Under the pieces are notes generated by a model. It made no database searches. It was given only the letters and a program-made list of their open reading frames with translations, and was not told where the DNA came from. Shown here piece after piece: positions 1 to 64,000 of a stretch of DNA of 64,000 nt; positions within the stretch are counted from its first letter, which is position 1, and every line of letters starts with the position of its first letter. The translations under genes were made by a program, and so were the position numbers. Source of the DNA: Candidatus Moraniibacteriota bacterium (GTDB taxonomy: Bacteria > Patescibacteriota > Minisyncoccia > Moranbacterales > GCA-2747515). The DNA is taken from positions 7,234-71,233 of the forward strand of contig JAXGYI010000003.1 in assembly GCA_040772365.1 (NCBI GenBank), read 5' to 3'.

Positions 1-193
1 GGCGCGACAGGTGGTGCGTGAGATGCGACAGCATTTTCCTGGTCATGTCTTTGAGAGTGTTATTCCACGCAATGTGCGGTTAGCAGAGGCGCCAAGCTTT
101 GGGCAACCTATCACGATTTTTGATGCTCTCAATAAAGGTGCCAATGCCTATAAAGCATTGGCAAAAGAAATTCTCGCATTAGAAAAATCATAG
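1..193 (+). CDS. parA: ParA/Soj-family chromosome partitioning ATPase, C-terminal fragment (the gene starts upstream of the window)
   Basis: C-terminal helix typical of ParA/Soj (…FESVIPRNVRLAEAPSFGQPITIFD…). It sits directly upstream of parB. Confidence 0.6.
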   Translation, partial: ARQVVREMRQHFPGHVFESVIPRNVRLAEAPSFGQPITIFDALNKGANAYKALAKEILALEKS

Positions 194-197
194 CACT

Positions 198-1130
198 ATG
201 GCACAAAAACATGGACTTGGGAGGGGACTATCATCACTTATTCCACAAGGAGCGCAACGTGCGACATCTGCACCAGGAGCGCCGGTGTACCGTACAAAAA
301 ATCACGCATCAGAGATAACGTCTATGGATCGTGATTACGTGGAAGAAATCGCATTGGGGCATATCCATACCAACTCGCAGCAGCCACGTTTGTATTTTGA
401 TGAGGAAAAGCTAGATGAACTAGCCACATCTATTAAAGTGCATGGTGTACTGCAGCCGCTTGTCGTGGTACAGCGCGGCGATCGCTATGAGTTGATCGCA
501 GGGGAGCGGCGGTTGCGTGCGTCCAAAAAAGCCGGGCTTGCGACGGTGCCCGCTGTGGTGCGACGCGATGACGATATGGATGAACAGAAAAAATTGGAGT
601 TAGCGCTAATTGAAAACATTCAACGACATGATCTCAATGTGATCGAAGAGGCAAGGTCATATGTGCGCTTGACGGAGGATTTTGGATTGTCGCAAGAAGA
701 CATCGCTGCACGCACTGGCAAGAGTCGTCCGGTTGTCGCTAATCGCATGCGGTTGGTGGCGTTGCCGGTGGAAATTCAAAAGGCGTTGATTGCCGGTGAC
801 ATTACGGAAGGACATGCAAAGGTGATCTTGGGTTTGGTACAACCGCAAAAACAACTGGCGCTGTTTCATGTGATTACGCAACAACATCTCACTGTGCGTC
901 AAGCAGAAACGCAGGTAGAGGCGATGGGTGAGCCAAGACGCTATCGTCGCACCAAAGAAAAAACACCACAGGCACGGCAGCTGGAGGAGAGGCTGGCACA
1001 TTTTTTTGGTACGAAGGTGCGTGTGAGTGAATCCACATCCGGCGGCGCGTTTACCGTGACCTATTTTTCCGAAAAAGACCTTGCGCAGATCTTGGACCGA
1101 CTTGCATTGGACGATTATGATGCACTATAA
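198..1130 (+). CDS. parB: ParB/Spo0J chromosome partitioning protein
   Basis: ParB box motifs (…LIAGERRLRASKKAGLATVPAVV…) with an HTH region and a C-terminal dimerisation segment. Confidence 0.85.
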   Translation: MAQKHGLGRGLSSLIPQGAQRATSAPGAPVYRTKNHASEITSMDRDYVEEIALGHIHTNSQQPRLYFDEEKLDELATSIKVHGVLQPLVVVQRGDRYELIAGERRLRASKKAGLATVPAVVRRDDDMDEQKKLELALIENIQRHDLNVIEEARSYVRLTEDFGLSQEDIAARTGKSRPVVANRMRLVALPVEIQKALIAGDITEGHAKVILGLVQPQKQLALFHVITQQHLTVRQAETQVEAMGEPRRYRRTKEKTPQARQLEERLAHFFGTKVRVSESTSGGAFTVTYFSEKDLAQILDRLALDDYDAL

Positions 1131-2324
1131 TTCACAGCAACAGCGCGTCTATCATATGGCGCACCGAAATTTGCACGATGCCCTTGTTGGAGAGGGTATT
1201 GTTGCAAGCAAGGATCACTACGATGACTTTTGGGCACGGGATACCTTCTTTGCATCGTGGGGATTTTTGGCGTTGCGAGAATACACACATGTGCGATCGG
1301 CGTTGGATCTTTTTGCACGTTATCAAAAACGCAATGGGCATATTCCGCGACGCATTGATCGGTCATATGTGTCTGGTTGAAATATCTTGGTATGCGCATA
1401 TCGCGTAAAATACCAAAGCCAAAATATGTCGGTGCTTATGGGTGGGCAGCGTTAGATCCAAATCTCCTTTTTGTCATTACGTGCGGAAAATATTACGATG
1501 CAACGCATGACCGAGAGATGGTTGAGGAAACTTTTCCGGCAATGCGCCAAGCGATTCTGTGGCTTGAGCGCTATGAGCGTGATGGCTTGTTGCATGAGCA
1601 GATTTTTGCGAATTGGATGGATACGATTGTTAAGAGAGGGCATGTGTTATACACAAATGTGTTGTACGCGGAGGCGCTGCGTGTGTATGCGTCACTGTGT
1701 TGCACTATAGGCAGGGAAGAGGAGGCGCAGCGCTATACACAAAAACATCACGCAGCAATTACACACATCCGTGCACGATTTTGGAATGGCACGTATTTTG
1801 ATGACTGGATCACGCATCGGCGCCGTCAGAGTTATTTTGCGTCGGATGGAAATGCTTTGGCGATACTTTTTGGCGTGGCGGATACGGATCAGATAAACAG
1901 TATTGTGGAATTTATTGAGCACCACGCTATTGACGCGGTGCCCCTCATAACAAATTATCCGCCTTATCCGCGGTGGCGTGTGGCGCTGCGCATGTATGTG
2001 ATCGGTGTGCCAGGATATCAAAATCATCATGCGGCGTGGACGTGGTTGGGTGCCGTGTATGCTGTAGCACTTCATGAGCATGGTATGCGAGAAAAGGCGC
2101 TTGCGGTACATGATCGCATGACTGCCTTTATGAATCGGTACGATGTGATTTATGAAATTTATGATCGTAGTGGCGCGCCGTATAATGGCTGGTTTTGGAA
2201 AAGCGCACGATCTTTTGCGTGGGGATCGGGACTCTATGTGTGGATGCACCGGGCACTACATGACGATGGTAGTGGTGCGCATTTCGGAAAAGTTGACAGT
2301 TCAGCAAAAAGATGTTATAATTGA
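1117..2324 (+). pseudogene. Amylo-alpha-1,6-glucosidase / glycogen-debranching-enzyme-family (six-hairpin) glycosidase. The reading frame is interrupted near 1356-1380 (frame 1 ORF 1117-1380, then frame 0 ORF 1377-2324 opening on TTG).
   Basis: Two consecutive ORFs in different frames whose products read like one protein (…DFWARDTFFASWGFLA… then …AYGWAALDPNLLFVIT…WLERYERDGLL…). A single-base indel would join them. Confidence 0.45.
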
Positions 2325-2404
2325 AGCTAATAATGTTCTTTTGCAATGAAAGAAGGCATGTCGCTTTCTTGTTGATTTCCATGTTCTAAGACTAGGAGGG
2401 TGAT

Positions 2405-3253
2405 ATGGAACGTGAGCAGATGAGGCAAAGATTTAGTCAAGTGATTGGCATTTTGCGAGAAACAAAAAAGATCTCCCTGTCAGTATTTGGCGAGGAGTAT
2501 CTTTTGGAGTATGTCCACATCCCGGCGGTGACGCCAGATGGTGCGGCAAAGCCAATCATCTTCAATCACCCAGGTGGCGGGACGCACTTGTCCCGGTGTC
2601 TGGAGCCCTTTGTGTGGGCGGATCGTGAGTCAATCACGCTCTCTCCTTTGGGATACGGAAGATCGTCTGCGCTGCCGGAAAAAGAAAAAAATAATCCAAT
2701 TGATTTTCCGGCAGAGGCGTTCACTAAATTCGTATCGGCGCTTGCGGAGAGGCCGTATGAATTATACGGTCACTCTAACGCCGCGACAATTGTTGCGGCT
2801 ACGGCGCAAAAGCTATACCGAAAAACTGCTTGTAAGCAGGTGATATGGCTGGTCAACCCGTTGGGTATCCGCCCAGTTCCAGCAGCAGCGCAGGCCGTTC
2901 TCTTTCCATTATTTGGCATACTCTCGCGCATGACGCGCGGAGCGTGCAGTGCACAGATGGGGCGGGAGATGCTGCGTGCATACACGTACATGCCCATGCC
3001 ACAGAAAAGAAGGTCTCTTCTGTTCTATGAGATGCAGAAGGGGCAGTCGTTTTTTCTTCCGTACCACATCCAAAATATTAGGGCACAGGGGTGCACTGTG
3101 CGCGTGGTGCGTAGTGCTCATGATTGGGCGCTGTTGTGGGCAGGGAAAAACACACTTTCCCTGAATTGTGATGAGGAGTACCGTATACAGGGATTCCACA
3201 ACATCACCATCGGGGAGGGGGCAAGAGAGATTGCCAAAATACTCTCTTGTTAA
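2405..3253 (+). CDS. alpha/beta-hydrolase fold protein
   Basis: G-H-S-N-A nucleophile elbow (GxSxG) in an alpha/beta-hydrolase-length protein. A strong AGGAGGGTG RBS lies 5 nt upstream of the ATG. Confidence 0.55.
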   Translation: MEREQMRQRFSQVIGILRETKKISLSVFGEEYLLEYVHIPAVTPDGAAKPIIFNHPGGGTHLSRCLEPFVWADRESITLSPLGYGRSSALPEKEKNNPIDFPAEAFTKFVSALAERPYELYGHSNAATIVAATAQKLYRKTACKQVIWLVNPLGIRPVPAAAQAVLFPLFGILSRMTRGACSAQMGREMLRAYTYMPMPQKRRSLLFYEMQKGQSFFLPYHIQNIRAQGCTVRVVRSAHDWALLWAGKNTLSLNCDEEYRIQGFHNITIGEGAREIAKILSC

Positions 3254-3268
3254 GAAGGTCTTGTAGCA

Positions 3269-3310
3269 TACCCGTTAACAGCTAGTGCTGTTGACGGGTA
3301 TTTCTGTTTC
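3269..3310 (+). terminator. Rho-independent terminator after the hydrolase gene
   Basis: 14-bp stem (tacccgttaacagc / gctgttgacgggta, one G-U pair), loop tagt, followed by tttctgtttc. Confidence 0.6.
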
Positions 3311-3428
3311 GCATGAGTCAGGAGAATAGGGTGGCTCGGCTCAAGGGATTTGAATCGACAAACAGCTTCTTTTCTCTTACAAAAAAGCCAGATATGGTGT
3401 ATACTACAAAGGTAACTGAATCTAAAAG

Positions 3429-4142
3429 TTGTGTTTTACCATTATGGATCAGGTGATCATTATCGCATTCTACATTATCGTTTTGGTGTACAGCATCATC
3501 CTTCACGAGGTGTCACACGGTGTTGTGGCACTGTGGCTGGGTGATAAGACGGCGAAATATGCCGGACGGTTGTCACTGGAGCCGATGCGGCACATTGATT
3601 GGTTTGGCTCAGTGCTCTTGCCACTGCTCATGATCATGATGACAGGTTTTGCATTTGGGTGGGCGAAGCCTGTACCGTACAATCCTTTCAATTTGCGTTT
3701 TAAAAAATGGGGACCAGTATTGGTGGCACTGTCCGGTCCGATGACGAACTTCCTGATCGCTTTCGTTGCAGCTATTGGTGGCATGATGCTTGCTGTGCCG
3801 AGTAGTGCAAAAACGACGATTGTGCAACAGGTCATTACAGCGCAGTGGATCGATCTCGTACAAACCATCGTGGGAGAGCCACTTCTCATTGTGTTTGCCG
3901 TTTTGATGATGATTATTTTTTGGAATGTATTATTGGCTACATTTAATATTTTGCCGATTCCGCCACTGGACGGATCAAAGCTACTATTTGCCATTGTTCC
4001 AGTATCGGAGCGTGTGCAGATGTTTTTTGAACAGTGGGGATTTCTTATTCTCCTCATGATTCTTATGACACCACTGGCGTATCCGTTTCACATTGCACTG
4101 CGGACACTATGGACGATCTTTTTTACATTAGCAGGTGCATAA
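3429..4142 (+). CDS. Site-2 protease family (peptidase M50) integral membrane zinc metalloprotease
   Basis: HEVSH (HExxH) in a TM helix plus a downstream PIPPLDGS (LDG) motif. Multiple hydrophobic segments. Confidence 0.6.
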   Translation: MCFTIMDQVIIIAFYIIVLVYSIILHEVSHGVVALWLGDKTAKYAGRLSLEPMRHIDWFGSVLLPLLMIMMTGFAFGWAKPVPYNPFNLRFKKWGPVLVALSGPMTNFLIAFVAAIGGMMLAVPSSAKTTIVQQVITAQWIDLVQTIVGEPLLIVFAVLMMIIFWNVLLATFNILPIPPLDGSKLLFAIVPVSERVQMFFEQWGFLILLMILMTPLAYPFHIALRTLWTIFFTLAGA

Positions 4143-4211
4143 GATTGTACATAGATGATGACAATGACGCGAGACATGGTATAATGGTGAAGGAAAACAA
4201 AAATAGGATTT

Positions 4212-5765
4212 ATGCATGACTTATTAATCAAAAACGGCACAGTGGTAGATGGCACAGGTGCTGCGCCGGTGCGTGCAGATGTAGCAGTTAATGGCGGTAT
4301 TATTACGGAAGTGGGTGATCTCGGTGGCGACAGTGCACATGAAGTGGTTGATGCGGCAGATATGCTTGTTGCACCGGGCTTTATTGATATCTCCAATCGT
4401 TCTGATACACGATGGCGCTTGTTTACTGCTCCGCAAATGGAAAGTATGCTCTATCAGGGCGTAACCACAATCATTGGCGGTAATTCTGGCGCATCGTTGG
4501 CACCGATTTACAATGACGACATGATCAATGCCACGCGTAAGTGGGCAGATGTACAGGGCGTTAATGTGGGTTGGCACACGATGCGTGAGTTTTTGGATAC
4601 AGTAGAAGCAAAGAATTTAGCAGTAAATTTCGGCACGTTTGTTGGCTATGGCACGCTACGTCGAGGTATCACAGGTGATGAGATGCGTGCTGTGACGGAG
4701 GAAGAGAAAAAATCACTACACCATCACGTACGTATGGCATTTAAAGAGGGTGCACTTGGTGTGTCGACGGGTCTGATCTACTCACATGAAAAAGATATTT
4801 CTACAGAGGAGCTTGTGGCACTTGCTGCTGTCACAGCAAAGGAGCGGCGGCTTTTTGTCGCGCATTTGCGCAACGAGACAGATGACGCAGTGAATGCTGT
4901 GCGCGAGGTTCTCACAGTGCATCGACAGACAAAGGTACGCACACACATTTCCCACCTTAAAGTTATGGGGAAAAACAACTGGGCGCGTATGCCGGAAATG
5001 CTTGCGCTAATTGAAAAAACACCGATCCATTTTGACGTGTATCCATACACTGCATCAGAAATGGTGCTCTATGTCTTTTTGCCGACGTGGGCAAGTACAG
5101 GTGGTCGACGGATGATGATGGGTCGCTTGCGCAATCCGGCATTACGTAAGCAGGCTGCAGAAGCTGTGGATGCTGGCGTAGATTTATCTGATGCAGTGGT
5201 GGCACAGACACAGCGGTCGCATTACTTCTGCGGGAAGACGTTTGGTGAGATTGCTCGCACGCAAAAGAAAACTGTTGGCGAATCAGTGATTGATGTGCTC
5301 CTGGCATCGGATGGGCGCGTCACAATCTTTTTGGATGCAATTAGTGAGGAAAATGTTGTGCGTGGCATCATGAGTGCACACGCCATCATCTCATCTAACG
5401 GAGCTGGGTGCACGATTGAGCAATGCAATTCAGAAAACATTGAGCATCCGCGATCCTTTGGTGCATTTGCGCGCGCATGGGCGCTGTATGTTCGTGGTCA
5501 GAAGATTTTAGAACCACAGGAGATGATTCACAAATGCACAGGAAAGGTAGCGGAAGCGCTACAATTAAAAGACCGTGGCGTCATTACACCGGGTAAAAAG
5601 GCGGATGTTATTGTCTTTAAGCCAGAGATACTACGTGATGTCATGCGTTTTGCGCGCGTGCCTGATTATGCCGAGGGCATACATACAGTCGTGGTCAATG
5701 GACAAATAGCGGTAAAGTATGGTAAATATACAGGAGTGCGTGCTGGAGGTATTGTGCGCAACTAG
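4212..5765 (+). CDS. Amidohydrolase-family enzyme (N-acyl-D-amino-acid deacylase / D-aminoacylase-like)
   Basis: N-terminus MHDLLIKNGTVVDGTG…GGIITEVG is typical of amidohydrolase-3 / D-aminoacylase. 517 aa. Confidence 0.65.
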   Translation: MHDLLIKNGTVVDGTGAAPVRADVAVNGGIITEVGDLGGDSAHEVVDAADMLVAPGFIDISNRSDTRWRLFTAPQMESMLYQGVTTIIGGNSGASLAPIYNDDMINATRKWADVQGVNVGWHTMREFLDTVEAKNLAVNFGTFVGYGTLRRGITGDEMRAVTEEEKKSLHHHVRMAFKEGALGVSTGLIYSHEKDISTEELVALAAVTAKERRLFVAHLRNETDDAVNAVREVLTVHRQTKVRTHISHLKVMGKNNWARMPEMLALIEKTPIHFDVYPYTASEMVLYVFLPTWASTGGRRMMMGRLRNPALRKQAAEAVDAGVDLSDAVVAQTQRSHYFCGKTFGEIARTQKKTVGESVIDVLLASDGRVTIFLDAISEENVVRGIMSAHAIISSNGAGCTIEQCNSENIEHPRSFGAFARAWALYVRGQKILEPQEMIHKCTGKVAEALQLKDRGVITPGKKADVIVFKPEILRDVMRFARVPDYAEGIHTVVVNGQIAVKYGKYTGVRAGGIVRN

Positions 5766-7199
5766 ATGGCGTTGGATAGTAAAAGCAGGTCTATGTTCGA
5801 TGTGAGGTGGTTTAAAGGAAAGAAGGTCACGGTTTTTGGTATTGGTTTGCTTGGCGGCGGTATTGGTACGATTCGCTTTTTGTCGGAGCATGGTGCAAAA
5901 ATTATTGCTACAGATTTAAAAACACGCCAGCAGTTGGCGTCGTCTTTGGAGCAACTGCGCGATGTGAAGAATGTTGAGTATGTTCTTGGACAGCACCGGC
6001 AAGAGGATTTTGTTAATACCGATATGGTCATCAAAACACCATCGGCGCCATGGAGTAACAAGCATATTAAGCTCGCACTGTCAAAGGGTGTCCCTGTAGA
6101 GGTAGATGCAAGTCTTTTTTTTAAAATATGTAAGAATCCCATCATTGGTGTGACAGGGACGAAGGGTAAGACAACGACATCGCATGCTATTTATCACATT
6201 TTGCAAAAATCTGGAAAAGATCCCATTTTAGTGGGTGTTGGGCGCATGCCAGTCTTGGATCGCCTTCGTATGCTGCGTAAAAATAGTGTTGTTGTTTTTG
6301 AGCTTTCAAGTTGGCGTTTATCTGGACTCCCTTATGTAAAAATGAGTCCACACATTGGTGTGTTTACAAATTTTTTTCCCGATCACCTCAACTACTACCG
6401 CACCATGGATGGATATCTTGCCGACAAGAAGAACATTTTTGCTTTTCACAAAGAGGCGGATTGGCTTGTGTATAATGCGGATGACGCCTCTGTGGCACGG
6501 GCGGTGGAGCAGGCACGATCTACCATGATGCCTGCGACATTGAAATCTCCATCTACCGATCACGCACATGCTGTCTATGTTGATAATGGACGTATCGTTA
6601 TTCGTGATGGTGCGCGAGAGCATGAGGTGGCACAGCTGTATCATGTTGGACTGCGAGGTGTGCACAATGTGAGTAATCTCTTGTGTGCGGTTGGAGCAGC
6701 ATATGCAAACGGTATTGCGCCAAAAATCATTGGCGCGGCGGTGCGGACATTTCGTGGTGTTCCACATCGGTTAGAGTTGGTACGGCGCAAGGATGGTATT
6801 GCCTACTACAATGACACTGCAGCAACAAATCCACTAGCAGCACAAACGGCACTTGATGCTTTTGAGGAACCGATCATTTTAATTGCCGGTGGCGCAGATA
6901 AAAATTTAGATTACGATGATTTTGCTCGTGCGATCGCAGCGCGCGTGAAGGGTGTGGTTTTTCTCAAGGGGGCAGCAACAGATAAGATTGTGCGTGCGCT
7001 GAAGAGAGAATTGGGACATGACGCTGCAGACACGCCGTTCGAAATTGTGGACTCTATGCCGAAAGCAGTGGAGGTTGCTATGCGTAGTGCCGTGGAAGGC
7101 GACGTGGTTCTACTGTCTCCAGGCGCGGCAAGTTTTGGGCTTTTTGATAATGAGTTTGATCGCGGTAATCAGTTTAAGAGTGTTGTGGAAGCGCTATAA
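5766..7199 (+). CDS. murD: UDP-N-acetylmuramoylalanine--D-glutamate ligase
   Basis: N-terminal Rossmann motif VFGIGLLGGGIGTIRFL and Mur ligase P-loop GVTGTKGKTTTSH. Confidence 0.85.
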   Translation: MALDSKSRSMFDVRWFKGKKVTVFGIGLLGGGIGTIRFLSEHGAKIIATDLKTRQQLASSLEQLRDVKNVEYVLGQHRQEDFVNTDMVIKTPSAPWSNKHIKLALSKGVPVEVDASLFFKICKNPIIGVTGTKGKTTTSHAIYHILQKSGKDPILVGVGRMPVLDRLRMLRKNSVVVFELSSWRLSGLPYVKMSPHIGVFTNFFPDHLNYYRTMDGYLADKKNIFAFHKEADWLVYNADDASVARAVEQARSTMMPATLKSPSTDHAHAVYVDNGRIVIRDGAREHEVAQLYHVGLRGVHNVSNLLCAVGAAYANGIAPKIIGAAVRTFRGVPHRLELVRRKDGIAYYNDTAATNPLAAQTALDAFEEPIILIAGGADKNLDYDDFARAIAARVKGVVFLKGAATDKIVRALKRELGHDAADTPFEIVDSMPKAVEVAMRSAVEGDVVLLSPGAASFGLFDNEFDRGNQFKSVVEAL

Positions 7200-7204
7200 C
7201 CTCT

Positions 7205-8665
7205 ATGCATCTACGTATACCGCATTTTTCTCGCATTGTCACATATAGTGCGACAGGCTTTATTGTCGGTACGGTAGTAGGTGTAGGTATGTCGGTGCAC
7301 GCACTAGAGGCACTCGCATTCTTTATTGCGATCAGTGCATTGATCGCACTCGTGTTTTTTGCACACGAAGATCGTTCGTGGTGTATTGTTCTGGCGCTTC
7401 TCGCAGCGCTTTTTGGGATGCGATCAATGGTTATAGCGCAGAATTCCGTGGCAACGTGGCACGGTCGTGCGGGGGAACACCTGGAGCAAACAGTGATCGT
7501 GCGCGATGTGCGCACAGGAGCGTATCAGGCACGTGTGATCGCACAACAAGAGCATCGTCGCGATCGGATCATGTGGTATGATGTCAAATATCCTGCAGTT
7601 GTGCCCGGTGATCGTCTTGCGATGCGGTGTACACTTGCTGTGCCGCCAACAGATTTTTTGCCAACGTATCCCATGCTTCTTGCTAGTCGCCGTGTGATGG
7701 CAATGTGTGAAAATCCGCAGTATGTGGTGGTGGGGCGCGCAACGGATGTTGTGACGATTGCCGGTGATCTGCGTAGCCATCTCATGACACCAATCATGAC
7801 GATGATTCCTGCACCATATTCTGCACTTGCTGTGGGTCTCTTGTTTGGTGGGGATGACCTACTCTCTCAGGATATACAAGATGCATTTGCGCGTACAGGT
7901 ATGTCACACATTGTTGCAGTATCAGGGTACAATGTATCTGTGATTATTGCAGCAGTTGTGAGCGCGCTGATTTTTATTGGACTGTATCGATCACGTGCAA
8001 CATTTTTTGCCATGATTGCCATTGTAGCATTTGTTGCACTCATCGGTTTTCCAGCATCAGGCGTACGTGCTGCACTGATGGGTACGCTTGTACTTGTTGC
8101 GGCATCATACGGGCGTGTGGCACATGCTTATGGTGCACTGGCACTTGCCGGTGCAGCAATGCTTGTGCATAATCCTCTTCTCATCATCTATGATATTGGT
8201 TTTCAACTGTCATTTCTCGCGACATACGGCATCATTACAGTTGTGCCACTTGCAGAGCATGCGATGCAGCGTGTGCCGCGCGCATTCGGTCTCGTTGATA
8301 TTATTATTGTGACACTAGCAGCACAGATTTTTGTACTTCCTGTTATCATGTATCATTTCCACACCATCTCCTTTATTTCGCTTCTTGTTAATATTTTTGT
8401 TTTACCGGTGATTCCGATCGCAATGCTATCATCACTTATGGTCGTCGTACTGTCATGGATCATGATGCCTATCGGCATGCTTTTTGCATGGATGGCGTAT
8501 AGTGTTCTTGCGTATATCATTCGCGTTGTGGAGTATGCGGCACAAGTGCCGTGGGCAGCGATGGATGCAGTGCATCTGTCAATGTGGATGGCTGTCGTTT
8601 ACTATGTGATACTCTTTGTCGGTATAAGCATGCTACGTAAAAAGATGACATATCACACAGTATGA
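7205..8665 (+). CDS. comEC: ComEC/Rec2 DNA-uptake channel protein (membrane and competence domains only)
   Basis: Polytopic membrane protein with the ComEC signature …MSHIVAVSGYNVSVI…. Confidence 0.75.
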   Translation: MHLRIPHFSRIVTYSATGFIVGTVVGVGMSVHALEALAFFIAISALIALVFFAHEDRSWCIVLALLAALFGMRSMVIAQNSVATWHGRAGEHLEQTVIVRDVRTGAYQARVIAQQEHRRDRIMWYDVKYPAVVPGDRLAMRCTLAVPPTDFLPTYPMLLASRRVMAMCENPQYVVVGRATDVVTIAGDLRSHLMTPIMTMIPAPYSALAVGLLFGGDDLLSQDIQDAFARTGMSHIVAVSGYNVSVIIAAVVSALIFIGLYRSRATFFAMIAIVAFVALIGFPASGVRAALMGTLVLVAASYGRVAHAYGALALAGAAMLVHNPLLIIYDIGFQLSFLATYGIITVVPLAEHAMQRVPRAFGLVDIIIVTLAAQIFVLPVIMYHFHTISFISLLVNIFVLPVIPIAMLSSLMVVVLSWIMMPIGMLFAWMAYSVLAYIIRVVEYAAQVPWAAMDAVHLSMWMAVVYYVILFVGISMLRKKMTYHTV

Positions 8666-9540
8666 AATATCGTTCCATCATCTATAGTGCACTCGGCATA
8701 GCCCTATTTGGTGTGGTTGTATGCGGGGTAATGGTTTACTATGTCATCTATGCAGATCGGGTATCGGTACACTTTTTAGATGTGGGGCAGGGTGATGCCG
8801 TTCTCATTATGCACGGCACGTATCAGGTATTGATTGATGGCGGCGCTGATCAAACGCGTCTCTTAGAAGCACTTGGGCGAATCATACCATTTTGGGATCG
8901 CACAATTGAGACTGTTATTGCCACACATCCCGATGCCGATCATATTGATGGACTCATCGGTGTTTTTACACACTACGCCGTTCGACAGTTTTGGCATACA
9001 GGTTTCACACGAGATGACTCATCGGTGTTTACAGCATTATCGCATGCTGTTGAATTTGAGAAAGGTGTAGAAGAGGTTCTTCCCTACGTGGGCACCACAC
9101 TTTTTCTCAATCACTTTACGCAGCTGCGCATATTGACACCACAGTCCGCATTGGCATGTGATACAACAACATGTGACAGTAATGCTCATAGCATTGGTGC
9201 ACTACTCACGATCGGTGCGACAACATTCTACCTTGGGGGCGATCTCCCATCTTCTGTGGAGGATCTACTGGCAATGCCATCACCGGTTACAGTACTTAAA
9301 GCAAGTCACCATGGTGCGAAGACATCGACAAGCGATCTCTTTCTTACAAAGACCGCGCCACATGACGTTGTGATCTCTGTTGGTGCACATAATCGCTATG
9401 GGCATCCGCACCATGAGGTGCTCAGTCGTCTTGCTGATCACAGTGCACGTGTTTTACGCACTGACCACAGTGGTACGATTACGTATAGCTGTACGCAAGA
9501 ACAATGCTACGTTGCTACTGAACGATTATATGGACAGTAG
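8662..9540 (+). CDS. Metallo-beta-lactamase-fold protein corresponding to the C-terminal domain of ComEC, encoded as a separate ORF with its own N-terminal TM helix
   Basis: VHFLDVGQGDAVLI…HPDADHIDG…ASHHG MBL motifs. Start overlaps the upstream stop in ATGA. Confidence 0.7.
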   Translation: MKYRSIIYSALGIALFGVVVCGVMVYYVIYADRVSVHFLDVGQGDAVLIMHGTYQVLIDGGADQTRLLEALGRIIPFWDRTIETVIATHPDADHIDGLIGVFTHYAVRQFWHTGFTRDDSSVFTALSHAVEFEKGVEEVLPYVGTTLFLNHFTQLRILTPQSALACDTTTCDSNAHSIGALLTIGATTFYLGGDLPSSVEDLLAMPSPVTVLKASHHGAKTSTSDLFLTKTAPHDVVISVGAHNRYGHPHHEVLSRLADHSARVLRTDHSGTITYSCTQEQCYVATERLYGQ

Positions 9541-9624
9541 TAATTATTTTTATACACGAAAACGTCGCGGTGTGTGGTGTGCTATACTGACAGAAAGCAG
9601 TTTTTTCCTTGGAAAGAAATACAT

Positions 9625-10827
9625 ATGAATCTCTACATAATCAAAATTGGCAAGGTATGGCAGGCGATACGTCGCGATGGACCGGTGCGTGCCGTGCGGC
9701 GCATCATTGATGCAGCAGTGCAAACATTCAAGCCTGTAGGGCATGGAGATATCTTGTTTATCACTGGTGGTGTGGGTGACAGCGCACTATACAGGACGCG
9801 GCACGTAGCAGAGGAATTACGTAAACAGCAGTTTAGGTGTTCTGTGACAATTCAGGACAACCCATTTTTACGTAGGTATGTTGATCGGTTTTCCATTTTT
9901 ATTTTCCATCGTACACTGTACACGCCCGCGGTTGCAGCGATGATTGATGCGATCAAGGCAACGGGGAAGACTGTAATCTTTGATACGGATGACCTTGTCT
10001 ATGATCCGCAGTATTTGCAGCACATGGATTACTACACTAAAATGAATGCCTTGGAGCGCACACTCTATGATAACGGTGTGGGCGGGGAAATTGTGCGTGA
10101 CCCGTACGTTGAGGTTGTAACAGTAACGACATCATTTTTGGCAGATAAATTACGTGCAGAGGGAAAGCGTGTGATTGTTGTGCCAAATCGTGCATCAGAT
10201 GCTGATGTGGCACATGCTGCCGCAGGCATACACGCACACGCACAACGCGCGCACATGGATCATACTGTACGCATAGGATACTTCTCTGGCACTATTAGCC
10301 ACAATAAAGATTTTGCCACAATCATAGAGCCGCTGATGCGTATTATGGCGCGGTATCCCATGGTGCAGTTGTTTCTCGTTGGTCCTTTAGATGTAGAAAG
10401 TGCCCTTGTACAACGGTTTCGTCATCGCATTACGCAGTTGCCGTACGCGATGCGCCCGCAGCATTTTGTCAATCTTGCGTCGTGCGATATCAATCTCGCA
10501 CCACTGGAATATCATAATCCGTTCTGTGAGGCGAAAAGCGAACTGAAATTTTTTGAAGCGGGATTGGTGCGTGTGCCGACAGTGGCTGTAGCAAATCAAA
10601 CATACCGTGAAGCGATTACTGATGGCGTGGATGGTTTTCTGGCAGCAGACGCGGAACAATGGGAGGCGAAGCTGGCACAACTTATTGACGATGTCACATT
10701 GCGTCGTACGATGGGTGAGAAGGCTTATAGGGTATCTATGGCACGGTACACAACTGCTCATGCTGCCAATGAGGAGTATTATGCCTATCTGCGTAGCAAG
10801 ATTCGACATACTGCAAAGCAAAAATAA
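9625..10827 (+). CDS. Glycosyltransferase (GT-B fold, group-1-like)
   Basis: C-terminal …KFFEAGLVRVPTVA… sugar-donor-binding-like motif. Start assigned to the internal ATG (MNLYIIKIG); the ORF track begins at 9574. Confidence 0.5.
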   Translation: MNLYIIKIGKVWQAIRRDGPVRAVRRIIDAAVQTFKPVGHGDILFITGGVGDSALYRTRHVAEELRKQQFRCSVTIQDNPFLRRYVDRFSIFIFHRTLYTPAVAAMIDAIKATGKTVIFDTDDLVYDPQYLQHMDYYTKMNALERTLYDNGVGGEIVRDPYVEVVTVTTSFLADKLRAEGKRVIVVPNRASDADVAHAAAGIHAHAQRAHMDHTVRIGYFSGTISHNKDFATIIEPLMRIMARYPMVQLFLVGPLDVESALVQRFRHRITQLPYAMRPQHFVNLASCDINLAPLEYHNPFCEAKSELKFFEAGLVRVPTVAVANQTYREAITDGVDGFLAADAEQWEAKLAQLIDDVTLRRTMGEKAYRVSMARYTTAHAANEEYYAYLRSKIRHTAKQK

Positions 10828-19957: not shown

Positions 19958-22312
19958 ATGACACAGAAACACACACCTTACCTTGCCGACATTATCATCC
20001 CGCATCACGATCGGGATGACTTGTTGGAGAAATGTCTAGCAACAATCCCGCGAGATCAATTTCATGTGATCGTACAAAGTGGTGGGAGCTTTGCTGAAAA
20101 TTGCAACAAGGGTGCCAAGAAAGCAAAAACAGACAATCTTATTTTTCTTAACGATGATACGGAGATTGATGCAACACTACTTGTGGCACTGTGTGAAAAA
20201 AAATCAGATGTTGTAGGGCTTTCTCAGATCATTCCTAATATTCCCGGGGTTATCTATGGCTTGCAGTGTACTATTGGTCCTGCAGACACTGTGCAGACTT
20301 TGTTTGCTTTTGACAAGGGCGATGTCTTTTTGCCGTCGGGGTACTGTTTTTTGATGCGTCGTCACATGTGGGAGAAGTTAGGGGGGTTTTTTACGGGCTA
20401 TCGGAATGGACATGAGGATGTAGATCTCTTCTTACGGGCCATTGAGCGCGGTGCGACATTTGCGTTTGTAGATGCGCCTGGTCGACATTACCACAGTCAA
20501 TCGTCGGGACGCAGTGACCACATTGATCGCAATGCAGCGCTATTTTATCAACGGTGGGACAAGGCACGGTGCGAAAAGGTGTTACGCAAGCACGCACACG
20601 TGATCTATCGCGATCAACGTGCTCAGTGGAAGAGCGATGCGGCGAGCGCGGATCGGAGCGACTTTTATCACCTTGTGCGCACACACTATTTCACCGTGTC
20701 CACGCGGGAAGTGTCGTGTGCGTCCGTGGAGGATGCTGTGGCGGCGTGGGATCGCGATACCTATCTCACATGTACTGGTGTGTCGCTGGCGGCGGTGCAT
20801 CGCGCACTGGGGCGCGAGCGTCTGAGTGCGCATGCGTGTTTTGCGGTTGTGGAGCGCGCTAATCGTATTGTGAAAATCAATCCCGACGCTGTGCCGGACG
20901 TATTGGCGCACGAAGAACATTTTGCACTATTCATACCGCACAGAGAGTTGACAATGGTGTCGTTTGTATCGCATTCCGCCAATCGGTATGGTGCGGAGAA
21001 ATCACTCAAAGACATGATCCGCCACATGGTGCCGCACGGTATTGTGCCGCATGTCATTTTGCCGGCGCACGGGTTTTTTGTGGAGGATTGTACAGATCTC
21101 CCGATCAGTTATGATGTGACGCCGCTGCCGTGGAGCACGCGGGCGTTTACCGGTGACGAGCAATTCTATCGTAGTACGATTTTTCACGCGGCGATTGCGG
21201 TGGCGTCGCGCATTGCCAACGTCAATACCGATCTGGTGGTCACGAGCACATCAGTGATTGATGAAGGTGCGCTTGCCGCGCGGCTTTTGGGGATTCCACA
21301 TATTTGGCGCGTGTCGGAGTTTGGGTGCGTGGAGCATGGAATAGTATTTTTGGACGATAGTCGTGACCGCTTGCGATTCATCACGGATATGGCAGATACA
21401 GTGCTGTTCAGTTCGCAGGCGCTGCAGGCATACTATGAGGAGCATGTTGGACCGTCTGGAAAATATGTAGTGGGTGGCGAGATGGTAGAGGTGATGCCGC
21501 CGTCGGCGGACGCGCAACGCTTTTTCATGGATGAGAATGCACTGAAAATTGTGGTTGTAGGCAATTTGGCAGAGGGTAAGGGGCAGCATGATGCCGTTTC
21601 TGCTGTGGCTGCGGCAATCCGGCGTGGATCGCTGGTGGAGCTGGCACTTGTCGGCGGGGAAGAGGATCGAGATTATGCGACAAAGGTACGTACGTTGGTG
21701 GAGAAGGAAGGTGTTAGTGCGCAGGTGCATTTTGTTGGCTATGTAAAAACGGTGCGTGATGTGTATGATCAGGCGGATGTGGTACTGACATGCTCAGTGT
21801 TTGAAGGTTTTGGGCGCACGCCAGTGGAAGCGATGTTGTGCGGTAAGGCGGTGATCGGTGCGCGATCTGGCGCGACGCCGGAGCTGGTGCGGGATGGGGA
21901 GAATGGGTTGCTGTATGCACCGGGCGATGTGGATGCACTTGCAGCACATATAGTGCATTGTGCTGCGCATCCCGATCTTGTACAGCGCTACGGGGAAAAC
22001 GGTAGAGCGTTTGTGACACGCATGTTTACAAAGGAAAACTACTGTGCGACGCTGCAACGTGTCTTTGCCACGGCGCAGGCATCGCGTCGTGGGACGATTA
22101 CGGCAGTGCTTGCCGCGCATGTGGCGGCGATGCATGCGAAGGGAGCTGTGATGGATCGCGTGCATGAGCGAGATGCAGTGATTGCGCAGATGCACCAGTC
22201 GCCATTTTGGAAGGCAAAAGAACTGTATGAGAAAGTACGTTTTGCACTCACGCAACCACAGCGGTTTGCGGCAAAATATGTGTCTGCGGGATGGGCACGA
22301 TGGAAAAAATAA
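19958..22312 (+). CDS. Bifunctional glycosyltransferase: N-terminal GT2-like domain plus C-terminal GT4 (group 1) domain
   Basis: C-terminal …VFEGFGRTPVEAMLCGKAVIGARSGATPELVRDGENGLL… (the E-x7-E GT4 motif). N-terminal Rossmann-like GT-A region. C-terminal SPFWKAKELYEK motif. Confidence 0.8.
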   Translation: MTQKHTPYLADIIIPHHDRDDLLEKCLATIPRDQFHVIVQSGGSFAENCNKGAKKAKTDNLIFLNDDTEIDATLLVALCEKKSDVVGLSQIIPNIPGVIYGLQCTIGPADTVQTLFAFDKGDVFLPSGYCFLMRRHMWEKLGGFFTGYRNGHEDVDLFLRAIERGATFAFVDAPGRHYHSQSSGRSDHIDRNAALFYQRWDKARCEKVLRKHAHVIYRDQRAQWKSDAASADRSDFYHLVRTHYFTVSTREVSCASVEDAVAAWDRDTYLTCTGVSLAAVHRALGRERLSAHACFAVVERANRIVKINPDAVPDVLAHEEHFALFIPHRELTMVSFVSHSANRYGAEKSLKDMIRHMVPHGIVPHVILPAHGFFVEDCTDLPISYDVTPLPWSTRAFTGDEQFYRSTIFHAAIAVASRIANVNTDLVVTSTSVIDEGALAARLLGIPHIWRVSEFGCVEHGIVFLDDSRDRLRFITDMADTVLFSSQALQAYYEEHVGPSGKYVVGGEMVEVMPPSADAQRFFMDENALKIVVVGNLAEGKGQHDAVSAVAAAIRRGSLVELALVGGEEDRDYATKVRTLVEKEGVSAQVHFVGYVKTVRDVYDQADVVLTCSVFEGFGRTPVEAMLCGKAVIGARSGATPELVRDGENGLLYAPGDVDALAAHIVHCAAHPDLVQRYGENGRAFVTRMFTKENYCATLQRVFATAQASRRGTITAVLAAHVAAMHAKGAVMDRVHERDAVIAQMHQSPFWKAKELYEKVRFALTQPQRFAAKYVSAGWARWKK

Positions 22313-22324
22313 ATTATCAACACT

Positions 22325-24505
22325 ATGGTGAGTAGGCGACAGGTAAAAAAATATCTCTACTTGGTGCGATCCTTTTTTGCAACAATACGCAGCGAGGGTA
22401 TTGTGCGTACAGTGCGACGACTGTATTATTTCGTGCGTTATGGTAAGGGTGTGGCGTCACGAGAGGAGTACGATCATTACCGCATGCGACATAAAATTCC
22501 CGCACACATGAAGCACGTACGTGAGGTGGTACGACCCACGACGTCGCGTGATGTACCTATGTCATATGATGGCCCACCGATCGATATCATCATCCCAGTG
22601 TACAATGGCTATGAGTATCTTGCACCGCTATTTGACAGTATTGTGGCGCATACTGACATGCCATATCGTGTGATTGTGATTGATGATGCATCACCGGATG
22701 AACAGGTGATGTCGTTTGTAGCACAATTACCAGAGCGCTATCCGTCTGCAGAGATCATTGTGCAACGTAATGCGGAAAATGTGGGGTTTGTTCGTTCGGT
22801 AAATGCCGGCATGGCACAGGCACGGTCGCACTGTGTAGTGCTCAACACGGATACGGAAGTGCCGCCCAGATGGCTATCGCGTTTGCTGCGTCCAATTATA
22901 GAAGATGCTACCATCGCCAGCGCTACGCCAATGACCAATGCCGGTGAAATTTTTAGTTTTCCAGAGATCATCACCAATAATGCGATGCTATGTAATGCTA
23001 CGGTTGCGCAGGTGGACCACTTTTTTCAGAAACTTGTACCACAGGAGTGGATTACGGTGCCGACAGGAATGGGCTTTTGCATGGCGATGAACAAGGCAGC
23101 ATATGACCGTATCGGCACATTTGATGCAGAGGCATTTGGGCGCGGATATGCGGAGGAAAATGATTGGTGCCAGCGTGCCATTGCTGCAGGATTTACCAAT
23201 GTTGTGGTGCCCAATCTTTTTATCTATCACAAGCATGGTGGATCGTTTCTATCACAAGAGAAGCAAGAGCTCTTGGCGCGTAATTTACGCACACTCAATA
23301 AGCGTTATCCCGGATATGATCGGATGATACAGAAGTTTATCACCGCGGATCCATTGCGAGGCATACGTATGGTGTTGCTATTGTGGATTATCACTAATGT
23401 GTGTGCCAAAAAAACAGTGCTGTATATTGACCACGAGTTGGGCGGTGGTGCAAATGCTTACACGAAAGAGCGTGTGGCGGAGATTGTGAAAGCGGGCAAT
23501 GTGGCGATTGTGGTGAGCTATAATGTGACACAAAATGTCTATCATCTAACATATTATAGTGAGGCGCAGCATGGCACTGTAGAGGCGGCAACGCTGGAGG
23601 AGTTTACATGGGTTTTGGCGCAGGTGCCAATGCATGAGATTGTGGTGAGCCAGGTGGTGTCACATCCATCACCGTGTACAGTGTTGACATGGATTACAGC
23701 AATGATTGCACGCACGAAGGCACGAAGTACGTTTTTGGTGCACGACTTTTATGCGGTGTGTCCGAGTTTCAATTTATTGAATGATCAGGGTGTGTACTGC
23801 GGTGTACCACAGGATGTAGAGGTGTGCATGCGATGCATGGCACGCAATAAGGGAGATTTTCGCATGTACAGTAGCGAGAAGAATGTGCGGGCATGGCGCA
23901 GGCAGTGGCACGCGTTTTTACAATCCATGGACACCATCGTGTGTTTTTCACAGTCGTCAAAGGACATTATGGTGCGCGCATATCCTGATATTCTGAGTCG
24001 CATAACGATTATACCGCATGAGGTGCATTACATTACGGAGCAGCCAAAGATTGTACCAAAAACTGCCGAACAGAAAGTAGTCGTTGGCGTTTTGGGAGGC
24101 ATTAACTATCAAAAGGGTTCGCATATTGTGCGTGATATGGTGCGGGAGATTGAGCAACGATGCTTGCCGGTGCAGATTGTCGTTATCGGACACCTGGCGC
24201 TTAAGATGCGCAGTAAGGCATTGACGGTACACGGTGTTTTTAAGCAAGGTGAGATTGTATCGCTTACCGAGCACTATAAAATTGATGTATTTATCATCCC
24301 ATCCATTTGGCCGGAGACATTTTCTTACACGGCAGAAGAGGTAATGCAGATGCAGATGCCACTTATAGTATTTGATCTTGGTGCACCAGCAGAGCGTGTA
24401 CGCAACTATGTGCACGGCAGTGTTGTTGGGGAACGTACGGCTACGGCGCTTCTTGATCACGTGTGTACTGTACAGCAGCGTCGCAGTGCGAATCAAAAAA
24501 TATAA
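22325..24505 (+). CDS. Bifunctional glycosyltransferase (GT2 domain plus C-terminal GT-B-like domain)
   Basis: IDIIIPVYNGYEYLAPLFDSI…VIDDASPD GT2 signature. The C-terminal half has a Rossmann-like GT-B pattern. Confidence 0.7.
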   Translation: MVSRRQVKKYLYLVRSFFATIRSEGIVRTVRRLYYFVRYGKGVASREEYDHYRMRHKIPAHMKHVREVVRPTTSRDVPMSYDGPPIDIIIPVYNGYEYLAPLFDSIVAHTDMPYRVIVIDDASPDEQVMSFVAQLPERYPSAEIIVQRNAENVGFVRSVNAGMAQARSHCVVLNTDTEVPPRWLSRLLRPIIEDATIASATPMTNAGEIFSFPEIITNNAMLCNATVAQVDHFFQKLVPQEWITVPTGMGFCMAMNKAAYDRIGTFDAEAFGRGYAEENDWCQRAIAAGFTNVVVPNLFIYHKHGGSFLSQEKQELLARNLRTLNKRYPGYDRMIQKFITADPLRGIRMVLLLWIITNVCAKKTVLYIDHELGGGANAYTKERVAEIVKAGNVAIVVSYNVTQNVYHLTYYSEAQHGTVEAATLEEFTWVLAQVPMHEIVVSQVVSHPSPCTVLTWITAMIARTKARSTFLVHDFYAVCPSFNLLNDQGVYCGVPQDVEVCMRCMARNKGDFRMYSSEKNVRAWRRQWHAFLQSMDTIVCFSQSSKDIMVRAYPDILSRITIIPHEVHYITEQPKIVPKTAEQKVVVGVLGGINYQKGSHIVRDMVREIEQRCLPVQIVVIGHLALKMRSKALTVHGVFKQGEIVSLTEHYKIDVFIIPSIWPETFSYTAEEVMQMQMPLIVFDLGAPAERVRNYVHGSVVGERTATALLDHVCTVQQRRSANQKI

Positions 24506-24614
24506 TGTATTGCGAAAATTTTTTTCTATGATATTATGATAATGTAGATAGATAGTACGAAATGGTATACGGTGGTTAATCTTTGCGCCCATCATCTGTT
24601 TTTGTGCATCTGCT

Positions 24615-26048
24615 TTGTTCTCCGTGCGCGACGCACAGGCGCAATTTCAAGAGGTACGATTGACATCCGGCTTTTTTGGGGAATATAGCCCATCGTTGTC
24701 TGGGGATAAAATTGTATGGCTTGACAATCGTCATTCAAGCGAAACAGATACAGAGGTTTATTTGTATGATTTTACAACAAAAAAAGAGAGACGCATTACA
24801 AATGTTGCTAGTAGAAAGGATGATGTCTCTATTTCTGGTAATCGGATTGTATGGACGGATTGGCGTAATGGAAATCAGGATATTTACATGTACGATTTAG
24901 CTACAAATGTTGAAAAACGTATCACTACCAATACCAAATCGCAAGTGTATCCAAAAATTGACGGAGATAAGATTGTATGGCAGGACTATCGAGATGGATC
25001 GATAGGGTCCGCTGTGTATATGTATGACCTTGCCACTAACACGGAGAAGCGACTTGTTACTTCCGAGGGGAAATATCAGGAACGCCCCGCAATATCTGGC
25101 AACTACGTTGTATGGTCTGATACAACCAGCAATCCCAATGGGCTACTACGGCTGTATAATATCTTCACTAGTGTCACAACGTATCCCTTGATTAGCGACA
25201 AGGGAGATCGTATGGACTTTGTTGCAATTTCTGGTAATAAGGTGGCGTACAGATATAACGAAAATGGAACAGGGCGGTACAATGTCTACGTCTATGACAT
25301 TGATACAAAAACAGAAGTAAAGGTAACAAAAAATACAACAACGGACCTACGAGATCTGGCAATTTCTGGTAATAAGGTGGCATGGACAGACAATCGCAAT
25401 GGCAATCTCGATATTTATCTTTATGATCTTGCAACTGCCAAAGAAACGCGCATCACAACCAATGCAGAAGAGCAGTCTGAGCCAACAATTTCTGGAAATC
25501 GGCTGGCGTGGAAGGACTTTCGACATGGAGGTGCAGACATCTTTCTTGTAGACTTTTCTCCTACAGCTGTGGAACCGCCAGTAGCTACTCCCAAGCCCGT
25601 TCACCGCTTCTACTCCGAAGAATTTCAAGCACACTTCTACACCATCTCTGAAGTAGAGAAAAACCATATCATTGCCACTTATCCACCCCGCACCTGGAAC
25701 TATGAAGGTGTTGCCTATAATGCGATTAGTGATAGTCTTCCGGGTATGGCGCCGATCCACCGTTTCTATTCTCTGGCTAGTAGAAAGCATTTCTATACCA
25801 TCTCTGAAGAGGAAAAGAACCGTCTCATTGGCGGAGCATATCCGGCAGCACAATTTACTTATGAGGGTGTTGCCTGGTACGCACACCAAAAGAACGCTGC
25901 TGCAACACGTCCGCTGCATCGCTTCTATTCCGAGAATAGTGCTGTGCACTTCTATACGGCATCGGAAAGTGAAAAAAACCACATCATTGCCACCTATCCA
26001 CCCCATATTTGGAACTATGAAGGAGTGGCGTGGCATGCGTTACAATAA
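24615..26048 (+). CDS. Secreted beta-propeller-repeat protein (TolB-like ISGxKIVW…DIYMYDL blades, about 8 copies) with a C-terminal module of three ~45-aa RFYS…HFYT…YEGVAWYA repeats
   Basis: Tandem blades of ~42 aa. In frame upstream of the TTG at 24615 lies a signal-peptide-like segment (…FAPIICFCASALFSVRDAQA) without a canonical ATG, so the true start is uncertain. C-terminal triple repeat at ~25595-26040. Confidence 0.7.
   Translation: MFSVRDAQAQFQEVRLTSGFFGEYSPSLSGDKIVWLDNRHSSETDTEVYLYDFTTKKERRITNVASRKDDVSISGNRIVWTDWRNGNQDIYMYDLATNVEKRITTNTKSQVYPKIDGDKIVWQDYRDGSIGSAVYMYDLATNTEKRLVTSEGKYQERPAISGNYVVWSDTTSNPNGLLRLYNIFTSVTTYPLISDKGDRMDFVAISGNKVAYRYNENGTGRYNVYVYDIDTKTEVKVTKNTTTDLRDLAISGNKVAWTDNRNGNLDIYLYDLATAKETRITTNAEEQSEPTISGNRLAWKDFRHGGADIFLVDFSPTAVEPPVATPKPVHRFYSEEFQAHFYTISEVEKNHIIATYPPRTWNYEGVAYNAISDSLPGMAPIHRFYSLASRKHFYTISEEEKNRLIGGAYPAAQFTYEGVAWYAHQKNAAATRPLHRFYSENSAVHFYTASESEKNHIIATYPPHIWNYEGVAWHALQ
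25605..25813 (+). repeat. Direct repeat copy A (~209 bp, apparently identical to 27092-27300)
   Basis: Nucleotide stretch cgcttctactccgaagaatttcaagcacacttctacacc…tctgaagagga recurs 1487 bp downstream. Confidence 0.8.
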
Positions 26049-26132
26049 GGAAAGAATAAACAGCTCATCATGAGCTGTTTATGCTCTAGAGAACAATACG
26101 ATTATAATCTTAATGTCTTTAATGACAAAAAA

Positions 26133-27535
26133 ATGAAGAAACTATGCCTCTTTATTCTCCCGACACTCTTTTTCATCGGACAGTCAACATGGGCGCAGGA
26201 AATGCGTATCACTCTTAATGATGGAGTGGATCATTATAATCCTGCAATTTCTGGTGATAAAATTGTTTGGAATGATATCGTAGCGGGAATGGAGATATTT
26301 ATCTCTACGACCTGACAACCGGAGAGGAAACGCGTATCACAACGGATGTGGAATCTCAGAGAGATCCCAGTATCTCTGGCGACAAAATTATTTGGAAAGA
26401 TCTTCGAGATGGCTTCTTCGGCAGTATTTATATGTATGATCTTACTACGAAAACAGAAACGCGTATTACGGGAGGTCTCGCAGTTCCATTTTATCCAAAA
26501 ATATCTGGCAATATCATTGTATGGGAGGATCGGAGAGAGGCGGGTAATCCGGACATTTATATGTACGATCTGACTACAGGCACAGAAAAAAAGGTTAGTA
26601 CGTATGCCAGTAAAAAGTCTAAACCAGCTATTTCTGGCAATAACATTGTGTGGGAGGATGAGCGCAATGGCAATTCGAACATCTATATGTATGACCTTGC
26701 TACAAATACAGAAAAAAAGATTAGCACACATACTAGTAGACAGATCGTTCCAGCTGTTTCTGGCAATATCATTGTGTGGGAGGATTATCGTGGTGGCAAC
26801 TGGGACCTCTACATGTATGACCTTTCTACAAACACAGAAAAAAAAGTTACTACGGATACATATGAAAAGAAAAATCCCTCCATCTCCGGTAATATCATCA
26901 CATGGGATGATAATCGTCATGGGAGTCGTGATATTTATATGTACGATCTAGTACGTTAAAAAGAGAAACGACTTACTCATGGGGCGGTATCTTGGAATTC
27001 TAGATTGTCCGGCAATCGAATTGTCTGGAGCGATAGTCGCACGGGAACATATCAGGTCTATCTTGTGTACACAGACAATCAACCTATCTATCGCTTCTAC
27101 TCCGAAGAATTTCAAGCACACTTCTACACCATCTCTGAAGTAGAGAAAAACCATATCATTGCCACTTATCCACCCCGCACCTGGAACTATGAAGGTGTTG
27201 CCTATAATGCGATTAGTGATAGTCTTCCGGGTATGGCGCCGATCCACCGTTTCTATTCTCTGGCTAGTAGAAAGCATTTCTATACCATCTCTGAAGAGGA
27301 GAAAAACGAACTCATCAACAATAAATACCCTGAAGCAAAATTCACCTATGAAGGTATTGCATGGTATGCACACAAAACACCGCAATCTTTCACCACACCT
27401 CTGTATAGATTCTACTCAAAGGCCCATGCCGTTCACTTCTATACCGTTAGTCAAGCAGAGAAGGAATACATTCAAAACACCTATCCGCAAGATATCTGGA
27501 ACTATGAAGGTATTGCGTGGTATGGGATGAGGTAG
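26133..27535 (+). pseudogene. Disrupted paralogue of the upstream beta-propeller/triple-repeat surface protein. It has a signal peptide, propeller blades and the C-terminal repeat module, but is broken by a 1-bp deletion (~26277) and an in-frame TAA (26957-26959).
   Basis: ORFs 26070-26315, 26348-26959 and 27005-27535 read as one protein across a -1 frameshift (gat-atc-gta-gcg-gg where the blade consensus predicts gat-Tat-cgt-agc-ggg). The stop falls where the blade consensus has Thr/Asn. Confidence 0.6.
27092..27300 (+). repeat. Direct repeat copy B (~209 bp identical to 25605-25813)
   Basis: See copy A. Encodes identical aa …RFYSEEFQAHFYTISEVEKNHIIATYPPRTWNYEGVAYNAISDSLPGMAPIHRFYSLASRKHFYTISEEE. 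Confidence 0.8.
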
Positions 27536-27664
27536 GCTCTCATAGCACATAGTCTAGAAATCCGCTATACTTCAAGTCAGCCCAGAGAAAGAAGGGTTGC
27601 TTGATGTCGTATTTATAGGTATGCTATAGGAGATAATATATTCAAAAATAGATACACAGAAAAA

Positions 27665-29743
27665 ATGAAAAACATATTTTATACGATCATATTTCTGAGC
27701 GCTATTTTTTTGTGTAGTGCAACAGCAGAGGACGTGTGTGCCGCTGATTTACATGTGCCGCAAGGTGGCTATAGTACCATTGGTGCAGCTATTAAAGCTG
27801 CGCAGGCAGGCGATCGTGTTATAGTGGCACCGGGTATCTATCGTGAAAATATTAGTATCCGTAAAAATATTGCAGTCATTTCTACGGATGGTGCAGCGCA
27901 CACGGTTATTGATGGTGGCGGACGTGATACGGTGGTACTTTTTGCTGACACTAGATTTGATGGTACGCATTCCGCACGTCTGTCGGGCTTTACAATTCGT
28001 GGCGGTCGTAGTGGTGAGGGACGTGGTGGCGGCGTTACAATGTACAATACGGATGGCATCGTAGAGCAGTGCAATATTATAAGCAATGTATCAACTATGG
28101 ATGCCGGTGCAATCTTGATGAATGATCGTGTGAACGGTGTAGTACGCAACAATACGATTACCGGTAATACTGCTGTGCGCTTTGGAGGTGCGATTATGGT
28201 AGTTTTGAATTCCCATCCACTCATCTATGGCAATACAATTACAGATAACACAGTGAGTGGCAATGCACTGTCGAGTGGTGGTGCACTTTTTGTGGACAGC
28301 CATTCATCGCCACAAGTTGTTAACAACACCATGCGCGGAAATACTGCAGCATTTGCTGGGGGTGCAATCTCGCTGCGCGTGGGCGTGAATGCAGTGATTG
28401 ATGGCAATACGATTGACCGTAATAGTGCCGCATATGGTGGTGGGATTCACATTGAAAGTGAGGGTGGCGGCGCATTACTCCGCGATAACACTATCACAAA
28501 TAATAGTGCGCACGAGAGGGATATTTCTGTAGGCTCTGGTTATGGTGGCGGCATCTCCATCTATGATAGGTCTGTGCCAACCATTGAAAAAAATATCATT
28601 GAGTCGAATTATGCAGATCGTGGTGGTGCAGGAATTGTTATTGCTGAGCAGGCAGTAGCGACGATTGCGCATAATACAATTCGAGGAAATAGCTTGCCAC
28701 AACAGGATGGACGCGTGGGTGGTGGCATCCATGCAACACATGCGACCATGCAGGCTTATAATAACACTATCAGTGATAATACAGCATTCATCGGTGGTGG
28801 CGTGGCACTTTTAGCAGGCGTGACAGCAAGGGTAGAGCAAAACACTATTGTACGCAACACTGTGCCAACATCCACGGCAGTGAATGCGGCAAGTGGTGGT
28901 GGTATTTTTATCCAAAGCTCTGCAGCATCTGCAGTAGTGATCAATAACATCATTACGCAAAATCAAGATCACCAAATTTTTGAAGAGCATAAAAAGGGTG
29001 TACTACGCAATAATATTGTCAATGATGACAGTAAGGGGATGTATTTCAACTGGGACACCTATACACTACACACAGTAACCGACATGGACAGTAGCAGCGC
29101 TGTTAATGCAGATGGTACGGTGAGTGGCACGGAGGGTTTTACAGATAGCGATTTTCGTATTGGCGCAACATCTGTTGGTATTGATAGGGGCATGAGCTCT
29201 GACATGACGTATGATTATGATTATCGCTTGCGCAGTGGTGTGCCAGATATTGGTGCTTTTGAGTATGCGCCATCATACAGTGTAGTACATCCAGTATATC
29301 GTTTTTGGAGTGATACTTTTGGTCATCACTTCTATACACTTAATCAACAAGAGCGTAATCACATTATGGAAACGTACGCTGCGAAGCAGTGGCGGTATGA
29401 GGGCGTGGCATTTCGCGCATTTCCTCTAGCACAGTGCCAGGGAGATCGTGTGTATCGTTTTTGGAGTGACGTTTTTCGCGGACACTTTTATACCATTTCT
29501 ACACAGGAGCGTGACTATATCATGGCATCATATGCGGACAATGTGTGGCGTTATGAGGGTGAGGCGTATTGCGCACAGCGTACTTCTATCACTGGGACAA
29601 CGGCACTCTTTCGCTTTTGGAGTGCGGCGTATAGCGGACACTTCTATACCATTAGTACCGCAGAGCGTGATCAGGTTATTGCAGCATATGATGACAGTAT
29701 TTGGAACTATGAGGGTGTTGGATATCATGTGTATACGCGGTAG
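27665..29743 (+). CDS. Secreted right-handed parallel beta-helix (NosD/pectin-lyase-fold-like) protein with a C-terminal triple RFWS…HFYT…YEG repeat module
   Basis: Signal peptide MKNIFYTIIFLSAIFLCSATA. About ten repeats of the NNTI(T/S)GN(T/S)A…GGAI type (PbH1-like). C-terminal three ~45-aa repeats at ~29285-29740. Confidence 0.7.
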   Translation: MKNIFYTIIFLSAIFLCSATAEDVCAADLHVPQGGYSTIGAAIKAAQAGDRVIVAPGIYRENISIRKNIAVISTDGAAHTVIDGGGRDTVVLFADTRFDGTHSARLSGFTIRGGRSGEGRGGGVTMYNTDGIVEQCNIISNVSTMDAGAILMNDRVNGVVRNNTITGNTAVRFGGAIMVVLNSHPLIYGNTITDNTVSGNALSSGGALFVDSHSSPQVVNNTMRGNTAAFAGGAISLRVGVNAVIDGNTIDRNSAAYGGGIHIESEGGGALLRDNTITNNSAHERDISVGSGYGGGISIYDRSVPTIEKNIIESNYADRGGAGIVIAEQAVATIAHNTIRGNSLPQQDGRVGGGIHATHATMQAYNNTISDNTAFIGGGVALLAGVTARVEQNTIVRNTVPTSTAVNAASGGGIFIQSSAASAVVINNIITQNQDHQIFEEHKKGVLRNNIVNDDSKGMYFNWDTYTLHTVTDMDSSSAVNADGTVSGTEGFTDSDFRIGATSVGIDRGMSSDMTYDYDYRLRSGVPDIGAFEYAPSYSVVHPVYRFWSDTFGHHFYTLNQQERNHIMETYAAKQWRYEGVAFRAFPLAQCQGDRVYRFWSDVFRGHFYTISTQERDYIMASYADNVWRYEGEAYCAQRTSITGTTALFRFWSAAYSGHFYTISTAERDQVIAAYDDSIWNYEGVGYHVYTR

Positions 29744-29794
29744 CTATGTACAAAAGTATCTATCTAGGATAGAGTGTATGCGTAAATTAGTATC

Positions 29795-30253
29795 ATGCAA
29801 TCTATGAGGTATTTATGGATTTTAGTTGGTGGTATTGGCGCCATGATAGTTATGGGATGTAGCAGCGATCCGGTGTCTGTAACACCACAAAAAAAAGACA
29901 TCTTCGCTCCGCAAAACGCAGGGGACACTACGTCGCTTGATGCATCGCAGGATGGCGCATCGTCAGTTGTAGATCATGCAGAGCCACAGTCAGCCGCCAC
30001 CGCACCAGGGAATGATTTGTCACAATCAGATCCGGTGGAGCATGCATCGCAAGCAGTATCATCAGAACATGTATCGCCGAAAGAGCAAGGCACTTCTGCA
30101 GAGGCTACTGCAACAGCAGGGCATGCATCCGAAAAAAAAGAGACGTCTTCCGTGAGTGATGCAGACATGGAAAGGATTGCTGCAGAGGCAAAAAAATGTG
30201 TTGACGGTGGCGGCGTATACAACACATTTGCACAGAAATGCTTTCAAAACTAA
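29795..30253 (+). CDS. Small lipoprotein, low-complexity Ser/Ala/Glu-rich
   Basis: Signal peptide with lipobox …AMIVMGC|SSDP. No recognisable domain. Confidence 0.45.
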   Translation: MQSMRYLWILVGGIGAMIVMGCSSDPVSVTPQKKDIFAPQNAGDTTSLDASQDGASSVVDHAEPQSAATAPGNDLSQSDPVEHASQAVSSEHVSPKEQGTSAEATATAGHASEKKETSSVSDADMERIAAEAKKCVDGGGVYNTFAQKCFQN

Positions 30254-30263
30254 ATAGATAGTG

Positions 30264-32132
30264 CTATGGGATGTGCCATCCGATTCCCTCATAGCGCCAG
30301 ATGTGATCGGGATATGTCGCAATAACAGTATCGCGTTCAGGGGCACTCGCTGTATAGAAGTGTCCTTGTTTTGTGTCAGACCAAAAGCGGTAGACCGGCG
30401 TGGATTGCGCGAGAGGGTAGGGGTAAGCATAGTAGGCAATACCCTCATAGTTCCATATGTAGGGATCATACTGCGCAATAACGGCGTCGCGCTCTTCTTG
30501 TGAAGCTGTATAGAAATGATGTTGCTGGGCAGTACTCCAAAAGCGGTAGATCGGCGTAGTGTTTGCTTGTTGCTGCGAGAAAGCAAGAAAGGCAATTCCC
30601 TCATAGCGCCAGATGTGGTCTGGGTAGGTTGCAATGACAGCATCACGCTCAGTAATGCTTGCTGTGTAGAAATGCCCTTGTGTCGCAGCAGACCAAAAGC
30701 GGTAAATGGGTGTTGTCGCGCATGACTCTGTTGGAATGGTACCGGACTGTGCAGCGCGCAAGGCAGTGTAGAGATTTAGTCGTCTGTTGCATGCTACAGT
30801 ATTTTCTAGAGAAGCCGGATGATCACTACTTGCAAGGATGATGGCGCGTACTGCTGTGGGAGAGAGAAAGGGCTTGTGTCCGAAAATCATTGCGGCAGCA
30901 CCTGAAACAAATGCGGCGGCATAGGAGGTACCGTCGCCGGTGTAGTAGGTGTTATTTTCTATAGTGCCTACAATACTTTCACCTGGTGCAGCGATGTCTA
31001 CAGATGTACCATAATTAGAAAATGATGCCAAAGTGTCATTTTTTGTAGATGCTCCGACGCAGATGATGTTAGAGAGATCGTAATTGCATGGGTACTGCGG
31101 AGTGACATCAACATTGTCGCCAACTCTGTCATTGCCACCATTGCCTGCAGCAGTAACGACTACGCCATCAAATGTAGAAAGGGCATCATATTCTGATCTT
31201 GCATAGGATGGTCCGCCAAAACTGGCATTAAGCACCTTAATGCCGTGTGTTTTGGCAAATGCAATTGCTTGCAATTCTGATGCTAGGGTGAGGTCAAATC
31301 GTAACGCCATAATTTTGCCAGTATTATAGCGGCTCATACCGGCAAGTCCGGTAGCATTGTTCGTAATGGCGGCAAAAATACTAGCTACCATTGATCCGTG
31401 ACCATATAAGTCAGGGTGTGTGGATGTATCATAGGGATCATGGTCATCATCGGCGAAATCCCAGCCATGCTTTGGGCATGTTGCATCCATTGCGGGATTA
31501 CAGTGAGGGGCTGTCCAGAGATTTCCGTGCAACTCAGGATTGTCATGGAGGATCCCGCTATCAATAAATGCTACAGTTGTAGGTGTTGCAGAAGGGTGTT
31601 CAATATCCCACGCCTCTGTGCTATCAATATCACTATTCGTGGACTGTTGGTGGTACCACTGGTAACCCGCAATGAAATACGGATCATTTGGACTAAATGC
31701 TGGCGTCTTGATATAGTTGGGCTCGGCATAGGCTACATCGGCACTTGCAGAGAGTCGCGCAATGAGCGTCTCGGTGTTTTCCTCTTCCGCTGCAATAATG
31801 ACAATATTGAGATCAGTAAAAGAATGTCGGATTTGCAGGGCATCAGTTTTTGCGGCAGCCTTAAGAGAGGAGAGAATCTTATCACTTGCATGCGCAGTGA
31901 TGTCATGTGGAGATGCAGATATGCCAATTTCTTTGCGTGTAGCCGCGTGAAACTTCTTGATGGCAGTATCATGCATGCGTACAATAACCTCACCATCTCG
32001 ATACGGTGCTGGATGGGTAGCGTGATTGAATGGGCGCTGAGGGAGTTCTTCAGCAGCTACTGTGTGGGTATGTGGAATACATAATGCAAAAACAATAGCG
32101 GCGGTAGAAGCGCAGGAAAGTATTTGTGTCAT
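30264..32132 (-). CDS. Secreted subtilisin-like serine protease (peptidase S8) with a C-terminal triple RFWS…HFYT…YEGIA repeat module
   Basis: Catalytic triad contexts AFIDSGI (Asp), HGSMVAS (His), GTSYAAAFVSGAAAM (Ser). Signal peptide MTQILSCASTAAIVFALCIP. Start chosen at the internal Met (the ORF track extends to 32297, overlapping the next gene). Three C-terminal repeats encoded ~30264-30700. Confidence 0.8.
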   Translation of the reverse strand: MTQILSCASTAAIVFALCIPHTHTVAAEELPQRPFNHATHPAPYRDGEVIVRMHDTAIKKFHAATRKEIGISASPHDITAHASDKILSSLKAAAKTDALQIRHSFTDLNIVIIAAEEENTETLIARLSASADVAYAEPNYIKTPAFSPNDPYFIAGYQWYHQQSTNSDIDSTEAWDIEHPSATPTTVAFIDSGILHDNPELHGNLWTAPHCNPAMDATCPKHGWDFADDDHDPYDTSTHPDLYGHGSMVASIFAAITNNATGLAGMSRYNTGKIMALRFDLTLASELQAIAFAKTHGIKVLNASFGGPSYARSEYDALSTFDGVVVTAAGNGGNDRVGDNVDVTPQYPCNYDLSNIICVGASTKNDTLASFSNYGTSVDIAAPGESIVGTIENNTYYTGDGTSYAAAFVSGAAAMIFGHKPFLSPTAVRAIILASSDHPASLENTVACNRRLNLYTALRAAQSGTIPTESCATTPIYRFWSAATQGHFYTASITERDAVIATYPDHIWRYEGIAFLAFSQQQANTTPIYRFWSTAQQHHFYTASQEERDAVIAQYDPYIWNYEGIAYYAYPYPLAQSTPVYRFWSDTKQGHFYTASAPERDTVIATYPDHIWRYEGIGWHIP

Positions 32133-32229
32133 TGCGCGCTGAAAATATGTTTTGCGGGAAAGAGTAGTGTAGATATACACTTTGTTGAAGTGGTTCATGT
32201 GCCAAGGCATAGCAGGAGGTGATGTTGTG

Positions 32230-32784
32230 TTACAGACTTTCAATAAATTCTTGTTGTAGACGTGTAATGCACGTTTTTTTGATTCCACCATCATCAATTT
32301 CGTCGCAGATGGTTATATCTTTTTGTGCGATAGCACGGTCTTTGAGACAGTAGTCCTTTGGTAGTCCATTGTGTGCATCGCAATGTGTGATGGAATCACT
32401 AGAAGAAAGACCGCAGGCATTTCTGCAATAACGAAGCTCCTTTGCGTCATGTTTGTACGGCTCACATTCACGTGCACAATCTGGTGGGGTGATGTTGATA
32501 TAGGCTGTGGATGGTGATGTAGTAGCGGGAGGGACGGTATCTTGTGGCTCTTGTTCTACGATAGATTGCGGATCTAGATCGTTGTGCGTAATAGGCACAT
32601 CAGGGGTTTCTACTGGCACGTCATGTTGTGATGGTGGTGCTGTGTCTGTAGGTGGTGTGACGAAAACGTCACGGTCACGGGCGCTGAAAACAGTGATTAC
32701 AAAATAGAGCACGATAATGACAGCTATGGTGAGTGCCGTGTAGAGGATGTGTATAGGGCGTAGATTTTTTCGTAGCATAGTCAT
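32230..32784 (-). CDS. Membrane-anchored protein with a Pro/Thr-rich linker and a Cys-rich C-terminal domain (hypothetical)
   Basis: N-terminal TM anchor MTMLRKNLRPIHILYTALTIAVIIVLYFVITVF, then a PT-rich stretch, then about 10 Cys over 90 aa. Start trimmed to avoid overlap with the upstream gene. Confidence 0.4.
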   Translation of the reverse strand: MTMLRKNLRPIHILYTALTIAVIIVLYFVITVFSARDRDVFVTPPTDTAPPSQHDVPVETPDVPITHNDLDPQSIVEQEPQDTVPPATTSPSTAYINITPPDCARECEPYKHDAKELRYCRNACGLSSSDSITHCDAHNGLPKDYCLKDRAIAQKDITICDEIDDGGIKKTCITRLQQEFIESL

Positions 32785-32801
32785 GCAGGAATAAAGATTG
32801 A

Positions 32802-34712
32802 TTAGTATGCAGCATCGAGTGCGATATCCTTGTAGTAGTAACGCATAATGCGTGCGTAACTCCATCCATGATCGCGAGCAAGAGCAAGAGATCCGTGTGC
32901 AATAAGGCCTACCATGTGATTACCCTCAGTCTCTAGTGTAGATGTGGATTTTGTGGCGTGTTTGCCATAGGGATCTTTGACGGATTGGCACCATGGATAT
33001 AGTCTTGATCCCCAGCGCTCCTCAAAGCTGCGCGTACGACCATCACTCCAAGAGCTATATGGCGTGAGTGCTGTTTCGCCACGTGATGTCATAATGACGC
33101 CACGGGTTGCCTCTGCTGCTTTGCGGATAGTGGAATATTTCTGTTCCCAGTCATAGCCACGGTAGATTTGCGAACCGCTATCAGAGCGAATCTTGAATCC
33201 CAACGGAGCGTACTTTGTAGCATAATCTACGTACCACTTTCCGTAAGTGCGGAACATCGTTGTCATGACCTTGCTATGTTCAAATGGTCCGGTGCCGGTC
33301 ATCTCGCCCATACCCCATACGTAGTGCTCCATCGGCAAGGTATTGATTACCCAAATCTGCTTAACGCTATTTGTCGTACCGCCAATGATGTCACGTCCAC
33401 TGTAGTAGCGCACAGTGATGGATCCACGGTAATGATCGTAAGAGGACTGTGGGCGATGCACGTCAAAGATCATCGTGGCATTATCACCATCAGCAGCGTC
33501 AAAAGTGACTTTTTCATCAATAATGCGATCGCTGATGGACGAGTAAACTTTGAGACTTCCACCACCATCGTAAGTGACTTTTGTGCGCGTGCTACCACCG
33601 ATTTGCGCTATGATCGCGCCACTCTTGTCGCGGATGTTATAAGGCTTGTTAGCGTTAATTTCAAAAGGATTTTGCTGCATGGCAGAGCGGTCGTAGTGCC
33701 ACAGACCGACAGAAATGAGTGGACCAGTATTGCCGATGAGGGCGTAGTGTTTTTCTATGTCGTTGATGGTGTAGAAGTGATCGCGGGTGTTATAGAGACG
33801 ATGGACAGGTAGTGTGCCTACAGTTGGCGTGGGGTAGGCGTAGAATGCAACACCTTCATAGATATAGCCAGATGCTGTAGAACTCAATTGATCTTTTTCA
33901 TGTGTGCTGATGGTGTAAAAGTGATTACCAGTGATGGTGTGATTGAAACGATAAACAGGTTGCGCATTATTTTTTGGATCACGAAACGCATAAAATGCTG
34001 CGCCCTCATAGCGGTATGGTGTGCGGTTTTGCAAGAGAGTGCGCTTTTCATTTTCGTCAGCAGTATAGAAGTGATTCCCTGTAGTAGTATTGATGAAGCG
34101 ATAGATGGTATGATTGGCCATTTTAGTGGCGTTGTCCAGTGTCGCAGCCTCACCATCGTTAGCAGTATAGAAATGATCGCCATTAGCGTGGTTAATGAAG
34201 CGGTATACGGTGGTAGTGCCAGCCGCCTTATGTGGATAGGCATAGAAAGCAATGCCTTCTGATGCGTAGATAGTAGAGAGGTGTTGGGTAATGTAATCTT
34301 TTTCTTCTTGAGAAATGGTGTAAAAGTGGTCACCATTCGTATGATTGACGAAGCGGTAGATAGGCTGTGCATCGTGTAGATCGGAGATATAGCTATAGAA
34401 TGCAATACCTTCATAGGTGTAGATGTCTGCGTGCTGTGCAATAAGAGTATTTTTTTCGTTTTCGTCTGCAGTGTAGAAATGATCGCCGTTTGTAGTGTTG
34501 ACAAAGCGGTGGACGGGCACGGTGCCGTCTGCTTGTGCGGCAAATGCGTAAAAAGCTACTCCTTCCGCCTGATATTGCGTGCCGACGGTGTGATCAGGGT
34601 AGGCGTAGAATGCGATGCCCTCATCCGTATAGCTCGCATGTGTACTATGTTGTGGCAAGAGAATAGCACTGCCAAGGAGCGTCCATGCGATGATTAGTGC
34701 GATGTGTTTCAT
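32802..34712 (-). CDS. Secreted protein with an N-terminal array of about 6-8 RF[VI]N…GDHFYT…YEGIAFYAY repeats and a C-terminal SpoIID/LytB (amidase-enhancer) domain
   Basis: Signal peptide MKHIALIIAWTLLGSAILLP. Repeats over aa ~25-330. The C-terminal domain carries SpoIID-like …MEHYVWGMGEM… and …GNHMVGLIAHGSLALA… motifs. Confidence 0.7.
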   Translation of the reverse strand: MKHIALIIAWTLLGSAILLPQHSTHASYTDEGIAFYAYPDHTVGTQYQAEGVAFYAFAAQADGTVPVHRFVNTTNGDHFYTADENEKNTLIAQHADIYTYEGIAFYSYISDLHDAQPIYRFVNHTNGDHFYTISQEEKDYITQHLSTIYASEGIAFYAYPHKAAGTTTVYRFINHANGDHFYTANDGEAATLDNATKMANHTIYRFINTTTGNHFYTADENEKRTLLQNRTPYRYEGAAFYAFRDPKNNAQPVYRFNHTITGNHFYTISTHEKDQLSSTASGYIYEGVAFYAYPTPTVGTLPVHRLYNTRDHFYTINDIEKHYALIGNTGPLISVGLWHYDRSAMQQNPFEINANKPYNIRDKSGAIIAQIGGSTRTKVTYDGGGSLKVYSSISDRIIDEKVTFDAADGDNATMIFDVHRPQSSYDHYRGSITVRYYSGRDIIGGTTNSVKQIWVINTLPMEHYVWGMGEMTGTGPFEHSKVMTTMFRTYGKWYVDYATKYAPLGFKIRSDSGSQIYRGYDWEQKYSTIRKAAEATRGVIMTSRGETALTPYSSWSDGRTRSFEERWGSRLYPWCQSVKDPYGKHATKSTSTLETEGNHMVGLIAHGSLALARDHGWSYARIMRYYYKDIALDAAY

Positions 34713-34814
34713 AGACCTTCATTATACCATAATGTGAGGATTTGTGTGTGTGAAGAAAAGGAGTATACTGAAAGACATTGCTATGTAGGATAACATATTG
34801 TCAGATCTACTACT

Positions 34815-36167
34815 ATGAAAATTGGCGTTATTGGAATTGGTTTTGTGGGACTACCACTTGCTGCAGCGTTTGCAGAAATGGGTAATTATGTGCACTGTTT
34901 GGATGTGGACAAGAAAAAAATTGACCGCTTACGCAAGGGGCAGGTACCGATCAATGAACCGGGGTTGGATGATCTTGTGGCGTCGGGACTGGAGCGAAAA
35001 TTATTGCACTTTACAACAGATTATGATGACGTGATTAACGACAGCGAGATTGTGTTTATCGCCGTGGGGACACCGCCGGGTGCTGATGGCAGTGCAGACT
35101 TGCAGTATGTAGAAAGCGTGGCGCGCGAGATTGGGCGGCGGATTACAGCGCCGCTGATTGTGGCAGACAAATCCACCGTGCCAGTCGGCACAGCTGATCG
35201 CGTGAGAAATATCATTCGTGAAGAGTTACGTAAGCGCAAAAAGCGTATCACTTTTCACGTGGTGAGCAACCCAGAGTTTATGGCGGAGGGGCGCGCAGTG
35301 AAGGACATGATGGAACCGAGCCGCGTGATTGTGGGCACAAGTAATGCAGCGGTAGCAAAGAAAATGTATGCACTCTACAAGCCATTTATGATGCGACAGG
35401 ATCGATTTTATGTGATGGGCGTGCGTGACGCAGAGCTTACAAAATATACTGGCAATACTAACCTTGCGATGAAGGTATCGTTCATCAATGCCATTGCGGG
35501 ATTGGCAGATGTGTTGGGTGCAGATGTGAAGCATATTGCAGAGGGCATTGGCAGTGATCCGCGTATCGGCGATCAATTTTTACATGCCAGCTGTGGCTAT
35601 GGAGGAAGTTGCTTTCCAAAGGACGTGAAGGCGTTGGTGCGCTTTGCAGAGGAACATCATTTACCGGAAGAATACCTTCGTCTTTTTCGTGCGATTGAGG
35701 ACGTGAATGCATTTCAAAAAAAGTTAGTGGCGCGAAAAGTGTTGGCGCATTTTAAAAATGATATTCAGGGAAAGGTGTTTGCACTATGGGGCTTGGCATT
35801 TAAGGCAAATACCAATGATATGCGCGAGTCTGCAGCAATCACGATTGTCAATGAATTAACAGCACATGGCGCAAAAATACGTGCCTATGATCCGATGGCG
35901 ATAGATGAGGCGCGACACGTCTACCTCAAAGACAATCGTGGTGTGACATATGAAGATGCGGATAAGTACGCCGTATTACGCGGTGTCGATGCGCTGATCG
36001 TTGCAACAGAAACCAAAGAGTATCGTACTATTGATATGACACGTGTAAAAAAACTTCTCAAAAATCCCGTGATTTTTGATGGGCGTAATCTCTATGATCC
36101 TGCAGAAATGAAGACAGCGGGATTTACCTATTACGGTATTGGTCGCGGATTACGTGCGGGATTTTAA
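34815..36167 (+). CDS. ugd: UDP-glucose 6-dehydrogenase (nucleotide-sugar dehydrogenase family)
   Basis: N-terminal MKIGVIGIGFVGLPLAAAFA NAD-binding motif and the catalytic-Cys context GYGGSCFPKD. Confidence 0.85.
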   Translation: MKIGVIGIGFVGLPLAAAFAEMGNYVHCLDVDKKKIDRLRKGQVPINEPGLDDLVASGLERKLLHFTTDYDDVINDSEIVFIAVGTPPGADGSADLQYVESVAREIGRRITAPLIVADKSTVPVGTADRVRNIIREELRKRKKRITFHVVSNPEFMAEGRAVKDMMEPSRVIVGTSNAAVAKKMYALYKPFMMRQDRFYVMGVRDAELTKYTGNTNLAMKVSFINAIAGLADVLGADVKHIAEGIGSDPRIGDQFLHASCGYGGSCFPKDVKALVRFAEEHHLPEEYLRLFRAIEDVNAFQKKLVARKVLAHFKNDIQGKVFALWGLAFKANTNDMRESAAITIVNELTAHGAKIRAYDPMAIDEARHVYLKDNRGVTYEDADKYAVLRGVDALIVATETKEYRTIDMTRVKKLLKNPVIFDGRNLYDPAEMKTAGFTYYGIGRGLRAGF

Positions 36168-36310
36168 TGCTGCCACTATGCTGGCTACAGTGAGGGTGGC
36201 TGTGCGACAGTGTGTGTTGTGTAGGAAAGGTGTGGAGTATTGTGAACGCTGGTGCTCCATGGTACCATAAAAATAGCAGAGACATACGTATTTAATTTTT
36301 TCATGTATTT

Positions 36311-37258
36311 ATGGACAAGCAAGAACAGAGCATCGACATCTCCGTTGTTGTGCCAGTATATAATGAAGAGGGGAATGTGCAGGAGTTGCATCGGCGTATT
36401 ATTGCGGCATGTCAGAAAATCGGCAAGTCGTACGAGGTGATTTTTGTGGATGACGGATCACGTGATGGCACGGTAGCGGCCTGTGCAAAGCTTTCTCCGC
36501 TGACTTTGGTACGCTTGCGCAAGAATTTTGGGCAGACGGCGGCATTTGACGCAGGATTTAAAGCAGCGCGCGGTACGGTCATTATCACAATGGATGGAGA
36601 TTTGCAAAATGATCCGTCAGATATTGAATTGCTTCTTGCAAAGATGCGTGAGGGGTATGATGTTGTATCGGGATGGCGCTATGAGCGTAAGGATTCACTG
36701 AGTAAGAGGATTTTTTCACGCACGGCGGATAAACTGCGCAAAATCTTGCTCCATGATTCTATTCATGATTCTGGCTGTAGCTTGAAGGCATACAATGCAC
36801 AAGCACTGAAGAGCATTGATCTCTTTGGGGAAATGCATCGCTTTATCCCAGCGCTACTGGAATTGGATGGCTATCGTGTTGGTGAAGTGAAGGTAACGCA
36901 CCATCCACGTGTACATGGTGTGACAAAGTATAATTGGAAGCGGTCGGTGAAGGGCTTTGTGGATATGGTGTCGCTGTGGTTTTGGGGACGATATGCATCG
37001 CGCCCAATTCATTTTTTTGGTGCTATAGGGATGAGTTTTATGTTTCTAGGCACTGTGATTCTCGGGTGGATGGCTGTAGAAAAAATCTTGCTTCACGCGT
37101 CGATCGCAGAACGAATCTGGCCATTAATGGGCGTGTTTCTTGTTGTGCTCGGTGTGCAGTTTTTTGTTTTTGGATTGTTAACAGATATTATGATGAAAAC
37201 CTACTACACATCGCGTAAGCGTATGAACTATGCGGTACAGTCTACTGTGCGACAGTAA
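36311..37258 (+). CDS. Polyprenol-phosphate glycosyltransferase (GT2; GtrB/ArnC/DPM1-like) with a C-terminal TM hairpin
   Basis: ISVVVPVYNEEGNVQEL…VDDGSRDGT…TMDGDLQNDP signature of GtrB-like synthases. Two C-terminal TM helices. Confidence 0.8.
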   Translation: MDKQEQSIDISVVVPVYNEEGNVQELHRRIIAACQKIGKSYEVIFVDDGSRDGTVAACAKLSPLTLVRLRKNFGQTAAFDAGFKAARGTVIITMDGDLQNDPSDIELLLAKMREGYDVVSGWRYERKDSLSKRIFSRTADKLRKILLHDSIHDSGCSLKAYNAQALKSIDLFGEMHRFIPALLELDGYRVGEVKVTHHPRVHGVTKYNWKRSVKGFVDMVSLWFWGRYASRPIHFFGAIGMSFMFLGTVILGWMAVEKILLHASIAERIWPLMGVFLVVLGVQFFVFGLLTDIMMKTYYTSRKRMNYAVQSTVRQ

Positions 37259-37420
37259 ATCTTTTTTGGGCAGAAGGGGGGTGTGATACAATACAAGATG
37301 AAAGCGTGGAGTGTAGTACTGCATTGGCGGGTAGGTAAAATAATGCAAGGAAAGCGTGATGGGGCTTTCAGAAGCTGGAGGAATGTATTCTGTGGGCGGA
37401 AAAAATTGTACTGATGTCGT

Positions 37421-38575
37421 ATGAAAAAAATCTTGTTTTTCAACTATGAGTATCCACCACTGGGTGGGGGTGCGGCAAATGCCACAAAATATATCATGGA
37501 AGAATTTGCGCAACGTGGTGATGTCTGTGTAGATGTTGTGACCTCAGCAGTGGATAATCGTTACTATAGTGAAAAGATTGGTGGTTGTGTGACGATTCAC
37601 TACGTTCCTATTGGACAGAAGTCGCATCAGCTCAACTTTCAGACAAAACGACAACTCCTCATGTACAGTTGGCGCGCACTGCGGTATGGATTGCGATTGT
37701 CTCGACAGCAGCGCTATGACATGACGCACAGCTTTTTTGCTGTGCCGTGTGGCGTGCTGTCGCTCTTGATGAAGAAGCGCCGTGGATTGCCATACATCGT
37801 ATCATTGCGTGGCGCTGATGTGCCGGGGTATAGTGAGCGCTTTATGCAGATCTATGGAATTTTACGGCCGCTGGTGCGACGCGTGTGGCGCGAGGCAGCA
37901 CATGTTGTGACAAATAGTCAGGGACTCAAAGAGCTTGCCGCTATGAGTGCACCAACACAGATGTTTCTCCATATCCCCAATGGCGTGGATACGCATTTTT
38001 ATACACCGGGCACACGTACGGCTGTAGATCGGCAAAAAGAATTTCGCATCTTGTGTGCGGCACGTCTCTCACGCCGCAAGGGATTTACCGATGCAATTAC
38101 AGCATTTGCTGCAATTGCGCATGATTATCCACATGCTACACTAACGATCGCTGGCGGAGAAGGCAATGCTACTGTGGAGCTGAAAGATCAGGCGCTGCAA
38201 ACAGGATATGGGCACCGTATCGCATTTACTGGTTTATACACAAAAGAGCAGTCGCCAGACATTTACCGTGCGGCAGATGTTTTTGTGATGCCATCGTACA
38301 ATGAAGGAATGAGCAATAATGTGTTGGAAGCGTTGGCATCAGGATTGCCGATTATAATGACGCCAACGGGTGGATCGCAAGAAACTGTGCAAAATGGCAG
38401 TAATGGTTTTATCGTGCCGATGCACAATCCTGACGCGATTGCTATGGCATTGCGACAATTGATGGATGAGGATGGGCTGTGCGAGCGCATGGGCGACGCA
38501 AGCCGTGCACACGCCCTTACAATGAGTTGGGATAGTGTGGCGCAGAATTATTGGGATCTGTATCACAAAACATGA
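37421..38575 (+). CDS. Family 4 (group 1) glycosyltransferase
   Basis: …MPSYNEGMSNNVLEALASGLPIIMTPTGGSQETVQNGSNGF… E-x7-E motif. Confidence 0.8.
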   Translation: MKKILFFNYEYPPLGGGAANATKYIMEEFAQRGDVCVDVVTSAVDNRYYSEKIGGCVTIHYVPIGQKSHQLNFQTKRQLLMYSWRALRYGLRLSRQQRYDMTHSFFAVPCGVLSLLMKKRRGLPYIVSLRGADVPGYSERFMQIYGILRPLVRRVWREAAHVVTNSQGLKELAAMSAPTQMFLHIPNGVDTHFYTPGTRTAVDRQKEFRILCAARLSRRKGFTDAITAFAAIAHDYPHATLTIAGGEGNATVELKDQALQTGYGHRIAFTGLYTKEQSPDIYRAADVFVMPSYNEGMSNNVLEALASGLPIIMTPTGGSQETVQNGSNGFIVPMHNPDAIAMALRQLMDEDGLCERMGDASRAHALTMSWDSVAQNYWDLYHKT

Positions 38576-38583
38576 TGAGGCAT

Positions 38584-39531
38584 ATGGGAAAGAAATCTAT
38601 ACACATGATAGTGCGATGGGTTGTAGCATGTGCATTAATTGGCATCTTAATTGTCAATGTGCATTGGCATGATGTATGGCATGCGCTTATGGGTGTGCGC
38701 ATAGAATACCTTGCTGCGTTTATCGTGTTTTATCTTGCTGGTATTGTTATTAGCGCACGTAAGTGGCAAGATCTTGCAGTAATTGCAAAATTCCGACGTC
38801 ACTATACATTTTATTTTTCAACCTACTTCGTTGGAATCTTTATCAACCACTTTCTCCCGTCATTTATTGGTGGCGATACGTATCGTATTTACGCACTGGG
38901 GCGTCGGGAGCGACGCATGGCAGACGCAACAGCAACAGTCGTGTGGGATCGCGTGAGTGGTCTTGTAGTATTTGCACTCCTTGCGCTTGTGGGGCCGTTG
39001 CTATATGCTGATGTGCTATTACAACACCCACGGATAGAGGTGTTTTTCATCGGGATGATCACGGGAATCGCTGTGGTTGCTGGCGGTGTATTTGCCATGC
39101 GCTTTCAACGCATACGGCGGCTTGCTAGATATGTTCCACGTCGTATTGCGGCATTGTTGCGATCGTTCTATCGCCTCTATACGCCGCGGACAGTATTTAT
39201 TGCTGGTGCGTGGTCAACAGTATTTTCCCTCATTGCTGTCGGCTGTGCCAATCTCATGCTATTTTATGCGTTTGATGTAGAAATATCATTGCGCGCATAT
39301 GGAAGTGTTATTTTCTTGACAAATATTTTGGCAGCGCTGCCGATTAGTGTGGGGAATATCGGTATCAAAGAGTGGGCGTATATCATGCTGTTCGGGATAT
39401 TTGGGATTGAGAGCAGTGTGCTTGTAGCGATCGTTATGCTCTCACGTGTATTACAGATGGTAGTGAGTCTTTCTGCAGTACCACTGTACCTGCGCCGACG
39501 TGATGAGGTAGTGCAAAAAAGCGTCGCATAG
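38584..39531 (+). CDS. Flippase-like membrane protein (LPG-synthase-TM / UPF0104 family)
   Basis: About 8 TM helices. The N-terminal pattern …WHDVWHALMGVRIEYLAAFIVFYLAGIVISARKW… is typical of flippase-like-domain proteins that pair with GtrB-like enzymes. Start moved to the ATG after the upstream stop. Confidence 0.55.
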   Translation: MGKKSIHMIVRWVVACALIGILIVNVHWHDVWHALMGVRIEYLAAFIVFYLAGIVISARKWQDLAVIAKFRRHYTFYFSTYFVGIFINHFLPSFIGGDTYRIYALGRRERRMADATATVVWDRVSGLVVFALLALVGPLLYADVLLQHPRIEVFFIGMITGIAVVAGGVFAMRFQRIRRLARYVPRRIAALLRSFYRLYTPRTVFIAGAWSTVFSLIAVGCANLMLFYAFDVEISLRAYGSVIFLTNILAALPISVGNIGIKEWAYIMLFGIFGIESSVLVAIVMLSRVLQMVVSLSAVPLYLRRRDEVVQKSVA

Positions 39532-39533
39532 CA

Positions 39534-40613
39534 CTACTGCACTCTATTCATCCGGAGACGAAGATCCTCTTCTTGTAGCGCTGCAATCATGGCAGCGATA
39601 TCGCCATCGAGAATGGTCTCCATATTGCTCCAGCTGTGCTTGATGCGATGATCTGTGATACGATCTTGTGGGAAGTTGTACGTGCGGATTTTTTCACTGC
39701 GGTCGCCGGTGCCGACTTGGCTGCGACGCGTGTCATCGATTTCCTTGGCGTGTTTTTCTTCTTCAATTTGTAACAAACGTGACCGCAAGACTTTCATCGC
39801 CTTTGCCTTATTTTTGTGTTGGGATTTTTCATCTTGGCACGACACGACCGTGCCGGTAGGGATGTGGGTGATGCGCACGGCGCTCATGGTGGTGTTGACA
39901 CTCTGCCCGCCGGGCCCTGACGATGCAAACGTATCGATGCGTAAATCCCTGTCGTTGATGGTGATGTCAATTTCATCAGCCTCTGGCAGTACGGCGACGG
40001 TGGTTGTGGAAGTGTGTACACGACCCTGCTTCTCTGTTTCAGGGACGCGCTGCACGCGATGCACGCCGGATTCGTATTTCAGGAACTTAAAGACTGGTGG
40101 TGTGCCTGCCGGCGCCTCTACACCAAAAATCACTTCCTTGAACCCACCAATATCACTCGTATTGGTATGCAGTAGTGATACGCGCCATCCATTACGCTCA
40201 GCGAACCGGTTATACATACGAAAAAGATCGGCAGCAAAGAGTGCTGATTCATCACCGCCGGCACCGGCACGGATTTCCATGATGACGTTTTTGGTGTCGC
40301 GTGGATCGGTGGGCAAGAGGGCGATTTCCAATGTCTTTTCCATGTCGGGGATTTTTTCGGCGAGCATCGCGTTTTCTTCCATCGCCATCTGGATCAATTC
40401 GGGATCAGTTTCGGTATTCAAAATTTCTGCGTTGCTCTGCATGTCGGCGACAAGTTTTTCATAAGCAGTAATGTGTGCCATCGTATCCTCCAGTTCCGCT
40501 TGCTGTTTGCTCAGGCGGATCATTTCTTGCGGGTTGTCGGCAATATGTGGATCGGACAATGCCTTGCCGATCGCCGCGTATTCTTTTTTGACTTTTGCGA
40601 TGATGTCTTGCAT
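39534..40613 (-). CDS. prfA: Peptide chain release factor 1
   Basis: GGQ motif ([12 protein letters not shown]). RF1-type RVQRVPETE (PxT) and …SQHKNKAKA…[22 protein letters not shown]…. Start set at the internal MQDIIAKV; the ORF track extends further upstream. Confidence 0.85.
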
Positions 40614-40925
40614 AAAAAATGTTTTCTCTTTGTTACTGTAGCGGTTTTTTCCGTCAGCGTCAATCATCGGATACGTAGCACTGCAGCGCAACGTGTGCAA
40701 GCAAAACCCCATATTAATGAAAAACACCAACCTTTGCACGGGTAGGAGTATTGTTTGAAATTTTTGTGGTTGAGGCTAGAAAGCGTTGATCTTGCAGATC
40801 GGACCATATCGTTTTCGTCAAACCAATGGACCGGACTACAGGCCAGCTCCAGCGAGAAGTTGCAATAGCAAAGATGTGGTTGTGGCGTGCCGTTGACGAG
40901 CTGTCGCCGCCGCCTTGACAACTTT

Positions 40926-40954
40926 CGTGTCTTTGTATAGTATAGGGGATACAT
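40926..40954 (+). promoter_or_regulatory. Candidate sigma70-type promoter for the infA-rpmJ-rpsM… operon (TTGACA, then TAGTAT 17 bp or TATAGT 15 bp downstream)
   Basis: ccgccTTGACAactttcgtgtctttgTATAGTATagg, about 140 nt upstream of the infA ATG. Divergent from prfA. Confidence 0.45.
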
Positions 40955-41095
40955 GTTCAACACAATCCGGTAAGGGCGAAAAGAAGAGGATGTTCCATTG
41001 GGCGATCTACACGACTGAGGAATGGAATTCACGGAAATTATACCCTCTTGCTTTTTGGCGTTACGTGCGGATTGTAGACAACAAGTAAAGATATT

Positions 41096-41311
41096 ATGGC
41101 AAAAAAAGATACGATCAAGATGGAGGGTGAAGTGTTGGAAACACTGCCAAGCACCACGTTTCGTGTGAAACTGGACAACGGGCATGAGGTTCTTGCACAT
41201 ATTTCCGGGCGCATGCGTGTGCACTACATCAAAATCCTTCCGGGTGATCGTGTTGTTGTGGAAATTAGTCCATATGATCTTACAAAGGGACGCATTACGC
41301 ATCGTCTGTAA
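41096..41311 (+). CDS. infA: Translation initiation factor IF-1
   Basis: [41 protein letters not shown]… S1-like OB fold of IF-1. 71 aa. Confidence 0.9.
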
Positions 41312-41372
41312 GACAGGACAGCATCATCTTTTACTACTGTACTGGCATTCCTACAAGTAACATACTACGACC

Positions 41373-41486
41373 ATGAAAGTTCGTGCATCAGCAAAGAAAA
41401 TTTGTAAACAGTGTAAAATCGTTCGTCGTCGCGGGCGTGTATATGTTATTTGCGTGACGCCAAAACACAAACAGCGGCAAGGTTAA
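41373..41486 (+). CDS. rpmJ: 50S ribosomal protein L36
   Basis: 37-aa [40 protein letters not shown] (zinc-ribbon C-x2-C…C-x4-H). Below the ORF-track length cut-off. Confidence 0.85.
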
Positions 41487-41514
41487 GTATTTTTTGACTA
41501 TATTCATTACGCGT

Positions 41515-41904
41515 ATGATTCGCATTGCAGGTATCAACATTCCAGATGACAAGTGCATTGATGTGGCACTAACGTACATCTACGGTATCGGTCCGTCCAC
41601 AAGTAGGAAGATTTTGGCATCTCTCAAGATTGACGCATCGAAGCGCACCAAGGACTTAACAGAAGCACAGGCAAATCGTTTGCGTGATACGATTGAAAAA
41701 GAGTATCGCGTGGAAGGTGAATTGCGCCATGATCGTAAGATGGCTGTGCGTCGCCTTAAGGAGATTGGATCCTATCGTGGTACACGTCACCATAAAGGCT
41801 TGCCGGTTCGTGGGCAACGCACAAAAACCAATAACCGTACTGTGCGTGGCAATAAGCGCGTGACGATGGGAAGTGGTCGTGCAGCAGCAGCATCCAAGAC
41901 ATAG
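41515..41904 (+). CDS. rpsM: 30S ribosomal protein S13
   Basis: MIRIAGINIPDDKCIDVALTYIYGIG… Start placed at the internal Met matching the canonical S13 N-terminus. Confidence 0.9.
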   Translation: MIRIAGINIPDDKCIDVALTYIYGIGPSTSRKILASLKIDASKRTKDLTEAQANRLRDTIEKEYRVEGELRHDRKMAVRRLKEIGSYRGTRHHKGLPVRGQRTKTNNRTVRGNKRVTMGSGRAAAASKT

Positions 41905-41970
41905 GATGGGTTCCAGTTACTATGGAGGGAGTGTATGTGTGAAGTTTATTGTAAATGGTAATTTTGACGC

Positions 41971-42453
41971 ATGAGCGAACAAACACCAACAACCAAAGAG
42001 CATGAGCAGAATGTCGCCACAAAAGATGCGACAGCTGTATCAGAAGCACAGCAACAGAAAGAAGTGTCTGCTGCACCGGCAAAGCGCAAGAAGAGTGGTG
42101 CACGCCAGGTTCGTAAAGGACAGGCGCATGTGCAGTCTACATACAATAACACGATTGTGACAATTACGGATCTCAATGGTGCAGTGCTTGGCTGGTCAAG
42201 TTCTGGATCGCTGGGTTTTAAGGGTGCAAAAAAATCTACGCCATATGCTGCGTCACAGATTATCAATGCTGTATGGGAAAAAGTACAAAAACACAACATT
42301 AAGGAATTGCAGATTTATGTGAGTGGTGTGGGGAGCGGTCGTGATGCGGCAATGCGTGCTCTCGCAGCAAAAGGGATTGAGATTAGTCTCATCAAAGATG
42401 TTACACCGATTGCACATAATGGTTGCCGCAAGCGTAAACCACGTCGCGTATAA
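41971..42453 (+). CDS. rpsK: 30S ribosomal protein S11 (with an N-terminal extension)
   Basis: …AHVQSTYNNTIVTITDLNGAVLGWSSSGSLGFKGAKKSTPYAAS… S11 core. Confidence 0.9.
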   Translation: MSEQTPTTKEHEQNVATKDATAVSEAQQQKEVSAAPAKRKKSGARQVRKGQAHVQSTYNNTIVTITDLNGAVLGWSSSGSLGFKGAKKSTPYAASQIINAVWEKVQKHNIKELQIYVSGVGSGRDAAMRALAAKGIEISLIKDVTPIAHNGCRKRKPRRV

Positions 42454-42494
42454 TACTGTAGTATTTTTGTAAACAAGAAACCATTTTTATCACT

Positions 42495-43115
42495 ATGGCA
42501 CGACACAGAGGGTCAAAATCTAAAATTTGTCGCCGTTTCGGCGAGAATCTCTACGGATCAGACAAGTACGATCGTATTTTAGCGCGCAAAAATTATGCGC
42601 CAGGTATGCACGGGAAAAGTTTTGGACGTAGTAAAAGTGAATACGGCAAACAGCTACTCATGAAACAGAAGGCGAAGTACGTCTACGGTATTTTGGAGAA
42701 ACAGTTTCGCAAGCATTACGAGGATGTGAAAAATCGCCCCGGTGTAACAGGTGACCTGCTTTTGGCACGTTTGGAGCAGCGTTTGGATAACGTGGTGTAT
42801 CGTTTAGGATTTGCCAATACGCGACCGCAGGCGCGACAAGTAGTGAGCCATGGCATGATCTACGTTAATGGGAAGAAGATGACAATTCCTTCCTATGAGG
42901 TGAAAGTTGGTGATGAGATTACAATCAATCCGCATAAGAAGGATAACGGCTATTTCAAGAACCAAGAGCAGTATATTACTCACAAAAAAACTGTACCAAG
43001 TTGGTTGAGCTTGGATCAAAAATCATGGAAAGGGTCTATTGTTGCGCTACCAAAGCGCGAGGATTGTGACGCGCATATCAATGCACAAATCATTGTAGAA
43101 TTCTATTCCAAATAA
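42495..43115 (+). CDS. rpsD: 30S ribosomal protein S4
   Basis: MARHRGSKSKICRRFGENLYG… with an S4 RNA-binding domain. Confidence 0.9.
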   Translation: MARHRGSKSKICRRFGENLYGSDKYDRILARKNYAPGMHGKSFGRSKSEYGKQLLMKQKAKYVYGILEKQFRKHYEDVKNRPGVTGDLLLARLEQRLDNVVYRLGFANTRPQARQVVSHGMIYVNGKKMTIPSYEVKVGDEITINPHKKDNGYFKNQEQYITHKKTVPSWLSLDQKSWKGSIVALPKREDCDAHINAQIIVEFYSK

Positions 43116-43152
43116 TTTTTTATCCCTTTCATAATTTTTTAAACACAACGTT

Positions 43153-43887
43153 ATGGCAATCATTCCTATTCCACAGCCATCACAATATACAGACGGTAAG
43201 GATCATACAGGCACTGTGGAGATTCCTGGATGTTATCCTGGATATGGCACAACACTTGGCAATGCAATTCGTCGCGTACTCCTCTCATCAATTGAGGGCG
43301 CGGCAATTACCTCTGTCAAGATCAAGGGTGTGGCGCATGAATTTTCCTCTATTGAAGGTGTCTTGGAGGATGCCGTGCAAATCATTTTAAACTTAAAGCA
43401 TGTACGTTTGCGCATGGACGGCAATGAGAAGATGACAGCAACGATTTCTGCAAAAGGTGAGGGTGTGATTACTGCCGGAGACATCAAGACAACAACTGGC
43501 TTAGAGATTGTTGATCCCGCGCAGCATATTGCAACTATTACAGATAAGAAGGCATCTTTGGAGATGGAGATGACGGTGGAAAAGGGGATTGGTTATGTCT
43601 CTAGCGACCATCATCAGGATGTGGAAAAAGAAGTGGGGTCTATCATGATTGATGCAGTGTATACGCCCGTGAAACGCGTGAATTATAATGTGGAGAATAT
43701 GCGTGTGGGGAAGCGTACGGACTATGAAAAAGTCACATTGGAAATCGTTACGGATGGGAGTATTGCACCGCAGGAGGCATTTGATCAAGCCGTGGATATT
43801 TTGGTAGAGCAGTTTAGCGCACTATCGGCAACTGGTGGAGTGGCTACGGATAACAATGCGGATGATGATGGTGAGGATAAAGAGTAG
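43153..43887 (+). CDS. rpoA: DNA-directed RNA polymerase alpha subunit, N-terminal domain only (244 aa; no alpha-CTD in the ORF)
   Basis: …GTTLGNAIRRVLLSSIEGAAITSVKIKGVAHEFSSIEGV… alpha-NTD. The ORF ends in an acidic tail (…NADDDGEDKE*) where the interdomain linker would start. rplQ begins 21 nt later. Confidence 0.85.
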   Translation: MAIIPIPQPSQYTDGKDHTGTVEIPGCYPGYGTTLGNAIRRVLLSSIEGAAITSVKIKGVAHEFSSIEGVLEDAVQIILNLKHVRLRMDGNEKMTATISAKGEGVITAGDIKTTTGLEIVDPAQHIATITDKKASLEMEMTVEKGIGYVSSDHHQDVEKEVGSIMIDAVYTPVKRVNYNVENMRVGKRTDYEKVTLEIVTDGSIAPQEAFDQAVDILVEQFSALSATGGVATDNNADDDGEDKE

Positions 43888-43907
43888 TGATATTTTAGTA
43901 TAAAGTC

Positions 43908-44381
43908 ATGAAGAACAGAAAAGTAGGACGACAATTTGGTCGCGTGCGTGCACAGCGCAAAGCATTGTTATATAGTCTTGTGAGTAGTGTAATTATTCAC
44001 GGGCGCATTCAGACAACAGAAGCGAAAGCAAAAGAAACAAAAAGTGCCGTGGATAAGATCATTACAATAGCCAAGCGCGCAGCAGATCGTCCCATGGAAA
44101 TGGTGCGTAAACTGGAAGGATTAATCTCACCGCAGGCAATTGCTGTATTGCGTGCCGACATGCAACGTTTTGCTACGCGTACCAGCGGATATAGTCGCGT
44201 GATCAAATGCGTGCCACGGACAAGTGACGGTGCCCGCATGGCAATCATTGAACTCGTGGATCGCGAACAAAAATCGACACATGCAACTTCTTCTGCAAAA
44301 AAGACTACACAGAAGGAGAAAGAGGATGTGAAGGAGGAAGCAACGGCGCGCGACACTACTGCACCAGTATCAGATAATTAA
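43908..44381 (+). CDS. rplQ: 50S ribosomal protein L17 (with a C-terminal low-complexity extension)
   Basis: MKNRKVGRQFGRVRAQRKALLYSLVSSVIIHGRIQTTEAKAKE…. Confidence 0.85.
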   Translation: MKNRKVGRQFGRVRAQRKALLYSLVSSVIIHGRIQTTEAKAKETKSAVDKIITIAKRAADRPMEMVRKLEGLISPQAIAVLRADMQRFATRTSGYSRVIKCVPRTSDGARMAIIELVDREQKSTHATSSAKKTTQKEKEDVKEEATARDTTAPVSDN

Positions 44382-44395
44382 TTGACGTGACGATC

Positions 44396-44785
44396 ATGAA
44401 ACGACAAACCCATCTTTTTGATGCACAGAACAAAGTACTCGGACGTCTCGCAACAGAAATTGCGACAGTGCTTTCTGGGAAGGATCGTGTTGACTATACA
44501 CCGCACATTGACGATGGCGGTACAGTTGTGGTAATCAATGCTGCACGCGTACATCTTACTGGTACAAAGGAGCTTGATAAGAAATACCATCGCTATACAG
44601 GGTATTCTGGCGGTATTCGCACAATCACAGTGAAGGAGCAGCGTGAAAAGGATGCACGTGAGATCATTCGTGTTGCCGTGAAGGGCATGTTACCAAAGAA
44701 TAAACTTGGTCGTGCCATGCAAAAACGTCTTTTTATTTACAATGATGCAGCGTATACGGAGCATATTGATGTAACGCACGCATAA
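44396..44785 (+). CDS. rplM: 50S ribosomal protein L13
   Basis: MKRQTHLFDAQNKVLGRLATEIATVLSGK… Start at the internal ATG; the ORF track begins at 44387. Confidence 0.85.
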   Translation: MKRQTHLFDAQNKVLGRLATEIATVLSGKDRVDYTPHIDDGGTVVVINAARVHLTGTKELDKKYHRYTGYSGGIRTITVKEQREKDAREIIRVAVKGMLPKNKLGRAMQKRLFIYNDAAYTEHIDVTHA

Positions 44786-44810
44786 TTTTGCAACTAATTT
44801 TTTTGAGTGT

Positions 44811-45269
44811 ATGATGGCGACAACGAAGGAGACAACAAAGAAAAACGATTCTACGCTTTTTTCTGGCGTGTATCACTATGGTGTGGGGCGGCGCAAAACG
44901 GCAGTGGCGCAGGTGCGCGTGTACTGTGATGTTAAAGGTGCTGTGGATAGCGCGGGACTTGTGGTCAATGGTAAGCCATTTGATACGTATTTTACAACAG
45001 CAACGCAGAAAGAAGCCTTTCTCGCATCGTTGAAGGCTGTGGGGCTACATGAAAAATGTGCTGTTTCCGTGGTGGTCAAAGGCGGTGGATTGTCTGGTCA
45101 GGCTGATGCAATTAAAATGGGCATGGCACGTGCATTGGTGCGTTATGATGAGGCGCTACGTCCCTCGCTTAAAGCGGAAGGACTACTCACGCGCGATGCG
45201 CGTCAAGTGGAACGCAAGAAGCCGGGATTGCGCAAGGCGCGTCGCGCACCGCAGTGGAGCAAGCGCTAG
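44811..45269 (+). CDS. rpsI: 30S ribosomal protein S9
   Basis: …GVGRRKTAVAQVRV…GGGLSGQADAIKMGMARAL…RKKPGLRKARRAPQWSKR. Confidence 0.85.
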   Translation: MMATTKETTKKNDSTLFSGVYHYGVGRRKTAVAQVRVYCDVKGAVDSAGLVVNGKPFDTYFTTATQKEAFLASLKAVGLHEKCAVSVVVKGGGLSGQADAIKMGMARALVRYDEALRPSLKAEGLLTRDARQVERKKPGLRKARRAPQWSKR

Positions 45270-45312
45270 GATATTCTCGCATCCGCATAACTTCTTACTC
45301 TGTATTTTTCAC

Positions 45313-45345
45313 AACCACCCCGACACATCATGGGGTGGTTTTTGT
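45313..45345 (+). terminator. Rho-independent terminator after rpsI (convergent with cysS)
   Basis: aaccacccc / ggggtggtt 9-bp stem with a 10-nt loop, followed by tttgtgtg. Confidence 0.55.
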
Positions 45346-45426
45346 GTGCTAATAGCCGATTGACAGATAGCACCTTACAGATTTCTCCTGTAGTACCTAC
45401 ATACGTTGATCGTATGCGGATTGCTG

Positions 45427-46842
45427 TTATTTCTTACTCACTTTGGTGCCGTCGGCAGAGTCGGTGACAGTATAGCCTTTGGCAAGTAGATCGTCGCGTA
45501 GTGCGTCGGATGTAGTAAAGTCTTTGGCTGCGCGTGCGGCGTCGCGTGCGGCGGCGATGGCGAGGATGTCGTCGGGAATCGGATCAGCATGCGCTTCTGT
45601 GTGGATGCCGAGTGCAGTGAGCGCTTTGGTAAAAAAAGTGCGAACCTCGTCGGCATTGGCAAGCGACGTTGTGGCAGTGTGCGTGTTGATGGCTGTTGCG
45701 AGACGCAGGAGTACTGTGATGGCGAGGGGTGTGTTGAGATCGTCATCCATGGCGTTGTCAAAATTTGTGCGTTCAGCGGTGATGTCCAGTGTTGTGCCGC
45801 CGGTGCTGCTCTGTGCGAGGCGTTCCAGCGCGCCCAAAAGTGTATGACGGTTTTTTTGCGCCTGTGCGAGGGCGTCCCACGTGAAGTTCATTTGCGAACG
45901 GTAGTGCGAGAGGAGAAAGAGCATGCGCAGATCCATGGGATCAAATCCGCGATCGGTGATGTCTTCCAGTGTGTACATATTGCCCTTGGATTTACTCATC
46001 TTTGCGCCGTCTACTTGCAAGTGACGTGTGTGTAGCCAAAAATGTGCAAACGGTACGCCGTTGGCGGACTCAGATTGCGCAATCTCCGCTTCGTGGTGAG
46101 GAAAGATGTTATCTTCGCCGCCAGTGTGGATGTCAAACGTCGGACCTAAGTAGTCCACACTCATTGCCGAGCACTCAATGTGCCACCCCGGATAGCCTAC
46201 AGACCACGGCGCATCCCATTTCATGAGGTGATTTTTCGGCGCCTTGAGCCACAATGCAAAGTCCCACTGGTTACGCTTATCGGGGTGCGGATCTTCCAGG
46301 CGTGCGCCGATGGCGAGTTTTTCCACGGTATTGCCGCTGAGTGTGCCATAGCGATCAAAAGACGCCACGTCAAAAAAAACGTTACCGTTTTTTTCATAGG
46401 CATGTCCCTTGGCGAGAAGTGTTTCAATGAGGCGGATCATGTGCGGGATGTGTTCCGTGGCGCGCGGGTTATAGTGCGCGGGGAGGATGTTCATTTTTTC
46501 TTGTGTGGCAAATGCGTACTCTTCGTAAAATCGCGCGATTTCTTGAGGTGTCTTTTTTTCTTTGGCGGCAGCTTTTACCATTTTGTCGTCGCCGCTGTCG
46601 CCCTGTGCTACGTCGTCGTCGGTGAGATGCCCGACGTCGGTGATGTTTTTGATCATACGTACTTCATAGCCGCGATAGGTGAGATAGCGGCGGATCACGT
46701 CGGCGTTGCTATAGGCGCGTAGGTTGCCGATGTGGATGTAGTTGTAGACGGTGGGACCGCAGGTATACATGCCAACCTTCCCGGGGTTGATGGAGGTGAA
46801 AACATCTTTTTGCTTGGTGAGGGTGTTGTAGAATGTCAACAT
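45427..46842 (-). CDS. cysS: Cysteine--tRNA ligase
   Basis: …MYTCGPTVYNYIHIGNLRAY… HIGH-region and KMSKS (AKMSKSKGN) motifs. Start at the internal MLTFYNTL; the ORF track extends to 46902. Confidence 0.85.
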   Translation of the reverse strand: MLTFYNTLTKQKDVFTSINPGKVGMYTCGPTVYNYIHIGNLRAYSNADVIRRYLTYRGYEVRMIKNITDVGHLTDDDVAQGDSGDDKMVKAAAKEKKTPQEIARFYEEYAFATQEKMNILPAHYNPRATEHIPHMIRLIETLLAKGHAYEKNGNVFFDVASFDRYGTLSGNTVEKLAIGARLEDPHPDKRNQWDFALWLKAPKNHLMKWDAPWSVGYPGWHIECSAMSVDYLGPTFDIHTGGEDNIFPHHEAEIAQSESANGVPFAHFWLHTRHLQVDGAKMSKSKGNMYTLEDITDRGFDPMDLRMLFLLSHYRSQMNFTWDALAQAQKNRHTLLGALERLAQSSTGGTTLDITAERTNFDNAMDDDLNTPLAITVLLRLATAINTHTATTSLANADEVRTFFTKALTALGIHTEAHADPIPDDILAIAAARDAARAAKDFTTSDALRDDLLAKGYTVTDSADGTKVSKK

Positions 46843-46970
46843 AGATACGCAATAATCAACAAAAGCAGGCCTAAGACCTGCTCTCACTATAACACAATCC
46901 ACGGGGAAACTTCAATTGCATCTCACCATTCGCACTGCGGGTTATGTGTTACCAGCTATGCGTACCACCA

Positions 46971-47945
46971 TTAGTCAATCCATTTTGCGACTTTGAAAAT
47001 GAGATAGGTGAGGGCGGCGATGGAGAGCATGATGGCGATATGGATGAGGAAGGCAAAGGGGTGATCGCGCAGAGGCATACGTTCAGCATTGATACCAAAG
47101 AAGTTGATGTAGACGGACACGGGGATGAGGAGTGTGGAAAAAATGGTGATGATGCGGGTGTTGCGATTGATGCGTTCTGAGAGAAGGGAGTTATTAGTAG
47201 CTTCCAATGAGGTAATAGTTTCCTTGGCGCTTTCCAGATCGTTCCACAAACGAATATTGGTGCCGACGAGGTCTTGGTAGTAAATTTTGATATTGTCAGG
47301 CACAACGCCGTTAGGCTGGGCGATGATGGACTCTATGATAGAACGCTGTGGCATGAGTGTACGGCGGAAGTTGAGAATGTCGCGCTTAATAATGCTGATC
47401 TCGCGAACCATTTGGCGTTCCGATCCGTTAAAGATACCCTCCTGTACGTCATCAATGTGACGCACGATGTGGTCTAGTCGTGGAAAGCACGATTCCGTCA
47501 GAATGCGAAAAACCTCATAGAGCAAATGTGCGGTGGAATGAATCATGTACGTACGGCGCTTGCCCTCAGATTGCTGTAGTGTGTCAAAAAAAGCGCGGAG
47601 TTGGTAGATGTCATGCGTGTGTCCTGTGATGAGATGGGTTTTCGTGAGTAGAATATCTATCTCACCGGCATAGGTAGTGCGTTTTTTAACATTGAACAGG
47701 GGAATATGAATGGTAAGAAAAAGACAGTTGCTATATTTTGTAGCACGTGCACGGTAGGTTGGCGTAACAAACTCTTCAACGGCAAGTGGGTGCACATTGA
47801 AGTGTTCGCGAATGTATTGAATGTTATGTTTTGTGGGATTTTCAATGTCAATCCACGTAAGACCTTCGTGGGTGACAATTTTCATGGACATATCAGTTTT
47901 TCTATGTGTTTGATTGTAGTATACCATTTTTTTTGCGACAGACAA
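46971..47945 (-). CDS. corA: CorA-family divalent cation transporter
   Basis: Cytoplasmic alpha/beta domain plus two C-terminal TM helices with …YINFFGINAERMP… (a GIN variant of the GMN signature). The true start may be an internal Met (MSMKIV…). Confidence 0.6.
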   Translation of the reverse strand: MSVAKKMVYYNQTHRKTDMSMKIVTHEGLTWIDIENPTKHNIQYIREHFNVHPLAVEEFVTPTYRARATKYSNCLFLTIHIPLFNVKKRTTYAGEIDILLTKTHLITGHTHDIYQLRAFFDTLQQSEGKRRTYMIHSTAHLLYEVFRILTESCFPRLDHIVRHIDDVQEGIFNGSERQMVREISIIKRDILNFRRTLMPQRSIIESIIAQPNGVVPDNIKIYYQDLVGTNIRLWNDLESAKETITSLEATNNSLLSERINRNTRIITIFSTLLIPVSVYINFFGINAERMPLRDHPFAFLIHIAIMLSIAALTYLIFKVAKWID

Positions 47946-48138
47946 TATGGCAGTAGTGTTACGTGAGGCCCAGAAATGAATTTGATGCGATAGGGATTCT
48001 TGAGATTGTCATTTTTTACCATGCTAAACTTTATGTAATCATCTCTATTTCCAGAATTCCAAAGCACGTCTGGCATGACATGTGTGCCTCGCTTCTTGAC
48101 AGAGTTCGCGTTATGGCGTATGATTTTCAATCATATCA

Positions 48139-48396
48139 TTGAGACATATGCTCAAGGTCGTTATTTTACAACTGATACGACTTTATCAAAAAACACTGTC
48201 GCTAGACCACGGTCCGCTGTCCGCTATCTATGGCGAACGCTTGTGTCGGTTTCACCCGACGTGCTCACAGTACACCTATGAGGCGATTGCGCGTTTTGGC
48301 GTGATACGCGGCGGGTGGTTGGGAGTGAAGCGTGTGGCGCGTTGCCATCCGTGGCACTCTGGAGGAGACGATCCTGTGCCGGAAAGGCGGGGATGA
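48139..48396 (+). CDS. yidD: Membrane protein insertion efficiency factor YidD
   Basis: …[68 protein letters not shown]…. Confidence 0.8.
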
Positions 48397-48502
48397 GCAC
48401 TTGTAATGAGGGCGAGGAATGTGTGTCATGTCATGACATACATGGACCGCTCTCATTGTTTGCGTGAGAGCTTTAAAAAATATGAAAAGAGAGGGGTAAA
48501 AA

Positions 48503-48883
48503 ATGTCTGTAGAAACAATGTTGTCCTTAAATGACTTAACGAAATTAGTTGCAAAGCGTGAGCGGGGGCACGTTGTGCGCATCTCCAAAAAAAAAGCAAC
48601 ACACCTTATAATTACAGACATACCTCGAGATGTTTTTGCACAAATGCAAAAACAGCGAGGCGTCGTGTATACATGTAAGGTAGAAGATGATAGTAAATTC
48701 TATGTTTCTATTCCAGTCTCGGCGCCGTGTAGTATTGTTTTTCCAATGAGTCATAATAATGAAAACGGCTACACGCACGATTTTCGACTATGCATTGAAA
48801 GGGATGCCGGAAAGATCGTGGCAACGGTATCACGTTACAGATATTATGCGCCGCGCCCAGAAGGGCCGCAAGCATCCGCATAG
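48503..48883 (+). CDS. Hypothetical protein
   Basis: 126-aa ORF with no recognisable motif. Confidence 0.3.
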   Translation: MSVETMLSLNDLTKLVAKRERGHVVRISKKKATHLIITDIPRDVFAQMQKQRGVVYTCKVEDDSKFYVSIPVSAPCSIVFPMSHNNENGYTHDFRLCIERDAGKIVATVSRYRYYAPRPEGPQASA

Positions 48884-48964
48884 TGAGTTAGACATAACCG
48901 ACAAGGACAAGCGCGTCCCCGTCGGTTTTCTTTTTCTTCTATAGCCATAATTTTCTCCTATGCG

Positions 48965-49369
48965 CTAAAACCACAATTTATGAATAACACCCTCAATTAC
49001 AATGTCTTCAGGCGGAAAACATGGCAACGTGTCCCAGTTAAAGATCTCTTTGTTGTCGCCAATGATATGCATACAGCCATCCGGGTCAATGGATGTAAGG
49101 CGGTGACCAATTCTATCAGATTCATACATCTCAAAGCATTTCGTGTTCTCGTGTGCACAGTGAAAGACAATAATATCGCCAATTTTGGGCGTTGCCTTTC
49201 GATCAAGAACATCCCAGTCTCCCGGTTTGAGTGTTGGCTCCATAGAGTTTGTTTCTACTTTTCCAAACTCCAAATCTCTCGTATCAATCACATATCCCAA
49301 TGCAAGAAACAGCATGGCAAGCACGCTTAGAATAATTCCGGAAGCAATCAATATTTTTTTCATAACCAT
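48965..49369 (-). CDS. lepB: Signal peptidase I (S26 family, compact form)
   Basis: N-terminal TM anchor, then box B GKVETNSMEPTLKPGD (catalytic Ser), and …IIGDNKEIFNWD… resembling box E. Confidence 0.65.
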   Translation of the reverse strand: MVMKKILIASGIILSVLAMLFLALGYVIDTRDLEFGKVETNSMEPTLKPGDWDVLDRKATPKIGDIIVFHCAHENTKCFEMYESDRIGHRLTSIDPDGCMHIIGDNKEIFNWDTLPCFPPEDIVIEGVIHKLWF

Positions 49370-49417
49370 AATTTAACACTAATCAACTAAAAAAAACTAC
49401 AAAGAAAATGAGTTCGT

Positions 49418-49963
49418 TTGGAAGGCATGACGCCGGAGTACGTCGCGGATGTTGCGTACAGCGCACTACATAATACCAAAAGTCGTATTTTGCCATCACA
49501 ATATAATCATATACAGCGCATTGCAAAGACGGGGGATCCGTTATCCGCACAATCTTTTATTGGTAATCATGGTGGTTCAGTATCGGCAAAAAGTGTCTAT
49601 CCTACTGCAACAGCAAGAATAACAAAAAGCACCACGGATGGACCCGCAGCTCCATCATCGAATTTCTCTGCACAGGGTGTAGATACTCTTCGGCAGTCTG
49701 CAGGATTTTCTGACCTTCGTGGTGCTTCTGGTACTGTTAAGGATAGCATACAATACCCAAAAAAACAAGCTGTGTCGCAACAAAACCAATCCCTCCGCGC
49801 GCACTTGGCGAAGCGACAGCAACAGGCACAGGAGGCTACTGAGGCGCTGCGAGTAAAGTCCGTACGCACTGCACCACAAGAAATCACTGACTTATTGCGA
49901 ACGGAAAAGAGCACCGGCGTACTGCATGACATTGTCACGAGATTCGTGCCATGCTGCAGTTGA
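49418..49963 (+). CDS. Hypothetical protein (low complexity, Ser/Gln/Ala-rich)
   Basis: ORF only. No motif recognised. Confidence 0.25.
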   Translation: MEGMTPEYVADVAYSALHNTKSRILPSQYNHIQRIAKTGDPLSAQSFIGNHGGSVSAKSVYPTATARITKSTTDGPAAPSSNFSAQGVDTLRQSAGFSDLRGASGTVKDSIQYPKKQAVSQQNQSLRAHLAKRQQQAQEATEALRVKSVRTAPQEITDLLRTEKSTGVLHDIVTRFVPCCS

Positions 49964-50046
49964 CGGGTTGTGTGATTCCGAACGTTGACAATTTACTGAT
50001 CAGTATGCACGATTTTGTAAACAAGATCTATTTTTTTACCCTACAA

Positions 50047-50073
50047 TTAGCACTCTCTTGACAGGAGTGCTAA
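50047..50073 (+). promoter_or_regulatory. CIRCE operator (HrcA binding site), perfect consensus TTAGCACTC-N9-GAGTGCTAA
   Basis: TTAGCACTCtcttgacagGAGTGCTAA, 43 bp upstream of hrcA. Confidence 0.85.
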
Positions 50074-50085
50074 CACTGTTATACT
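50058..50085 (+). promoter_or_regulatory. Candidate sigma70 promoter overlapping CIRCE (-35 TTGACA, 16-bp spacer, -10 TATACT)
   Basis: The -35 hexamer lies in the CIRCE spacer and left arm, the classical arrangement for HrcA-repressed promoters. Confidence 0.55.
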
Positions 50086-50115
50086 AAATACAGTATACGG
50101 TCATTTCCATAAGCT

Positions 50116-50856
50116 ATGCATGAACGACGAAAGAAAATTTTAGTAGCAGTGATCGAAGAATACACCAAAACAGGATTACCGGTTGGGTCATCGGTATTGG
50201 CGGAGAAATATGGTTTTACGGTCTCCAGTGCGACACTGCGCAATGATATGGCGGCGCTGGAAGAATCCGGGTTACTCTACCAACCACACACAAGTGCGGG
50301 ACGTATGCCGACAGATGCAGGATACCGCTACTTTGTAGAAGAGGTGATGCCGGATAGAGAGTTGTCCAAAAAGGAGCAGCAGGCACTGCAAAGGGAGTTG
50401 CTGCAACTCAAGGTGCAGAATACACGACTCACGCGCACAACGGCGCGACTGCTATCAACACTGAGTGGCTATGTGGCGGTAAGTGTTTTGCCAAACAAAG
50501 AGGAGTTTTCTGAGTTTGGATTGCGGTCGCTTTTGGAAAAAGTGGATCGGGATAATTTGGATGACATTTGCGCATTGGCAGAAAGCTTGGACTACATTGA
50601 TGAGCGGTGTGATGAGTTGATGCAACTGGTTGCCGATGGTGAGACAAAAATTTTAATCGGCGAAGATAATCCGTTTGCTAAGACAAAAAACTACTCTATG
50701 ATTGTCAGTCAGTTTGATCAGGGCGGAGAGAAGGGTATTGTGGCGTTGATTGGTCCAAAAAATATGAAATACGAGCGTACGAAGTCCCTCATTGAGTATG
50801 TGAAGAAGATTTTGGGTGGGTCGGGTGCGGCAGTAATTATAATGCAATTACTCTAA
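50116..50856 (+). CDS. hrcA: Heat-inducible transcription repressor HrcA (compact, 246 aa)
   Basis: N-terminal winged helix MHERRKKILVAVIEEYTKTGLPVGSSVLAEKYGFTVSSATLRNDMAALEESGLL and a C-terminal …GPKNMKYERT… motif. Confidence 0.85.
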   Translation: MHERRKKILVAVIEEYTKTGLPVGSSVLAEKYGFTVSSATLRNDMAALEESGLLYQPHTSAGRMPTDAGYRYFVEEVMPDRELSKKEQQALQRELLQLKVQNTRLTRTTARLLSTLSGYVAVSVLPNKEEFSEFGLRSLLEKVDRDNLDDICALAESLDYIDERCDELMQLVADGETKILIGEDNPFAKTKNYSMIVSQFDQGGEKGIVALIGPKNMKYERTKSLIEYVKKILGGSGAAVIIMQLL

Positions 50857-50898
50857 AAGACATCTGATGTATAAATCATTTTGTAAATATTGTGAAAC

Positions 50899-51834
50899 AT
50901 GACACAGCAAGAAAAGCAAAAGAATAGTGAAAAAGATATTATTGTACGGCGTGCATTCCGCTTGTCACAGAAAGCACTCTTTTACAATCCGCAGGCGCGC
51001 ACGTATCTCATTTTGCGCGTTGGGCCAACAAAGAGTGGTTCACCTGCACATACGCGGTGGATGGAGAAATATGGTCCGATGGATTTGCCGGGTGGGCACA
51101 TGGATGAAGGCGAAACAGATTTGTATGCGGCGTTTGTACGCGAAGTACAAGAGGAGACAGGTGTTGATGTTTCTAGATACACGGCGGTACCATGTCACAC
51201 AGTTCTCATGATCAACGAAGGTGCACAGTATCCAAGTGGTGTGAATACGATTGCACTAGTGCAGTATGATGGTGAGATTGTCTTGAGTGAGGAGCATATG
51301 GATATGCAATGGCTGACTGCACAGGAAGTGGAAGATCACGGCGAGATCAAGGAGTGGATTAAGGAAAGTGTACGTAAGGCCCAAGAGCTGATTGCACTAC
51401 GAGAGGCAGATGATCGGTGGAGGCGGTGCGTAGCAGATTTTGATAATTATAAAAAACGTCAGGCGCAAACGCAGAAGGACCTCACCGCCTATGCTGCCGA
51501 AGGTGTCATTATGGATCTGTTGCCAGTGGTGGACAATTTTCACGCAGCGACCGATCATATTCCTGCTGACCAGGCAGATAATCCGTGGGTGACAGGCATC
51601 ATGTATATTCGTCAGCAAATGGAAAAGGTTTTTGAAGAGAAGGGCGTGACGCGGATGGAGGTAAAGAGTGGTGATGTGTTTGATCCGTCACGCATGGAGG
51701 CAGTGAAAGAAAATGAGGATGACACGATTGATGGTGATGCAGTGGTAAAGAAAGTGGTTCAGCCAGGCTATATGATGGGAGAGAGGGTTTTACGTGTGGC
51801 GCGTGTAGCAGTAGGACGGAGAGTAGAAAAGTAA
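50899..51834 (+). CDS. grpE: Fusion protein: N-terminal NUDIX hydrolase domain plus C-terminal GrpE nucleotide-exchange-factor domain
   Basis: Nudix box GGHMDEGETDLYAAFVREVQEETGV (G-x5-E-x7-REVxEExG) at aa ~65-90. GrpE signatures …CVADFDNYKKRQAQ… and …GDVFDPSRMEAV…GYMMGERVLRVARVAV at aa ~175-311. Confidence 0.7.
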   Translation: MTQQEKQKNSEKDIIVRRAFRLSQKALFYNPQARTYLILRVGPTKSGSPAHTRWMEKYGPMDLPGGHMDEGETDLYAAFVREVQEETGVDVSRYTAVPCHTVLMINEGAQYPSGVNTIALVQYDGEIVLSEEHMDMQWLTAQEVEDHGEIKEWIKESVRKAQELIALREADDRWRRCVADFDNYKKRQAQTQKDLTAYAAEGVIMDLLPVVDNFHAATDHIPADQADNPWVTGIMYIRQQMEKVFEEKGVTRMEVKSGDVFDPSRMEAVKENEDDTIDGDAVVKKVVQPGYMMGERVLRVARVAVGRRVEK

Positions 51835-51900
51835 GTAACGTATGTTATTAGCAATAAGACAAGGAATATGAACATAACAAAGAAAGGAGGTGAACACATT

Positions 51901-52320
51901 ATGACACGTGATATGATCCGCTTTTCGCCAGCGTCCGATATTGATCGGTTTTTCGGCGAGGCGTTTCTCCCATTCGTTGCGCAGGGCTATACACCGGCGG
52001 TGGATATGTACCAAGACAATGACAACTTGATTGTTGAGATGTCGTTGCCGGGCATTGATGCTGAGGAGGTGGATGTTGCTGTGGAGAATGATGTGTTGAC
52101 GATTAGTGGTGAAATGCAAGAGAAGAAAGAGGTGAAGCGCGAGAACTACTACCGCAAGGAAATGCGCTGCGGCGCGTTCTCACGTTCGGTGATCTTGCCG
52201 TTTGCCGTCAAGGGCGACAAGGCGAGCGCGGACTATGAGAAGGGCGTTTTGCGCATCACATTGCCCAAAGCCGAAGAGGCGAAGCAAAAGAAGATTACGG
52301 TGAATCTCAAGGGCAAATAG
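51901..52320 (+). CDS. Small heat shock protein (Hsp20 / alpha-crystallin family)
   Basis: Alpha-crystallin domain …AVDMYQDNDNLIVEMSLPGIDAEEVDVAVENDVLTISGE…GVLRITLPK. Strong AAGGAGGTG RBS 8 nt upstream of the chosen ATG. Confidence 0.85.
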   Translation: MTRDMIRFSPASDIDRFFGEAFLPFVAQGYTPAVDMYQDNDNLIVEMSLPGIDAEEVDVAVENDVLTISGEMQEKKEVKRENYYRKEMRCGAFSRSVILPFAVKGDKASADYEKGVLRITLPKAEEAKQKKITVNLKGK

Positions 52321-52348
52321 GGATGATGTACTATCGTCTTCTCCGATC

Positions 52349-52374
52349 TCTCCGCACCGGGAGCGGTGCGGAGA
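52349..52374 (+). promoter_or_regulatory. GC-rich hairpin between hsp20 and dnaK (tctccgcaccg / cggtgcggaga, loop ggag) with no U-tract. Possible attenuator or processing element.
   Basis: Perfect 11-bp inverted repeat seen directly in the sequence, 29 nt after the hsp20 stop. Confidence 0.35.
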
Positions 52375-52450
52375 GAAGAGGATAAGATCATGGATACGTC
52401 ATTTGTGAATTATCCCACTCTAGTAAATGTAAATTCATTAAGAAAAAGCT

Positions 52451-54397
52451 ATGGCAAAAATTCTTGGTATCGATTTGGGTACTACAAATTCGGCAATGGC
52501 CGTTATCGAAGGCGGTAAGCCAGAGATTATTGAAAGTGCGGAAGGAAATCGCACGACGCCATCCATGGTGGCGGTGAACAAAAATGGTGAGCGCCTCGTT
52601 GGTCTTTTGGCAAAGCGCCAGGCTGTGACCAACCCTATAAATACGCTGTTTAGCATTAAGCGTTTCATTGGGCGTAATTTTGATGAGGCAGAGGTGCAGG
52701 CCGATATTAAACTGTCTCCATATACTGTCATCAAAGCGGATAATGGCAGTATTAAGGCAAAGATGGGCGATAAGGAGTATACGCCGCAAGAGGTAAGTGC
52801 CATGATTTTGGGCAAAATTAAGACAGATGCGGAGGCAAAACTTGGCGAAAAAATTGATGAAGCGGTGATTACAGTGCCGGCATATTTTGACGATGCACAG
52901 CGTAAGGCAACGAAGGAGGCTGGAGAAGTTGCAGGCCTAAAAGTGCGCCGCGTGATCAATGAGCCAACAGCAGCTGCACTAGCGTACGGATTCAATAAGA
53001 AAAACGATGAGCAGATTGCTGTTTATGATCTTGGTGGCGGAACGTTTGATGTCTCCATTTTGGAAGTGAGTAATGACACGATTGAGGTGAAGGCGACCAA
53101 TGGTAATACACATCTCGGCGGTGATGATTTTGATCAGGTGGTCATCAATTGGGTTTTGGAGGAGTTTAAAAAACAGGAAGGCATTGATCTCTCCAAGGAT
53201 AATCTGGCACTACAGCGTGTGAAAGAGGCTGCAGAAAAAGCAAAGATTGAACTATCATCCTCTGAGCAAACAGAAATTAACCAACCGTTTATCACAACAA
53301 GTGATGATGGTCCGAAACATCTCGTCATGACGCTTTCACGTGCGAAATTGGAGGCACTTGTAGGTGACCTTGTACGCAAAACACTAGAACCAACAGAACA
53401 GGCGCTGAAAGATGCTGGATTTAGCAAGGAAGATATTGATGAAGTGATTTTGGTAGGTGGTATGACGCGTATGCCAATTATCCAAAAGACAGTAGAAGAG
53501 TTCTTTGGCAGAAAACCAAATATGACGGTGAATCCCGATGAAGTTGTTGCGATGGGTGCAGCAATTCAAGGCGGGGTCTTTCAGGGTGATGTCAAAGACG
53601 TGCTTCTGTTGGATGTGACGCCATTAACACTTGGCATTGAAACGATGGGTGGTGTACGTACACCGCTGATCGAGAAAAACACTACTATTCCAGCAAGTAA
53701 GTCACAGATTTTCTCTACGGCGGCAGACAATCAGCCGAGTGTAGAGATTCATGTCTTGCAGGGTGAGCGCGAAATGGCTGCAGATAATAAAACACTTGGG
53801 CGATTTATCTTAGATGGCATTCCACCAGCGCCGCGCGGTGTTCCACAGGTAGAAGTGACATTTGACATTGATGCGAATGGTATCTTAAACGTCAAGGCTG
53901 TGGACAAGGCATCTGGCAAGGAGCAGTCCATTCGCATTGAGGGGTCGTCCGGTCTCACGCAAGAGGAGATTGATCGGATGAAGAAAGACGCAGAAACGCA
54001 TGCAGAGGAAGACAAGAAAAAGAAAGAGCGTGTAGAGCTACGCAATGCAGCCGATACATTGGTCTTTACGACGGAAAAAGCAATGAAAGATGCCGGCGAT
54101 AAAATTACGGAAGAGGAGAAGAAACCAGTACAGGAAAAAGTGGATGCGCTCAAAGAGGTTTTGAAGGATCAGGATGCTGATGGTGAGAAGATTAAGCAGG
54201 CAACAGAAGAACTCTCTGCCGCAGCTCAAAAGATTGGTGAGAAGCTCTATAAAGCTGCGCAGGAAGCTGCTGCAAAGGAGCAGGCTGCAACGGCGGGTGA
54301 CGACGCACCGAAGGGCGATGCGGAAACAGCGTCCGCTGATAGTGGTCCCAAGGATGCTGAAGTGGAAGATGCACCAAAAGAGGATGAAAAGAAATAA
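52451..54397 (+). CDS. dnaK: Molecular chaperone DnaK (Hsp70)
   Basis: [22 protein letters not shown]…, [12 protein letters not shown], and other Hsp70 signatures. 648 aa. Confidence 0.95.
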
Positions 54398-54420
54398 CAT
54401 AGCATAGAAATGTTATGCAG

Positions 54421-54455
54421 CACTCAAGCCCCGTACGGGGCTTGAGTGTTTTGTG
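54421..54455 (+). terminator. Rho-independent terminator after dnaK
   Basis: 13-bp perfect stem cactcaagccccg / cggggcttgagtg, loop ta, then ttttgtgtatt. Confidence 0.75.
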
Positions 54456-54485
54456 TATTGTCGGTAAGTAGCAGGTGTTCACTTT

Positions 54486-54513
54486 TTGAGATTTGTGTAG
54501 GACGTGCTATAAT
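54486..54513 (+). promoter_or_regulatory. Candidate sigma70 promoter (TTGAGA, 16-bp spacer, TATAAT) for the downstream lipoprotein gene
   Basis: tttTTGAGAtttgtgtaggacgtgcTATAATgaacg, about 80 nt upstream of the ATG at 54594. Confidence 0.45.
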
Positions 54514-54593
54514 GAACGCGTTGGATTGTAATTTATAATGACCTACGTAGACACTGCGATGCGTGCAGTGTGTTCGTGAGGAAAAAGAAAACA

Positions 54594-55124
54594 ATGAAAA
54601 AGAAACAATGGCTCATGGTCGTGCCGGTCACTCTTGTGGCAGTAATGGTCCTTGGCGGATGTGTAGCAAAAAAGAATACTGCTACTGATCCGGTGAATAC
54701 TCCTGTCGTCAATGATACCGAGACAGCAGAAGAAATGGATACCGTACAGGTGCAGGAGATGCATACCACAAAAGACACAGTGGATTGGGCAGGTACGTAT
54801 AAAGGAGTACTGCCTTGTGCATCATGTGAAGGTATTGATACGGAGATCACGTTGAATGCGGATGGCACTTATAGTGAAAAGACAACCTATATTACCACGA
54901 AACCTGGTGGTGGAGAAGTTGATACTGAGACAGGTACGTTCGTGTGGGATGCCACAGGAACCACGGTGATACTGACAGAACATGATGATGGCGATGTCGA
55001 TAGTGATAATGATGATGGTAAGAGGGCATACCTTGTCACAGAGGGTCAGATGCAGGCACTAGATGCAGCAGGACAAGTCATCACTGGACCGCTTGCAGAA
55101 AATTATATTCTCAAGAAGCAGTAG
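54594..55124 (+). CDS. Lipoprotein with an NlpE-N-terminal-like domain (CxxC)
   Basis: Signal peptide plus lipobox …VAVMVLGGC|VAKKN. YKGVLPCASCEGIDTEITLNADGTY closely resembles the NlpE/CutF N-domain motif (Y-x-G-x-LPCADCxGI). Start at the internal Met; the ORF track begins at 54570. Confidence 0.55.
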   Translation: MKKKQWLMVVPVTLVAVMVLGGCVAKKNTATDPVNTPVVNDTETAEEMDTVQVQEMHTTKDTVDWAGTYKGVLPCASCEGIDTEITLNADGTYSEKTTYITTKPGGGEVDTETGTFVWDATGTTVILTEHDDGDVDSDNDDGKRAYLVTEGQMQALDAAGQVITGPLAENYILKKQ

Positions 55125-55321
55125 TGATCTCATGCAGCTGTGCACACACAAAGCCCAAGCCGAGTCATGTGCCCGGTCTGGGCTTTGTGCTGTAGAGCTG
55201 GATGAAAAACATATAATAATTGGAATGCGTAGTCGGAAAAATTGAAGAGGTTGCGCAAGAGCGTGAGAGGTAGACGGCTATAGGTATACTCTGCTATAAT
55301 GGCAATAAAGGCAAGAGATCT

Positions 55322-56647
55322 ATGAGCGTGCAAAAAGCTACAACAATTGCAATCTTGAAAGACTTGATACGCATCAATTCTATTAATCCCTTTCATATCG
55401 TTAAAGAGGATCCGGAGGATTCCTCCACGTGGCGACTGAAAGGCAATGAGCAAGATATTCGTGTGTATTTAGAGGCCCTACTGCAAAAAAATGGGTTTAA
55501 GGTATCTCGTCAATTAGCGCATGTTGATGCAAGTGGACAGAAACACTACAATATCTTAGCAGAAAAAGGTGCGGGTGATAGAGCGATTCTTTTTTATGGA
55601 CACATGGATACGGCGAATGCTGTGCCGTGGGAGTCTGTGGAGGAGGCGTTAACACCGAGAGAGGCGAAAAGAAATATTGATGGTGAAGAGAAGGATATTA
55701 TCATTGGTCTTGGCGCGAATGATATGAAGGCAGGTCTTGCCGTCATCGCAAATGCTTTTGGTGCGATAGAGCCACAGGATTATAAAATTAAAATAGCATT
55801 CGGTGTTGATGAGGAATTTTATTCTTTGGGATCACATGCCCTGATTAAGAGCGATTTTTTGGCGGATGTGAGCGCCATCATTGTTCCGGAAATTGGTGAT
55901 GGTCCCAACCCCACATATGGACCACGTACTATTGGTCTCGGGCGTCTCGGGCGGTGTGAGTACTGCATTACAGTTTTCGGAACGGGTGGACACGGCGCGC
56001 AATCAGATCATCCGCTGTTTATTAGTGCAGCCGATGAGTGTGCAAAAATTGTCTTAAAGATTGCAGAGCGAAAGAAGACTCATGTGGATCAGTACACCTT
56101 TGTTGAGGATAACACCCCTGGCAACGCAAAGATGATTTGTGGCAGCTTCTTTGTGAATAGGGTAGAGGCCGGTGGAGGATCCCTGTCCATTCCTGCCATA
56201 GGACGTGTGATTGTGGATTGGACATTTACACCGCATTTTACAATTGCACAAGGGCAGAAGTACTTGGAGGATATGATTGAAGATATGTATGCTGCGGGAG
56301 AGTTACGCAAAGTAACCATTGCGGGGACTTTTAAGAAAGTGCATGTCGCACGTGCGAAAAGACCCACTGTGCCCAGCGATGCGTATGGTATATCTGCGGA
56401 TCATCCATGGGTGCACTATGTGCAGAAGGTCATTGATAAGCAGTTTGGTTTTGCAAATTATAATTTTGGCTACTCCGTAGCAGATGAAAATGTCTTTTAT
56501 CGAGCGTATCCACATATTCCTGTCTTGGTAGTTGGGCCACGTGGCGATCATGCGCACTTGGCGGGAGAATGGGTGGACGTAGAGAGTGTTGTGCATCTTG
56601 AAAAACTTTTCCAAGAGATTGTTGCAGGGGCGTTACCCTTTTTATAA
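55322..56647 (+). CDS. M20-family metallopeptidase / amidohydrolase (ArgE/DapE-like)
   Basis: …ILFYGHMDTANAV… and …GANDMKAGLA… metal-binding motifs typical of peptidase M20. Confidence 0.65.
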   Translation: MSVQKATTIAILKDLIRINSINPFHIVKEDPEDSSTWRLKGNEQDIRVYLEALLQKNGFKVSRQLAHVDASGQKHYNILAEKGAGDRAILFYGHMDTANAVPWESVEEALTPREAKRNIDGEEKDIIIGLGANDMKAGLAVIANAFGAIEPQDYKIKIAFGVDEEFYSLGSHALIKSDFLADVSAIIVPEIGDGPNPTYGPRTIGLGRLGRCEYCITVFGTGGHGAQSDHPLFISAADECAKIVLKIAERKKTHVDQYTFVEDNTPGNAKMICGSFFVNRVEAGGGSLSIPAIGRVIVDWTFTPHFTIAQGQKYLEDMIEDMYAAGELRKVTIAGTFKKVHVARAKRPTVPSDAYGISADHPWVHYVQKVIDKQFGFANYNFGYSVADENVFYRAYPHIPVLVVGPRGDHAHLAGEWVDVESVVHLEKLFQEIVAGALPFL

Positions 56648-56678
56648 AAAGCACGTACCCTGTTCTGTGCGCCTATTT

Positions 56679-56707
56679 GACAAATGTGCAAAAATCGCCT
56701 ATAGTGG
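56679..56707 (+). promoter_or_regulatory. Candidate sigma70 promoter (TTGACA, 17-bp spacer, TATAGT) upstream of secE-nusG-rplK-rplA
   Basis: Perfect -35 and a near-consensus -10 with optimal spacing. Confidence 0.5.
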
Positions 56708-56717
56708 AGTGTAGAAA

Positions 56718-56737
56718 TAAAGCCCGCGGGGGCTTTT
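56718..56737 (+). promoter_or_regulatory. Terminator-like hairpin (aaagccc-gcgg-gggcttttt) in the secE leader, between the candidate promoter and the secE start
   Basis: 7-bp stem plus a U-run, 18 nt before the ATG at 56755. It could be the terminator of the upstream M20 gene or a leader attenuator. Confidence 0.4.
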
Positions 56738-56754
56738 TAAAATACAACCATTTT

Positions 56755-56937
56755 ATGGGAAAAATCATGCAATTTATCCGCGAAGCGTATGCGGAGATGA
56801 GAAAGGTGAAATGGCCAACGCGACAGCAGACCGTTCACTATACGGTTTTAGTTGTGATGATTGCTCTTGCGACAGCTGCGTACATTGGCGTTTTGGATTA
56901 TATATTTAGTAGCGTGATCAAGAGTTATTTACTGTAG
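56755..56937 (+). CDS. secE: Preprotein translocase subunit SecE
   Basis: 60 aa. …FIREAYAEMRKVKWPTRQQTVHYTVLVVMIALATAAYIGVLDYIF… is a single-TM SecE, directly upstream of nusG. The ORF track's longer N-terminus would span the hairpin. Confidence 0.7.
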   Translation: MGKIMQFIREAYAEMRKVKWPTRQQTVHYTVLVVMIALATAAYIGVLDYIFSSVIKSYLL

Positions 56938-56991
56938 GTGTAGTGTGTTGGAGTAAAAATACACGTGATATGGTAATTTTTTTGTAAACGT

Positions 56992-57537
56992 ATGGCAAAA
57001 CAAACACAACACCACGGAAAAGCATGGTATGTGTTGCATACCTATTCCGGTTATGAAGATAATGTCGCTCGAAACTTGCGACAACGTATTGAGTCTATGG
57101 ACATGCAGGATCATATTTTTGATGTGATCGTGCCAGTGGAGAAGAAGATCAAAATCAAAGGCGGGAAGCGTGTAACAGTAGAGGAAAAAATTTATCCTGG
57201 CTATGTCTTGGTGCAGATGATTGTAACGGATGCATCATGGTATGTAGTGCGCAATACACCCAATGTTACGGGCTTCATTGGATTGGGAACAACACCGACA
57301 CCGGTAGATGCCGAGGAAGTTATGTCGATTAAGAAGAAAATGGGACAGGATGAGCCGAAGTATCGCATTGATGTGAAGAAGGGTGAAAGCATTAAGATTG
57401 TGGACGGTCCGTTTAAGAATTTTGATGGTGAGGTGCAAGAAATTGATGAATCTAAGGGAAAGGTGAAGGTGCTTGTTATGGTTTTCGGACGTGAAACACC
57501 TGTGGAGCTGGATTTTTTGCAAATCAAAAAAATCTAA
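56992..57537 (+). CDS. nusG: Transcription termination/antitermination factor NusG
   Basis: NGN domain (WYVLHTYSGYEDNVARNL) and a C-terminal KOW (GESIKIVDGPFKNFDGEVQEID). Confidence 0.9.
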   Translation: MAKQTQHHGKAWYVLHTYSGYEDNVARNLRQRIESMDMQDHIFDVIVPVEKKIKIKGGKRVTVEEKIYPGYVLVQMIVTDASWYVVRNTPNVTGFIGLGTTPTPVDAEEVMSIKKKMGQDEPKYRIDVKKGESIKIVDGPFKNFDGEVQEIDESKGKVKVLVMVFGRETPVELDFLQIKKI

Positions 57538-57585
57538 ACATTGTTATTTATAGACACGTAATCAATCAGTTAGCACACTATTTGT

Positions 57586-58014
57586 ATGGCAGGAAAGAAA
57601 ATTAAAGCCGTTGTAAAATTGCAGGTACAGGCTGGTAAGGCAAATCCCGCGCCACCCGTTGGTCCTGCGCTTGGTCAACATGGTTTGAACATTCAGGAAT
57701 TTTGTACGCAATTCAATGAGCAGACGAAGGATCGGATGGGTGATGTGGTACCCGTAGAAATTACGGTGTACGAAGATCGTTCATTTACTTTTACGATGAA
57801 GACGTCACCAGCTGCACAACTTCTCTTGAAGGCTGCTGGTATACAGAAGGGTGCGGCAAATCCCGTGACAGATAAAGTGGGCAAGATCACTAAGGAGCAT
57901 GTGCGCAGTATTGCTGAAGCAAAAATGGCGGATCTTAATGCTGCAGATCTTGATGCTGCGATGCGGATCGTGGAGGGTACGGCAAAGTCCATGGGTATTG
58001 CTGTGGAGGGCTAG
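57586..58014 (+). CDS. rplK: 50S ribosomal protein L11
   Basis: [40 protein letters not shown]…. Confidence 0.9.
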
Positions 58015-58094
58015 AGTACATGCCTCATGTTTGTCATTTGTAATTATATAAGCGTGGGAGAGGTGAATACCTCGCATGTACCACAGACACAACT

Positions 58095-58769
58095 ATGAAA
58101 CAGAGCAAGAGATACAAGAGTGCGGTGGAAAAGCGTCAAAGTCACTCTATGACGATTACGGATGCGATTGCATTTGTCAAGGAGAACGCCAAGGCAAAAT
58201 TTGACGAATCTGTGGAGGTGCATGTGAGATTGAATATTGATACGAAGAAGGGCGAGCAGTCTGTGCGTGGCGCGGCTGTATTGCCACATGGTATCGGCAA
58301 AAGTATACGCGTTGGCGTAATTACCGAAGAAAAGCAGGGAGAAGCAAAAAAGGCGGGTGCAGATGTGGTGGGTGGTCAAGAATTGATTGATGCAATAAAG
58401 GGTGGGGCAATTCCTGCAGTGGATGTTTTGGTAGCAACGCCAGATATGATGCCAAAACTTGCCCCAGCGGCACGCGTATTAGGTCCACGTGGATTGATGC
58501 CGAGTCCAAAAACTGATACTGTGACGCTGCAAGTTGCCGCAACGGTGGAAGAGCTCAAGAAGGGGAAGGCAAATTTCAAAAATGATAATTCTGGTAATAT
58601 CCACCAAGTCATTGGTAAAGCGTCGTTTAGTGCTGAGCAGTTGCATGAAAACTACACAACTCTGATCAATGCAATACAGGCAGCGCGTACGGAGGCGCAT
58701 AAAGGCCAATTTATCAAGACAACACATTTATGCTCCACTATGGGTCCATCGGTAGTGATTGTGTCATAA
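58095..58769 (+). CDS. rplA: 50S ribosomal protein L1
   Basis: …KAKFDESVEVHVRLNIDTKKGEQSVRGAAVLPHGIGKSIRVGVI…. Confidence 0.9.
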   Translation: MKQSKRYKSAVEKRQSHSMTITDAIAFVKENAKAKFDESVEVHVRLNIDTKKGEQSVRGAAVLPHGIGKSIRVGVITEEKQGEAKKAGADVVGGQELIDAIKGGAIPAVDVLVATPDMMPKLAPAARVLGPRGLMPSPKTDTVTLQVAATVEELKKGKANFKNDNSGNIHQVIGKASFSAEQLHENYTTLINAIQAARTEAHKGQFIKTTHLCSTMGPSVVIVS

Positions 58770-58790
58770 GAAGAATTTATAATACACAGA

Positions 58791-58820
58791 GGTCCCCCAT
58801 GGTGGTGGACTTTTGTTGTT
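58791..58820 (+). terminator. Possible rho-independent terminator after rplA
   Basis: gtccccca-tgg-tggtggac (8-bp stem with one mismatch) followed by ttttgttgttg. Confidence 0.35.
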
Positions 58821-58882
58821 GTGGCACGTATACTGGATGCGTGACATAAATATGTGTATAAACTACTACAGAGCTATACTCT

Positions 58883-59479
58883 ATGGATCAGAAAAAAACG
58901 AATAACCACAACAATGGTAAGAAAGTTATCTTAGGACTTGTAGGGGAGACGGGTAGCGGGAAGGATACGGTGGCGCACTACTTGCAGCGCCGCTATGATG
59001 TAGACTTGTTACGTTTCAGCAAACCGCTCAAAAAAACACTGAGCCTCTTCTTTGAGCAGCCATCTAAGGATGATCAAGCGTGGCTCTACAGCGTTTTTAA
59101 AGAGCGTTTTGGTGAAGATGTTCTACATCGAGGCATTGCGCGATACATTAGTCAACATAGCGGCATGATGTGCGTCAATGGATTGCGGATGATGATGGAT
59201 ATGGATTTTGTCCGATCTTATGAGCACAACTACGTCATTTATGTAACAGCGGATCAGAAGATGCGGTGGGAGCGAGCATTGTCACGTGGGGAGAAATCTG
59301 ATGACAATCAGACATTTGCAGAGTTTAAGAAGTTTGAGGAAACAGCAGAAACAGAGCAGGCTGTACCAAAAATTGGCGCACAAGCGGATTTTACAGTACG
59401 CAATGAGGGTACGATGGAGGAATTGCTTGCACAGGTCGATGCTGTTATGGAGCAGATTATTGCTACAGAAGATCTCTAG
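58883..59479 (+). CDS. P-loop nucleoside/nucleotide kinase-like protein (paralogue 1)
   Basis: Walker [15 protein letters not shown]. Overall collinear similarity to the ORF at 60067 (…RFS…L…, VDG[VL]R, …TF[AQ][EQ]F…, ADF[TV]V[RI]N.GT…L..QVDA…). Confidence 0.5.
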
Positions 59480-59499
59480 GATTCACATCGTGCACTGCT

Positions 59500-60060
59500 A
59501 TGCGTAACGACAAACGTACAACATATCTTGACTGGGATGAGACATTCATGTTGATGAGTCAATTGATCGCACATCGGTCAAAAGATCCTTCCACGCAAGT
59601 CGGTGCATGCATTGTTGATGCGGACAATGTTATTGTCGGGCTCGGCTATAACGGTTTTCCCCGTGGGTGTCACGACGACAAATTGCCGTGGTGCCGTGAG
59701 GGGGCGGCATTGGATACAAAGTATGCTTATGTAGTACATGCTGAAGCCAATGCCATTATGAATGCCAATGATTCTGTTGTAGGCTGTCGGATGTACGTGG
59801 ATTTGTTTCCGTGCAATGAGTGTGCAAAGATCATTATCCAAAGCGGTATCCGCGAGGTGATTTACAACAGCGATAAGTACGTCGATGTGGATATTTTCAA
59901 GGCGTCGCGGAAAATGTTGAAGATGGCTGGTGTGCAGTTGCGTCACTATGTGCCACGGCACCAGTTGGTGGTACAGCCCTGTAGCACAGAGAAGAACGAT
60001 GTTGCGCCGCGCAAACATACGCGTCGCCAGGTACGTCGTGTAAGAACTGTTAAGACATAA
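59500..60060 (+). CDS. dCMP deaminase (cytidine/deoxycytidylate deaminase zinc-binding family)
   Basis: HAEANAI (H-A-E zinc and catalytic motif) and PCNECAKII (PC-x2-C). Confidence 0.8.
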
Positions 60061-60066
60061 AGCAGT

Positions 60067-60609
60067 ATGGCGCAGATGATTATTGGACTTGCTGGTGAGA
60101 TGGGAAGCGGCAAGGGAACAGTAGCGCAATATTTGGTAGAACATAAAGGTGCATCAGTGCATAGGTTCTCTACGATGCTACGTGATGTGTTGACGCGTAT
60201 GCACATTGAGCAGACGCGTGAAAATTTGCAGGCACTCTCCAAAATTTTGCGAGAGACCTATGGGCAGGATACTTTTGCACGCGTGATCGCCGAAGATGTT
60301 AAAGCGGATGCCGCGCCCCTCGTTATCGTAGATGGCGTACGGCGCGAGTCTGATATTGTGTACCTGCGTGACAATCCTGTGTTTCACCTGGTATTTATCG
60401 ACACAGATCTGCGCACGCGCTACGAGCGCATTATTCGGCGAGCAGAAAATGCAGATGATCAAGGGAAGACATTCGCGCAGTTTGTGGAAGAAAGTCGCGC
60501 TGACGCTGAGGTGCAGATTGCTGCACTAAAAGATGTCGCTGATATTGTGATCAACAATAACGGCACAGTAGCAGATCTCCATCGGCAAGTAGACGCATTT
60601 TTGTCGTAG
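60067..60609 (+). CDS. P-loop nucleoside/nucleotide kinase-like protein (paralogue 2)
   Basis: Walker A GLAGEMGSGKGTVA. Paralogous to 58883-59479. Confidence 0.5.
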   Translation: MAQMIIGLAGEMGSGKGTVAQYLVEHKGASVHRFSTMLRDVLTRMHIEQTRENLQALSKILRETYGQDTFARVIAEDVKADAAPLVIVDGVRRESDIVYLRDNPVFHLVFIDTDLRTRYERIIRRAENADDQGKTFAQFVEESRADAEVQIAALKDVADIVINNNGTVADLHRQVDAFLS

Positions 60610-60647
60610 TGCTAGTGGAATGCTGCGTGTTGTGAGAAAGTTCTTTA

Positions 60648-61019
60648 TTGGAGGAAATAGTGTGTGGTGGTAGTGTGCACATTTTTGTGGAACAAAAGGA
60701 GGTTGTCATGGAACAGCAAACAGTGCTTTGTTACGTACCATCGGAAGAAATGGTGATGATGATGTACGATCTGCGCCATATCTTGGATCGTGTACACATG
60801 CCGTGGAGCGAGGTGCTTTTCACTGTCAGTGATGATGAGCAGGAGGTGACCTGTGGCGGAGTAGTTATTCCGACAGAAGGATTGGACCTTATACAGCACC
60901 ACATCCACCATTACGGGTGTATGCTGGAATTTTCTGAATGTGTATTTTCAGAACATGCATGCCCTGCAGAAATGTACGTCATTGTGCAGGGCAATGTGTT
61001 TAACACAGTTACGCAATGA
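60648..61019 (+). CDS. Hypothetical protein (Cys/His-rich)
   Basis: ORF only. Confidence 0.25.
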   Translation: MEEIVCGGSVHIFVEQKEVVMEQQTVLCYVPSEEMVMMMYDLRHILDRVHMPWSEVLFTVSDDEQEVTCGGVVIPTEGLDLIQHHIHHYGCMLEFSECVFSEHACPAEMYVIVQGNVFNTVTQ

Positions 61020-61123
61020 CGTGGAAATCCGTCGCGCTGTCATCGAAATTGCGGCGGATTTTTATAATTCCGTTGTTGCAAAAAACACTAAGACATGTAT
61101 ACTGGATAGGTATAAAAAACTAT

Positions 61124-61195
61124 TGGGCCGTAGCCAAGCGGTAAGGCAATGGGTTCTGGTCCCATGATGCGTAGGTTCGAATCCTACCGGCCCAA
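61124..61195 (+). tRNA. tRNA-Gln (anticodon CUG)
   Basis: Cloverleaf: acceptor TGGGCCG / CGGCCCA, D-region GCCAAGCGGTAAGGC (as in bacterial tRNA-Gln), anticodon stem ATGGG / CCCAT with loop TTCTGGT, T-arm GTAGGTTCGAATCCTAC, discriminator A. CCA is not encoded. Confidence 0.8.
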
Positions 61196-61337
61196 CATAT
61201 ATTGTGGAATTTTTTCCCATCTTCATTATTGGCATGTATGTGATAGGTGTAGCGTGGTGTCTGCATCTTACGGCTTGTGGTGTTTTGTTGTATACTGACA
61301 GGAGAGTGTGTAACGTAATGAAATTGTATATTATTCT

Positions 61338-62465
61338 ATGGCACAAAAACGACGTATTGTTTTGGCAGGCGCTGGTACTGGTGGGCATGTCTTCCCACTC
61401 GCTGCCGTTGCTGAGCAACTGAAAGTACAATATCCGCATTGCGAATTTCTTTACATTGGTACGAAATCACAAATGAGCGATGTCGCTGAAGCGGCGATGG
61501 CGCAGATGGATATTCCAACCATTAACATCACTACAGGAAAAATGCGGCGGTATTTTTCCGTAGAATATTTTATAGATTTTTTTCGTATTCCATGGGGTGT
61601 TATACAGAGCCTGTGGCATCTTTTAATTTTTATGCCTGATGCAGTCTTCTCTAAAGGCGGCTATGCATCAGTGCCAGTTGTGGTTGCAGCATGGTTGTAC
61701 CGTATTCCTATTCTAACCCACGAGTCTGATGCTGTACCTGGGTGGGCAAATCGTATATGTGGGAAATTATCGCGCTATGTAGCAATTTCTTTTGCTGACA
61801 CGAAGAAGTATTTTCTTGCACGCAAAACAGTAATGACGGGCAATCCGATTCGCACGGTAATGACGCAGGGTGATCGCATGCGGGGCTATCAGCGATGGAA
61901 TTTTTCGGAATCGCGACCGGTGATTTTTGTTGTGGGAGGTAGTCAAGGATCGCAACGTATCAATGAGGCACTCATACGTATCTTGCCGGATCTTTCGCCG
62001 TTTGCACAGGTTTTACATGTGACCGGTCCGGATCACTACCAGGGTTTGTTGCCACTGGTGGGGGAAATGGGCTTCAAATCGGGTCGTAGACGATATTTTA
62101 TGGCGCCATTCTTACATCGTGAGGAGATGGCAGATGCCTATGCGATGGCTGATGTGGTCATTGCCCGCGCTGGTGCTAATACCATTACGGAGCTAGCGGC
62201 AAATCATAAGGTGGCGATTCTTGTGCCGCTTGTGGGAAGCGCTAATAATCATCAGGCAATGAATGCATATAGTGCGGCAAAGGCTGGCGGAGCACTTGTT
62301 TTGGAGGAGAGTAATCTCGGGAGCTCACTATTTTTTGAGAGGATTAACAAAATTTTACATGATCGCGATCTACGATTAAAGCTACAAAACAACATTGGGC
62401 AATTTTATCGTCCTGATGCTGCGGCAGTAATTGCTGCAGGCGTGATCAAGATGATTGAGAAATAA
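61338..62465 (+). CDS. murG: Undecaprenyldiphospho-muramoylpentapeptide beta-N-acetylglucosaminyltransferase
   Basis: MAQKRRIVLAGAGTGGHVFPLAAVAEQL… GT28 MurG N-terminus and the C-terminal …GGSQGSQRIN… motif. Confidence 0.9.
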   Translation: MAQKRRIVLAGAGTGGHVFPLAAVAEQLKVQYPHCEFLYIGTKSQMSDVAEAAMAQMDIPTINITTGKMRRYFSVEYFIDFFRIPWGVIQSLWHLLIFMPDAVFSKGGYASVPVVVAAWLYRIPILTHESDAVPGWANRICGKLSRYVAISFADTKKYFLARKTVMTGNPIRTVMTQGDRMRGYQRWNFSESRPVIFVVGGSQGSQRINEALIRILPDLSPFAQVLHVTGPDHYQGLLPLVGEMGFKSGRRRYFMAPFLHREEMADAYAMADVVIARAGANTITELAANHKVAILVPLVGSANNHQAMNAYSAAKAGGALVLEESNLGSSLFFERINKILHDRDLRLKLQNNIGQFYRPDAAAVIAAGVIKMIEK

Positions 62466-62540
62466 AATACGTAGAAACGATGCATTGCATAGCGCAGACG
62501 TGTTGAGTGGATACTCTGTGATGATGACTAAGACACATCT

Positions 62541-63893
62541 ATGGCACAAATTTACATGATCAATATTGGTGGAGCCGGGACATCGGCATTGGCACTGCTG
62601 TTGCATGGGCGTGGTAATGTGGTGAGTGGCGTAGATACAGGTGATGGATTTTATACGCGTGCGTTGGAGAAGAAGGGTATTTGTGTACATACAGCTTTTG
62701 ATGCGGCACATGTGACAGATGCTATTGACCTTGTGGTGTACTCCACCTCTGTTGCAGCGGATAATGTGGAATTACGCGCTGCACAGGATGCTGGCGTGCG
62801 TACGATCACGTATCCGGAAGCGATAGGAGAGCTGACGCAGCAGATGCGTACGATTGCGGTATGTGGAACACACGGCAAAACAACAACAGCAGGAATGACA
62901 GCATATGCGTTGACTGGCGCTGGCATGGACCCCAGTGCGATTGTGGGCGCACAGATTGTAGAATGGGGCGGTGGTGCACGTGTTGGTGCAAGTACAATTT
63001 TGGTTCTTGAGGCAGATGAGTATCAAAATAAGTTAGCACTCTACAACCCATTTGGTGTTATTCTGACAAGTGCGGATTATGATCATCCGGATTTTTTCTC
63101 ATCACCGGAGTCCTATCATGAGGTGTTTGCAGATTTTATTGCGCGCGTACCCCAGCAGGGCTTCGTGGTTGCGAACGGCGATGATCCTGCTGTACGAGAT
63201 ATTGTTACATCGGCGCAATGTCGAGTAGTGCTGTATGGCGCTGGCGAAGACAACGACTGTGTGATTACATCACGTACGCCGAAGAGTGACTGGGGACAGG
63301 AGGTCCATATACGTCACGATGGTGTAGAGATGGTGCTAGTAACACGTTTGGATGGTGCGCATAATGCAGCAAATGCTGTTGCGGCATGGCTTGCAAGTAG
63401 TGCAATGAGTGGCAATGTGCGCGATAGCGCAAAGGGTATTACAGCCTTCACTGGCACAGCACGTCGTGCTGAGATGCGTGGTGTATTACATGGTGCGGTG
63501 CTGATTGATGATTACGCCCACCATCCTAAAGAAATTGCAGCAACGATTGCTGCTGTGCGGGAAAAATATCCCCATCGGAAGCTGACAGTTGCATTTCATC
63601 CACACACATTTACACGCACGCAGGCGCTGCTTCCAGACTTTGCCGCTGCACTGTCTACCGCGGATCGTGTAATAGTTTTGGATATTTATGGTAGTGCACG
63701 TGAGGAGGCGGGCACCGTGCATGCAATGGATCTTGTTGACGCAATCAATATTACTGCACGAGATCGGGCGCGCCATATTCCAACAGTTGTTGCATTGGCT
63801 ACGTGGATGCGTGACGCATTTACTGAAAACGATGTCTGCATTACTATGGGCGCTGGTGATATTTGGCAGGTTTATGAAATGCTTGGTTTTTGA
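62541..63893 (+). CDS. murC: UDP-N-acetylmuramate--L-alanine ligase
   Basis: …IGGAGTSALALLL… N-terminal motif and Mur ligase P-loop VCGTHGKTTTAGM. Confidence 0.9.
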   Translation: MAQIYMINIGGAGTSALALLLHGRGNVVSGVDTGDGFYTRALEKKGICVHTAFDAAHVTDAIDLVVYSTSVAADNVELRAAQDAGVRTITYPEAIGELTQQMRTIAVCGTHGKTTTAGMTAYALTGAGMDPSAIVGAQIVEWGGGARVGASTILVLEADEYQNKLALYNPFGVILTSADYDHPDFFSSPESYHEVFADFIARVPQQGFVVANGDDPAVRDIVTSAQCRVVLYGAGEDNDCVITSRTPKSDWGQEVHIRHDGVEMVLVTRLDGAHNAANAVAAWLASSAMSGNVRDSAKGITAFTGTARRAEMRGVLHGAVLIDDYAHHPKEIAATIAAVREKYPHRKLTVAFHPHTFTRTQALLPDFAAALSTADRVIVLDIYGSAREEAGTVHAMDLVDAINITARDRARHIPTVVALATWMRDAFTENDVCITMGAGDIWQVYEMLGF

Positions 63894-63941
63894 TATACTG
63901 AGCGCGAGGAAGATAATAGGTGTTTTTTGTAGAATCCTATG

Positions 63942-64000
63942 ATGATTATTGTTAGAGAAAATGAAGCGTTAGCGCCAAAAACAACATTTGACATCGGTGG
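63942..64000 (+). CDS. murB: UDP-N-acetylenolpyruvoylglucosamine reductase, N-terminal fragment (continues beyond the window)
   Basis: MMIIVRENEALAPKTTFDIGG matches the MurB N-terminal …L..TTF.IGG motif. Confidence 0.5.
   Translation, partial: MIIVRENEALAPKTTFDIG

Follow-up and report, generated by a model that had tools for sequence, protein, structure and literature searches.

Apparent gene conversion between old, disabled tandem paralogs encoding propeller-DUF5648 surface proteins in a Moranbacteria genome

What history lies behind a long exact repeat that is shared by two adjacent surface-protein genes, the second of which is broken? We addressed this question for a tandem pair of genes, g1 and g2, in a 64-kb stretch of Moraniibacteriota DNA (the window). 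Moranbacteria are uncultured, probably host-dependent members of the CPR, and their surface proteins are thought to be relevant to attachment. A DnaK search agrees with this placement, as its top matches with a named source came from Moraniibacteriota (85-88%). A preliminary description had read g2 as the decaying product of a recent tandem duplication and had also raised phase variation and sequencing or assembly error. Our comparison with related genomes points instead to old paralogs that exchange segments and that are both disabled in the window strain.

Both genes lie on the plus strand, g1 at 24561-26048 and g2 at 26133-27535. Each is predicted to encode a Sec-secreted protein in which a signal peptide (a remnant in g1) is followed by a seven-bladed TIGR04275 beta-propeller and a C-terminal DUF5648 domain, with a linker between the two domains in g1. 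The prediction draws on HMMs together with the ORF translation of g1 and the reconstruction and ortholog alignment of g2. TIGR04275 scored 257.5 bits for g1 and 265.6 bits for g2 (cut-off 85), and PF18885 (DUF5648) scored 117.8 and 189.2 bits (gathering cut-off 25; E-value of 5e-34 for g1). An intact g1 protein from a distant lineage (P0001, 497 aa, 95% identical to g1) gave an AlphaFold model (pLDDT 88) with seven blades, the number also counted in the sequence, and a (beta3-alpha)x3 domain, in which residues 347-496 form three beta-beta-alpha-beta units. The best matches of this model in a fold search were TolB propellers, structurally the nearest solved type. However, the N-terminal domain of TolB is missing from g1 and g2, and TolB equivalog models scored far under their cut-offs.

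Proteins of the TIGR04275 family (beta_prop_Msarc) from Methanosarcina, other archaea and CPR share with g1 and g2 the blades of ~42 residues and the motif ISG(D/N)xIVWxDxRxGNxDIYxYDL, and the HMM scores of both genes are 3-fold over the family cut-off. The archaeal members usually end in PKD or PGF-CTERM tails, whereas the tail here is DUF5648. DUF5648 has a (beta3-alpha)x3 fold and occurs elsewhere as a glycan- or cell-wall-binding module, with examples in BSAP toxins, GH70 enzymes and an enterococcal endolysin (PMC11299179; bioRxiv 10.1101/2025.01.06.631476). In those proteins, as in g1 and g2, it consists of three tandem sub-repeats of ~50 aa (RFYS..HFYT..E...Y..EG) and is located at the C-terminus of secreted proteins. 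Unlike there, it is joined here to a propeller and, in the neighbourhood, to beta-helix, subtilase and SpoIID-like proteins. Because glycan binding is thought likely from the other proteins, DUF5648 probably anchors or targets the g1 and g2 proteins at the cell surface.

Two lineages, with about five related loci between them, were compared, and the number of loci was set by how few relatives the searches returned. Against a collection of 5.8 billion proteins, the reconstructed g2 exceeded 50% identity only with the g1 ortholog P0001, and a scan of JGI metagenomes gave no relative above 55%. Neither a 203-aa fragment of g2 nor the 726-aa glycosyltransferase encoded next to the pair had a match in exact look-ups. 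L096 is a sister strain of the window strain, and its assembly is noisy, with many 1-2 bp deletions; it matches the window exactly in g1 from 24144 onward and in the g2 propeller. L001 belongs to the same species. L002 and L094 represent the other, distant Moraniibacteriota lineage; L094 stems from a different study, and its g1 protein is P0001. L097 is a Logan contig from SRR27558881, and L001 and L098 are Logan contigs built from de Bruijn graphs.

The exact repeat was borne out at 209 of 209 positions (25605-25813 against 27092-27300, both on the plus strand). It cannot be extended by a single base in either direction and is the sole long exact repeat in the window. In g1, it encodes the first DUF5648 sub-repeat and the greater part of the second. 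On its 5' side, g1 and g2 of the window are not alignable, and over the 120 bp on its 3' side, they are 61% identical (73% in L002 and 59% in L094). The corresponding value of 100% in L096 arises because g1 of L096 acquired the whole g2 C-terminus. Within single genomes, the g1 and g2 versions of the repeat are 100% identical in the window, 95.7% in L096, 93.3% in L002 and 80.9% in L094, where g2 has kept g2-type sequence (79-81%). If the unconverted pair of L094 is taken as the baseline, a run of 209 matches has a chance probability of ~0.81^209, or ~1e-19. Inside the repeat, g2 of the window is closer to its paralog (100%) than to its ortholog in L094 (78.9%). The relationship is reversed in the middle block, where g2 is 92.6% identical to the L094 ortholog and 61.2% identical to g1.

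Because the identity is confined to this patch, is bounded by diverged homologous sequence and varies in extent between genomes, we interpret it as non-allelic gene conversion of a DUF5648-coding segment between old paralogs. The tract end-point differs in L002, since g1 there carries g2-type sequence 3' of the repeat, which indicates a longer tract. The repeat in the window is identical to the g1 version of L096 (and 99.5% identical to the repeat of L001), while g2 of L096 retains a distinct version, R', that is 95.7% identical and differs by 7 SNPs. We therefore infer g1 (25605-25813) as the donor and g2 (27092-27300) as the acceptor. Conversion would have replaced the first 1.5 DUF5648 sub-repeats of g2 in the window strain with those of g1. 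Consensus polishing in a repeat could in principle have sharpened the match to 209/209, compared with 95.7% in L096. A diversity-generating retroelement was rejected as the source, as the repeat is exact and not adenine-mutated, and reverse transcriptase was absent among the 26 neighbouring and window ORFs scanned.

Ectopic gene conversion and unequal crossing-over are known from the tuf genes, the opa and pil loci of Neisseria and outer-membrane protein paralogs of Helicobacter. The g1/g2 locus resembles these systems in the sharply bounded tract of identity within diverged paralogs, in end-points that vary among strains, and in deletion, hybrid and possibly duplication products at the same homology. 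It differs from them in that it lies in a CPR (Moranbacteria) genome, both partners are already disabled, and recombination uses as its "handle" a module coding for DUF5648, which several unrelated surface proteins share.

The age of the pair is indicated by sequence outside the repeat. The g1 and g2 propellers are 43% identical at the protein level, nucleotide identity is ~60%, and the tandem arrangement recurs in L002 and L094 with one-to-one orthologs of both genes. g1 and g2 are, on this evidence, best regarded as old tandem paralogs.

g2 reads as a single protein of 467 aa only after one base is added and a TAA codon is replaced. Frame 0 runs from the ATG at 26133 to "...KIVWND" (GAT, 26274-26276), from 26276/26277 the propeller can be followed only with the frame shifted by -1, and the upstream frame terminates at TGA 26313-26315. 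Comparison with orthologs identified a 1-bp deletion in blade 1 (26274-26279, plus strand; GATGATC to GATATC). The preliminary description had correctly placed a frameshift at ~26274-26284 but had taken the missing base to be a T (Tyr). It is most likely a G (Asp), because the L002 and L094 orthologs carry an extra G (AATGATGATCGT compared with AATGAT-ATCGT in the window); G or T alike would restore the frame. The second lesion, an in-frame TAA in blade 6 (26957-26959, plus strand), was likewise present as first reported. Three-way alignment identified it as a C-to-T nonsense change from the CAA (Gln) found in L002, whose g2 is intact at both lesion sites. L096 agrees with the window at this codon, and L094 shares the TAA. 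Our analyses predict that g2 is a pseudogene, in line with the earlier view of it as disrupted. Since the TAA is a substitution and recurs in L094, which was assembled in an unrelated study, g2 would be truncated regardless of whether the frameshift is real.

The presence of the TAA in the window and L094 and its absence from L002 require transfer of the nonsense allele, reversion or a recurrent hit; counted over the transitions able to create a stop, the odds of the last are ~1 in 41. Two decoding explanations were discarded. Stop-codon reassignment does not fit a window in which TAA is the main stop (20 of 32 ORFs), a gene for RF1 is present and the only tRNA is tRNA-Gln(CTG); an Rfam scan of the window returned tRNA only. 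Programmed -1 frameshifting does not fit a site that lacks a slippery heptamer and has a TGA in the target frame just upstream. Adding the missing G to g2 creates a GATC site.

A lesion that deletes the start of g1 had been overlooked in the preliminary description. Scored against L001 and P0001, it is a 63-bp deletion with its junction between 24555 and 24556 (24551-24560, plus strand), flanked by TACGA direct repeats, and it took the ribosome-binding region, the ATG and the first codons. At the same junction, L001 has 63 extra bases that encode ATG-MKQLRNGIRWLIF..., and L096 carries the same deletion as the window. The remnant of the signal peptide runs to ~24641 (...DAQA, followed by QFQE), and the earliest canonical start that remains, TTG 24615, lies within it. 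A promoter-like site found by a consensus scan (24510-24537, plus strand; TTGCGA-16-TATTAT with an upstream TG) is still present upstream, and the count of such sites is not above that in shuffled sequence. We interpret g1 as disabled in the window strain through loss of its ribosome-binding region, ATG and first part of the signal peptide in the deletion between the TACGA microrepeats. g2 would have been knocked out by the blade-1 deletion and the blade-6 CAA-to-TAA change. In annotation, g1 and g2 of the window strain should both carry a pseudogene label.

Recombination at this locus appears to extend beyond the converted patch. Structural variants were found in L001, L096 and L098. Among these close relatives, L001 has a single hybrid gene that joins the g1 propeller to the g2 C-terminus, and L096 has g1 with a swapped C-terminus; the reciprocal junction, in L098, is a candidate only. 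The variants fit unequal recombination at the DUF5648 module, which suggests that DUF5648-coding homology may also drive this process between g1 and g2. They are no more than suggestive, because L096 is noisy and the de Bruijn graphs of L001 and L098 can mis-thread repeats.

Between the two lineages, the propeller blocks of the cassette are 95-100% identical, the intergenic and signal-peptide blocks are 68-81% identical, and the flanks are unalignable. A GT2 homolog adjoining the cassette shares just 56% protein identity, and the GC content of L002 is 36.3% in the flanks and 41.5% in the cassette. This pattern indicates that propeller-coding segments were transferred recently between two distant Moranbacteria lineages, apparently via homologous recombination. 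This is the simpler route, as no integrase or transposase flanks the cassette in L002, L094 or the window, and transfer by a mobile element is unsupported.

Among the seven distinct alleles examined, one is intact (g1 of L094, which encodes P0001). L001 has a TGG-to-TGA change at the equivalent of window position 25385. In L002, CAA-to-TAA changes are located directly 3' of the signal peptide in g1 and at the equivalent of window position 27383 in g2. L094 g2 has a 126-bp deletion of one blade as well as the TAA. As the lesions differ across alleles, the family seems to have been repeatedly inactivated while its pieces kept recombining. Propeller dN/dS between the lineages is 0.25-0.45, well below the value near 1 expected under relaxed selection, which implies that g1 and g2 retained their function over most of their evolution and that inactivation was recent. 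The repeated loss would be due to relaxed selection or to selection for loss. Taken together, we consider it likely that conversion and unequal recombination acted on two old paralogs that are both non-functional in the window strain. The locus fits ordinary gene-family turnover in an understudied lineage, and it offers a compact, well-resolved case of gene conversion, unequal crossing-over and inter-lineage mosaic exchange in Moranbacteria surface proteins.

An adaptive account overlaps with this explanation and adds a cause, in that the knock-outs and the shuffling of segments would themselves be selected. They might allow escape from phage or host recognition of the propeller, or defective copies might act as donor cassettes, as in pilS/pilE and vlsE. 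The count of at least 6 independent lesions in 7 alleles despite earlier constraint invites such a reading, and so do a nonsense allele apparently common to both lineages, DUF5648 modules shuffled among different surface proteins, and the island of genes for surface proteins and glycosyltransferases in which g1 and g2 lie. However, relaxed selection accounts for the same data, and the sample is small (about five related loci in two lineages). Silent-cassette systems of the pilS/pilE and vlsE type pair an intact expression locus with promoterless donors, whereas the window strain has no intact propeller expression copy at this locus. Elsewhere in the window, DUF5648 genes are only ~60-65% identical to the repeat and contain no conversion patches. 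We regard selection as an improbable addition. Marginally less probable still is a variable surface-protein system of CPR bacteria that is driven by recombination, exchanged horizontally and shaped by selected knock-outs, in which DUF5648-coding repeats would serve as recombination handles and defective copies as a sequence reservoir. The locus would gain wider importance only if the repeated inactivation proves to be selected.

Errors of assembly or polishing could have produced the repeat identity, the 1-bp deletion or both, with the true g2 intact or nearly so. The frameshift site reads GATC when restored, and methylated GATC is a known setting of systematic long-read errors. The sister assembly L096 is full of 1-2 bp deletion errors, L098 shows a 1-bp loss in an A5 run, and the 7 SNPs between R and R' in L096 have no counterpart in the window. 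If the window, L096, L097 and L098 come from one long-read project, the frameshift that they share is not independent evidence. Yet the three other assemblies that carry it, L096, L097 and L098, derive from no fewer than two separate sequencing runs, and L097 agrees with the window (25784-26875) at 1092 of 1092 bases. The L097 contig ends 30 nt inside the end of the repeat, which is where a k=31 graph should break if the repeat is genuine. ORFs elsewhere in the window are intact and densely packed, the TAA is a substitution that recurs in L094, and L002 likewise has the tandem arrangement and a converted repeat. These observations, which come from assembled sequences rather than reads, largely exclude the error that the preliminary description had allowed for, and we consider it quite unlikely. 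The 209-bp repeat is a real hazard to assembly and binning, and GCA_040769235.1, a public MAG from the same population, differs in arrangement from the window at the g1/g2 locus.

Phase variation would have g2 toggled by slippage in its poly-A tracts or at the frameshift site, and three A7-A8 runs in an out-of-frame surface-protein gene do recall the homopolymer contingency loci of Haemophilus, Neisseria and Campylobacter. The two A7 tracts are where they had been reported (26586-26592 and 26712-26718, plus strand), but the A8 tract lies at 26838-26845 (plus strand) and not at 26827-26834, which is 11 nt too far 5'. All three encode TEKK and are short and in frame, and the frameshift is located outside them, in a GATGAT that is neither a homopolymer nor a short tandem repeat. 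The comparison of tract lengths among strains that had been proposed gave the same length in every assembly covering each tract (window, L096, L002 and, where covered, L097 and L094), even in the homopolymer-error-prone L096. A/T runs of at least 7 are common in the window (68, or ~1.1 per kb) because of AAA-rich Lys usage (451 AAA against 357 AAG), and slippage is unable to reverse a nonsense codon. A contingency gene is thus very improbable here.

Least credible is a recent tandem duplication with a fast-decaying new copy, which adjacency, shared architecture and the 209-bp identity had suggested, because the copies are diverged outside the patch, both have orthologs in the distant lineage, and the L094 paralogs share no more than 79-81% identity even within the patch.

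A pattern scan found a hairpin with a 12-bp stem between g1 and g2 (26056-26082), which is a possible terminator of g1 and is kept in L002 and L094, although its surroundings are only ~70% identical.

The recurrence of window 25605-25813 at 27092-27300, claimed in the preliminary description, is exact (209/209 positions, not extendable by one base on either side), and the 64-kb window has no long exact repeat other than this block, R. Its copies lie in two tandem genes, g1 (ORF 24615-26048) and g2 (26133-27535), whose proteins both match the NCBIfam model TIGR04275 'beta-propeller repeat protein' (257.5 and 265.6 bits; cut-off, 85 bits) and, at the C-terminus, Pfam DUF5648. The combination of repeat and lesions is real and significant. 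We interpret the locus as a surface-protein family shaped by ectopic gene conversion, unequal recombination and repeated pseudogene formation, a clear example of an ordinary process, made moderately interesting by its CPR setting and by exchange between lineages.

We compared the g1 and g2 copies of the 209-bp block inside each genome. They are 100% identical in the window, 95.7% in the sister strain L096 (GCA_040769235.1), 93.3% in L002 (Candidatus Moraniibacteriota MAG, DUUL01000050.1) and 80.9% in L094 (ENA ERZ4240871). Taking 80.9% as the unconverted identity, the chance of 209 successive matches is ~1e-19. In the 120 bp 3' of R, orthologs pair (window g2 versus L094 g2, 92.6%) and the g1 and g2 paralogs share 61%; the C-terminal coding regions outside the block share ~61% of nucleotides. 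Judged from sequence, the identical patch is explained by gene conversion. As the g1 copy of L096 equals the window R and its g2 retains a variant of its own, the simplest history would be that g1 overwrote g2 at R in the window strain. The conversion tract of L002 differs, since its g1 has g2-type sequence beyond R (NELINNKYPEAKF).

The gene pair itself had been taken for a recent tandem duplication. This does not hold: the propellers share 43% protein identity and the C-terminal coding regions ~61% of nucleotides outside R, and the tandem also occurs in two more assemblies, L002 and L094, both of one other species. In that species the genes flanking the pair are unrelated, GC content is 36% (42-46% here) and the neighbouring GT2 homolog has just 56% protein identity to the window's.

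The two-gene cassette (window 24633-27536) is 92-98% identical in nucleotides to L002 4555-7456 and L094 4290-7065. Homology spans the g1 signal-peptide cleavage site to the g2 stop codon, with unrelated flanks of lower GC in the other species. Block-wise identity to L002/L094 is 95-100% over 24638-25763, 68-81% over 25913-26213 (last DUF5648 sub-repeat of g1, intergenic region and g2 signal peptide), 92-100% over 26213-27112 (except one 75-bp step, 84% versus L002, at the blade deletion of L094), 61-73% over 27412-27535 (last ~120 bp of g2) and about 50% in the flanks, where there is no real similarity. The pattern is as expected if homologous recombination had recently replaced the propeller segments patchwise between two distant Moranbacteria lineages, and does not match their vertical descent. 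The cassette is not bordered by mobile-element genes in L002, L094 or the window.

The reading of g2 as a decaying copy is borne out by its orthologs. Its propeller is encoded in frame 0 through GAT 26274-26276 and thereafter solely in the -1 frame. One base is indeed missing; by comparison with the orthologs it is most likely G (GATGATCGT -> GATATCGT), not the T first proposed. The in-frame TAA at 26957-26959 is also present, where L002 has CAA. The frameshift is common to three other assemblies: L096, which matches the window at 100% over the entire g2 propeller, and the Logan contigs L097 (1092/1092 bases of window 25784-26875) and L098. Restoring the G at 26274-26279 creates a GATC site; this would be a context prone to systematic basecalling errors if the data are nanopore and the organism methylates GATC. 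The TAA recurs in L094, an assembly from a different study. A second independent mutation at this site has a chance of ~1 in 41 among possible transition-to-stop changes, and inheritance or transfer is more likely than recurrence.

A phase-variable contingency gene had also been suggested, a reading that is not supported. Both A7 runs (26586-26592 and 26712-26718) are where they were described, and the A8 run lies 11 nt further 3', at 26838-26845. However, all are in frame and of constant length in every assembly covering them, they are commonplace in a window with 68 A/T runs of at least 7, and the frameshift site is neither a repeat nor a slippery site. TAA is the main stop codon of the window, and an RF1 gene is present.

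In the window strain, g1 is predicted to be disabled too. The window and L096 lack 63 bp present in the Logan contig L001 (SRR11702768), at a junction (24555/6) between TACGA direct repeats. The segment holds the ribosome-binding region, ATG and first codons (MKQLRNG...). The frame of the remnant (24551-24641) still codes for most of the signal peptide, within which lies the first remaining canonical start, TTG 24615. Other alleles carry a TGG-to-TGA change (L001), CAA-to-TAA changes immediately past the g1 signal peptide and ahead of the last g2 DUF5648 sub-repeat (L002), or a TAA and the in-frame loss of exactly one blade, 126 bp long (L094 g2, ~6278, equivalent to window 26623-26748); blade number thus varies. 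The lost blade sits between two adjacent blades that are nearly identical. Among the alleles compared, L094 g1 alone is intact. Between lineages the propellers have a dN/dS of 0.25-0.45, which makes their inactivation recent when set against their divergence.

Structural variants at R were assembled from de Bruijn graphs or noisy long reads and are candidate arrangements that need read confirmation. L001 has a single gene in which the g1 propeller runs through R into the g2 C-terminus, with 1487 bp missing and flanks 99.7-99.9% identical to the window; one g2-type marker in its R is consistent with a crossover inside R. L098 (SRR27560948) is a candidate reciprocal junction (g2 blade 7, mosaic R, then g1 C-terminus). 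In L096, the g1 C-terminus is swapped for a 557-bp copy of window 27092-27648, which meets the g2 start at a CAAAAA microhomology. Compared with the window, this contig (JAXGLK010000004.1) has lost 1-2 bp at many places over 1-12183, frequently inside homopolymers, which breaks up glycosyltransferase, beta-helix and subtilase genes; this public MAG looks like an unpolished long-read assembly of the same population. In L095, a third lineage, a g1-type propeller is fused to an L094-g2-type DUF5648 domain, and the adjacent Ig-like protein (P0095) bears a similar module. The first ~59 codons of P0095 (892-1070) are duplicated ~1.4 kb downstream (2281-2460), where they open a 120-aa ORF, another partial duplication near DUF5648 genes.

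Reconstructed g2 protein (467 aa) has a Sec-type signal peptide, seven ~42-residue blades and three DUF5648 sub-repeats. An AlphaFold model of P0001, the intact ortholog 95% identical to g1 (mean pLDDT 87.9), comprises a signal helix, seven blades from 28 strands and a C-terminal (beta-beta-alpha-beta)x3 domain. Its best solved-structure matches are TolB-type propellers, a fold-level likeness only (12-14% identity). Published work presents DUF5648 as a domain of three-fold beta-alpha architecture and implicates it in recognising glycans; it occurs in BSAP toxin receptor-binding domains, GH70 enzymes and an endolysin.

The genes belong to a surface island (15698-37258) that starts with four large glycosyltransferase genes (15698-24505). 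This block adjoins five secreted proteins that all contain or end in DUF5648: the two propellers, a beta-helix protein (27665-29743), a subtilase (30264-32297, minus strand) and a SpoIID-like protein (32802-34712, minus strand). UDP-glucose dehydrogenase and a further GT2 follow. The best named DnaK matches place the contig in Candidatus Moraniibacteriota/Moranbacteria, within CPR/Patescibacteria. A hairpin with a 12-bp stem in the g1-g2 spacer (26056-26082), probably the g1 terminator, is kept in L002 and L094, where the surrounding spacer is only ~70% identical. Minus-strand ORFs over the 3' half of g1 (25347-26036, 229 aa) and the g2 propeller (26234-26920, 228 aa) are in all likelihood a side effect of the repetitive codon pattern rather than genes.

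Follow-up and report, generated by a model that had tools for sequence, protein, structure and literature searches.

Triple-repeat wall anchors are well known from Gram-positive bacteria, such as CWB2 of C. difficile, the SLH domains, and the choline-binding repeats, and the SpoIID/LytB family includes amidase enhancers. CPR bacteria have reduced genomes and a poorly understood cell-wall turnover, and the Moranbacteria are presumed to be episymbionts. SpoIID-type enzymes are known to cleave denuded glycan strands, for which an amidase has to act first (PMC6221140, PMC6635528), and E101 of C. difficile SpoIID was characterized as the catalytic residue by mutagenesis (PMC6221140). In the non-sporulating Chlamydiales, a SpoIID homologue was described as a glycan-strand cleaver (PMC6635528). 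DUF5648 is a three-bladed (beta3-alpha)3 pseudo-propeller that is proposed to bind glycans and has been reported on GH70 enzymes, on the O-antigen-targeting BSAP toxins, and on a GH25 phage endolysin; in the Bacteroidales toxins BSAP-2 and BSAP-3, it sits at the C-terminus and binds the receptor. No experimentally shown DUF5648 ligand was found in the literature, where the inferences come only from BSAP, GH70, and the endolysin.

The window analysed here is a stretch of 64,000 nucleotides from Candidatus Moraniibacteriota bacterium (contig JAXGYI010000003.1). The target gene occupies 32802..34712 on the minus strand, exactly where an earlier note on this DNA had placed it, and is present in the ORF listing as an ORF of 636 amino acids with an ATG start; a protein identical to it (P0001) was found in the NCBI assembly GCA_040769235.1. 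According to the ORF listing and Pfam, the protein comprises a signal peptide, a repeat array at aa 28-327, read as two DUF5648 domains, and then the SpoIID/LytB module at aa 330-636. The Sec-type signal peptide at aa 1-26 (MKHIALIIAWTLLGSAILLPQHSTHA; 34635..34712, minus strand) was read off the sequence by eye and is probably cleaved after THA; in the AlphaFold2 (AF2) model, this region is a helix at residues 2-17 followed by disorder at 18-24. The model has a mean pLDDT of 92.2. For the full protein and for the N-terminal array modelled by itself, the pTM is only 0.62-0.63, too low for the models to fix how the domains are placed relative to one another. A scan for promoters and terminators gave counts no better than those in shuffled sequence. 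With a probability of roughly 60%, the gene encodes a secreted SpoIID/LytB peptidoglycan glycan-strand cleaver whose DUF5648 pair most likely serves in lectin-like targeting and which probably acts with an eight-cysteine partner; this reading draws on the domain identities, the conserved glutamate, the fold, the secretion signals, the gene pair, and the variable N-termini of the relatives.

The SpoIID/LytB module (32805..33725, minus strand) was delimited by Pfam, NCBIfam, PDB alignments, and Foldseek. It starts with an invariant GPxISVGLW stretch and consists of a beta-rich subdomain (aa 330-455) followed by the catalytic part (aa 456-636). Pfam SpoIID (PF08486) matches aa 451-542 with an E value of 6e-8 and 33.6 bits, above its cutoff of 23, covering model positions 3-96 of 97. 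The NCBIfam model of the SpoIID/LytB domain, TIGR02669, scores 70.8 bits, below its cutoff of 83.3, with a best stretch over positions 2-135 of 270, which is the first half only, and the sporulation equivalog TIGR02870 reaches only 36.6 of the 234.75 bits required. Sequence matches in the PDB were found to the SpoIID structures 5i1t, 5txu, and 4rwr, with a best E value of 5e-10. In Foldseek against the PDB, SpoIID ranks on top (5i1t_A, E 9.4e-11, probability 1.00, 294 aligned columns, target-normalised TM 0.54; 4rwr, E 2.7e-8), with the lytic transglycosylase SleC next, and the model has a pLDDT above 90 throughout the domain. The earlier note's assignment of the C-terminal part to SpoIID/LytB is thus borne out by HMM, PDB sequence, and fold alike, and its statement that such domains stimulate cell-wall amidases or act as lytic transglycosylases agrees with the literature. 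Between the S-x-S-x-G-x-T region and the G-H-x-V-G motif, the module is about 75 amino acids shorter than canonical SpoIID, and together with the TIGR02669 score below cutoff this means that the activity could differ.

The predicted catalytic glutamate is Glu470, whose codon was checked at 33303..33305 on the minus strand. It aligns with C. difficile SpoIID E101 (5txu numbering), corresponding to B. subtilis E88, and the active-site comparison, which covers this glutamate and the aligned arginine, found both E470 and R488, the latter within a conserved RTY motif, to be invariant in 80 homologues. Lytic transglycosylase chemistry would be the expected activity, judged from the sequence. It is improbable that the module is instead a non-catalytic, LytB-like modifier that binds glycan strands and stimulates a separate amidase while cleaving nothing: amidase enhancers do occur in the family, and the module is shorter than SpoIID and falls under the NCBIfam domain cutoff, but the invariance of the glutamate and the nearby arginine is unexpected for a purely regulatory protein, and no gene for an amidase that it could stimulate was seen among the neighbours examined. 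The lack of an amidase gene among these neighbours, as a source of denuded strands, also counts against the reading as a glycan-strand cleaver.

The N-terminal half belongs to Pfam DUF5648 (PF18885), which matches in three stretches above its gathering score, with 267.7 bits and an E value of 2.5e-80. In a motif scan, RF[VI]N..G[DN]HFYT was matched six times (aa 66, 117, 168, 202, 252, and 302), and so were EG[IVA]AFYA[YF] strands, two of which (aa 28-38 and 46-57) are orphaned. An HMM of the single repeat, trained on the copies in the window itself, gave eight matches in the target protein (L001 9995-11908). The repeats R1-R5 share 38-55% identity with each other and about 21-52% with the repeats of the neighbouring genes, a likeness that at the sequence level is far beyond chance. 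The N-terminal repeats are therefore of the same family as the C-terminal repeats of the neighbours, as the earlier note had claimed, both being recognised by Pfam as DUF5648.

DSSP on two high-confidence AF2 models gives the array the order bbAbAbAAbAbA, made up of six units of beta1-beta2-alpha (A) and six beta3 strands (b), the beta1-beta2-alpha-beta3 order being modelled with a pLDDT above 90. Domain A (aa 46-196; 34125..34577, minus strand), delimited by the motif scan, repeat identities, and the AF2 model, is composed of the orphan beta3 strand "b" (46-57), R1 (64-108), R2 (115-159), and R3 (166-196), the last without its beta3, and appears circularly permuted; in some relatives, P0042 among them, a single domain shows this same b-A-b-A-b-A order. 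The blades of domain B (aa 200-327; 33732..34115, minus strand), which were defined by the same evidence, are R4 (200-243), R5 (250-293), and R6 (300-327), again without the last beta3. A further beta3-type strand, "a" (YTDEGIAFYAY, aa 28-38; 34599..34631, minus strand), was found by the motif scan and by DSSP, which assigns a strand to residues 29-38 with a pLDDT of about 88-93, and is conserved in the family consensus; strand bookkeeping suggests that it completes this second domain. The strand at 332-340 (GPLISVGLWHY) was considered as the last strand of R6 and rejected. It opens the SpoIID module, since it is invariant in homologues without DUF5648, among which G330 and G336 are kept as well; the tblastn matches of the short forms begin at query residue 327, and when the array is modelled by itself, the strand dissolves, with aa 336-345 turning disordered and R6 still predicted confidently.

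Since the autonomous unit is the three-repeat (beta3-alpha)3 domain, the expanded array of 6-8 degenerate copies at aa ~25-330 described in the earlier note is best read as two three-bladed DUF5648 domains with six units at aa 28-327, and not as loose repeats. The displacement of two beta3 strands to the N-terminus suggests that the pair is circularly permuted and possibly nested, a packing that follows the predicted strand order. A regex census of this order among homologues was clean for the close ones and noisy for the divergent ones, and only clearly parsed classes were used. A solved DUF5648 structure was not found, as searching PDB sequences with the DUF5648 profile gave only chance-level matches, for instance to the GHFYT of ribosomal protein bL33 (E 0.3).

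In species-representative genomes, the enzyme core was located at 138 loci, of which nearly all belong to Moraniibacteriota or Patescibacteria, and several of the homologues already go by the name "SpoIID/LytB domain-containing protein" at NCBI. In the relatives, the N-terminal part attached to this same core varies between one, two, or three copies of DUF5648, a domain of the F5/8 C type, and unknown modules; such interchange on one core is what a targeting module would be expected to show. DUF5648 itself occurs in fusions with numerous unrelated catalytic domains, secreted proteases being its commonest partners. Sequence comparison thus indicates that shuffling of DUF5648 is real at the family level and that its fusion to SpoIID is old and widespread in Moranbacteria, given that the repeats are of a distinct subtype, that periodicity at the DNA level is absent, and that identity to homologues sharing this architecture is only 50-57%. 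A recent tandem expansion was rejected, because Tandem Repeats Finder found nothing over 33600-34720, and so was a recent exchange with the neighbours, because the target repeats form a separate subtype. The idea of an autonomous, transferable module holds with respect to transfer, which the varied N-termini and the many fusion partners bear out; the unit that moves is the three-repeat domain PF18885 and not the single repeat. The proposed tie to peptidoglycan or cell-wall biology is weak and unspecific for the repeat itself, as its partners are mostly proteases. Both modules are catalogued families, and their combined architecture is common in Moranbacteria, so that the domain-architecture call is correct but routine and of modest importance.

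Directly downstream lies a conserved partner gene of 182 amino acids (32230..32778, minus strand), recognised by synteny and cysteine conservation, which begins 23 nt past the stop codon of the target. In its protein, an N-terminal TM helix is joined by a Pro/Thr/Asp-rich linker to a C-terminal domain (aa 95-182) containing eight cysteines, and no Pfam or NCBIfam family matched it. Its counterpart at the syntenic position in L002 shares 41% identity with it. In 65 of 80 related loci, such a gene follows the SpoIID-like gene directly and on the same strand, and all eight cysteines are kept in each of 71 partner sequences (71/71). This distribution was taken from the locus analysis and not from the database search, which returned at least seven proteins, all unnamed.

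The same locus encodes further secreted proteins with DUF5648 at their C-termini, which score 104-189 bits with Pfam. A Peptidase_S8 (subtilase) recognised by Pfam is encoded at 30264..32297 on the minus strand, and the gene of this type follows the SpoIID-like and Cys-rich pair also in the relatives L006, L040, and L043. On the plus strand, a right-handed beta-helix (NosD-like) protein with a signal peptide (27665..29743; Pfam and reading of the N-terminus) has equivalents in L006 and L019, and a PD40/TolB-like beta-propeller is located at 24615..26048 (Pfam, NCBIfam). A second PD40-DUF5648 paralogue, from about 26133 to 27535 on the plus strand, was recovered by three-frame translation and tblastn; it is interrupted in the assembly by one frameshift near 26290 and a TAA at 26957, is 53% identical to the PD40 protein over 432 amino acids, and lies in a region (26133-27535) whose structure in the sister assembly is not the same as in the window. 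The stretch 27005-27535 (176 aa), which could be taken for a stand-alone DUF5648 lectin, is the tail of this paralogue. All four neighbours with three C-terminal repeats of which the earlier note speaks are present, except that one is not a separate small protein. Here and in relatives, the secreted proteins sharing DUF5648 include S8, beta-helix, GH26, and DUF285 proteins.

Such a battery of secreted degradative enzymes sharing one module, seen here and in relatives, also fits an offensive or foraging role, in which DUF5648 would bind a glycan of the host or of a neighbouring cell and deliver the SpoIID-like cleaver together with the S8, beta-helix, and propeller proteins. The receptor-binding function of DUF5648 in the O-antigen-targeting BSAP-2 and BSAP-3, its occurrence on a phage endolysin, and the prevalence of secreted hydrolases among its partners across the family point the same way. 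Yet nearly all of the lineage has the SpoIID-like and Cys-rich pair, irrespective of the N-terminal module, and its place next to ribosomal genes and genes for envelope-glycan biosynthesis is conserved, both of which are more in keeping with housekeeping than with a variable weapon; moreover, enzymes of the SpoIID type depend on strands already denuded by an amidase, and no host is known for this MAG. An offensive role is accordingly considered unlikely. The flanking genes bear on the substrate as well. Synteny with genes for UDP-glucose dehydrogenase, GT2, GT4, and LPG_synthase_TM is kept in a 57%-identical relative, and this conserved link to glycan biosynthesis, the divergent and shortened core, and N-terminal modules of typical carbohydrate-binding type, such as F5/8 type C, would suit a re-purposed SpoIID-like fold acting on an envelope polysaccharide other than peptidoglycan, for example the product of the adjacent glycosyltransferase/UDP-glucose dehydrogenase cluster. 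We give this little credence, since every characterised member of the fold (SpoIID, SleC) works on peptidoglycan and the active-site motif is conserved.

For the favoured reading as a targeted peptidoglycan cleaver, the protein would be exported through Sec and lose its signal peptide, giving a mature form with two N-terminal DUF5648 domains. These domains most likely hold the enzyme on a cell-envelope glycan, the candidate ligands being peptidoglycan or a secondary surface polysaccharide like the product of the flanking glycosyltransferase genes. The C-terminal module would then cleave MurNAc-GlcNAc bonds via Glu470, as SpoIID does on denuded strands, and the enzyme probably works with the membrane-tethered eight-cysteine protein as a possible anchor or regulator; glycan binding, the ligand, and the partner's role are all to be read as putative. 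The near-universal secreted SpoIID-like enzyme with its uncharacterised eight-cysteine partner is a concrete candidate for the glycan-strand cleavage machinery of CPR bacteria. The presence of DUF5648 on five different secreted proteins beside glycan-biosynthesis genes provides a good setting for ligand discovery, and the permuted, possibly nested pair, as modelled, would be a neat example of repeat-protein evolution.

A more far-reaching combination, which is doubtful as a whole, would make DUF5648 a Moranbacteria-specific surface anchor, the SpoIID-like enzyme the principal glycan-strand cleaver, the eight-cysteine protein its controller, and the lectin part a nested pair. If true, DUF5648 would be an SLH/CWB2-like tether to a secondary envelope glycan from the adjacent glycosyltransferase cluster, holding a set composed of the SpoIID-like cleaver, the S8 protease, the beta-helix enzyme, the propellers, and GH26; a previously undescribed eight-cysteine membrane partner would replace the SpoIIM/SpoIIP logic of sporulating bacteria, and in the lectin part two circularly permuted three-bladed domains would be nested in an unusual way. 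The likeness to the Gram-positive anchors lies in the logic of a module in threes placed on many secreted enzymes near surface-glycan genes, whereas kinship in sequence is lacking, as no CWB2, SLH, or choline-binding Pfam matches occur in the target or its neighbours; anchoring of DUF5648 to the cell's own wall polymer is, on this likeness, an unproven suggestion.

Compared with the DUF5648 of GH70 and BSAP proteins, the target belongs to the same Pfam family and is modelled with the same blade order beta1-beta2-alpha-beta3, three blades being predicted per domain, but its copies are N-terminal and doubled, each beginning with a beta3 strand and ending with a helix, unlike its neighbours and most members of the DUF5648 family, which have the standard strand order and a C-terminal position. 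Residues 330-636 are similar to the SpoIID of Bacillus and Clostridioides (4rwr, 5i1t, 5txu) in sequence, HMM, and fold, and the catalytic Glu, the R-T-Y that follows it, the S-x-S-x-G-x-T region, and the C-terminal H-x-V-G are shared, while the Zn site of C. difficile SpoIID is absent. The SpoIID of sporulating Firmicutes has an N-terminal membrane anchor and the sporulation neighbours SpoIIM/SpoIIP, in place of which the target has a cleavable signal peptide with two lectin-like domains and the conserved eight-cysteine membrane protein; it is encoded by a non-sporulating member of the Moranbacteria, and its relatives come from Moraniibacteriota or Patescibacteria MAGs. In this respect, it resembles the SpoIID of Chlamydiales (Waddlia chondrophila), likewise a member of the family outside sporulation in a bacterium with a reduced genome and plausibly the main cleaver there, although the Waddlia homologue as described possesses no DUF5648 array (PMC6635528).

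The open reading frame (ORF) that the earlier note had placed on the minus strand is found in the ORF listing of the window at exactly 32802-34712 and encodes 636 amino acids. Its C-terminal domain does prove to be SpoIID/LytB-like, as proposed there, by Pfam score, PDB sequence matches and fold. Against a cutoff of 23, the Pfam SpoIID family scores 33.6 bits at aa 451-542, and the only PDB sequence matches are three solved SpoIID sequences (E 5e-10), to which the protein aligns with E470 (in GEM) opposite E101 of C. difficile SpoIID, known by mutagenesis as the catalytic glutamate and equivalent to B. subtilis E88 (PMC6221140; PMC6635528). Across 80 aligned homologues neither E470 nor R488 (in RTY) varies. 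The AlphaFold2 model built on the alignment of these homologues (mean pLDDT 92.2) has as its top Foldseek match in the PDB the SpoIID structure 5i1t_A (E 9.4e-11, 294 aligned columns, TM 0.54), followed by 4rwr, also SpoIID (E 2.7e-8), and the spore-cortex lytic transglycosylase SleC, with no significant match beyond these two proteins. By Pfam threshold, catalytic residue and fold the protein thus belongs to the SpoIID/LytB family; a non-catalytic, LytB-like amidase enhancer is an improbable reading of it. The NCBIfam SpoIID/LytB domain model TIGR02669 is matched over its first half only, with E 1.6e-19 and a score of 70.8, below the cutoff of 83.3, and the sporulation-specific equivalog TIGR02870 is clearly failed; the protein is too divergent and truncated to reach the domain cutoff, and it is not the sporulation protein.

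The SpoIID module of this predicted enzyme starts at aa 330 and not at about 450. The motif GPxISVGLW (G330, G336) is invariant even in homologues without DUF5648, short forms of this kind match in tblastn from query residue 327 onward, and the strand at 332-340 belongs to the module: in a separate model of only aa 25-345 (pLDDT 90.6) it is disordered, while the sixth repeat, R6, stays confident.

The N-terminal repeats belong, as had been suggested, to the same family as the C-terminal repeats of the neighbouring proteins: Pfam assigns the target (E 2.5e-80) and the four neighbour ORFs (E 7e-30 to 5e-56) to DUF5648 (PF18885), and the target's repeats are bona fide members of it. A motif scan of the target finds six RF[VI]N..G[DN]HFYT units starting at aa 66, 117, 168, 202, 252 and 302, and six EG[IVA]AFYA[YF] strands, two of them solitary near the N-terminus (aa 28-38 and 46-57), which confirms the repeat observation far above chance. 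Repeats R1-R5 share 38-55% identity among themselves and about 21-52% with those of the neighbours; they form their own subtype, RF[VI]N..GDHFYT as against RF[YW]S....HFYT, and their linker is shorter by one or two residues.

DUF5648 has been described as a three-bladed (beta3-alpha)3 domain with the blade order beta1-beta2-alpha-beta3, for which no structure has been solved. With each beta1-beta2-helix unit written as A and each beta3 strand as b, the model reads in DSSP as two orphan b strands (aa 29-38 and 47-57), then R1 (aa 65-108) and R2 (aa 116-159), each A plus b, R3 (aa 167-195), A only, R4 (aa 201-243) and R5 (aa 251-293), again A plus b, and R6 (aa 301-326), A only. The order bbAbAbAAbAbA, with six A and six b, is exactly what two three-bladed domains need, except that two beta3 strands have moved to the N-terminus. 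Of the six to eight degenerate copies claimed earlier, six units and six strands are therefore borne out, but probably as two three-bladed domains, and the simplest reading of the model is a pair of circularly permuted DUF5648 domains. From the strand bookkeeping, domain A would be contiguous (aa 46-196) and domain B would combine strand 28-38 with aa 200-327, which would place domain A inside domain B; a pTM of 0.62-0.63 leaves the inter-domain geometry unfixed by the models. The permutation is supported by single-domain relatives such as P0042, which run bAbAbA straight into GPxIxVGLW, by the target's exact strand order in eight close homologues, and by the displaced strands in the family consensus.

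The claim that other family members carry three C-terminal repeats also holds, the motif being triplicate at the C-terminal ends of four ORFs in a six-frame scan, supported by Pfam. These are a PD40/TolB-like propeller protein (24615-26048, plus strand), a 176-aa ORF (27005-27535, plus), a right-handed beta-helix protein (27665-29743, plus) and a Peptidase_S8 subtilase (30264-32297, minus). The 176-aa ORF is not a protein of its own but the tail of a second PD40-propeller-DUF5648 paralogue (26133-27535, plus), whose reading frame shifts near 26290 and meets an in-frame TAA at 26957; the paralogue may have become a pseudogene, or the assembly may be wrong here. The DUF5648-coding DNA of the two paralogues is 92% identical over 287 nt (25605-25891 vs 27092-27377), pointing to a recent duplication or to gene conversion, and their repeats pair by position (R1-R1 96%, R2-R2 78%), so the block is copied as a unit. 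The sister assembly GCA_040769235.1 (JAXGLK010000004.1), in which the target protein is also present, joins these two regions differently. It is 99.3% identical to 22802-44712, with 51 gap openings over 18.6 kb, and several genes that are intact in the window, UDP-glucose dehydrogenase and the S8 protease among them, are called as fragments in its record. One of the two versions seems to carry assembly errors of the indel type. Between the beta-helix and S8 genes lies a 152-aa ORF (29795-30253, plus) with a lipoprotein-like N-terminus (…GAMIVMGCSSD), a low-complexity Ser/Ala/Gln-rich region and no family match.

A protein search with the target returned 1809 relatives, of which the best non-self ones (57% identity, same architecture) come from metagenome bins of Moranbacteria or Parcubacteria. 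In species-representative genomes there are 138 loci with a relative, almost all of them in Moraniibacteriota or Patescibacteria. Many contigs with the Moranbacteria-type gene (L004, L008, L010, L026, L030 and others) bear the titles 'uncultured Bdellovibrionales', 'Micavibrio', 'Saccharibacteria' or 'Fimivivens' in third-party submissions of metagenome-assembled genomes, and these are probably taxonomic mislabels. The shared C-terminal core carries two DUF5648 domains (about 610-655 aa), one in permuted (P0042) or standard order (P0066, P0072), three (P0037, 837 aa), an F5/8-type C, NedA-like galactose-binding domain (P0075), an N-terminus without Pfam match, or almost none (about 380 aa). 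A profile of the window's three-repeat units matched 17,146 representative clusters in a library of 1.84 billion proteins, and the partners in 88 of the best matches include Peptidase_S8 (7), M23 (4), CARDB (4), reprolysin-like, M10 and C1 peptidases, beta-helix, PL14, GH18, GH25, Amidase_2, tyrosinase and GDSL lipase. The three-repeat domain is therefore a promiscuous module of secreted proteins, and the view of the repeat as transferable stands; its tie to the cell wall is weak, as wall hydrolases are only one subset of the partners. The target's fusion is an old one, since Tandem Repeats Finder detects no DNA periodicity and the architecture persists at 50-57% identity.

The target gene is flanked by UDP-glucose dehydrogenase and a glycosyltransferase cluster on one side and the DUF5648 enzyme group on the other, and a 57%-identical relative has kept as neighbours UDP-glucose dehydrogenase, GT2, GT4 and LPG_synthase_TM. 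Even in this setting it is quite unlikely that the enzyme acts on an envelope polysaccharide other than peptidoglycan. Within the window, G+C falls to 0.30-0.38 at 12001-18000 (0.44-0.53 elsewhere), across large plus-strand ORFs including one of 993 aa (15698-18679), and this part of the glycan-biosynthesis region may be horizontally acquired. GC skew is positive in all 2-kb bins of 1-64000 and the plus strand carries most of the large ORFs, consistent with the leading strand of one replichore.

Nothing else is linked to the enzyme as tightly as a 182-aa ORF (32230-32778, minus), which the earlier note does not mention. It begins 23 nt past the enzyme's stop codon and has an N-terminal transmembrane helix, a linker rich in Pro, Thr and Asp, and a C-terminal domain whose eight cysteines are all conserved in 71 of 71 sequences. 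A homologue lies directly downstream on the same strand at 65 of 80 related loci (65 of the 75 with enough downstream sequence) and elsewhere at four more, independently of the enzyme's N-terminal module. This 8-Cys partner belongs to no Pfam or NCBIfam family and is unnamed in the databases. Extra DUF5648 genes within 10 kb, namely S8, beta-helix, GH26, Kre9-like Ig and DUF285 fusions, were found only where the SpoIID-like gene itself bears DUF5648, which fits lineage-specific use of the module; in related genomes, GH26, DUF285 and Kre9-like Ig fusions of the cluster beside that gene are represented by L027:916-2457 (minus), L027:2518-4719 (minus) and L019:996-1898 (plus). The family is already recognised by automated annotation, several relatives being named 'SpoIID/LytB domain-containing protein' (NCBI) or 'peptidoglycan hydrolase-like amidase' (JGI), and only the permuted pair of domains and the conservation of the 8-Cys partner go beyond it.

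In the literature, DUF5648 is the receptor-binding C-terminal domain of the O-antigen-targeting toxins BSAP-2 and BSAP-3, on which a proposed glycan-binding role is based, and it also occurs on GH70 enzymes and one GH25 endolysin; no demonstration of a ligand was found there. That the enzyme is directed at host or neighbouring cells is unlikely, if less so than the two other alternatives. The best-supported reading runs in four steps, in which the protein would be exported by Sec and lose its signal peptide, the two putative lectin-like DUF5648 domains would hold or target it on an envelope glycan, the SpoIID-like module would cleave peptidoglycan glycan strands via the predicted catalytic E470, and the membrane-tethered 8-Cys partner would probably cooperate. 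No literature was found linking SpoIID with Patescibacteria or the Candidate Phyla Radiation; the Chlamydiales provide the precedent of a reduced-genome, non-sporulating bacterium able to cleave septal glycan with a SpoIID homologue (PMC6635528). Between its S-x-S-x-G-x-T region and its final H-x-V-G motif the target module is about 75 residues shorter than sporulation SpoIID, and the Zn site specific to C. difficile SpoIID is absent from it.

Follow-up and report, generated by a model that had tools for sequence, protein, structure and literature searches.

The stretch of DNA analyzed here (referred to as the window) is 64 kb in length, and its gene content is typical of Patescibacteria. It contains genes for ParB, MurD and ComEC, a large glycosyltransferase cluster with a low-GC island, five DUF5648 proteins, Ugd and PrfA, then the alpha operon, which is followed by CysS, CorA, HrcA, a NUDIX-GrpE fusion, Hsp20, DnaK, NusG-L11-L1, tRNA-Gln, MurG and MurC. 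The window encodes neither a sigma factor nor another RNA polymerase subunit (rpoB, rpoC, rpoD, rpoZ), nor any product that is an obvious activator. When it was scanned for Rfam families and tRNAs, the tRNA-Gln was returned only, and no rRNA operon.

Three regions of the window outside the alpha operon showed features of their own. The low-GC island (~12000-18700) has a GC content of 0.30-0.38 compared with ~0.46 elsewhere. Its genes encode an ABC ATPase of the Wzt type, a methyltransferase, a 993-aa protein that contains three GT2 domains, and a product of 516 aa to which Pfam assigned no family. The island may be a cluster for glycan export that was acquired horizontally. The five DUF5648 ORFs are neighbours (24615-34712, both strands) and include fusions with PD40, beta-helix/NosD, subtilase S8 and SpoIID, one of the ORFs having three DUF5648 copies. 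They look like a locally expanded family of secreted or surface proteins. Within the hrcA-grpE-hsp20-dnaK cluster a 311-aa ORF (50899-51834, forward strand) combines a NUDIX hydrolase (residues 26-154) with GrpE (residues 154-306), an unusual architecture for the nucleotide-exchange factor of DnaK.

The alpha operon was delimited by ORFs and Pfam matches. It spans positions 41096-45269 on the forward strand in the order infA-rpmJ-rpsM-rpsK-rpsD-rpoA-rplQ-rplM-rpsI. The rpsD gene (S4; 42495-43115, forward strand; PF00163 and PF01479) is located directly upstream of rpoA, and rplQ (L17, 157 aa; 43908-44381, forward strand; PF01196 at residues 21-117, E 3e-22) downstream, so that rpoA occupies its canonical position between the two. 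L17 carries a low-complexity C-terminal extension of ~40 aa past the end of the Pfam match at residue 117, and S11 (41971-42453) an N-terminal extension of ~49 aa. The best sigma70-like promoter candidate of the operon, TTGACA-17-TAGTAT (40915-40943, forward strand), is predicted from its match to the consensus only, and promoter-like sites were no more numerous in its region than in shuffles. A terminator-like hairpin of 10 bp (6 GC) followed by a T-run is found after rpsI (45313-45340, forward strand).

The rpoA ORF itself (43153-43887, forward strand) starts with ATG, encodes 244 aa and ends with the TAG stop codon at 43885-43887. This is directly followed by TGA, and tandem in-frame stops at 43885-43890 can thus be read from the sequence. 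Residues 1-228 (43153-43836) represent the alpha N-terminal domain (NTD), the platform for dimerisation and beta/beta' assembly. Residues 229-244 (43837-43884) form a disordered acidic tail, which is probably the remnant of the interdomain linker. An earlier note on this DNA had described an rpoA ORF of 244 aa with precisely this stop, and had argued that rplQ starts 21 nt past the stop and leaves no room for the C-terminal domain (CTD). Both statements were confirmed directly in the sequence: the ATG of rplQ lies at 43908, and the spacer (43888-43907) has 20 nt, too short for a CTD.

In the Pfam search the 244-aa product matched only PF01193 (residues 29-221, E 1.9e-23) and PF01000 (residues 55-171, E 2e-32), and PF03118, the family of the CTD, was absent even at E<=1. 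The product exceeded the equivalog cut-offs of two NCBIfam models, NF003519 with 280.7 bits (cut-off 277) and TIGR02027 with 264.5 bits (cut-off 227.8). The NCBIfam rpoA models have 298-344 positions, and the match ended at model position ~211-240. Six other PRK05182 sub-models stayed below cut-off because one third of each model was unmatched. The alpha chains in the PDB aligned to residues 12-228 only (E 1e-58 to 1e-45), and of the E. coli subunit only residues 30-231 of 329 were covered in this search. Taken over models and solved chains, the alignments end at residues 222-228.

The AF2 model (53 homologues) had a mean pLDDT of 85. It is folded over residues 11-226 and predicts residues 229-244 to be disordered, with pLDDT below 50. 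A Foldseek comparison against the PDB gave as top matches only RNA polymerase alpha NTD chains, from seven species, with TM scores of 0.78-0.94 and an rmsd of 1.6-3.0 Å. Pfam, NCBIfam, the PDB alignments, AF2 and Foldseek therefore agree with the earlier proposal that this RpoA consists of the alpha-NTD alone. The motif DILVEQFSALS, which had been placed at the end of the alpha-NTD, corresponds to residues 215-225 and lies where the final NTD helix of the model (206-226) ends, and the acidic tail follows directly after the domain, as had been described. A CTD-like segment hidden inside the 244-aa product, which would have changed this picture, was found neither by Pfam nor in the model alignments.

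The NTD, the fold and the rpsD-rpoA-rplQ slot are shared with canonical RpoA (E. coli 329 aa, B. subtilis 314 aa, T. thermophilus 315 aa; TIGR02027/PRK05182). Identity to PDB alpha chains was about 38-46% in the Foldseek alignments (TM ~0.8-0.94). Canonical RpoA, however, is 300-340 aa long and has the helix-hairpin-helix CTD of PF03118 (residues 249-329 in E. coli) together with a linker, whereas the protein of the window has 244 aa, lacks the CTD and has lost most of the linker.

Weak matches of RpoA to NF001988 (E 3.6e-5) and PF13656 were observed as well. Archaeal Rpo3 (subunit D) and eukaryotic Rpb3/AC40 are alpha-like assembly platforms which naturally have no alpha-CTD, a likeness to the protein described here. 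Since the latter matches bacterial models at E 1e-84 but archaeal ones at 1e-5 and is thus clearly of bacterial type, the resemblance represents convergent architecture and not descent.

The truncated form is not restricted to the window. The 41 closest protein clusters (64-99% identity), drawn from NCBI, JGI, ENA and Logan assemblies, were all 227-263 aa in length and lacked PF03118. Some of the genes of these CTD-less relatives are located on contigs of 1.18 Mb (JGI contig Ga0645781_00011) and 1.29 Mb, the 1.29-Mb contig, which encodes XLQ19925.1, being annotated as Candidatus Moraniibacteriota. In five independent assemblies (L087-L091) the gene order was identical to that of the alpha operon in the window, infA-(rpmJ)-rpsM-rpsK-rpsD-rpoA-rplQ-rplM-rpsI, and the rpoA-rplQ spacers of the relatives measured 18-80 nt. 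In total, the fetched DNA loci comprised 46 CTD-less ones, with rplQ directly after the stop, and 115 CTD-bearing ones. The comparison with closely related genomes that had been suggested earlier thus reveals the CTD-less state to be clade-wide and recurrent. Several of the fetched loci (L009, L011, L012, L017, L019, L022 and others) are Patescibacteria-type alpha operons titled 'uncultured Bdellovibrionales bacterium' or 'Candidatus Bathyarchaeia archaeon', which are probably taxonomic mislabels of MAGs.

Broken rpoA genes do occur in metagenome assemblies (L002, L003, L005, L026, L066, L172), and the truncation in the window could in principle be a sequencing or assembly artefact with a premature stop, or a recent pseudogenisation. 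A stop created by a sequencing error had also been considered in the earlier note. It is ruled out because no CTD coding sequence follows the stop in any frame, rplQ beginning 21 nt on, and because the same architecture recurs in 46 independent loci, which come from assemblies of JGI, NCBI, ENA and Logan. In comparisons of the window with relatives of 76-91% protein identity, dN/dS of the NTD was 0.02-0.08 and synonymous sites were saturated; the gene is therefore functional and the truncated state old. Two equivalog cut-offs were moreover passed despite a third of the model missing. We give an artefact or pseudogene practically no chance; the comparative data already refute it.

Across 53 truncated RpoA homologues 60 columns were invariant. 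R40/R41 are among them, R41 being the equivalent of E. coli R45 according to the alignment offset. The strong purifying selection and the invariant R45 equivalent suggest that the protein assembles the core as alpha2 with beta and beta'.

Full-length orthologues of ~300-326 aa with the helix-hairpin-helix motif LSxRTxNxL...GMGxKGxKEI were found among relatives at <=67% NTD identity, including genomes labelled Moranbacteria. A genome scan with one narrow peptide pattern, G[ML]G[EK]KGx[KE]E[IV], gave 128 hits, 80 of which were kept (GTDB species). Within these 80 species-representative genomes, whose CTD is of the Patescibacteria type, this domain was always located after the NTD in the rpsD-rpoA-rplQ slot, and in the reading frame of the NTD except for one contig-end cut and two assembly breaks. 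The genomes are labelled Moran-, Nomura-, Vogel-, Nealson-, Wolfe-, Yonath-, Portnoy-, Sungi- and Roizmanbacteria, among others. As all 80 CTDs are fused to the NTD in the operon slot, they belong to orthologues in other genomes and are neither paralogues nor detached CTDs, and the presence of CTD-bearing orthologues in the same slot shows the CTD to be ancestral.

In neighbour-joining (NJ) trees, built from a single domain with 216-225 columns, the clade of the window's RpoA (40 cluster representatives, all CTD-less and with acidic tails) was supported by 200 of 200 bootstraps. The unrooted Fitch count varied between 1 and 5 state changes, and an outgroup-rooted Dollo count with regain disallowed was used instead. 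It yielded three losses, corresponding to CTD-less clades of 67, 50 and 1 tips; across the bootstraps the number ranged from 2 to 9 and was never 1. Judging from these trees, the ancestral alpha-CTD was lost at least twice.

Based on these results we regard it as very probable that the ORF is the functional, orthologous rpoA of Moranbacteria-like Patescibacteria, from which the ~80-aa CTD was deleted in evolution, leaving the NTD and an acidic linker stub.

The missing domain might still be supplied in trans, either as a polypeptide of its own (split alpha) or by a further, full-length paralogue of rpoA as in Francisella, whose alpha1/alpha2 are among the PDB matches (6wmp). Space for such a gene exists in the rest of the genome, since the contigs of relatives suggest a size of roughly 1.2 Mb, compared with the 64 kb of the window. 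When all six frames of the entire window were searched with a lineage-specific CTD HMM and the E. coli CTD, however, only noise was returned (best E=1.9, 1422 frame segments), and no separate intact PF03118 ORF is present in the 64 kb. Among the 80 CTD matches in species-representative genomes, all of them NTD-fused in the operon slot, there was likewise neither a detached CTD nor a second copy.

Short proteins with PF03118 only are present in the databases: a Moranbacteria CTD profile searched against 5.8 billion proteins found 40 of them. Those that are related to the lineage and could be evaluated all follow immediately after an NTD in the slot of rpoA; they were rejected as stand-alone CTDs. 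The apparent split is due to a contig end in L001, L006 and L173, to a homopolymer frameshift in L002 and L003 (a long-read assembly, in which truA is split too), to a 1-nt deletion in L005 and to a scaffold N-gap in L172. Apparent splits from the genome scan were explained in the same way, by an in-frame TAA at an invariant Tyr in L026, an N-gap in L066 and a contig end in L035.

In L026 and L005, two unrelated contigs, rpoA is broken at the same position of the NTD, the invariant Tyr codon of GKRTDYEK, with a TAA at ~2755-2757 in L026 and a nearby 1-nt deletion at ~2975 in L005. A programmed event was considered here and dismissed, the two defects being unrelated. Errors of assembly, or dead alleles, are the most likely cause.

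A genuinely free-standing alpha-CTD-like ORF was found once. It encodes the 75-aa protein P0157 (PF03118; L004, 5001-5228) and is flanked by genes for a RelA_SpoT small alarmone synthetase and a PPIase, with MoxR/BatA genes and a GldG-like ABC gene nearby. With an identity of only 36% and a non-Patescibacterial neighbourhood it was rejected as a detached CTD of this lineage. The reservation of the earlier note that the CTD could be encoded elsewhere therefore found no support in the window or in the 80 species-representative loci, and we consider a CTD acting in trans to be quite improbable.

The alternative that the role of the CTD was taken over non-homologously is compatible with CTD loss as the main explanation. 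Here the acidic tail would have acquired a new function, such as mimicking DNA or docking a partner, or the contacts to upstream DNA would be made instead by a different DNA-binding protein or by an extension of another RNA polymerase subunit. The tail in the window (ATGGVATDNNADDDGEDKE) contains 37% D+E and is disordered and 16-19 aa long. Throughout the clade of the window the tails (7-27 aa) remain acidic, with 36% D+E and 4% K+R, despite their variable sequence. The interdomain linkers of CTD-bearing relatives are, however, equally acidic (33% D+E), so that the composition of the tail is explained by descent. Owing to this resemblance the tail is most plausibly what is left of the linker that once joined the two domains.

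The evolution of the tail points in the same direction. Its sequence is unconserved and evolves nearly neutrally (dN/dS 0.14-1.0, at few sites). Over all truncated RpoA forms its length ranges from 2 to 57 aa, some clades having nearly no tail, and the alpha operon contains no inserted extra gene.

Sister CTD-less clades, on the other hand, carry tails of 20-57 aa with lysine-rich patches ('PKKxxKKK'). K+R averaged over all other short tails amounts to 24% versus 4% in the clade of the window. Lysine-rich tails were found in the proteins P0044, P0054-P0060, P0063, P0066-P0068, P0072, P0073, P0075, P0083, P0088 and P0092, and furthermore in P0096-P0099, P0102, P0104-P0106, P0109, P0110, P0115 and P0117-P0120. 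These tails could make non-specific contacts to DNA in place of the CTD, which would favour a replacement. Altogether we regard a non-homologous replacement as unlikely, and prefer the loss of the CTD with a linker stub left behind.

A close counterpart of the truncated protein exists as a laboratory construct. The boundaries of E. coli alpha(1-235) (PDB 1bdf, 235 aa) are almost the same, residues 1-228 in the window corresponding to residues 1-235 of E. coli. Core enzyme with alpha(1-235) is active in basal transcription and inactive in UP- and class I-dependent transcription, and such constructs are not known to support viability of E. coli. In contrast to the construct, the truncation in the window is a native and selected state. 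The transcription properties of the truncated-alpha core, basal activity but no UP- or class I-dependent transcription, are summarised in PMC8321222.

Natural alpha subunits without a CTD are already known from Hodgkinia, Tremblaya and Euglena plastids. Reports have so far come almost exclusively from insect endosymbionts with extreme genome reduction and from some plastids. The genomes of Hodgkinia and Tremblaya are among the most reduced bacterial genomes known. NTD-only alpha has been documented for both (PMC8321222). As in the protein described here, the NTD is kept, the CTD is lost and a loss of UP-element recognition is predicted. In Hodgkinia the flap-tip of beta is lost and sigma erosion has been reported (PMC8321222). 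While other parts of the RNA polymerase are eroded in these endosymbionts, the NTD in the window is well conserved and relatives are found on contigs of 1.18-1.29 Mb.

The 1.18-Mb and 1.29-Mb contigs within the clade speak against an extremely reduced endosymbiont or organelle genome. The genes of the window for peptidoglycan synthesis, ComEC, large glycosyltransferase clusters and chaperones are likewise at odds with extreme reduction. Unlike in Hodgkinia and Tremblaya, the loss is recurrent within a large clade from the environment, and the CTD persists in its sister lineages. For the Euglena chloroplast, rpoA without a CTD is described by Sheveleva et al. 2002, as cited in PMC8321222. The subunit is of bacterial type and CTD-less like the one in the window, but it works in an organellar polymerase, highly divergent and dependent on nuclear factors.

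Concerning function, the NTD of E. coli alpha is sufficient for alpha2-beta-beta' assembly and basal transcription, whereas the alpha-CTD is the part that contacts UP elements and on which class I activators act. The same division of tasks is given in PMC8321222. By analogy, the NTD described here would dimerise and nucleate the assembly of beta and beta'; the core would assemble and sigma-dependent basal transcription would be normal. The contacts of the CTD, namely minor-groove binding of UP elements, recruitment by class I activators and interactions with sigma region 4 or NusA, would not be made by this polymerase. The biochemistry of E. coli and B. subtilis leads us to expect an enzyme that assembles and is active, though without UP and class I functions. 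The suggestion of the earlier note that promoter architecture and activator repertoire are simplified, with neither UP-element use nor class I activation, is on this basis reasonable and plausible.

With regard to this consequence, predicted intergenic sigma70-like promoters with >=9/12 matches were compared, 162 from the 115 CTD-bearing and 90 from the 46 CTD-less loci. The A+T content at -59..-38 minus the intergenic background of the locus was -0.029 in the CTD-bearing and -0.009 in the CTD-less group (p=0.17), and there was no enrichment in the CTD-bearing group, the positive control, either, so that the comparison speaks neither for nor against the consequence. Over all fetched loci the mean intergenic A+T was 0.57 in CTD-less compared with 0.69 in CTD-bearing loci; the sampled CTD-less lineages are markedly more G+C-rich, which may be due to phylogeny. 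The DNA upstream of the -35 element of the operon promoter candidate in the window is also G+C-rich, an anecdote that would fit UP-independence.

Why the loss is tolerated is a matter of speculation. These small-genome, probably slow-growing episymbionts might cope because their activators are few and their rRNA promoters need no boost from UP elements.

The alpha-CTD is regarded as a universal element in how bacteria recognise promoters and respond to activators, and it is indispensable to model organisms. Full-text literature searches found no study of a CTD-less alpha in Patescibacteria, and RNA polymerase is unmentioned in a 2024 review of the group. The only mention found is one sentence on Parcubacteria in PMC8321222, which cites Nelson & Stegen 2015; the text and supplements of the latter list rpoA only as a core gene and hold no observation of a CTD-less form. 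The loss described here is reductive and has clear precedents, and no new mechanism is demonstrated. New is the better-populated, recurrent loss in organisms with ~1.2-Mb genomes rather than in 140-kb endosymbionts.

On balance, we lean towards the view that a large, environmental and non-endosymbiotic clade of Patescibacteria, related to Moranbacteria and with ~1.2-Mb genomes, uses an RNA polymerase without any alpha-CTD function, with at least two losses of the domain in neighbouring lineages and, in some of these, short lysine-rich tails in its place. Annotation pipelines assign the label 'RNA polymerase subunit alpha' to such proteins and leave the missing domain unflagged. Promoter and expression tools from model bacteria may behave differently in Patescibacteria, and the CTD loss constrains models of transcription regulation in this group. 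A well-sampled CTD-less environmental clade beside sister lineages that keep the CTD represents a natural experiment, and comparing both could reveal the promoter features, regulators and growth strategies that make the CTD dispensable. If the proposed view is true, these organisms would possess natural minimal bacterial polymerases with neither UP-element recognition nor class I activation, and the alpha-CTD, though essential in model bacteria, would be dispensable at a genome size of ~1.2 Mb given the right lifestyle.

Follow-up and report, generated by a model that had tools for sequence, protein, structure and literature searches.

The open reading frame between hrcA and hsp20 encodes a Nudix domain joined to a complete GrpE, and this fusion is real, conserved and, it appears, undescribed, a genuine variant of GrpE. 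We propose that it is probably a housekeeping GrpE whose tail gave way to a Nudix pyrophosphohydrolase in one group of Moranbacteria, acting by the mechanism outlined below. No description of a Nudix–GrpE fusion was found in the literature searched, and a term search of the 2025 GrpE review found no mention of fusions (PMC12987570). Surveys that rely on annotation would miss the additional domain, as the source databases label the fused proteins merely as "molecular chaperone GrpE" or "nucleotide exchange factor GrpE".

The reading frame starts with an ATG at position 50899 of the window, the whole 64,000-nt stretch of DNA analysed, and ends with the stop codon at 51832–51834. A stop codon located two codons 5′ of the ATG makes an earlier start impossible. 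As claimed in the preliminary description, a single 311-aa product carries both domains, and the four strings quoted there (GGHMDEGETDLYAAFVREVQEETGV, ADFDNYKKRQ, GDVFDPSRMEAV and GYMMGERVLRVARVAV) are all found in it. Both domains score above the Pfam curated cut-offs. The NUDIX profile matches residues 26–154 with 47.1 bits (cut-off 21.1), by which the N-terminal half is recognised as a Nudix fold, and the GrpE profile matches residues 154–306 with 129.3 bits (cut-off 25.8), covering profile positions 16–164 of 165. The domains span residues ~21–151 (Nudix) and ~152–306 (complete GrpE). Against the NCBIfam GrpE equivalog models, such as NF010738, the GrpE half reaches at best 92.8 bits, below the cut-off of 137; this is attributed to a divergent candidate-phyla lineage, not to a different family. 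The Nudix half shows no score near the cut-off of any NCBIfam equivalog. The features of the frame are the following.

50899–51834, + strand: nudix::grpE fusion ORF, 311 aa plus stop (Pfam, alignment, AlphaFold model)
50899–50958, + strand: short N-terminal tail, residues 1–20, Lys/Glu/Gln-rich, pLDDT 58–70, variable in alignment A1
50959–51351, + strand: Nudix alpha/beta/alpha domain, residues ~21–151
51094–51165, + strand: Nudix box, residues 66–89, GHMDEGE-TDLYAAFV-REVQEETGV, x8 spacing variant
51283–51312, + strand: LSxEHxxxxW motif, residues 129–138, LSEEHMDMQW
51352–51555, + strand: continuous 68-residue helix, residues 152–219, comprising the last Nudix helix, the GrpE stalk and the first bundle helix (DSSP)
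51583–51816, + strand: second GrpE bundle helix (229–247) and C-terminal beta-wing (250–306)

The neighbouring genes are those named in the preliminary description. The ORFs and Pfam matches give the order hrcA-grpE-hsp20-dnaK, with all genes on the + strand, and the operon is framed by putative control elements.

50047–50073, + strand: CIRCE operator (HrcA binding site), TTAGCACTC-N9-GAGTGCTAA, exact match, 43 nt upstream of the hrcA start
50058–50085, + strand: sigma-70-like promoter (TTGACA, 16 nt, TG-TATACT), consensus match only
50116–50856, + strand: hrcA-like repressor gene, short form, 246 aa (Pfam HrcA C-terminal domain, 59 bits)
51868–52320, + strand: hsp20, small heat-shock protein (Pfam HSP20, 73.5 bits)
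52451–54397, + strand: dnaK (Hsp70), client of GrpE (Pfam HSP70, 851 bits)
54419–54450, + strand: intrinsic-terminator-like hairpin ending the operon, 14-bp stem with 8 GC pairs and a T-rich tail (pattern match)

The CIRCE element has 0 mismatches, with 0.01 chance matches expected in the window. The promoter embedded in and overlapping it agrees with the consensus at 11 of 12 positions and carries the extended -10 TG. The hrcA-like gene also gives sub-threshold winged-helix matches. Among 80 related loci, hrcA lies upstream and dnaK downstream of grpE in nearly all cases, whereas hsp20 is a variable member found between grpE and dnaK in only some. The order hrcA-grpE-[hsp20]-dnaK and the strand are the same for fused and unfused loci wherever the contig is long enough. 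Neither a second GrpE nor a second Nudix of this family is present in the window. By its position in the operon, the fusion can be regarded as the housekeeping GrpE of the organism.

A search of related genomes recovered the same fusion widely. The architecture (PF00293 plus PF01025) is present in ~60 protein clusters, down to 36% identity, and both domains lie in one ORF in 46 of the 80 species-level genomes, nearly all of them Candidatus Moranbacteria. Fusions make up 29 of the best 150 representatives clustered at 50% identity. Two further assemblies, GCA_040769235.1 and the Logan assembly of SRR11702768, contain a gene call for exactly the same 311-aa protein. Separate adjacent nudix and grpE genes were found in none of the 80 species-level genomes; the break in the sole apparent split, locus L017, is a 10-N scaffold gap. 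The dN/dS values are 0.10–0.22 for the Nudix half and 0.07–0.11 for the GrpE half, indicating that both halves are under purifying selection. An artefactual joining of two genes, by the frameshift that the preliminary description had allowed, by a chimeric assembly or by the loss of a stop, has virtually no chance of being correct: no supporting case was found, it is refuted by the comparative data on recurrence in genomes from many samples, on selection and on relatives, none of which has a stop between the halves, and although frameshifts in dnaK in the NCBI copy of the contig show that sequencing errors occur in that assembly, the fusion ORF is intact even there.

The GrpE half retains the known fold. 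Stalk, four-helix-bundle helices and beta-wing are all present in the fused GrpE; in known GrpEs it is the beta-wing that prises open the nucleotide-binding domain of DnaK. In the AlphaFold model of the full ORF, which is a monomer, the Nudix fold is joined to a full-length GrpE stalk, and the last Nudix helix runs unbroken into it with pLDDT 96–98 at the junction. The preliminary description had placed the Nudix domain where both the disordered tail and the thermosensor helix of GrpE normally lie. The first part of this claim agrees with our results; the second does not, since the unbroken helix into a full-length stalk implies that the fusion has kept the thermosensor helix and has lost nothing but the disordered tail to the Nudix domain. 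Among 33 fused homologues (alignment A1), the residues R176, A179, F181, N183, Y184, K185 and K186 do not vary, and R187 is conserved in at least 90%. They lie in a conserved basic patch on the stalk (R176 / ADFDNYKKR), which corresponds, by sequence alignment only, to the patch Arg64–Arg86 through which M. tuberculosis GrpE touches both NBD-IA and the substrate-binding domain of DnaK (PMC10803776).

The GrpE tail acts as a pseudo-substrate aiding client release (PMC12915176, PMC10803776), and in E. coli it contains the hydrophobic pseudo-substrate motif 17-IIM-19. The disordered tail with this motif is absent in the fusion, where only a non-conserved leader of 20 residues is left. The sequence DIIV at residues 13–16 of the leader was considered as a retained IIM-like motif and rejected, since even the nearest homologues do not share it. 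The unfused relatives carry acidic tails of 45–88 aa. An acidic-flanked tri-hydrophobic motif in these tails, E-I-[IV]-V-[ED], was also considered as a contrast to the fusion, and it proved weak, being found in only 7 of 27.

The Nudix half retains the catalytic motif. The Nudix box consensus is GX5EX7REUXEEXGU. The complete box reported in the preliminary description is present as G66-x5-E72-x8-R81-E82-x2-E85-E86-x-G88-V89 and differs in one detail, as eight residues instead of seven separate the first Glu from Arg-Glu. The x8 spacing belongs to the subclade of the window, and the canonical x7 is found in more distant fused homologues. G65, G66, R81, E82, E85 and E86 are invariant in A1 and E72 is conserved in at least 90%; the REx2EE core is retained in 46 of 46 fused loci. 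In the LSxEHxxxxW motif, L129 and W138 are invariant in both A1 and the Nudix-only alignment A2, S130 and E132 are conserved in at least 90%, and H133 is invariant in A2 and conserved in at least 90% of A1. E132 may provide an extra metal ligand. Judged from the conserved residues and the dN/dS values, the Nudix domain is most likely catalytically active.

By sequence and structure, the leading characterised relatives of the Nudix half are ApnA hydrolases, namely human NUDT2 and the enzymes of C. elegans, P. falciparum and T. thermophilus, and their lead over NudI, MutT-like proteins, YmfB and RppH is small. The half folds like any small MutT-like protein and lacks a motif diagnostic of a substrate. 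A conserved Tyr ~16–18 residues after the Nudix box marks Ap4A hydrolases and serves as a lead only. No Tyr is present at this distance after V89 (residues 105–107 are I-N-E), and Tyr111 is not conserved in A1. In NUDT2, the P1-phosphate and the adenine are bound by a His, Lys42, Tyr82, Lys89 and Phe128 (PMC4734340). In a phmmer alignment that is uncertain in the loops, Lys42 pairs with the invariant Gly65 of the fusion, Tyr82 with Asn106 and the preceding His with Pro60. The assignment to the NUDT2-type Ap4A hydrolases was rejected, as the key substrate residues are not conserved.

Tandem Nudix–Nudix proteins account for 71 of the best 150 relatives, which suggests that the Nudix family of the fusion is prone to dimerise. 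Single or tandem Nudix proteins without GrpE are common among the family relatives; several of the "standalone" Nudix matches are truncated fusions. Standalone Nudix ORFs located ~5 kb downstream of unfused grpE genes (L045, L047, L050 and L065) were considered as donors of the domain and rejected, being generic Nudix proteins that are devoid of the LSxEH motif and not closely related. A tandem variant with two Nudix domains preceding GrpE is present among the relatives, and divergent Nudix domains occupy the GrpE N-terminus in L031 and L035. In L055 and L076, a nucleotidyltransferase-like domain is found there in place of the Nudix domain; its standalone homologues, examined for operon linkage to grpE, lie in unrelated contexts. 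These variants suggest that nucleotide-handling modules have been captured repeatedly at the same site of GrpE.

We propose the following mechanism for the fused protein. As its E. coli and M. tuberculosis counterparts do, the C-terminal half would dimerise and open the nucleotide-binding domain of DnaK. The direct passage of the last Nudix helix into the stalk means that a dimer would hold its two Nudix domains next to each other at the distal end of the stalk. This tip would adjoin the segment by which GrpE touches the substrate-binding domain of DnaK in known complexes and would lie ~60–70 Å from the nucleotide cleft, as we estimate from the helix length. At this distance, a channelling of nucleotides is unlikely. 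The Nudix domains would hydrolyse a nucleoside-polyphosphate compound at the stalk tip, for which a dinucleoside polyphosphate such as Ap4A is the best, still tentative, lead. Ap4A is a heat-shock alarmone reported to bind DnaK. Through the heat-shock regulon, clearance of the alarmone would be produced in a fixed ratio with the DnaK–GrpE machine and physically beside it. The fusion would at the same time remove the pseudo-substrate tail that aids client ejection in E. coli and M. tuberculosis. The narrower view, that the Nudix domain on GrpE is an Ap4A/NpnN hydrolase or sensor beside the substrate-binding domain that clears or senses the alarmone bound by DnaK under heat or oxidative stress, is doubtful. 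If true, it would imply a direct, hard-wired link between the long-enigmatic Ap4A signal and the Hsp70 cycle, and selection for this link would explain why nucleotide modules (Nudix, tandem Nudix and nucleotidyltransferase-like) were captured repeatedly by the N-terminus of GrpE.

It is quite possible, if not the likeliest case, that a housecleaning Nudix enzyme was fused to grpE in streamlined genomes merely to use its heat-shock promoter and has no influence on DnaK or GrpE. Such an enzyme might act on NTPs that are oxidised or non-canonical, on an NDP-X compound or, as an RppH-like pyrophosphohydrolase, on RNA 5′ ends. Relatives with GrpE halves 75–82% identical lack the Nudix domain, and such fused and unfused GrpEs are interleaved in the tree. 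This patchy distribution implies that the Nudix domain is dispensable and may matter only through co-expression; the module is an accessory one. The generic fold, the frequency of family relatives without GrpE and the distance of the domain from the DnaK nucleotide site in the model geometry point the same way. Against this stands the junction, which is predicted with confidence to be a rigid, continuous helix and not a flexible linker. Furthermore, it is always the functionally important tail that the fusion replaces, and always from the same position; separate adjacent genes occur in no locus, and this terminus has acquired several different modules that handle nucleotides.

The helix running from the Nudix core into the stalk also agrees with a regulatory role, in which the Nudix domain would be a ligand switch, reset by hydrolysis. 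Its dimerisation or its occupancy by a nucleotide metabolite would alter the stability of the paired stalk helices through the shared helix and so tune exchange or the thermosensor transition. The structural matches include the Nudix ligand sensors NrtR and AraR. In regulatory Nudix domains of the NrtR kind, catalytic residues are usually lost, whereas REx2EE is invariant here. In E. coli the stalk is a reversible thermosensor, the unfolding of which alters the contacts of the tail and of the substrate-binding domain (PMC12987570, PMC12915176). With the module dispensable in close relatives, we consider such a switch unlikely.

Very unlikely is a role as a nucleotide scavenger, in which the Nudix domain would hydrolyse ADP released from DnaK (or dADP, or NTP stepwise), lower local ADP and favour ATP rebinding by DnaK in energy-poor cells. 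The job of GrpE is ADP release, and the best structural matches include YmfB, an enzyme that degrades NTP to NDP and then to NMP. However, the Nudix site lies at the opposite end of the ~60–70 Å stalk from the interface between the beta-wing and the nucleotide-binding domain (PMC10803776), a local effect is improbable given that ADP diffuses freely, and no specific sequence evidence favours this role.

In the proposed reading, a housekeeping GrpE with a Nudix enzyme in place of its tail, a whole bacterial lineage has swapped the GrpE tail for an apparently active enzyme that is rigidly mounted on the stalk. The fusion is a natural experiment on what the tail is for. If the substrate is a dinucleoside polyphosphate, it would also offer a tractable way into two questions, 35 years old: why DnaK is bound by Ap4A, and what heat-shock alarmones do. 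It may further exemplify the packing of stress functions into one polypeptide in the ultra-small genomes of candidate phyla.

For GrpE, one conserved architecture is described from bacteria to mitochondria, and the 2025 review presents GrpE-like architectures as conserved across kingdoms (PMC12987570). With the canonical GrpEs of E. coli (1DKG), G. kaustophilus (4ANI), T. thermophilus (3A6M) and M. tuberculosis (8GB3), the fusion shares the stalk, the bundle, the beta-wing and the basic patch, as well as the hrcA-grpE-dnaK operon slot and CIRCE control. Canonical GrpE carries an acidic disordered tail, whereas the fusion carries a folded domain of 130 residues attached by an uninterrupted helix. 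On the Nudix side, the LSxEHxxxxW motif is common to the fusion and NUDT2 (LSHEHQAYRW). Unlike the fusion, the Ap4A and Ap6A hydrolases, including the T. thermophilus Ndx1 Ap6A hydrolase, have neither a GrpE partner nor an x8 box. The motif also occurs as LSYEHIEYSW in 3GRN, a MutT-related structural-genomics target from Methanosarcina mazei, which is a standalone archaeal protein of 153 aa, in contrast to the fused Nudix domain described here. To our knowledge 3GRN is uncharacterised and has no reported substrate, and it therefore provides no functional information. Another bifunctional Nudix fusion is NadM–Nudix (2QJT, 2QJO), which combines NMN adenylyltransferase and ADP-ribose pyrophosphatase. 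There the partner is a metabolic enzyme of the same pathway, while here it is a chaperone co-factor without a catalytic site of its own. The eukaryotic BAG-family exchange factors likewise join an Hsp70 exchange factor to an accessory signalling module, through which a further cellular signal could be tied to the chaperone cycle (PMC12987570). Their fold is unrelated, and their modules are protein-interaction domains, whereas the module of the Moranbacteria GrpE is probably an enzyme.

The nudix::grpE gene forms a single reading frame, which cannot extend further because a stop codon lies two codons 5′ of its ATG. Within the window, the gene and its neighbours are arranged as follows:

50047–50073, + strand: CIRCE operator (HrcA binding site), TTAGCACTC-N9-GAGTGCTAA, 0 mismatches, 0.01 expected by chance
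50116–50856, + strand: short HrcA-like gene, 5′ neighbour of the fusion ORF
50899–51834, + strand: nudix::grpE, 311 aa, single frame (ATG 50899, stop 51832–51834)
51094–51165, + strand: Nudix box; in the window's subclade the first Glu and Arg-Glu are one residue further apart than usual
51868–52320, + strand: hsp20, 3′ neighbour of the fusion ORF
52451–54397, + strand: dnaK, 3′ of hsp20
54419–54450, + strand: strong terminator-like hairpin 3′ of dnaK (pattern match)

The product matches the Pfam families NUDIX at residues 26–154 (47 bits, cut-off 21) and GrpE at residues 154–306 (129 bits, cut-off 26; profile positions 16–164 of 165). The single Nudix and GrpE frame of the preliminary description is confirmed, and all four sequence strings quoted there were found. 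The Nudix box had been called complete. Its catalytic residues are present, but it reads G-x5-E-x8-RE-x2-EE-x-GV, one residue over the canonical x7 spacing. In alignment A1 (the ORF protein and 33 fused homologues) the spacing is x7 in the more distant homologues and x9 in one, P0011.

The neighbouring genes bear out the proposed hrcA-grpE-hsp20-dnaK operon. Where the contig is long enough, grpE of the related loci, fused or unfused, is preceded by hrcA and followed, directly or after hsp20, by dnaK, all in the same orientation. No second GrpE was found within the 64-kb window. Together with the CIRCE operator and the terminator, this identifies the fused gene as the ordinary grpE orthologue of a heat-shock operon of the classic HrcA/CIRCE type. 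A near-consensus promoter, detected by pattern matching, overlaps the CIRCE, which lies 43 nt 5′ of the hrcA start. This operator is a perfect 27-nt inverted repeat with the −35 hexamer TTGACA inside its 9-nt spacer, a very compact operator-promoter arrangement (50047–50085). A typical HrcA has about 340 aa. The protein encoded here has about 246 aa and would therefore be a shortened candidate-phyla form; its match to the Pfam HrcA C-terminal model is confined to the final 70 positions, and its N-terminal winged-helix matches are weak. The hrcA open frames of all 80 related loci span about 740–840 nt. The operon is flanked 5′ by a 181-aa ORF with no Pfam match (49418–49963) and 3′ by a lipoprotein-like ORF of the NlpE family (PF04170; 54570–55124) with its own promoter-like site (54486–54513).

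The Nudix-GrpE fusion is real. Among 5.8 billion proteins searched, about 60 clusters of 280–330 aa combine PF00293 and PF01025; those included in alignment A1 have identities to the query as low as 36%, and those with a named source are labelled Moranbacteria/Moraniibacteriota, Parcubacteria, Pacebacteria or Patescibacteria. When one genome per species was scanned, 156 relatives were found, the best 80 of which were scored with HMMs built from each half. Both domains lie in one ORF in 46 of these 80 loci, and the other 34 encode a plain GrpE (open frame of 177–225 codons). None of the 80 has a nudix-stop-grpE arrangement. The only apparent split, at locus L017, stems from a ten-N scaffold gap within the gene. 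Two further assemblies, GCA_040769235.1 and the Logan assembly of SRR11702768, encode an identical 311-aa protein; in the former the fusion ORF is unbroken despite a frameshift-riddled dnaK. The dN/dS values (Nei-Gojobori) of 0.10–0.22 for the Nudix half and 0.07–0.11 for the GrpE half are approximate, since dS is 1–2 and near saturation. The recurrence, the intact copies and the dN/dS of both halves rule against a frameshift-fused gene pair, which had been raised as an alternative, and an artefact of any kind is extremely improbable. In GCA_040769235.1 (JAXGLK010000004.1, 4422–6485), dnaK falls into seven short ORFs and hsp20 is cut short, while the window and the Logan assembly have intact copies of both genes; this deposited MAG apparently contains many indel errors. 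Several genomes with the Moranbacteria-type operon (L001, L002, L007, L008, L016, L022, L058 and others) are titled 'uncultured Micavibrio sp.', 'Bdellovibrionales' or 'Pseudobdellovibrionaceae', which are probably taxonomic mislabels of MAGs.

The full ORF was modelled as a monomer with AlphaFold2 from 33 homologues (mean pLDDT 87.8). After a poorly ordered leader (residues 1–20), the N-terminal half adopts a Nudix alpha/beta/alpha fold (21–146), followed by one unbroken helix (152–219; pLDDT 96–98 at the Nudix/GrpE junction), a second helix (229–247) and the GrpE beta domain (250–306). The motif ADFDNYKKR starts 27 residues past the start of the long helix, the same distance at which AEMENLRRR, residues 67–75 of E. 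coli GrpE, follows the start of the E. coli helix. The GrpE half matches every solved GrpE over its whole length; the alignment to T. thermophilus GrpE begins at its residue 24. From this distance and these matches it follows that the stalk is kept at full length. The Nudix domain thus replaces the disordered N-terminal tail, as described initially, but not the thermosensor paired helix. R176, K185 and K186 are invariant in alignment A1 and R187 nearly so; judged by sequence, they appear to correspond to the basic patch contacting the nucleotide-binding and substrate-binding domains of DnaK.

E. coli GrpE tails occupy the DnaK substrate groove through an IIM motif (PMC12915176), and deletion of a 42-residue GrpE tail blocks substrate release (PMC10803776). 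Unfused Moranbacteria GrpEs have acidic, Lys/Glu-rich tails of 45–88 residues, and 7 of 27 carry, always at the same position, E-I-[IV]-V-[ED], which resembles 17-IIM-19 of E. coli. In the fusion, the two Nudix domains of the dimer would lie next to each other at the end of the stalk, immediately adjoining the segment that contacts the DnaK substrate-binding domain and, as estimated from helix length, about 60–70 Å from the nucleotide cleft.

G65, G66, R81, E82, E85 and E86 are invariant in alignment A1, E72 is at least 90% conserved, and REx2EE, the Nudix catalytic core, is kept in all 46 fused loci. A second motif, LSxEHxxxxW (residues 129–138), is nearly invariant and also occurs in human NUDT2 and in 3GRN of M. 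mazei. This conservation argues for retained catalysis. The ranking of matches is nearly flat across small Nudix enzymes, and no NCBIfam equivalog scores near its cut-off. The residues of Ap4A hydrolases that bind the P1 phosphate and stack adenine are known (PMC4734340); they are not conserved in the fusion, where Lys42 aligns with the invariant Gly65 and Tyr82 with Asn106. For these reasons the Nudix half is not assigned as an Ap4A hydrolase. Dinucleoside polyphosphates are a tentative best lead to the substrate, attractive because Ap4A accumulates on heat shock and cross-links to DnaK, GroEL and ClpB, and because apaH mutants are heat-sensitive (PMC10148737; PMC7705103).

The Nudix module varies among relatives:

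L028:1–1335 and L029:5965–7329: Nudix-Nudix-GrpE
L031:4705–5601 (unfused counterpart L045:5803–6420) and L035:5857–6783: divergent-Nudix fusions
L055:5461–6402 and L076:3156–4148: nucleotidyltransferase-like-GrpE

In a crude neighbour-joining tree of the GrpE domain (135 residues), fused and unfused genes are interleaved, and the GrpE halves of the fused/unfused pairs L031/L045, L038/L077 and L027/L045 are 75–82% identical. The module is therefore accessory, having undergone several losses or gains. Between fused subgroups, the Nudix halves share only 22–58% identity. The Nudix domains of L031 and L035 lack LSxEH; that of L031 is only 22–34% identical to other fused Nudix domains, while its GrpE half is 82% identical to that of L045, which points to a fusion that arose independently or has diverged strongly; L035 is similar. 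Two tandem Nudix domains precede GrpE in proteins of 445–455 aa (L028, L029 and clusters P0052, P0053, P0056 and P0057). A profile of the Nudix domain alone matched 35,852 of 1.84 billion representatives. The best 150 comprise 29 Nudix(-Nudix)-GrpE, 71 tandem Nudix-Nudix, 3 triple-Nudix and 47 single-domain proteins, several of the last being truncated fusions. The tandem proteins without GrpE, the commonest relatives in this set, would fit a domain that works as a pair, as in the GrpE dimer. In L055 and L076 the Nudix domain is replaced by a module of about 150 aa with a Pol-beta-type nucleotidyltransferase GS...DxD motif (LFGSVGL...DVDFLV) and sub-threshold Pfam matches to NTP_transf_2 and DUF2204. 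Its homologues are otherwise standalone proteins of 160–170 aa in unrelated gene contexts, one of them named 'predicted nucleotidyltransferase'. Here the GrpE terminus that otherwise carries Nudix is joined to a nucleotide-handling domain of another kind.

We propose, as the most likely reading and with moderate confidence, that the protein is bifunctional. The C-terminal two-thirds would act as an ordinary GrpE dimer, and the Nudix domains would be catalytically active pyrophosphohydrolases, rigidly attached to the tip of the stalk next to the substrate-binding domain of DnaK, in a protein produced together with DnaK under HrcA control. Whether the two activities are mechanistically coupled is evenly balanced; if they are, alarmones could be removed at the chaperone, a ligand could control the stalk or, the pseudo-substrate tail being gone, client release could be altered. 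Pure co-expression of the Nudix domain with grpE is a possible but less favoured explanation, a role of the domain as sensor or regulator is unlikely, and ADP scavenging is very doubtful. A 2025 review calls the GrpE-like architecture, made up of a disordered N-terminus, a stalk, a short helical domain and a beta wing, conserved across kingdoms, and a term search of it found no mention of fusions (PMC12987570). A full-text literature search likewise found no paper describing a Nudix-GrpE fusion, and the sources that name the fused proteins list them as 'nucleotide exchange factor GrpE' or 'molecular chaperone GrpE'. Each domain is well known by itself; what is new is their combination, the rigid geometry in which they are joined and the spread of the fusion through the clade.
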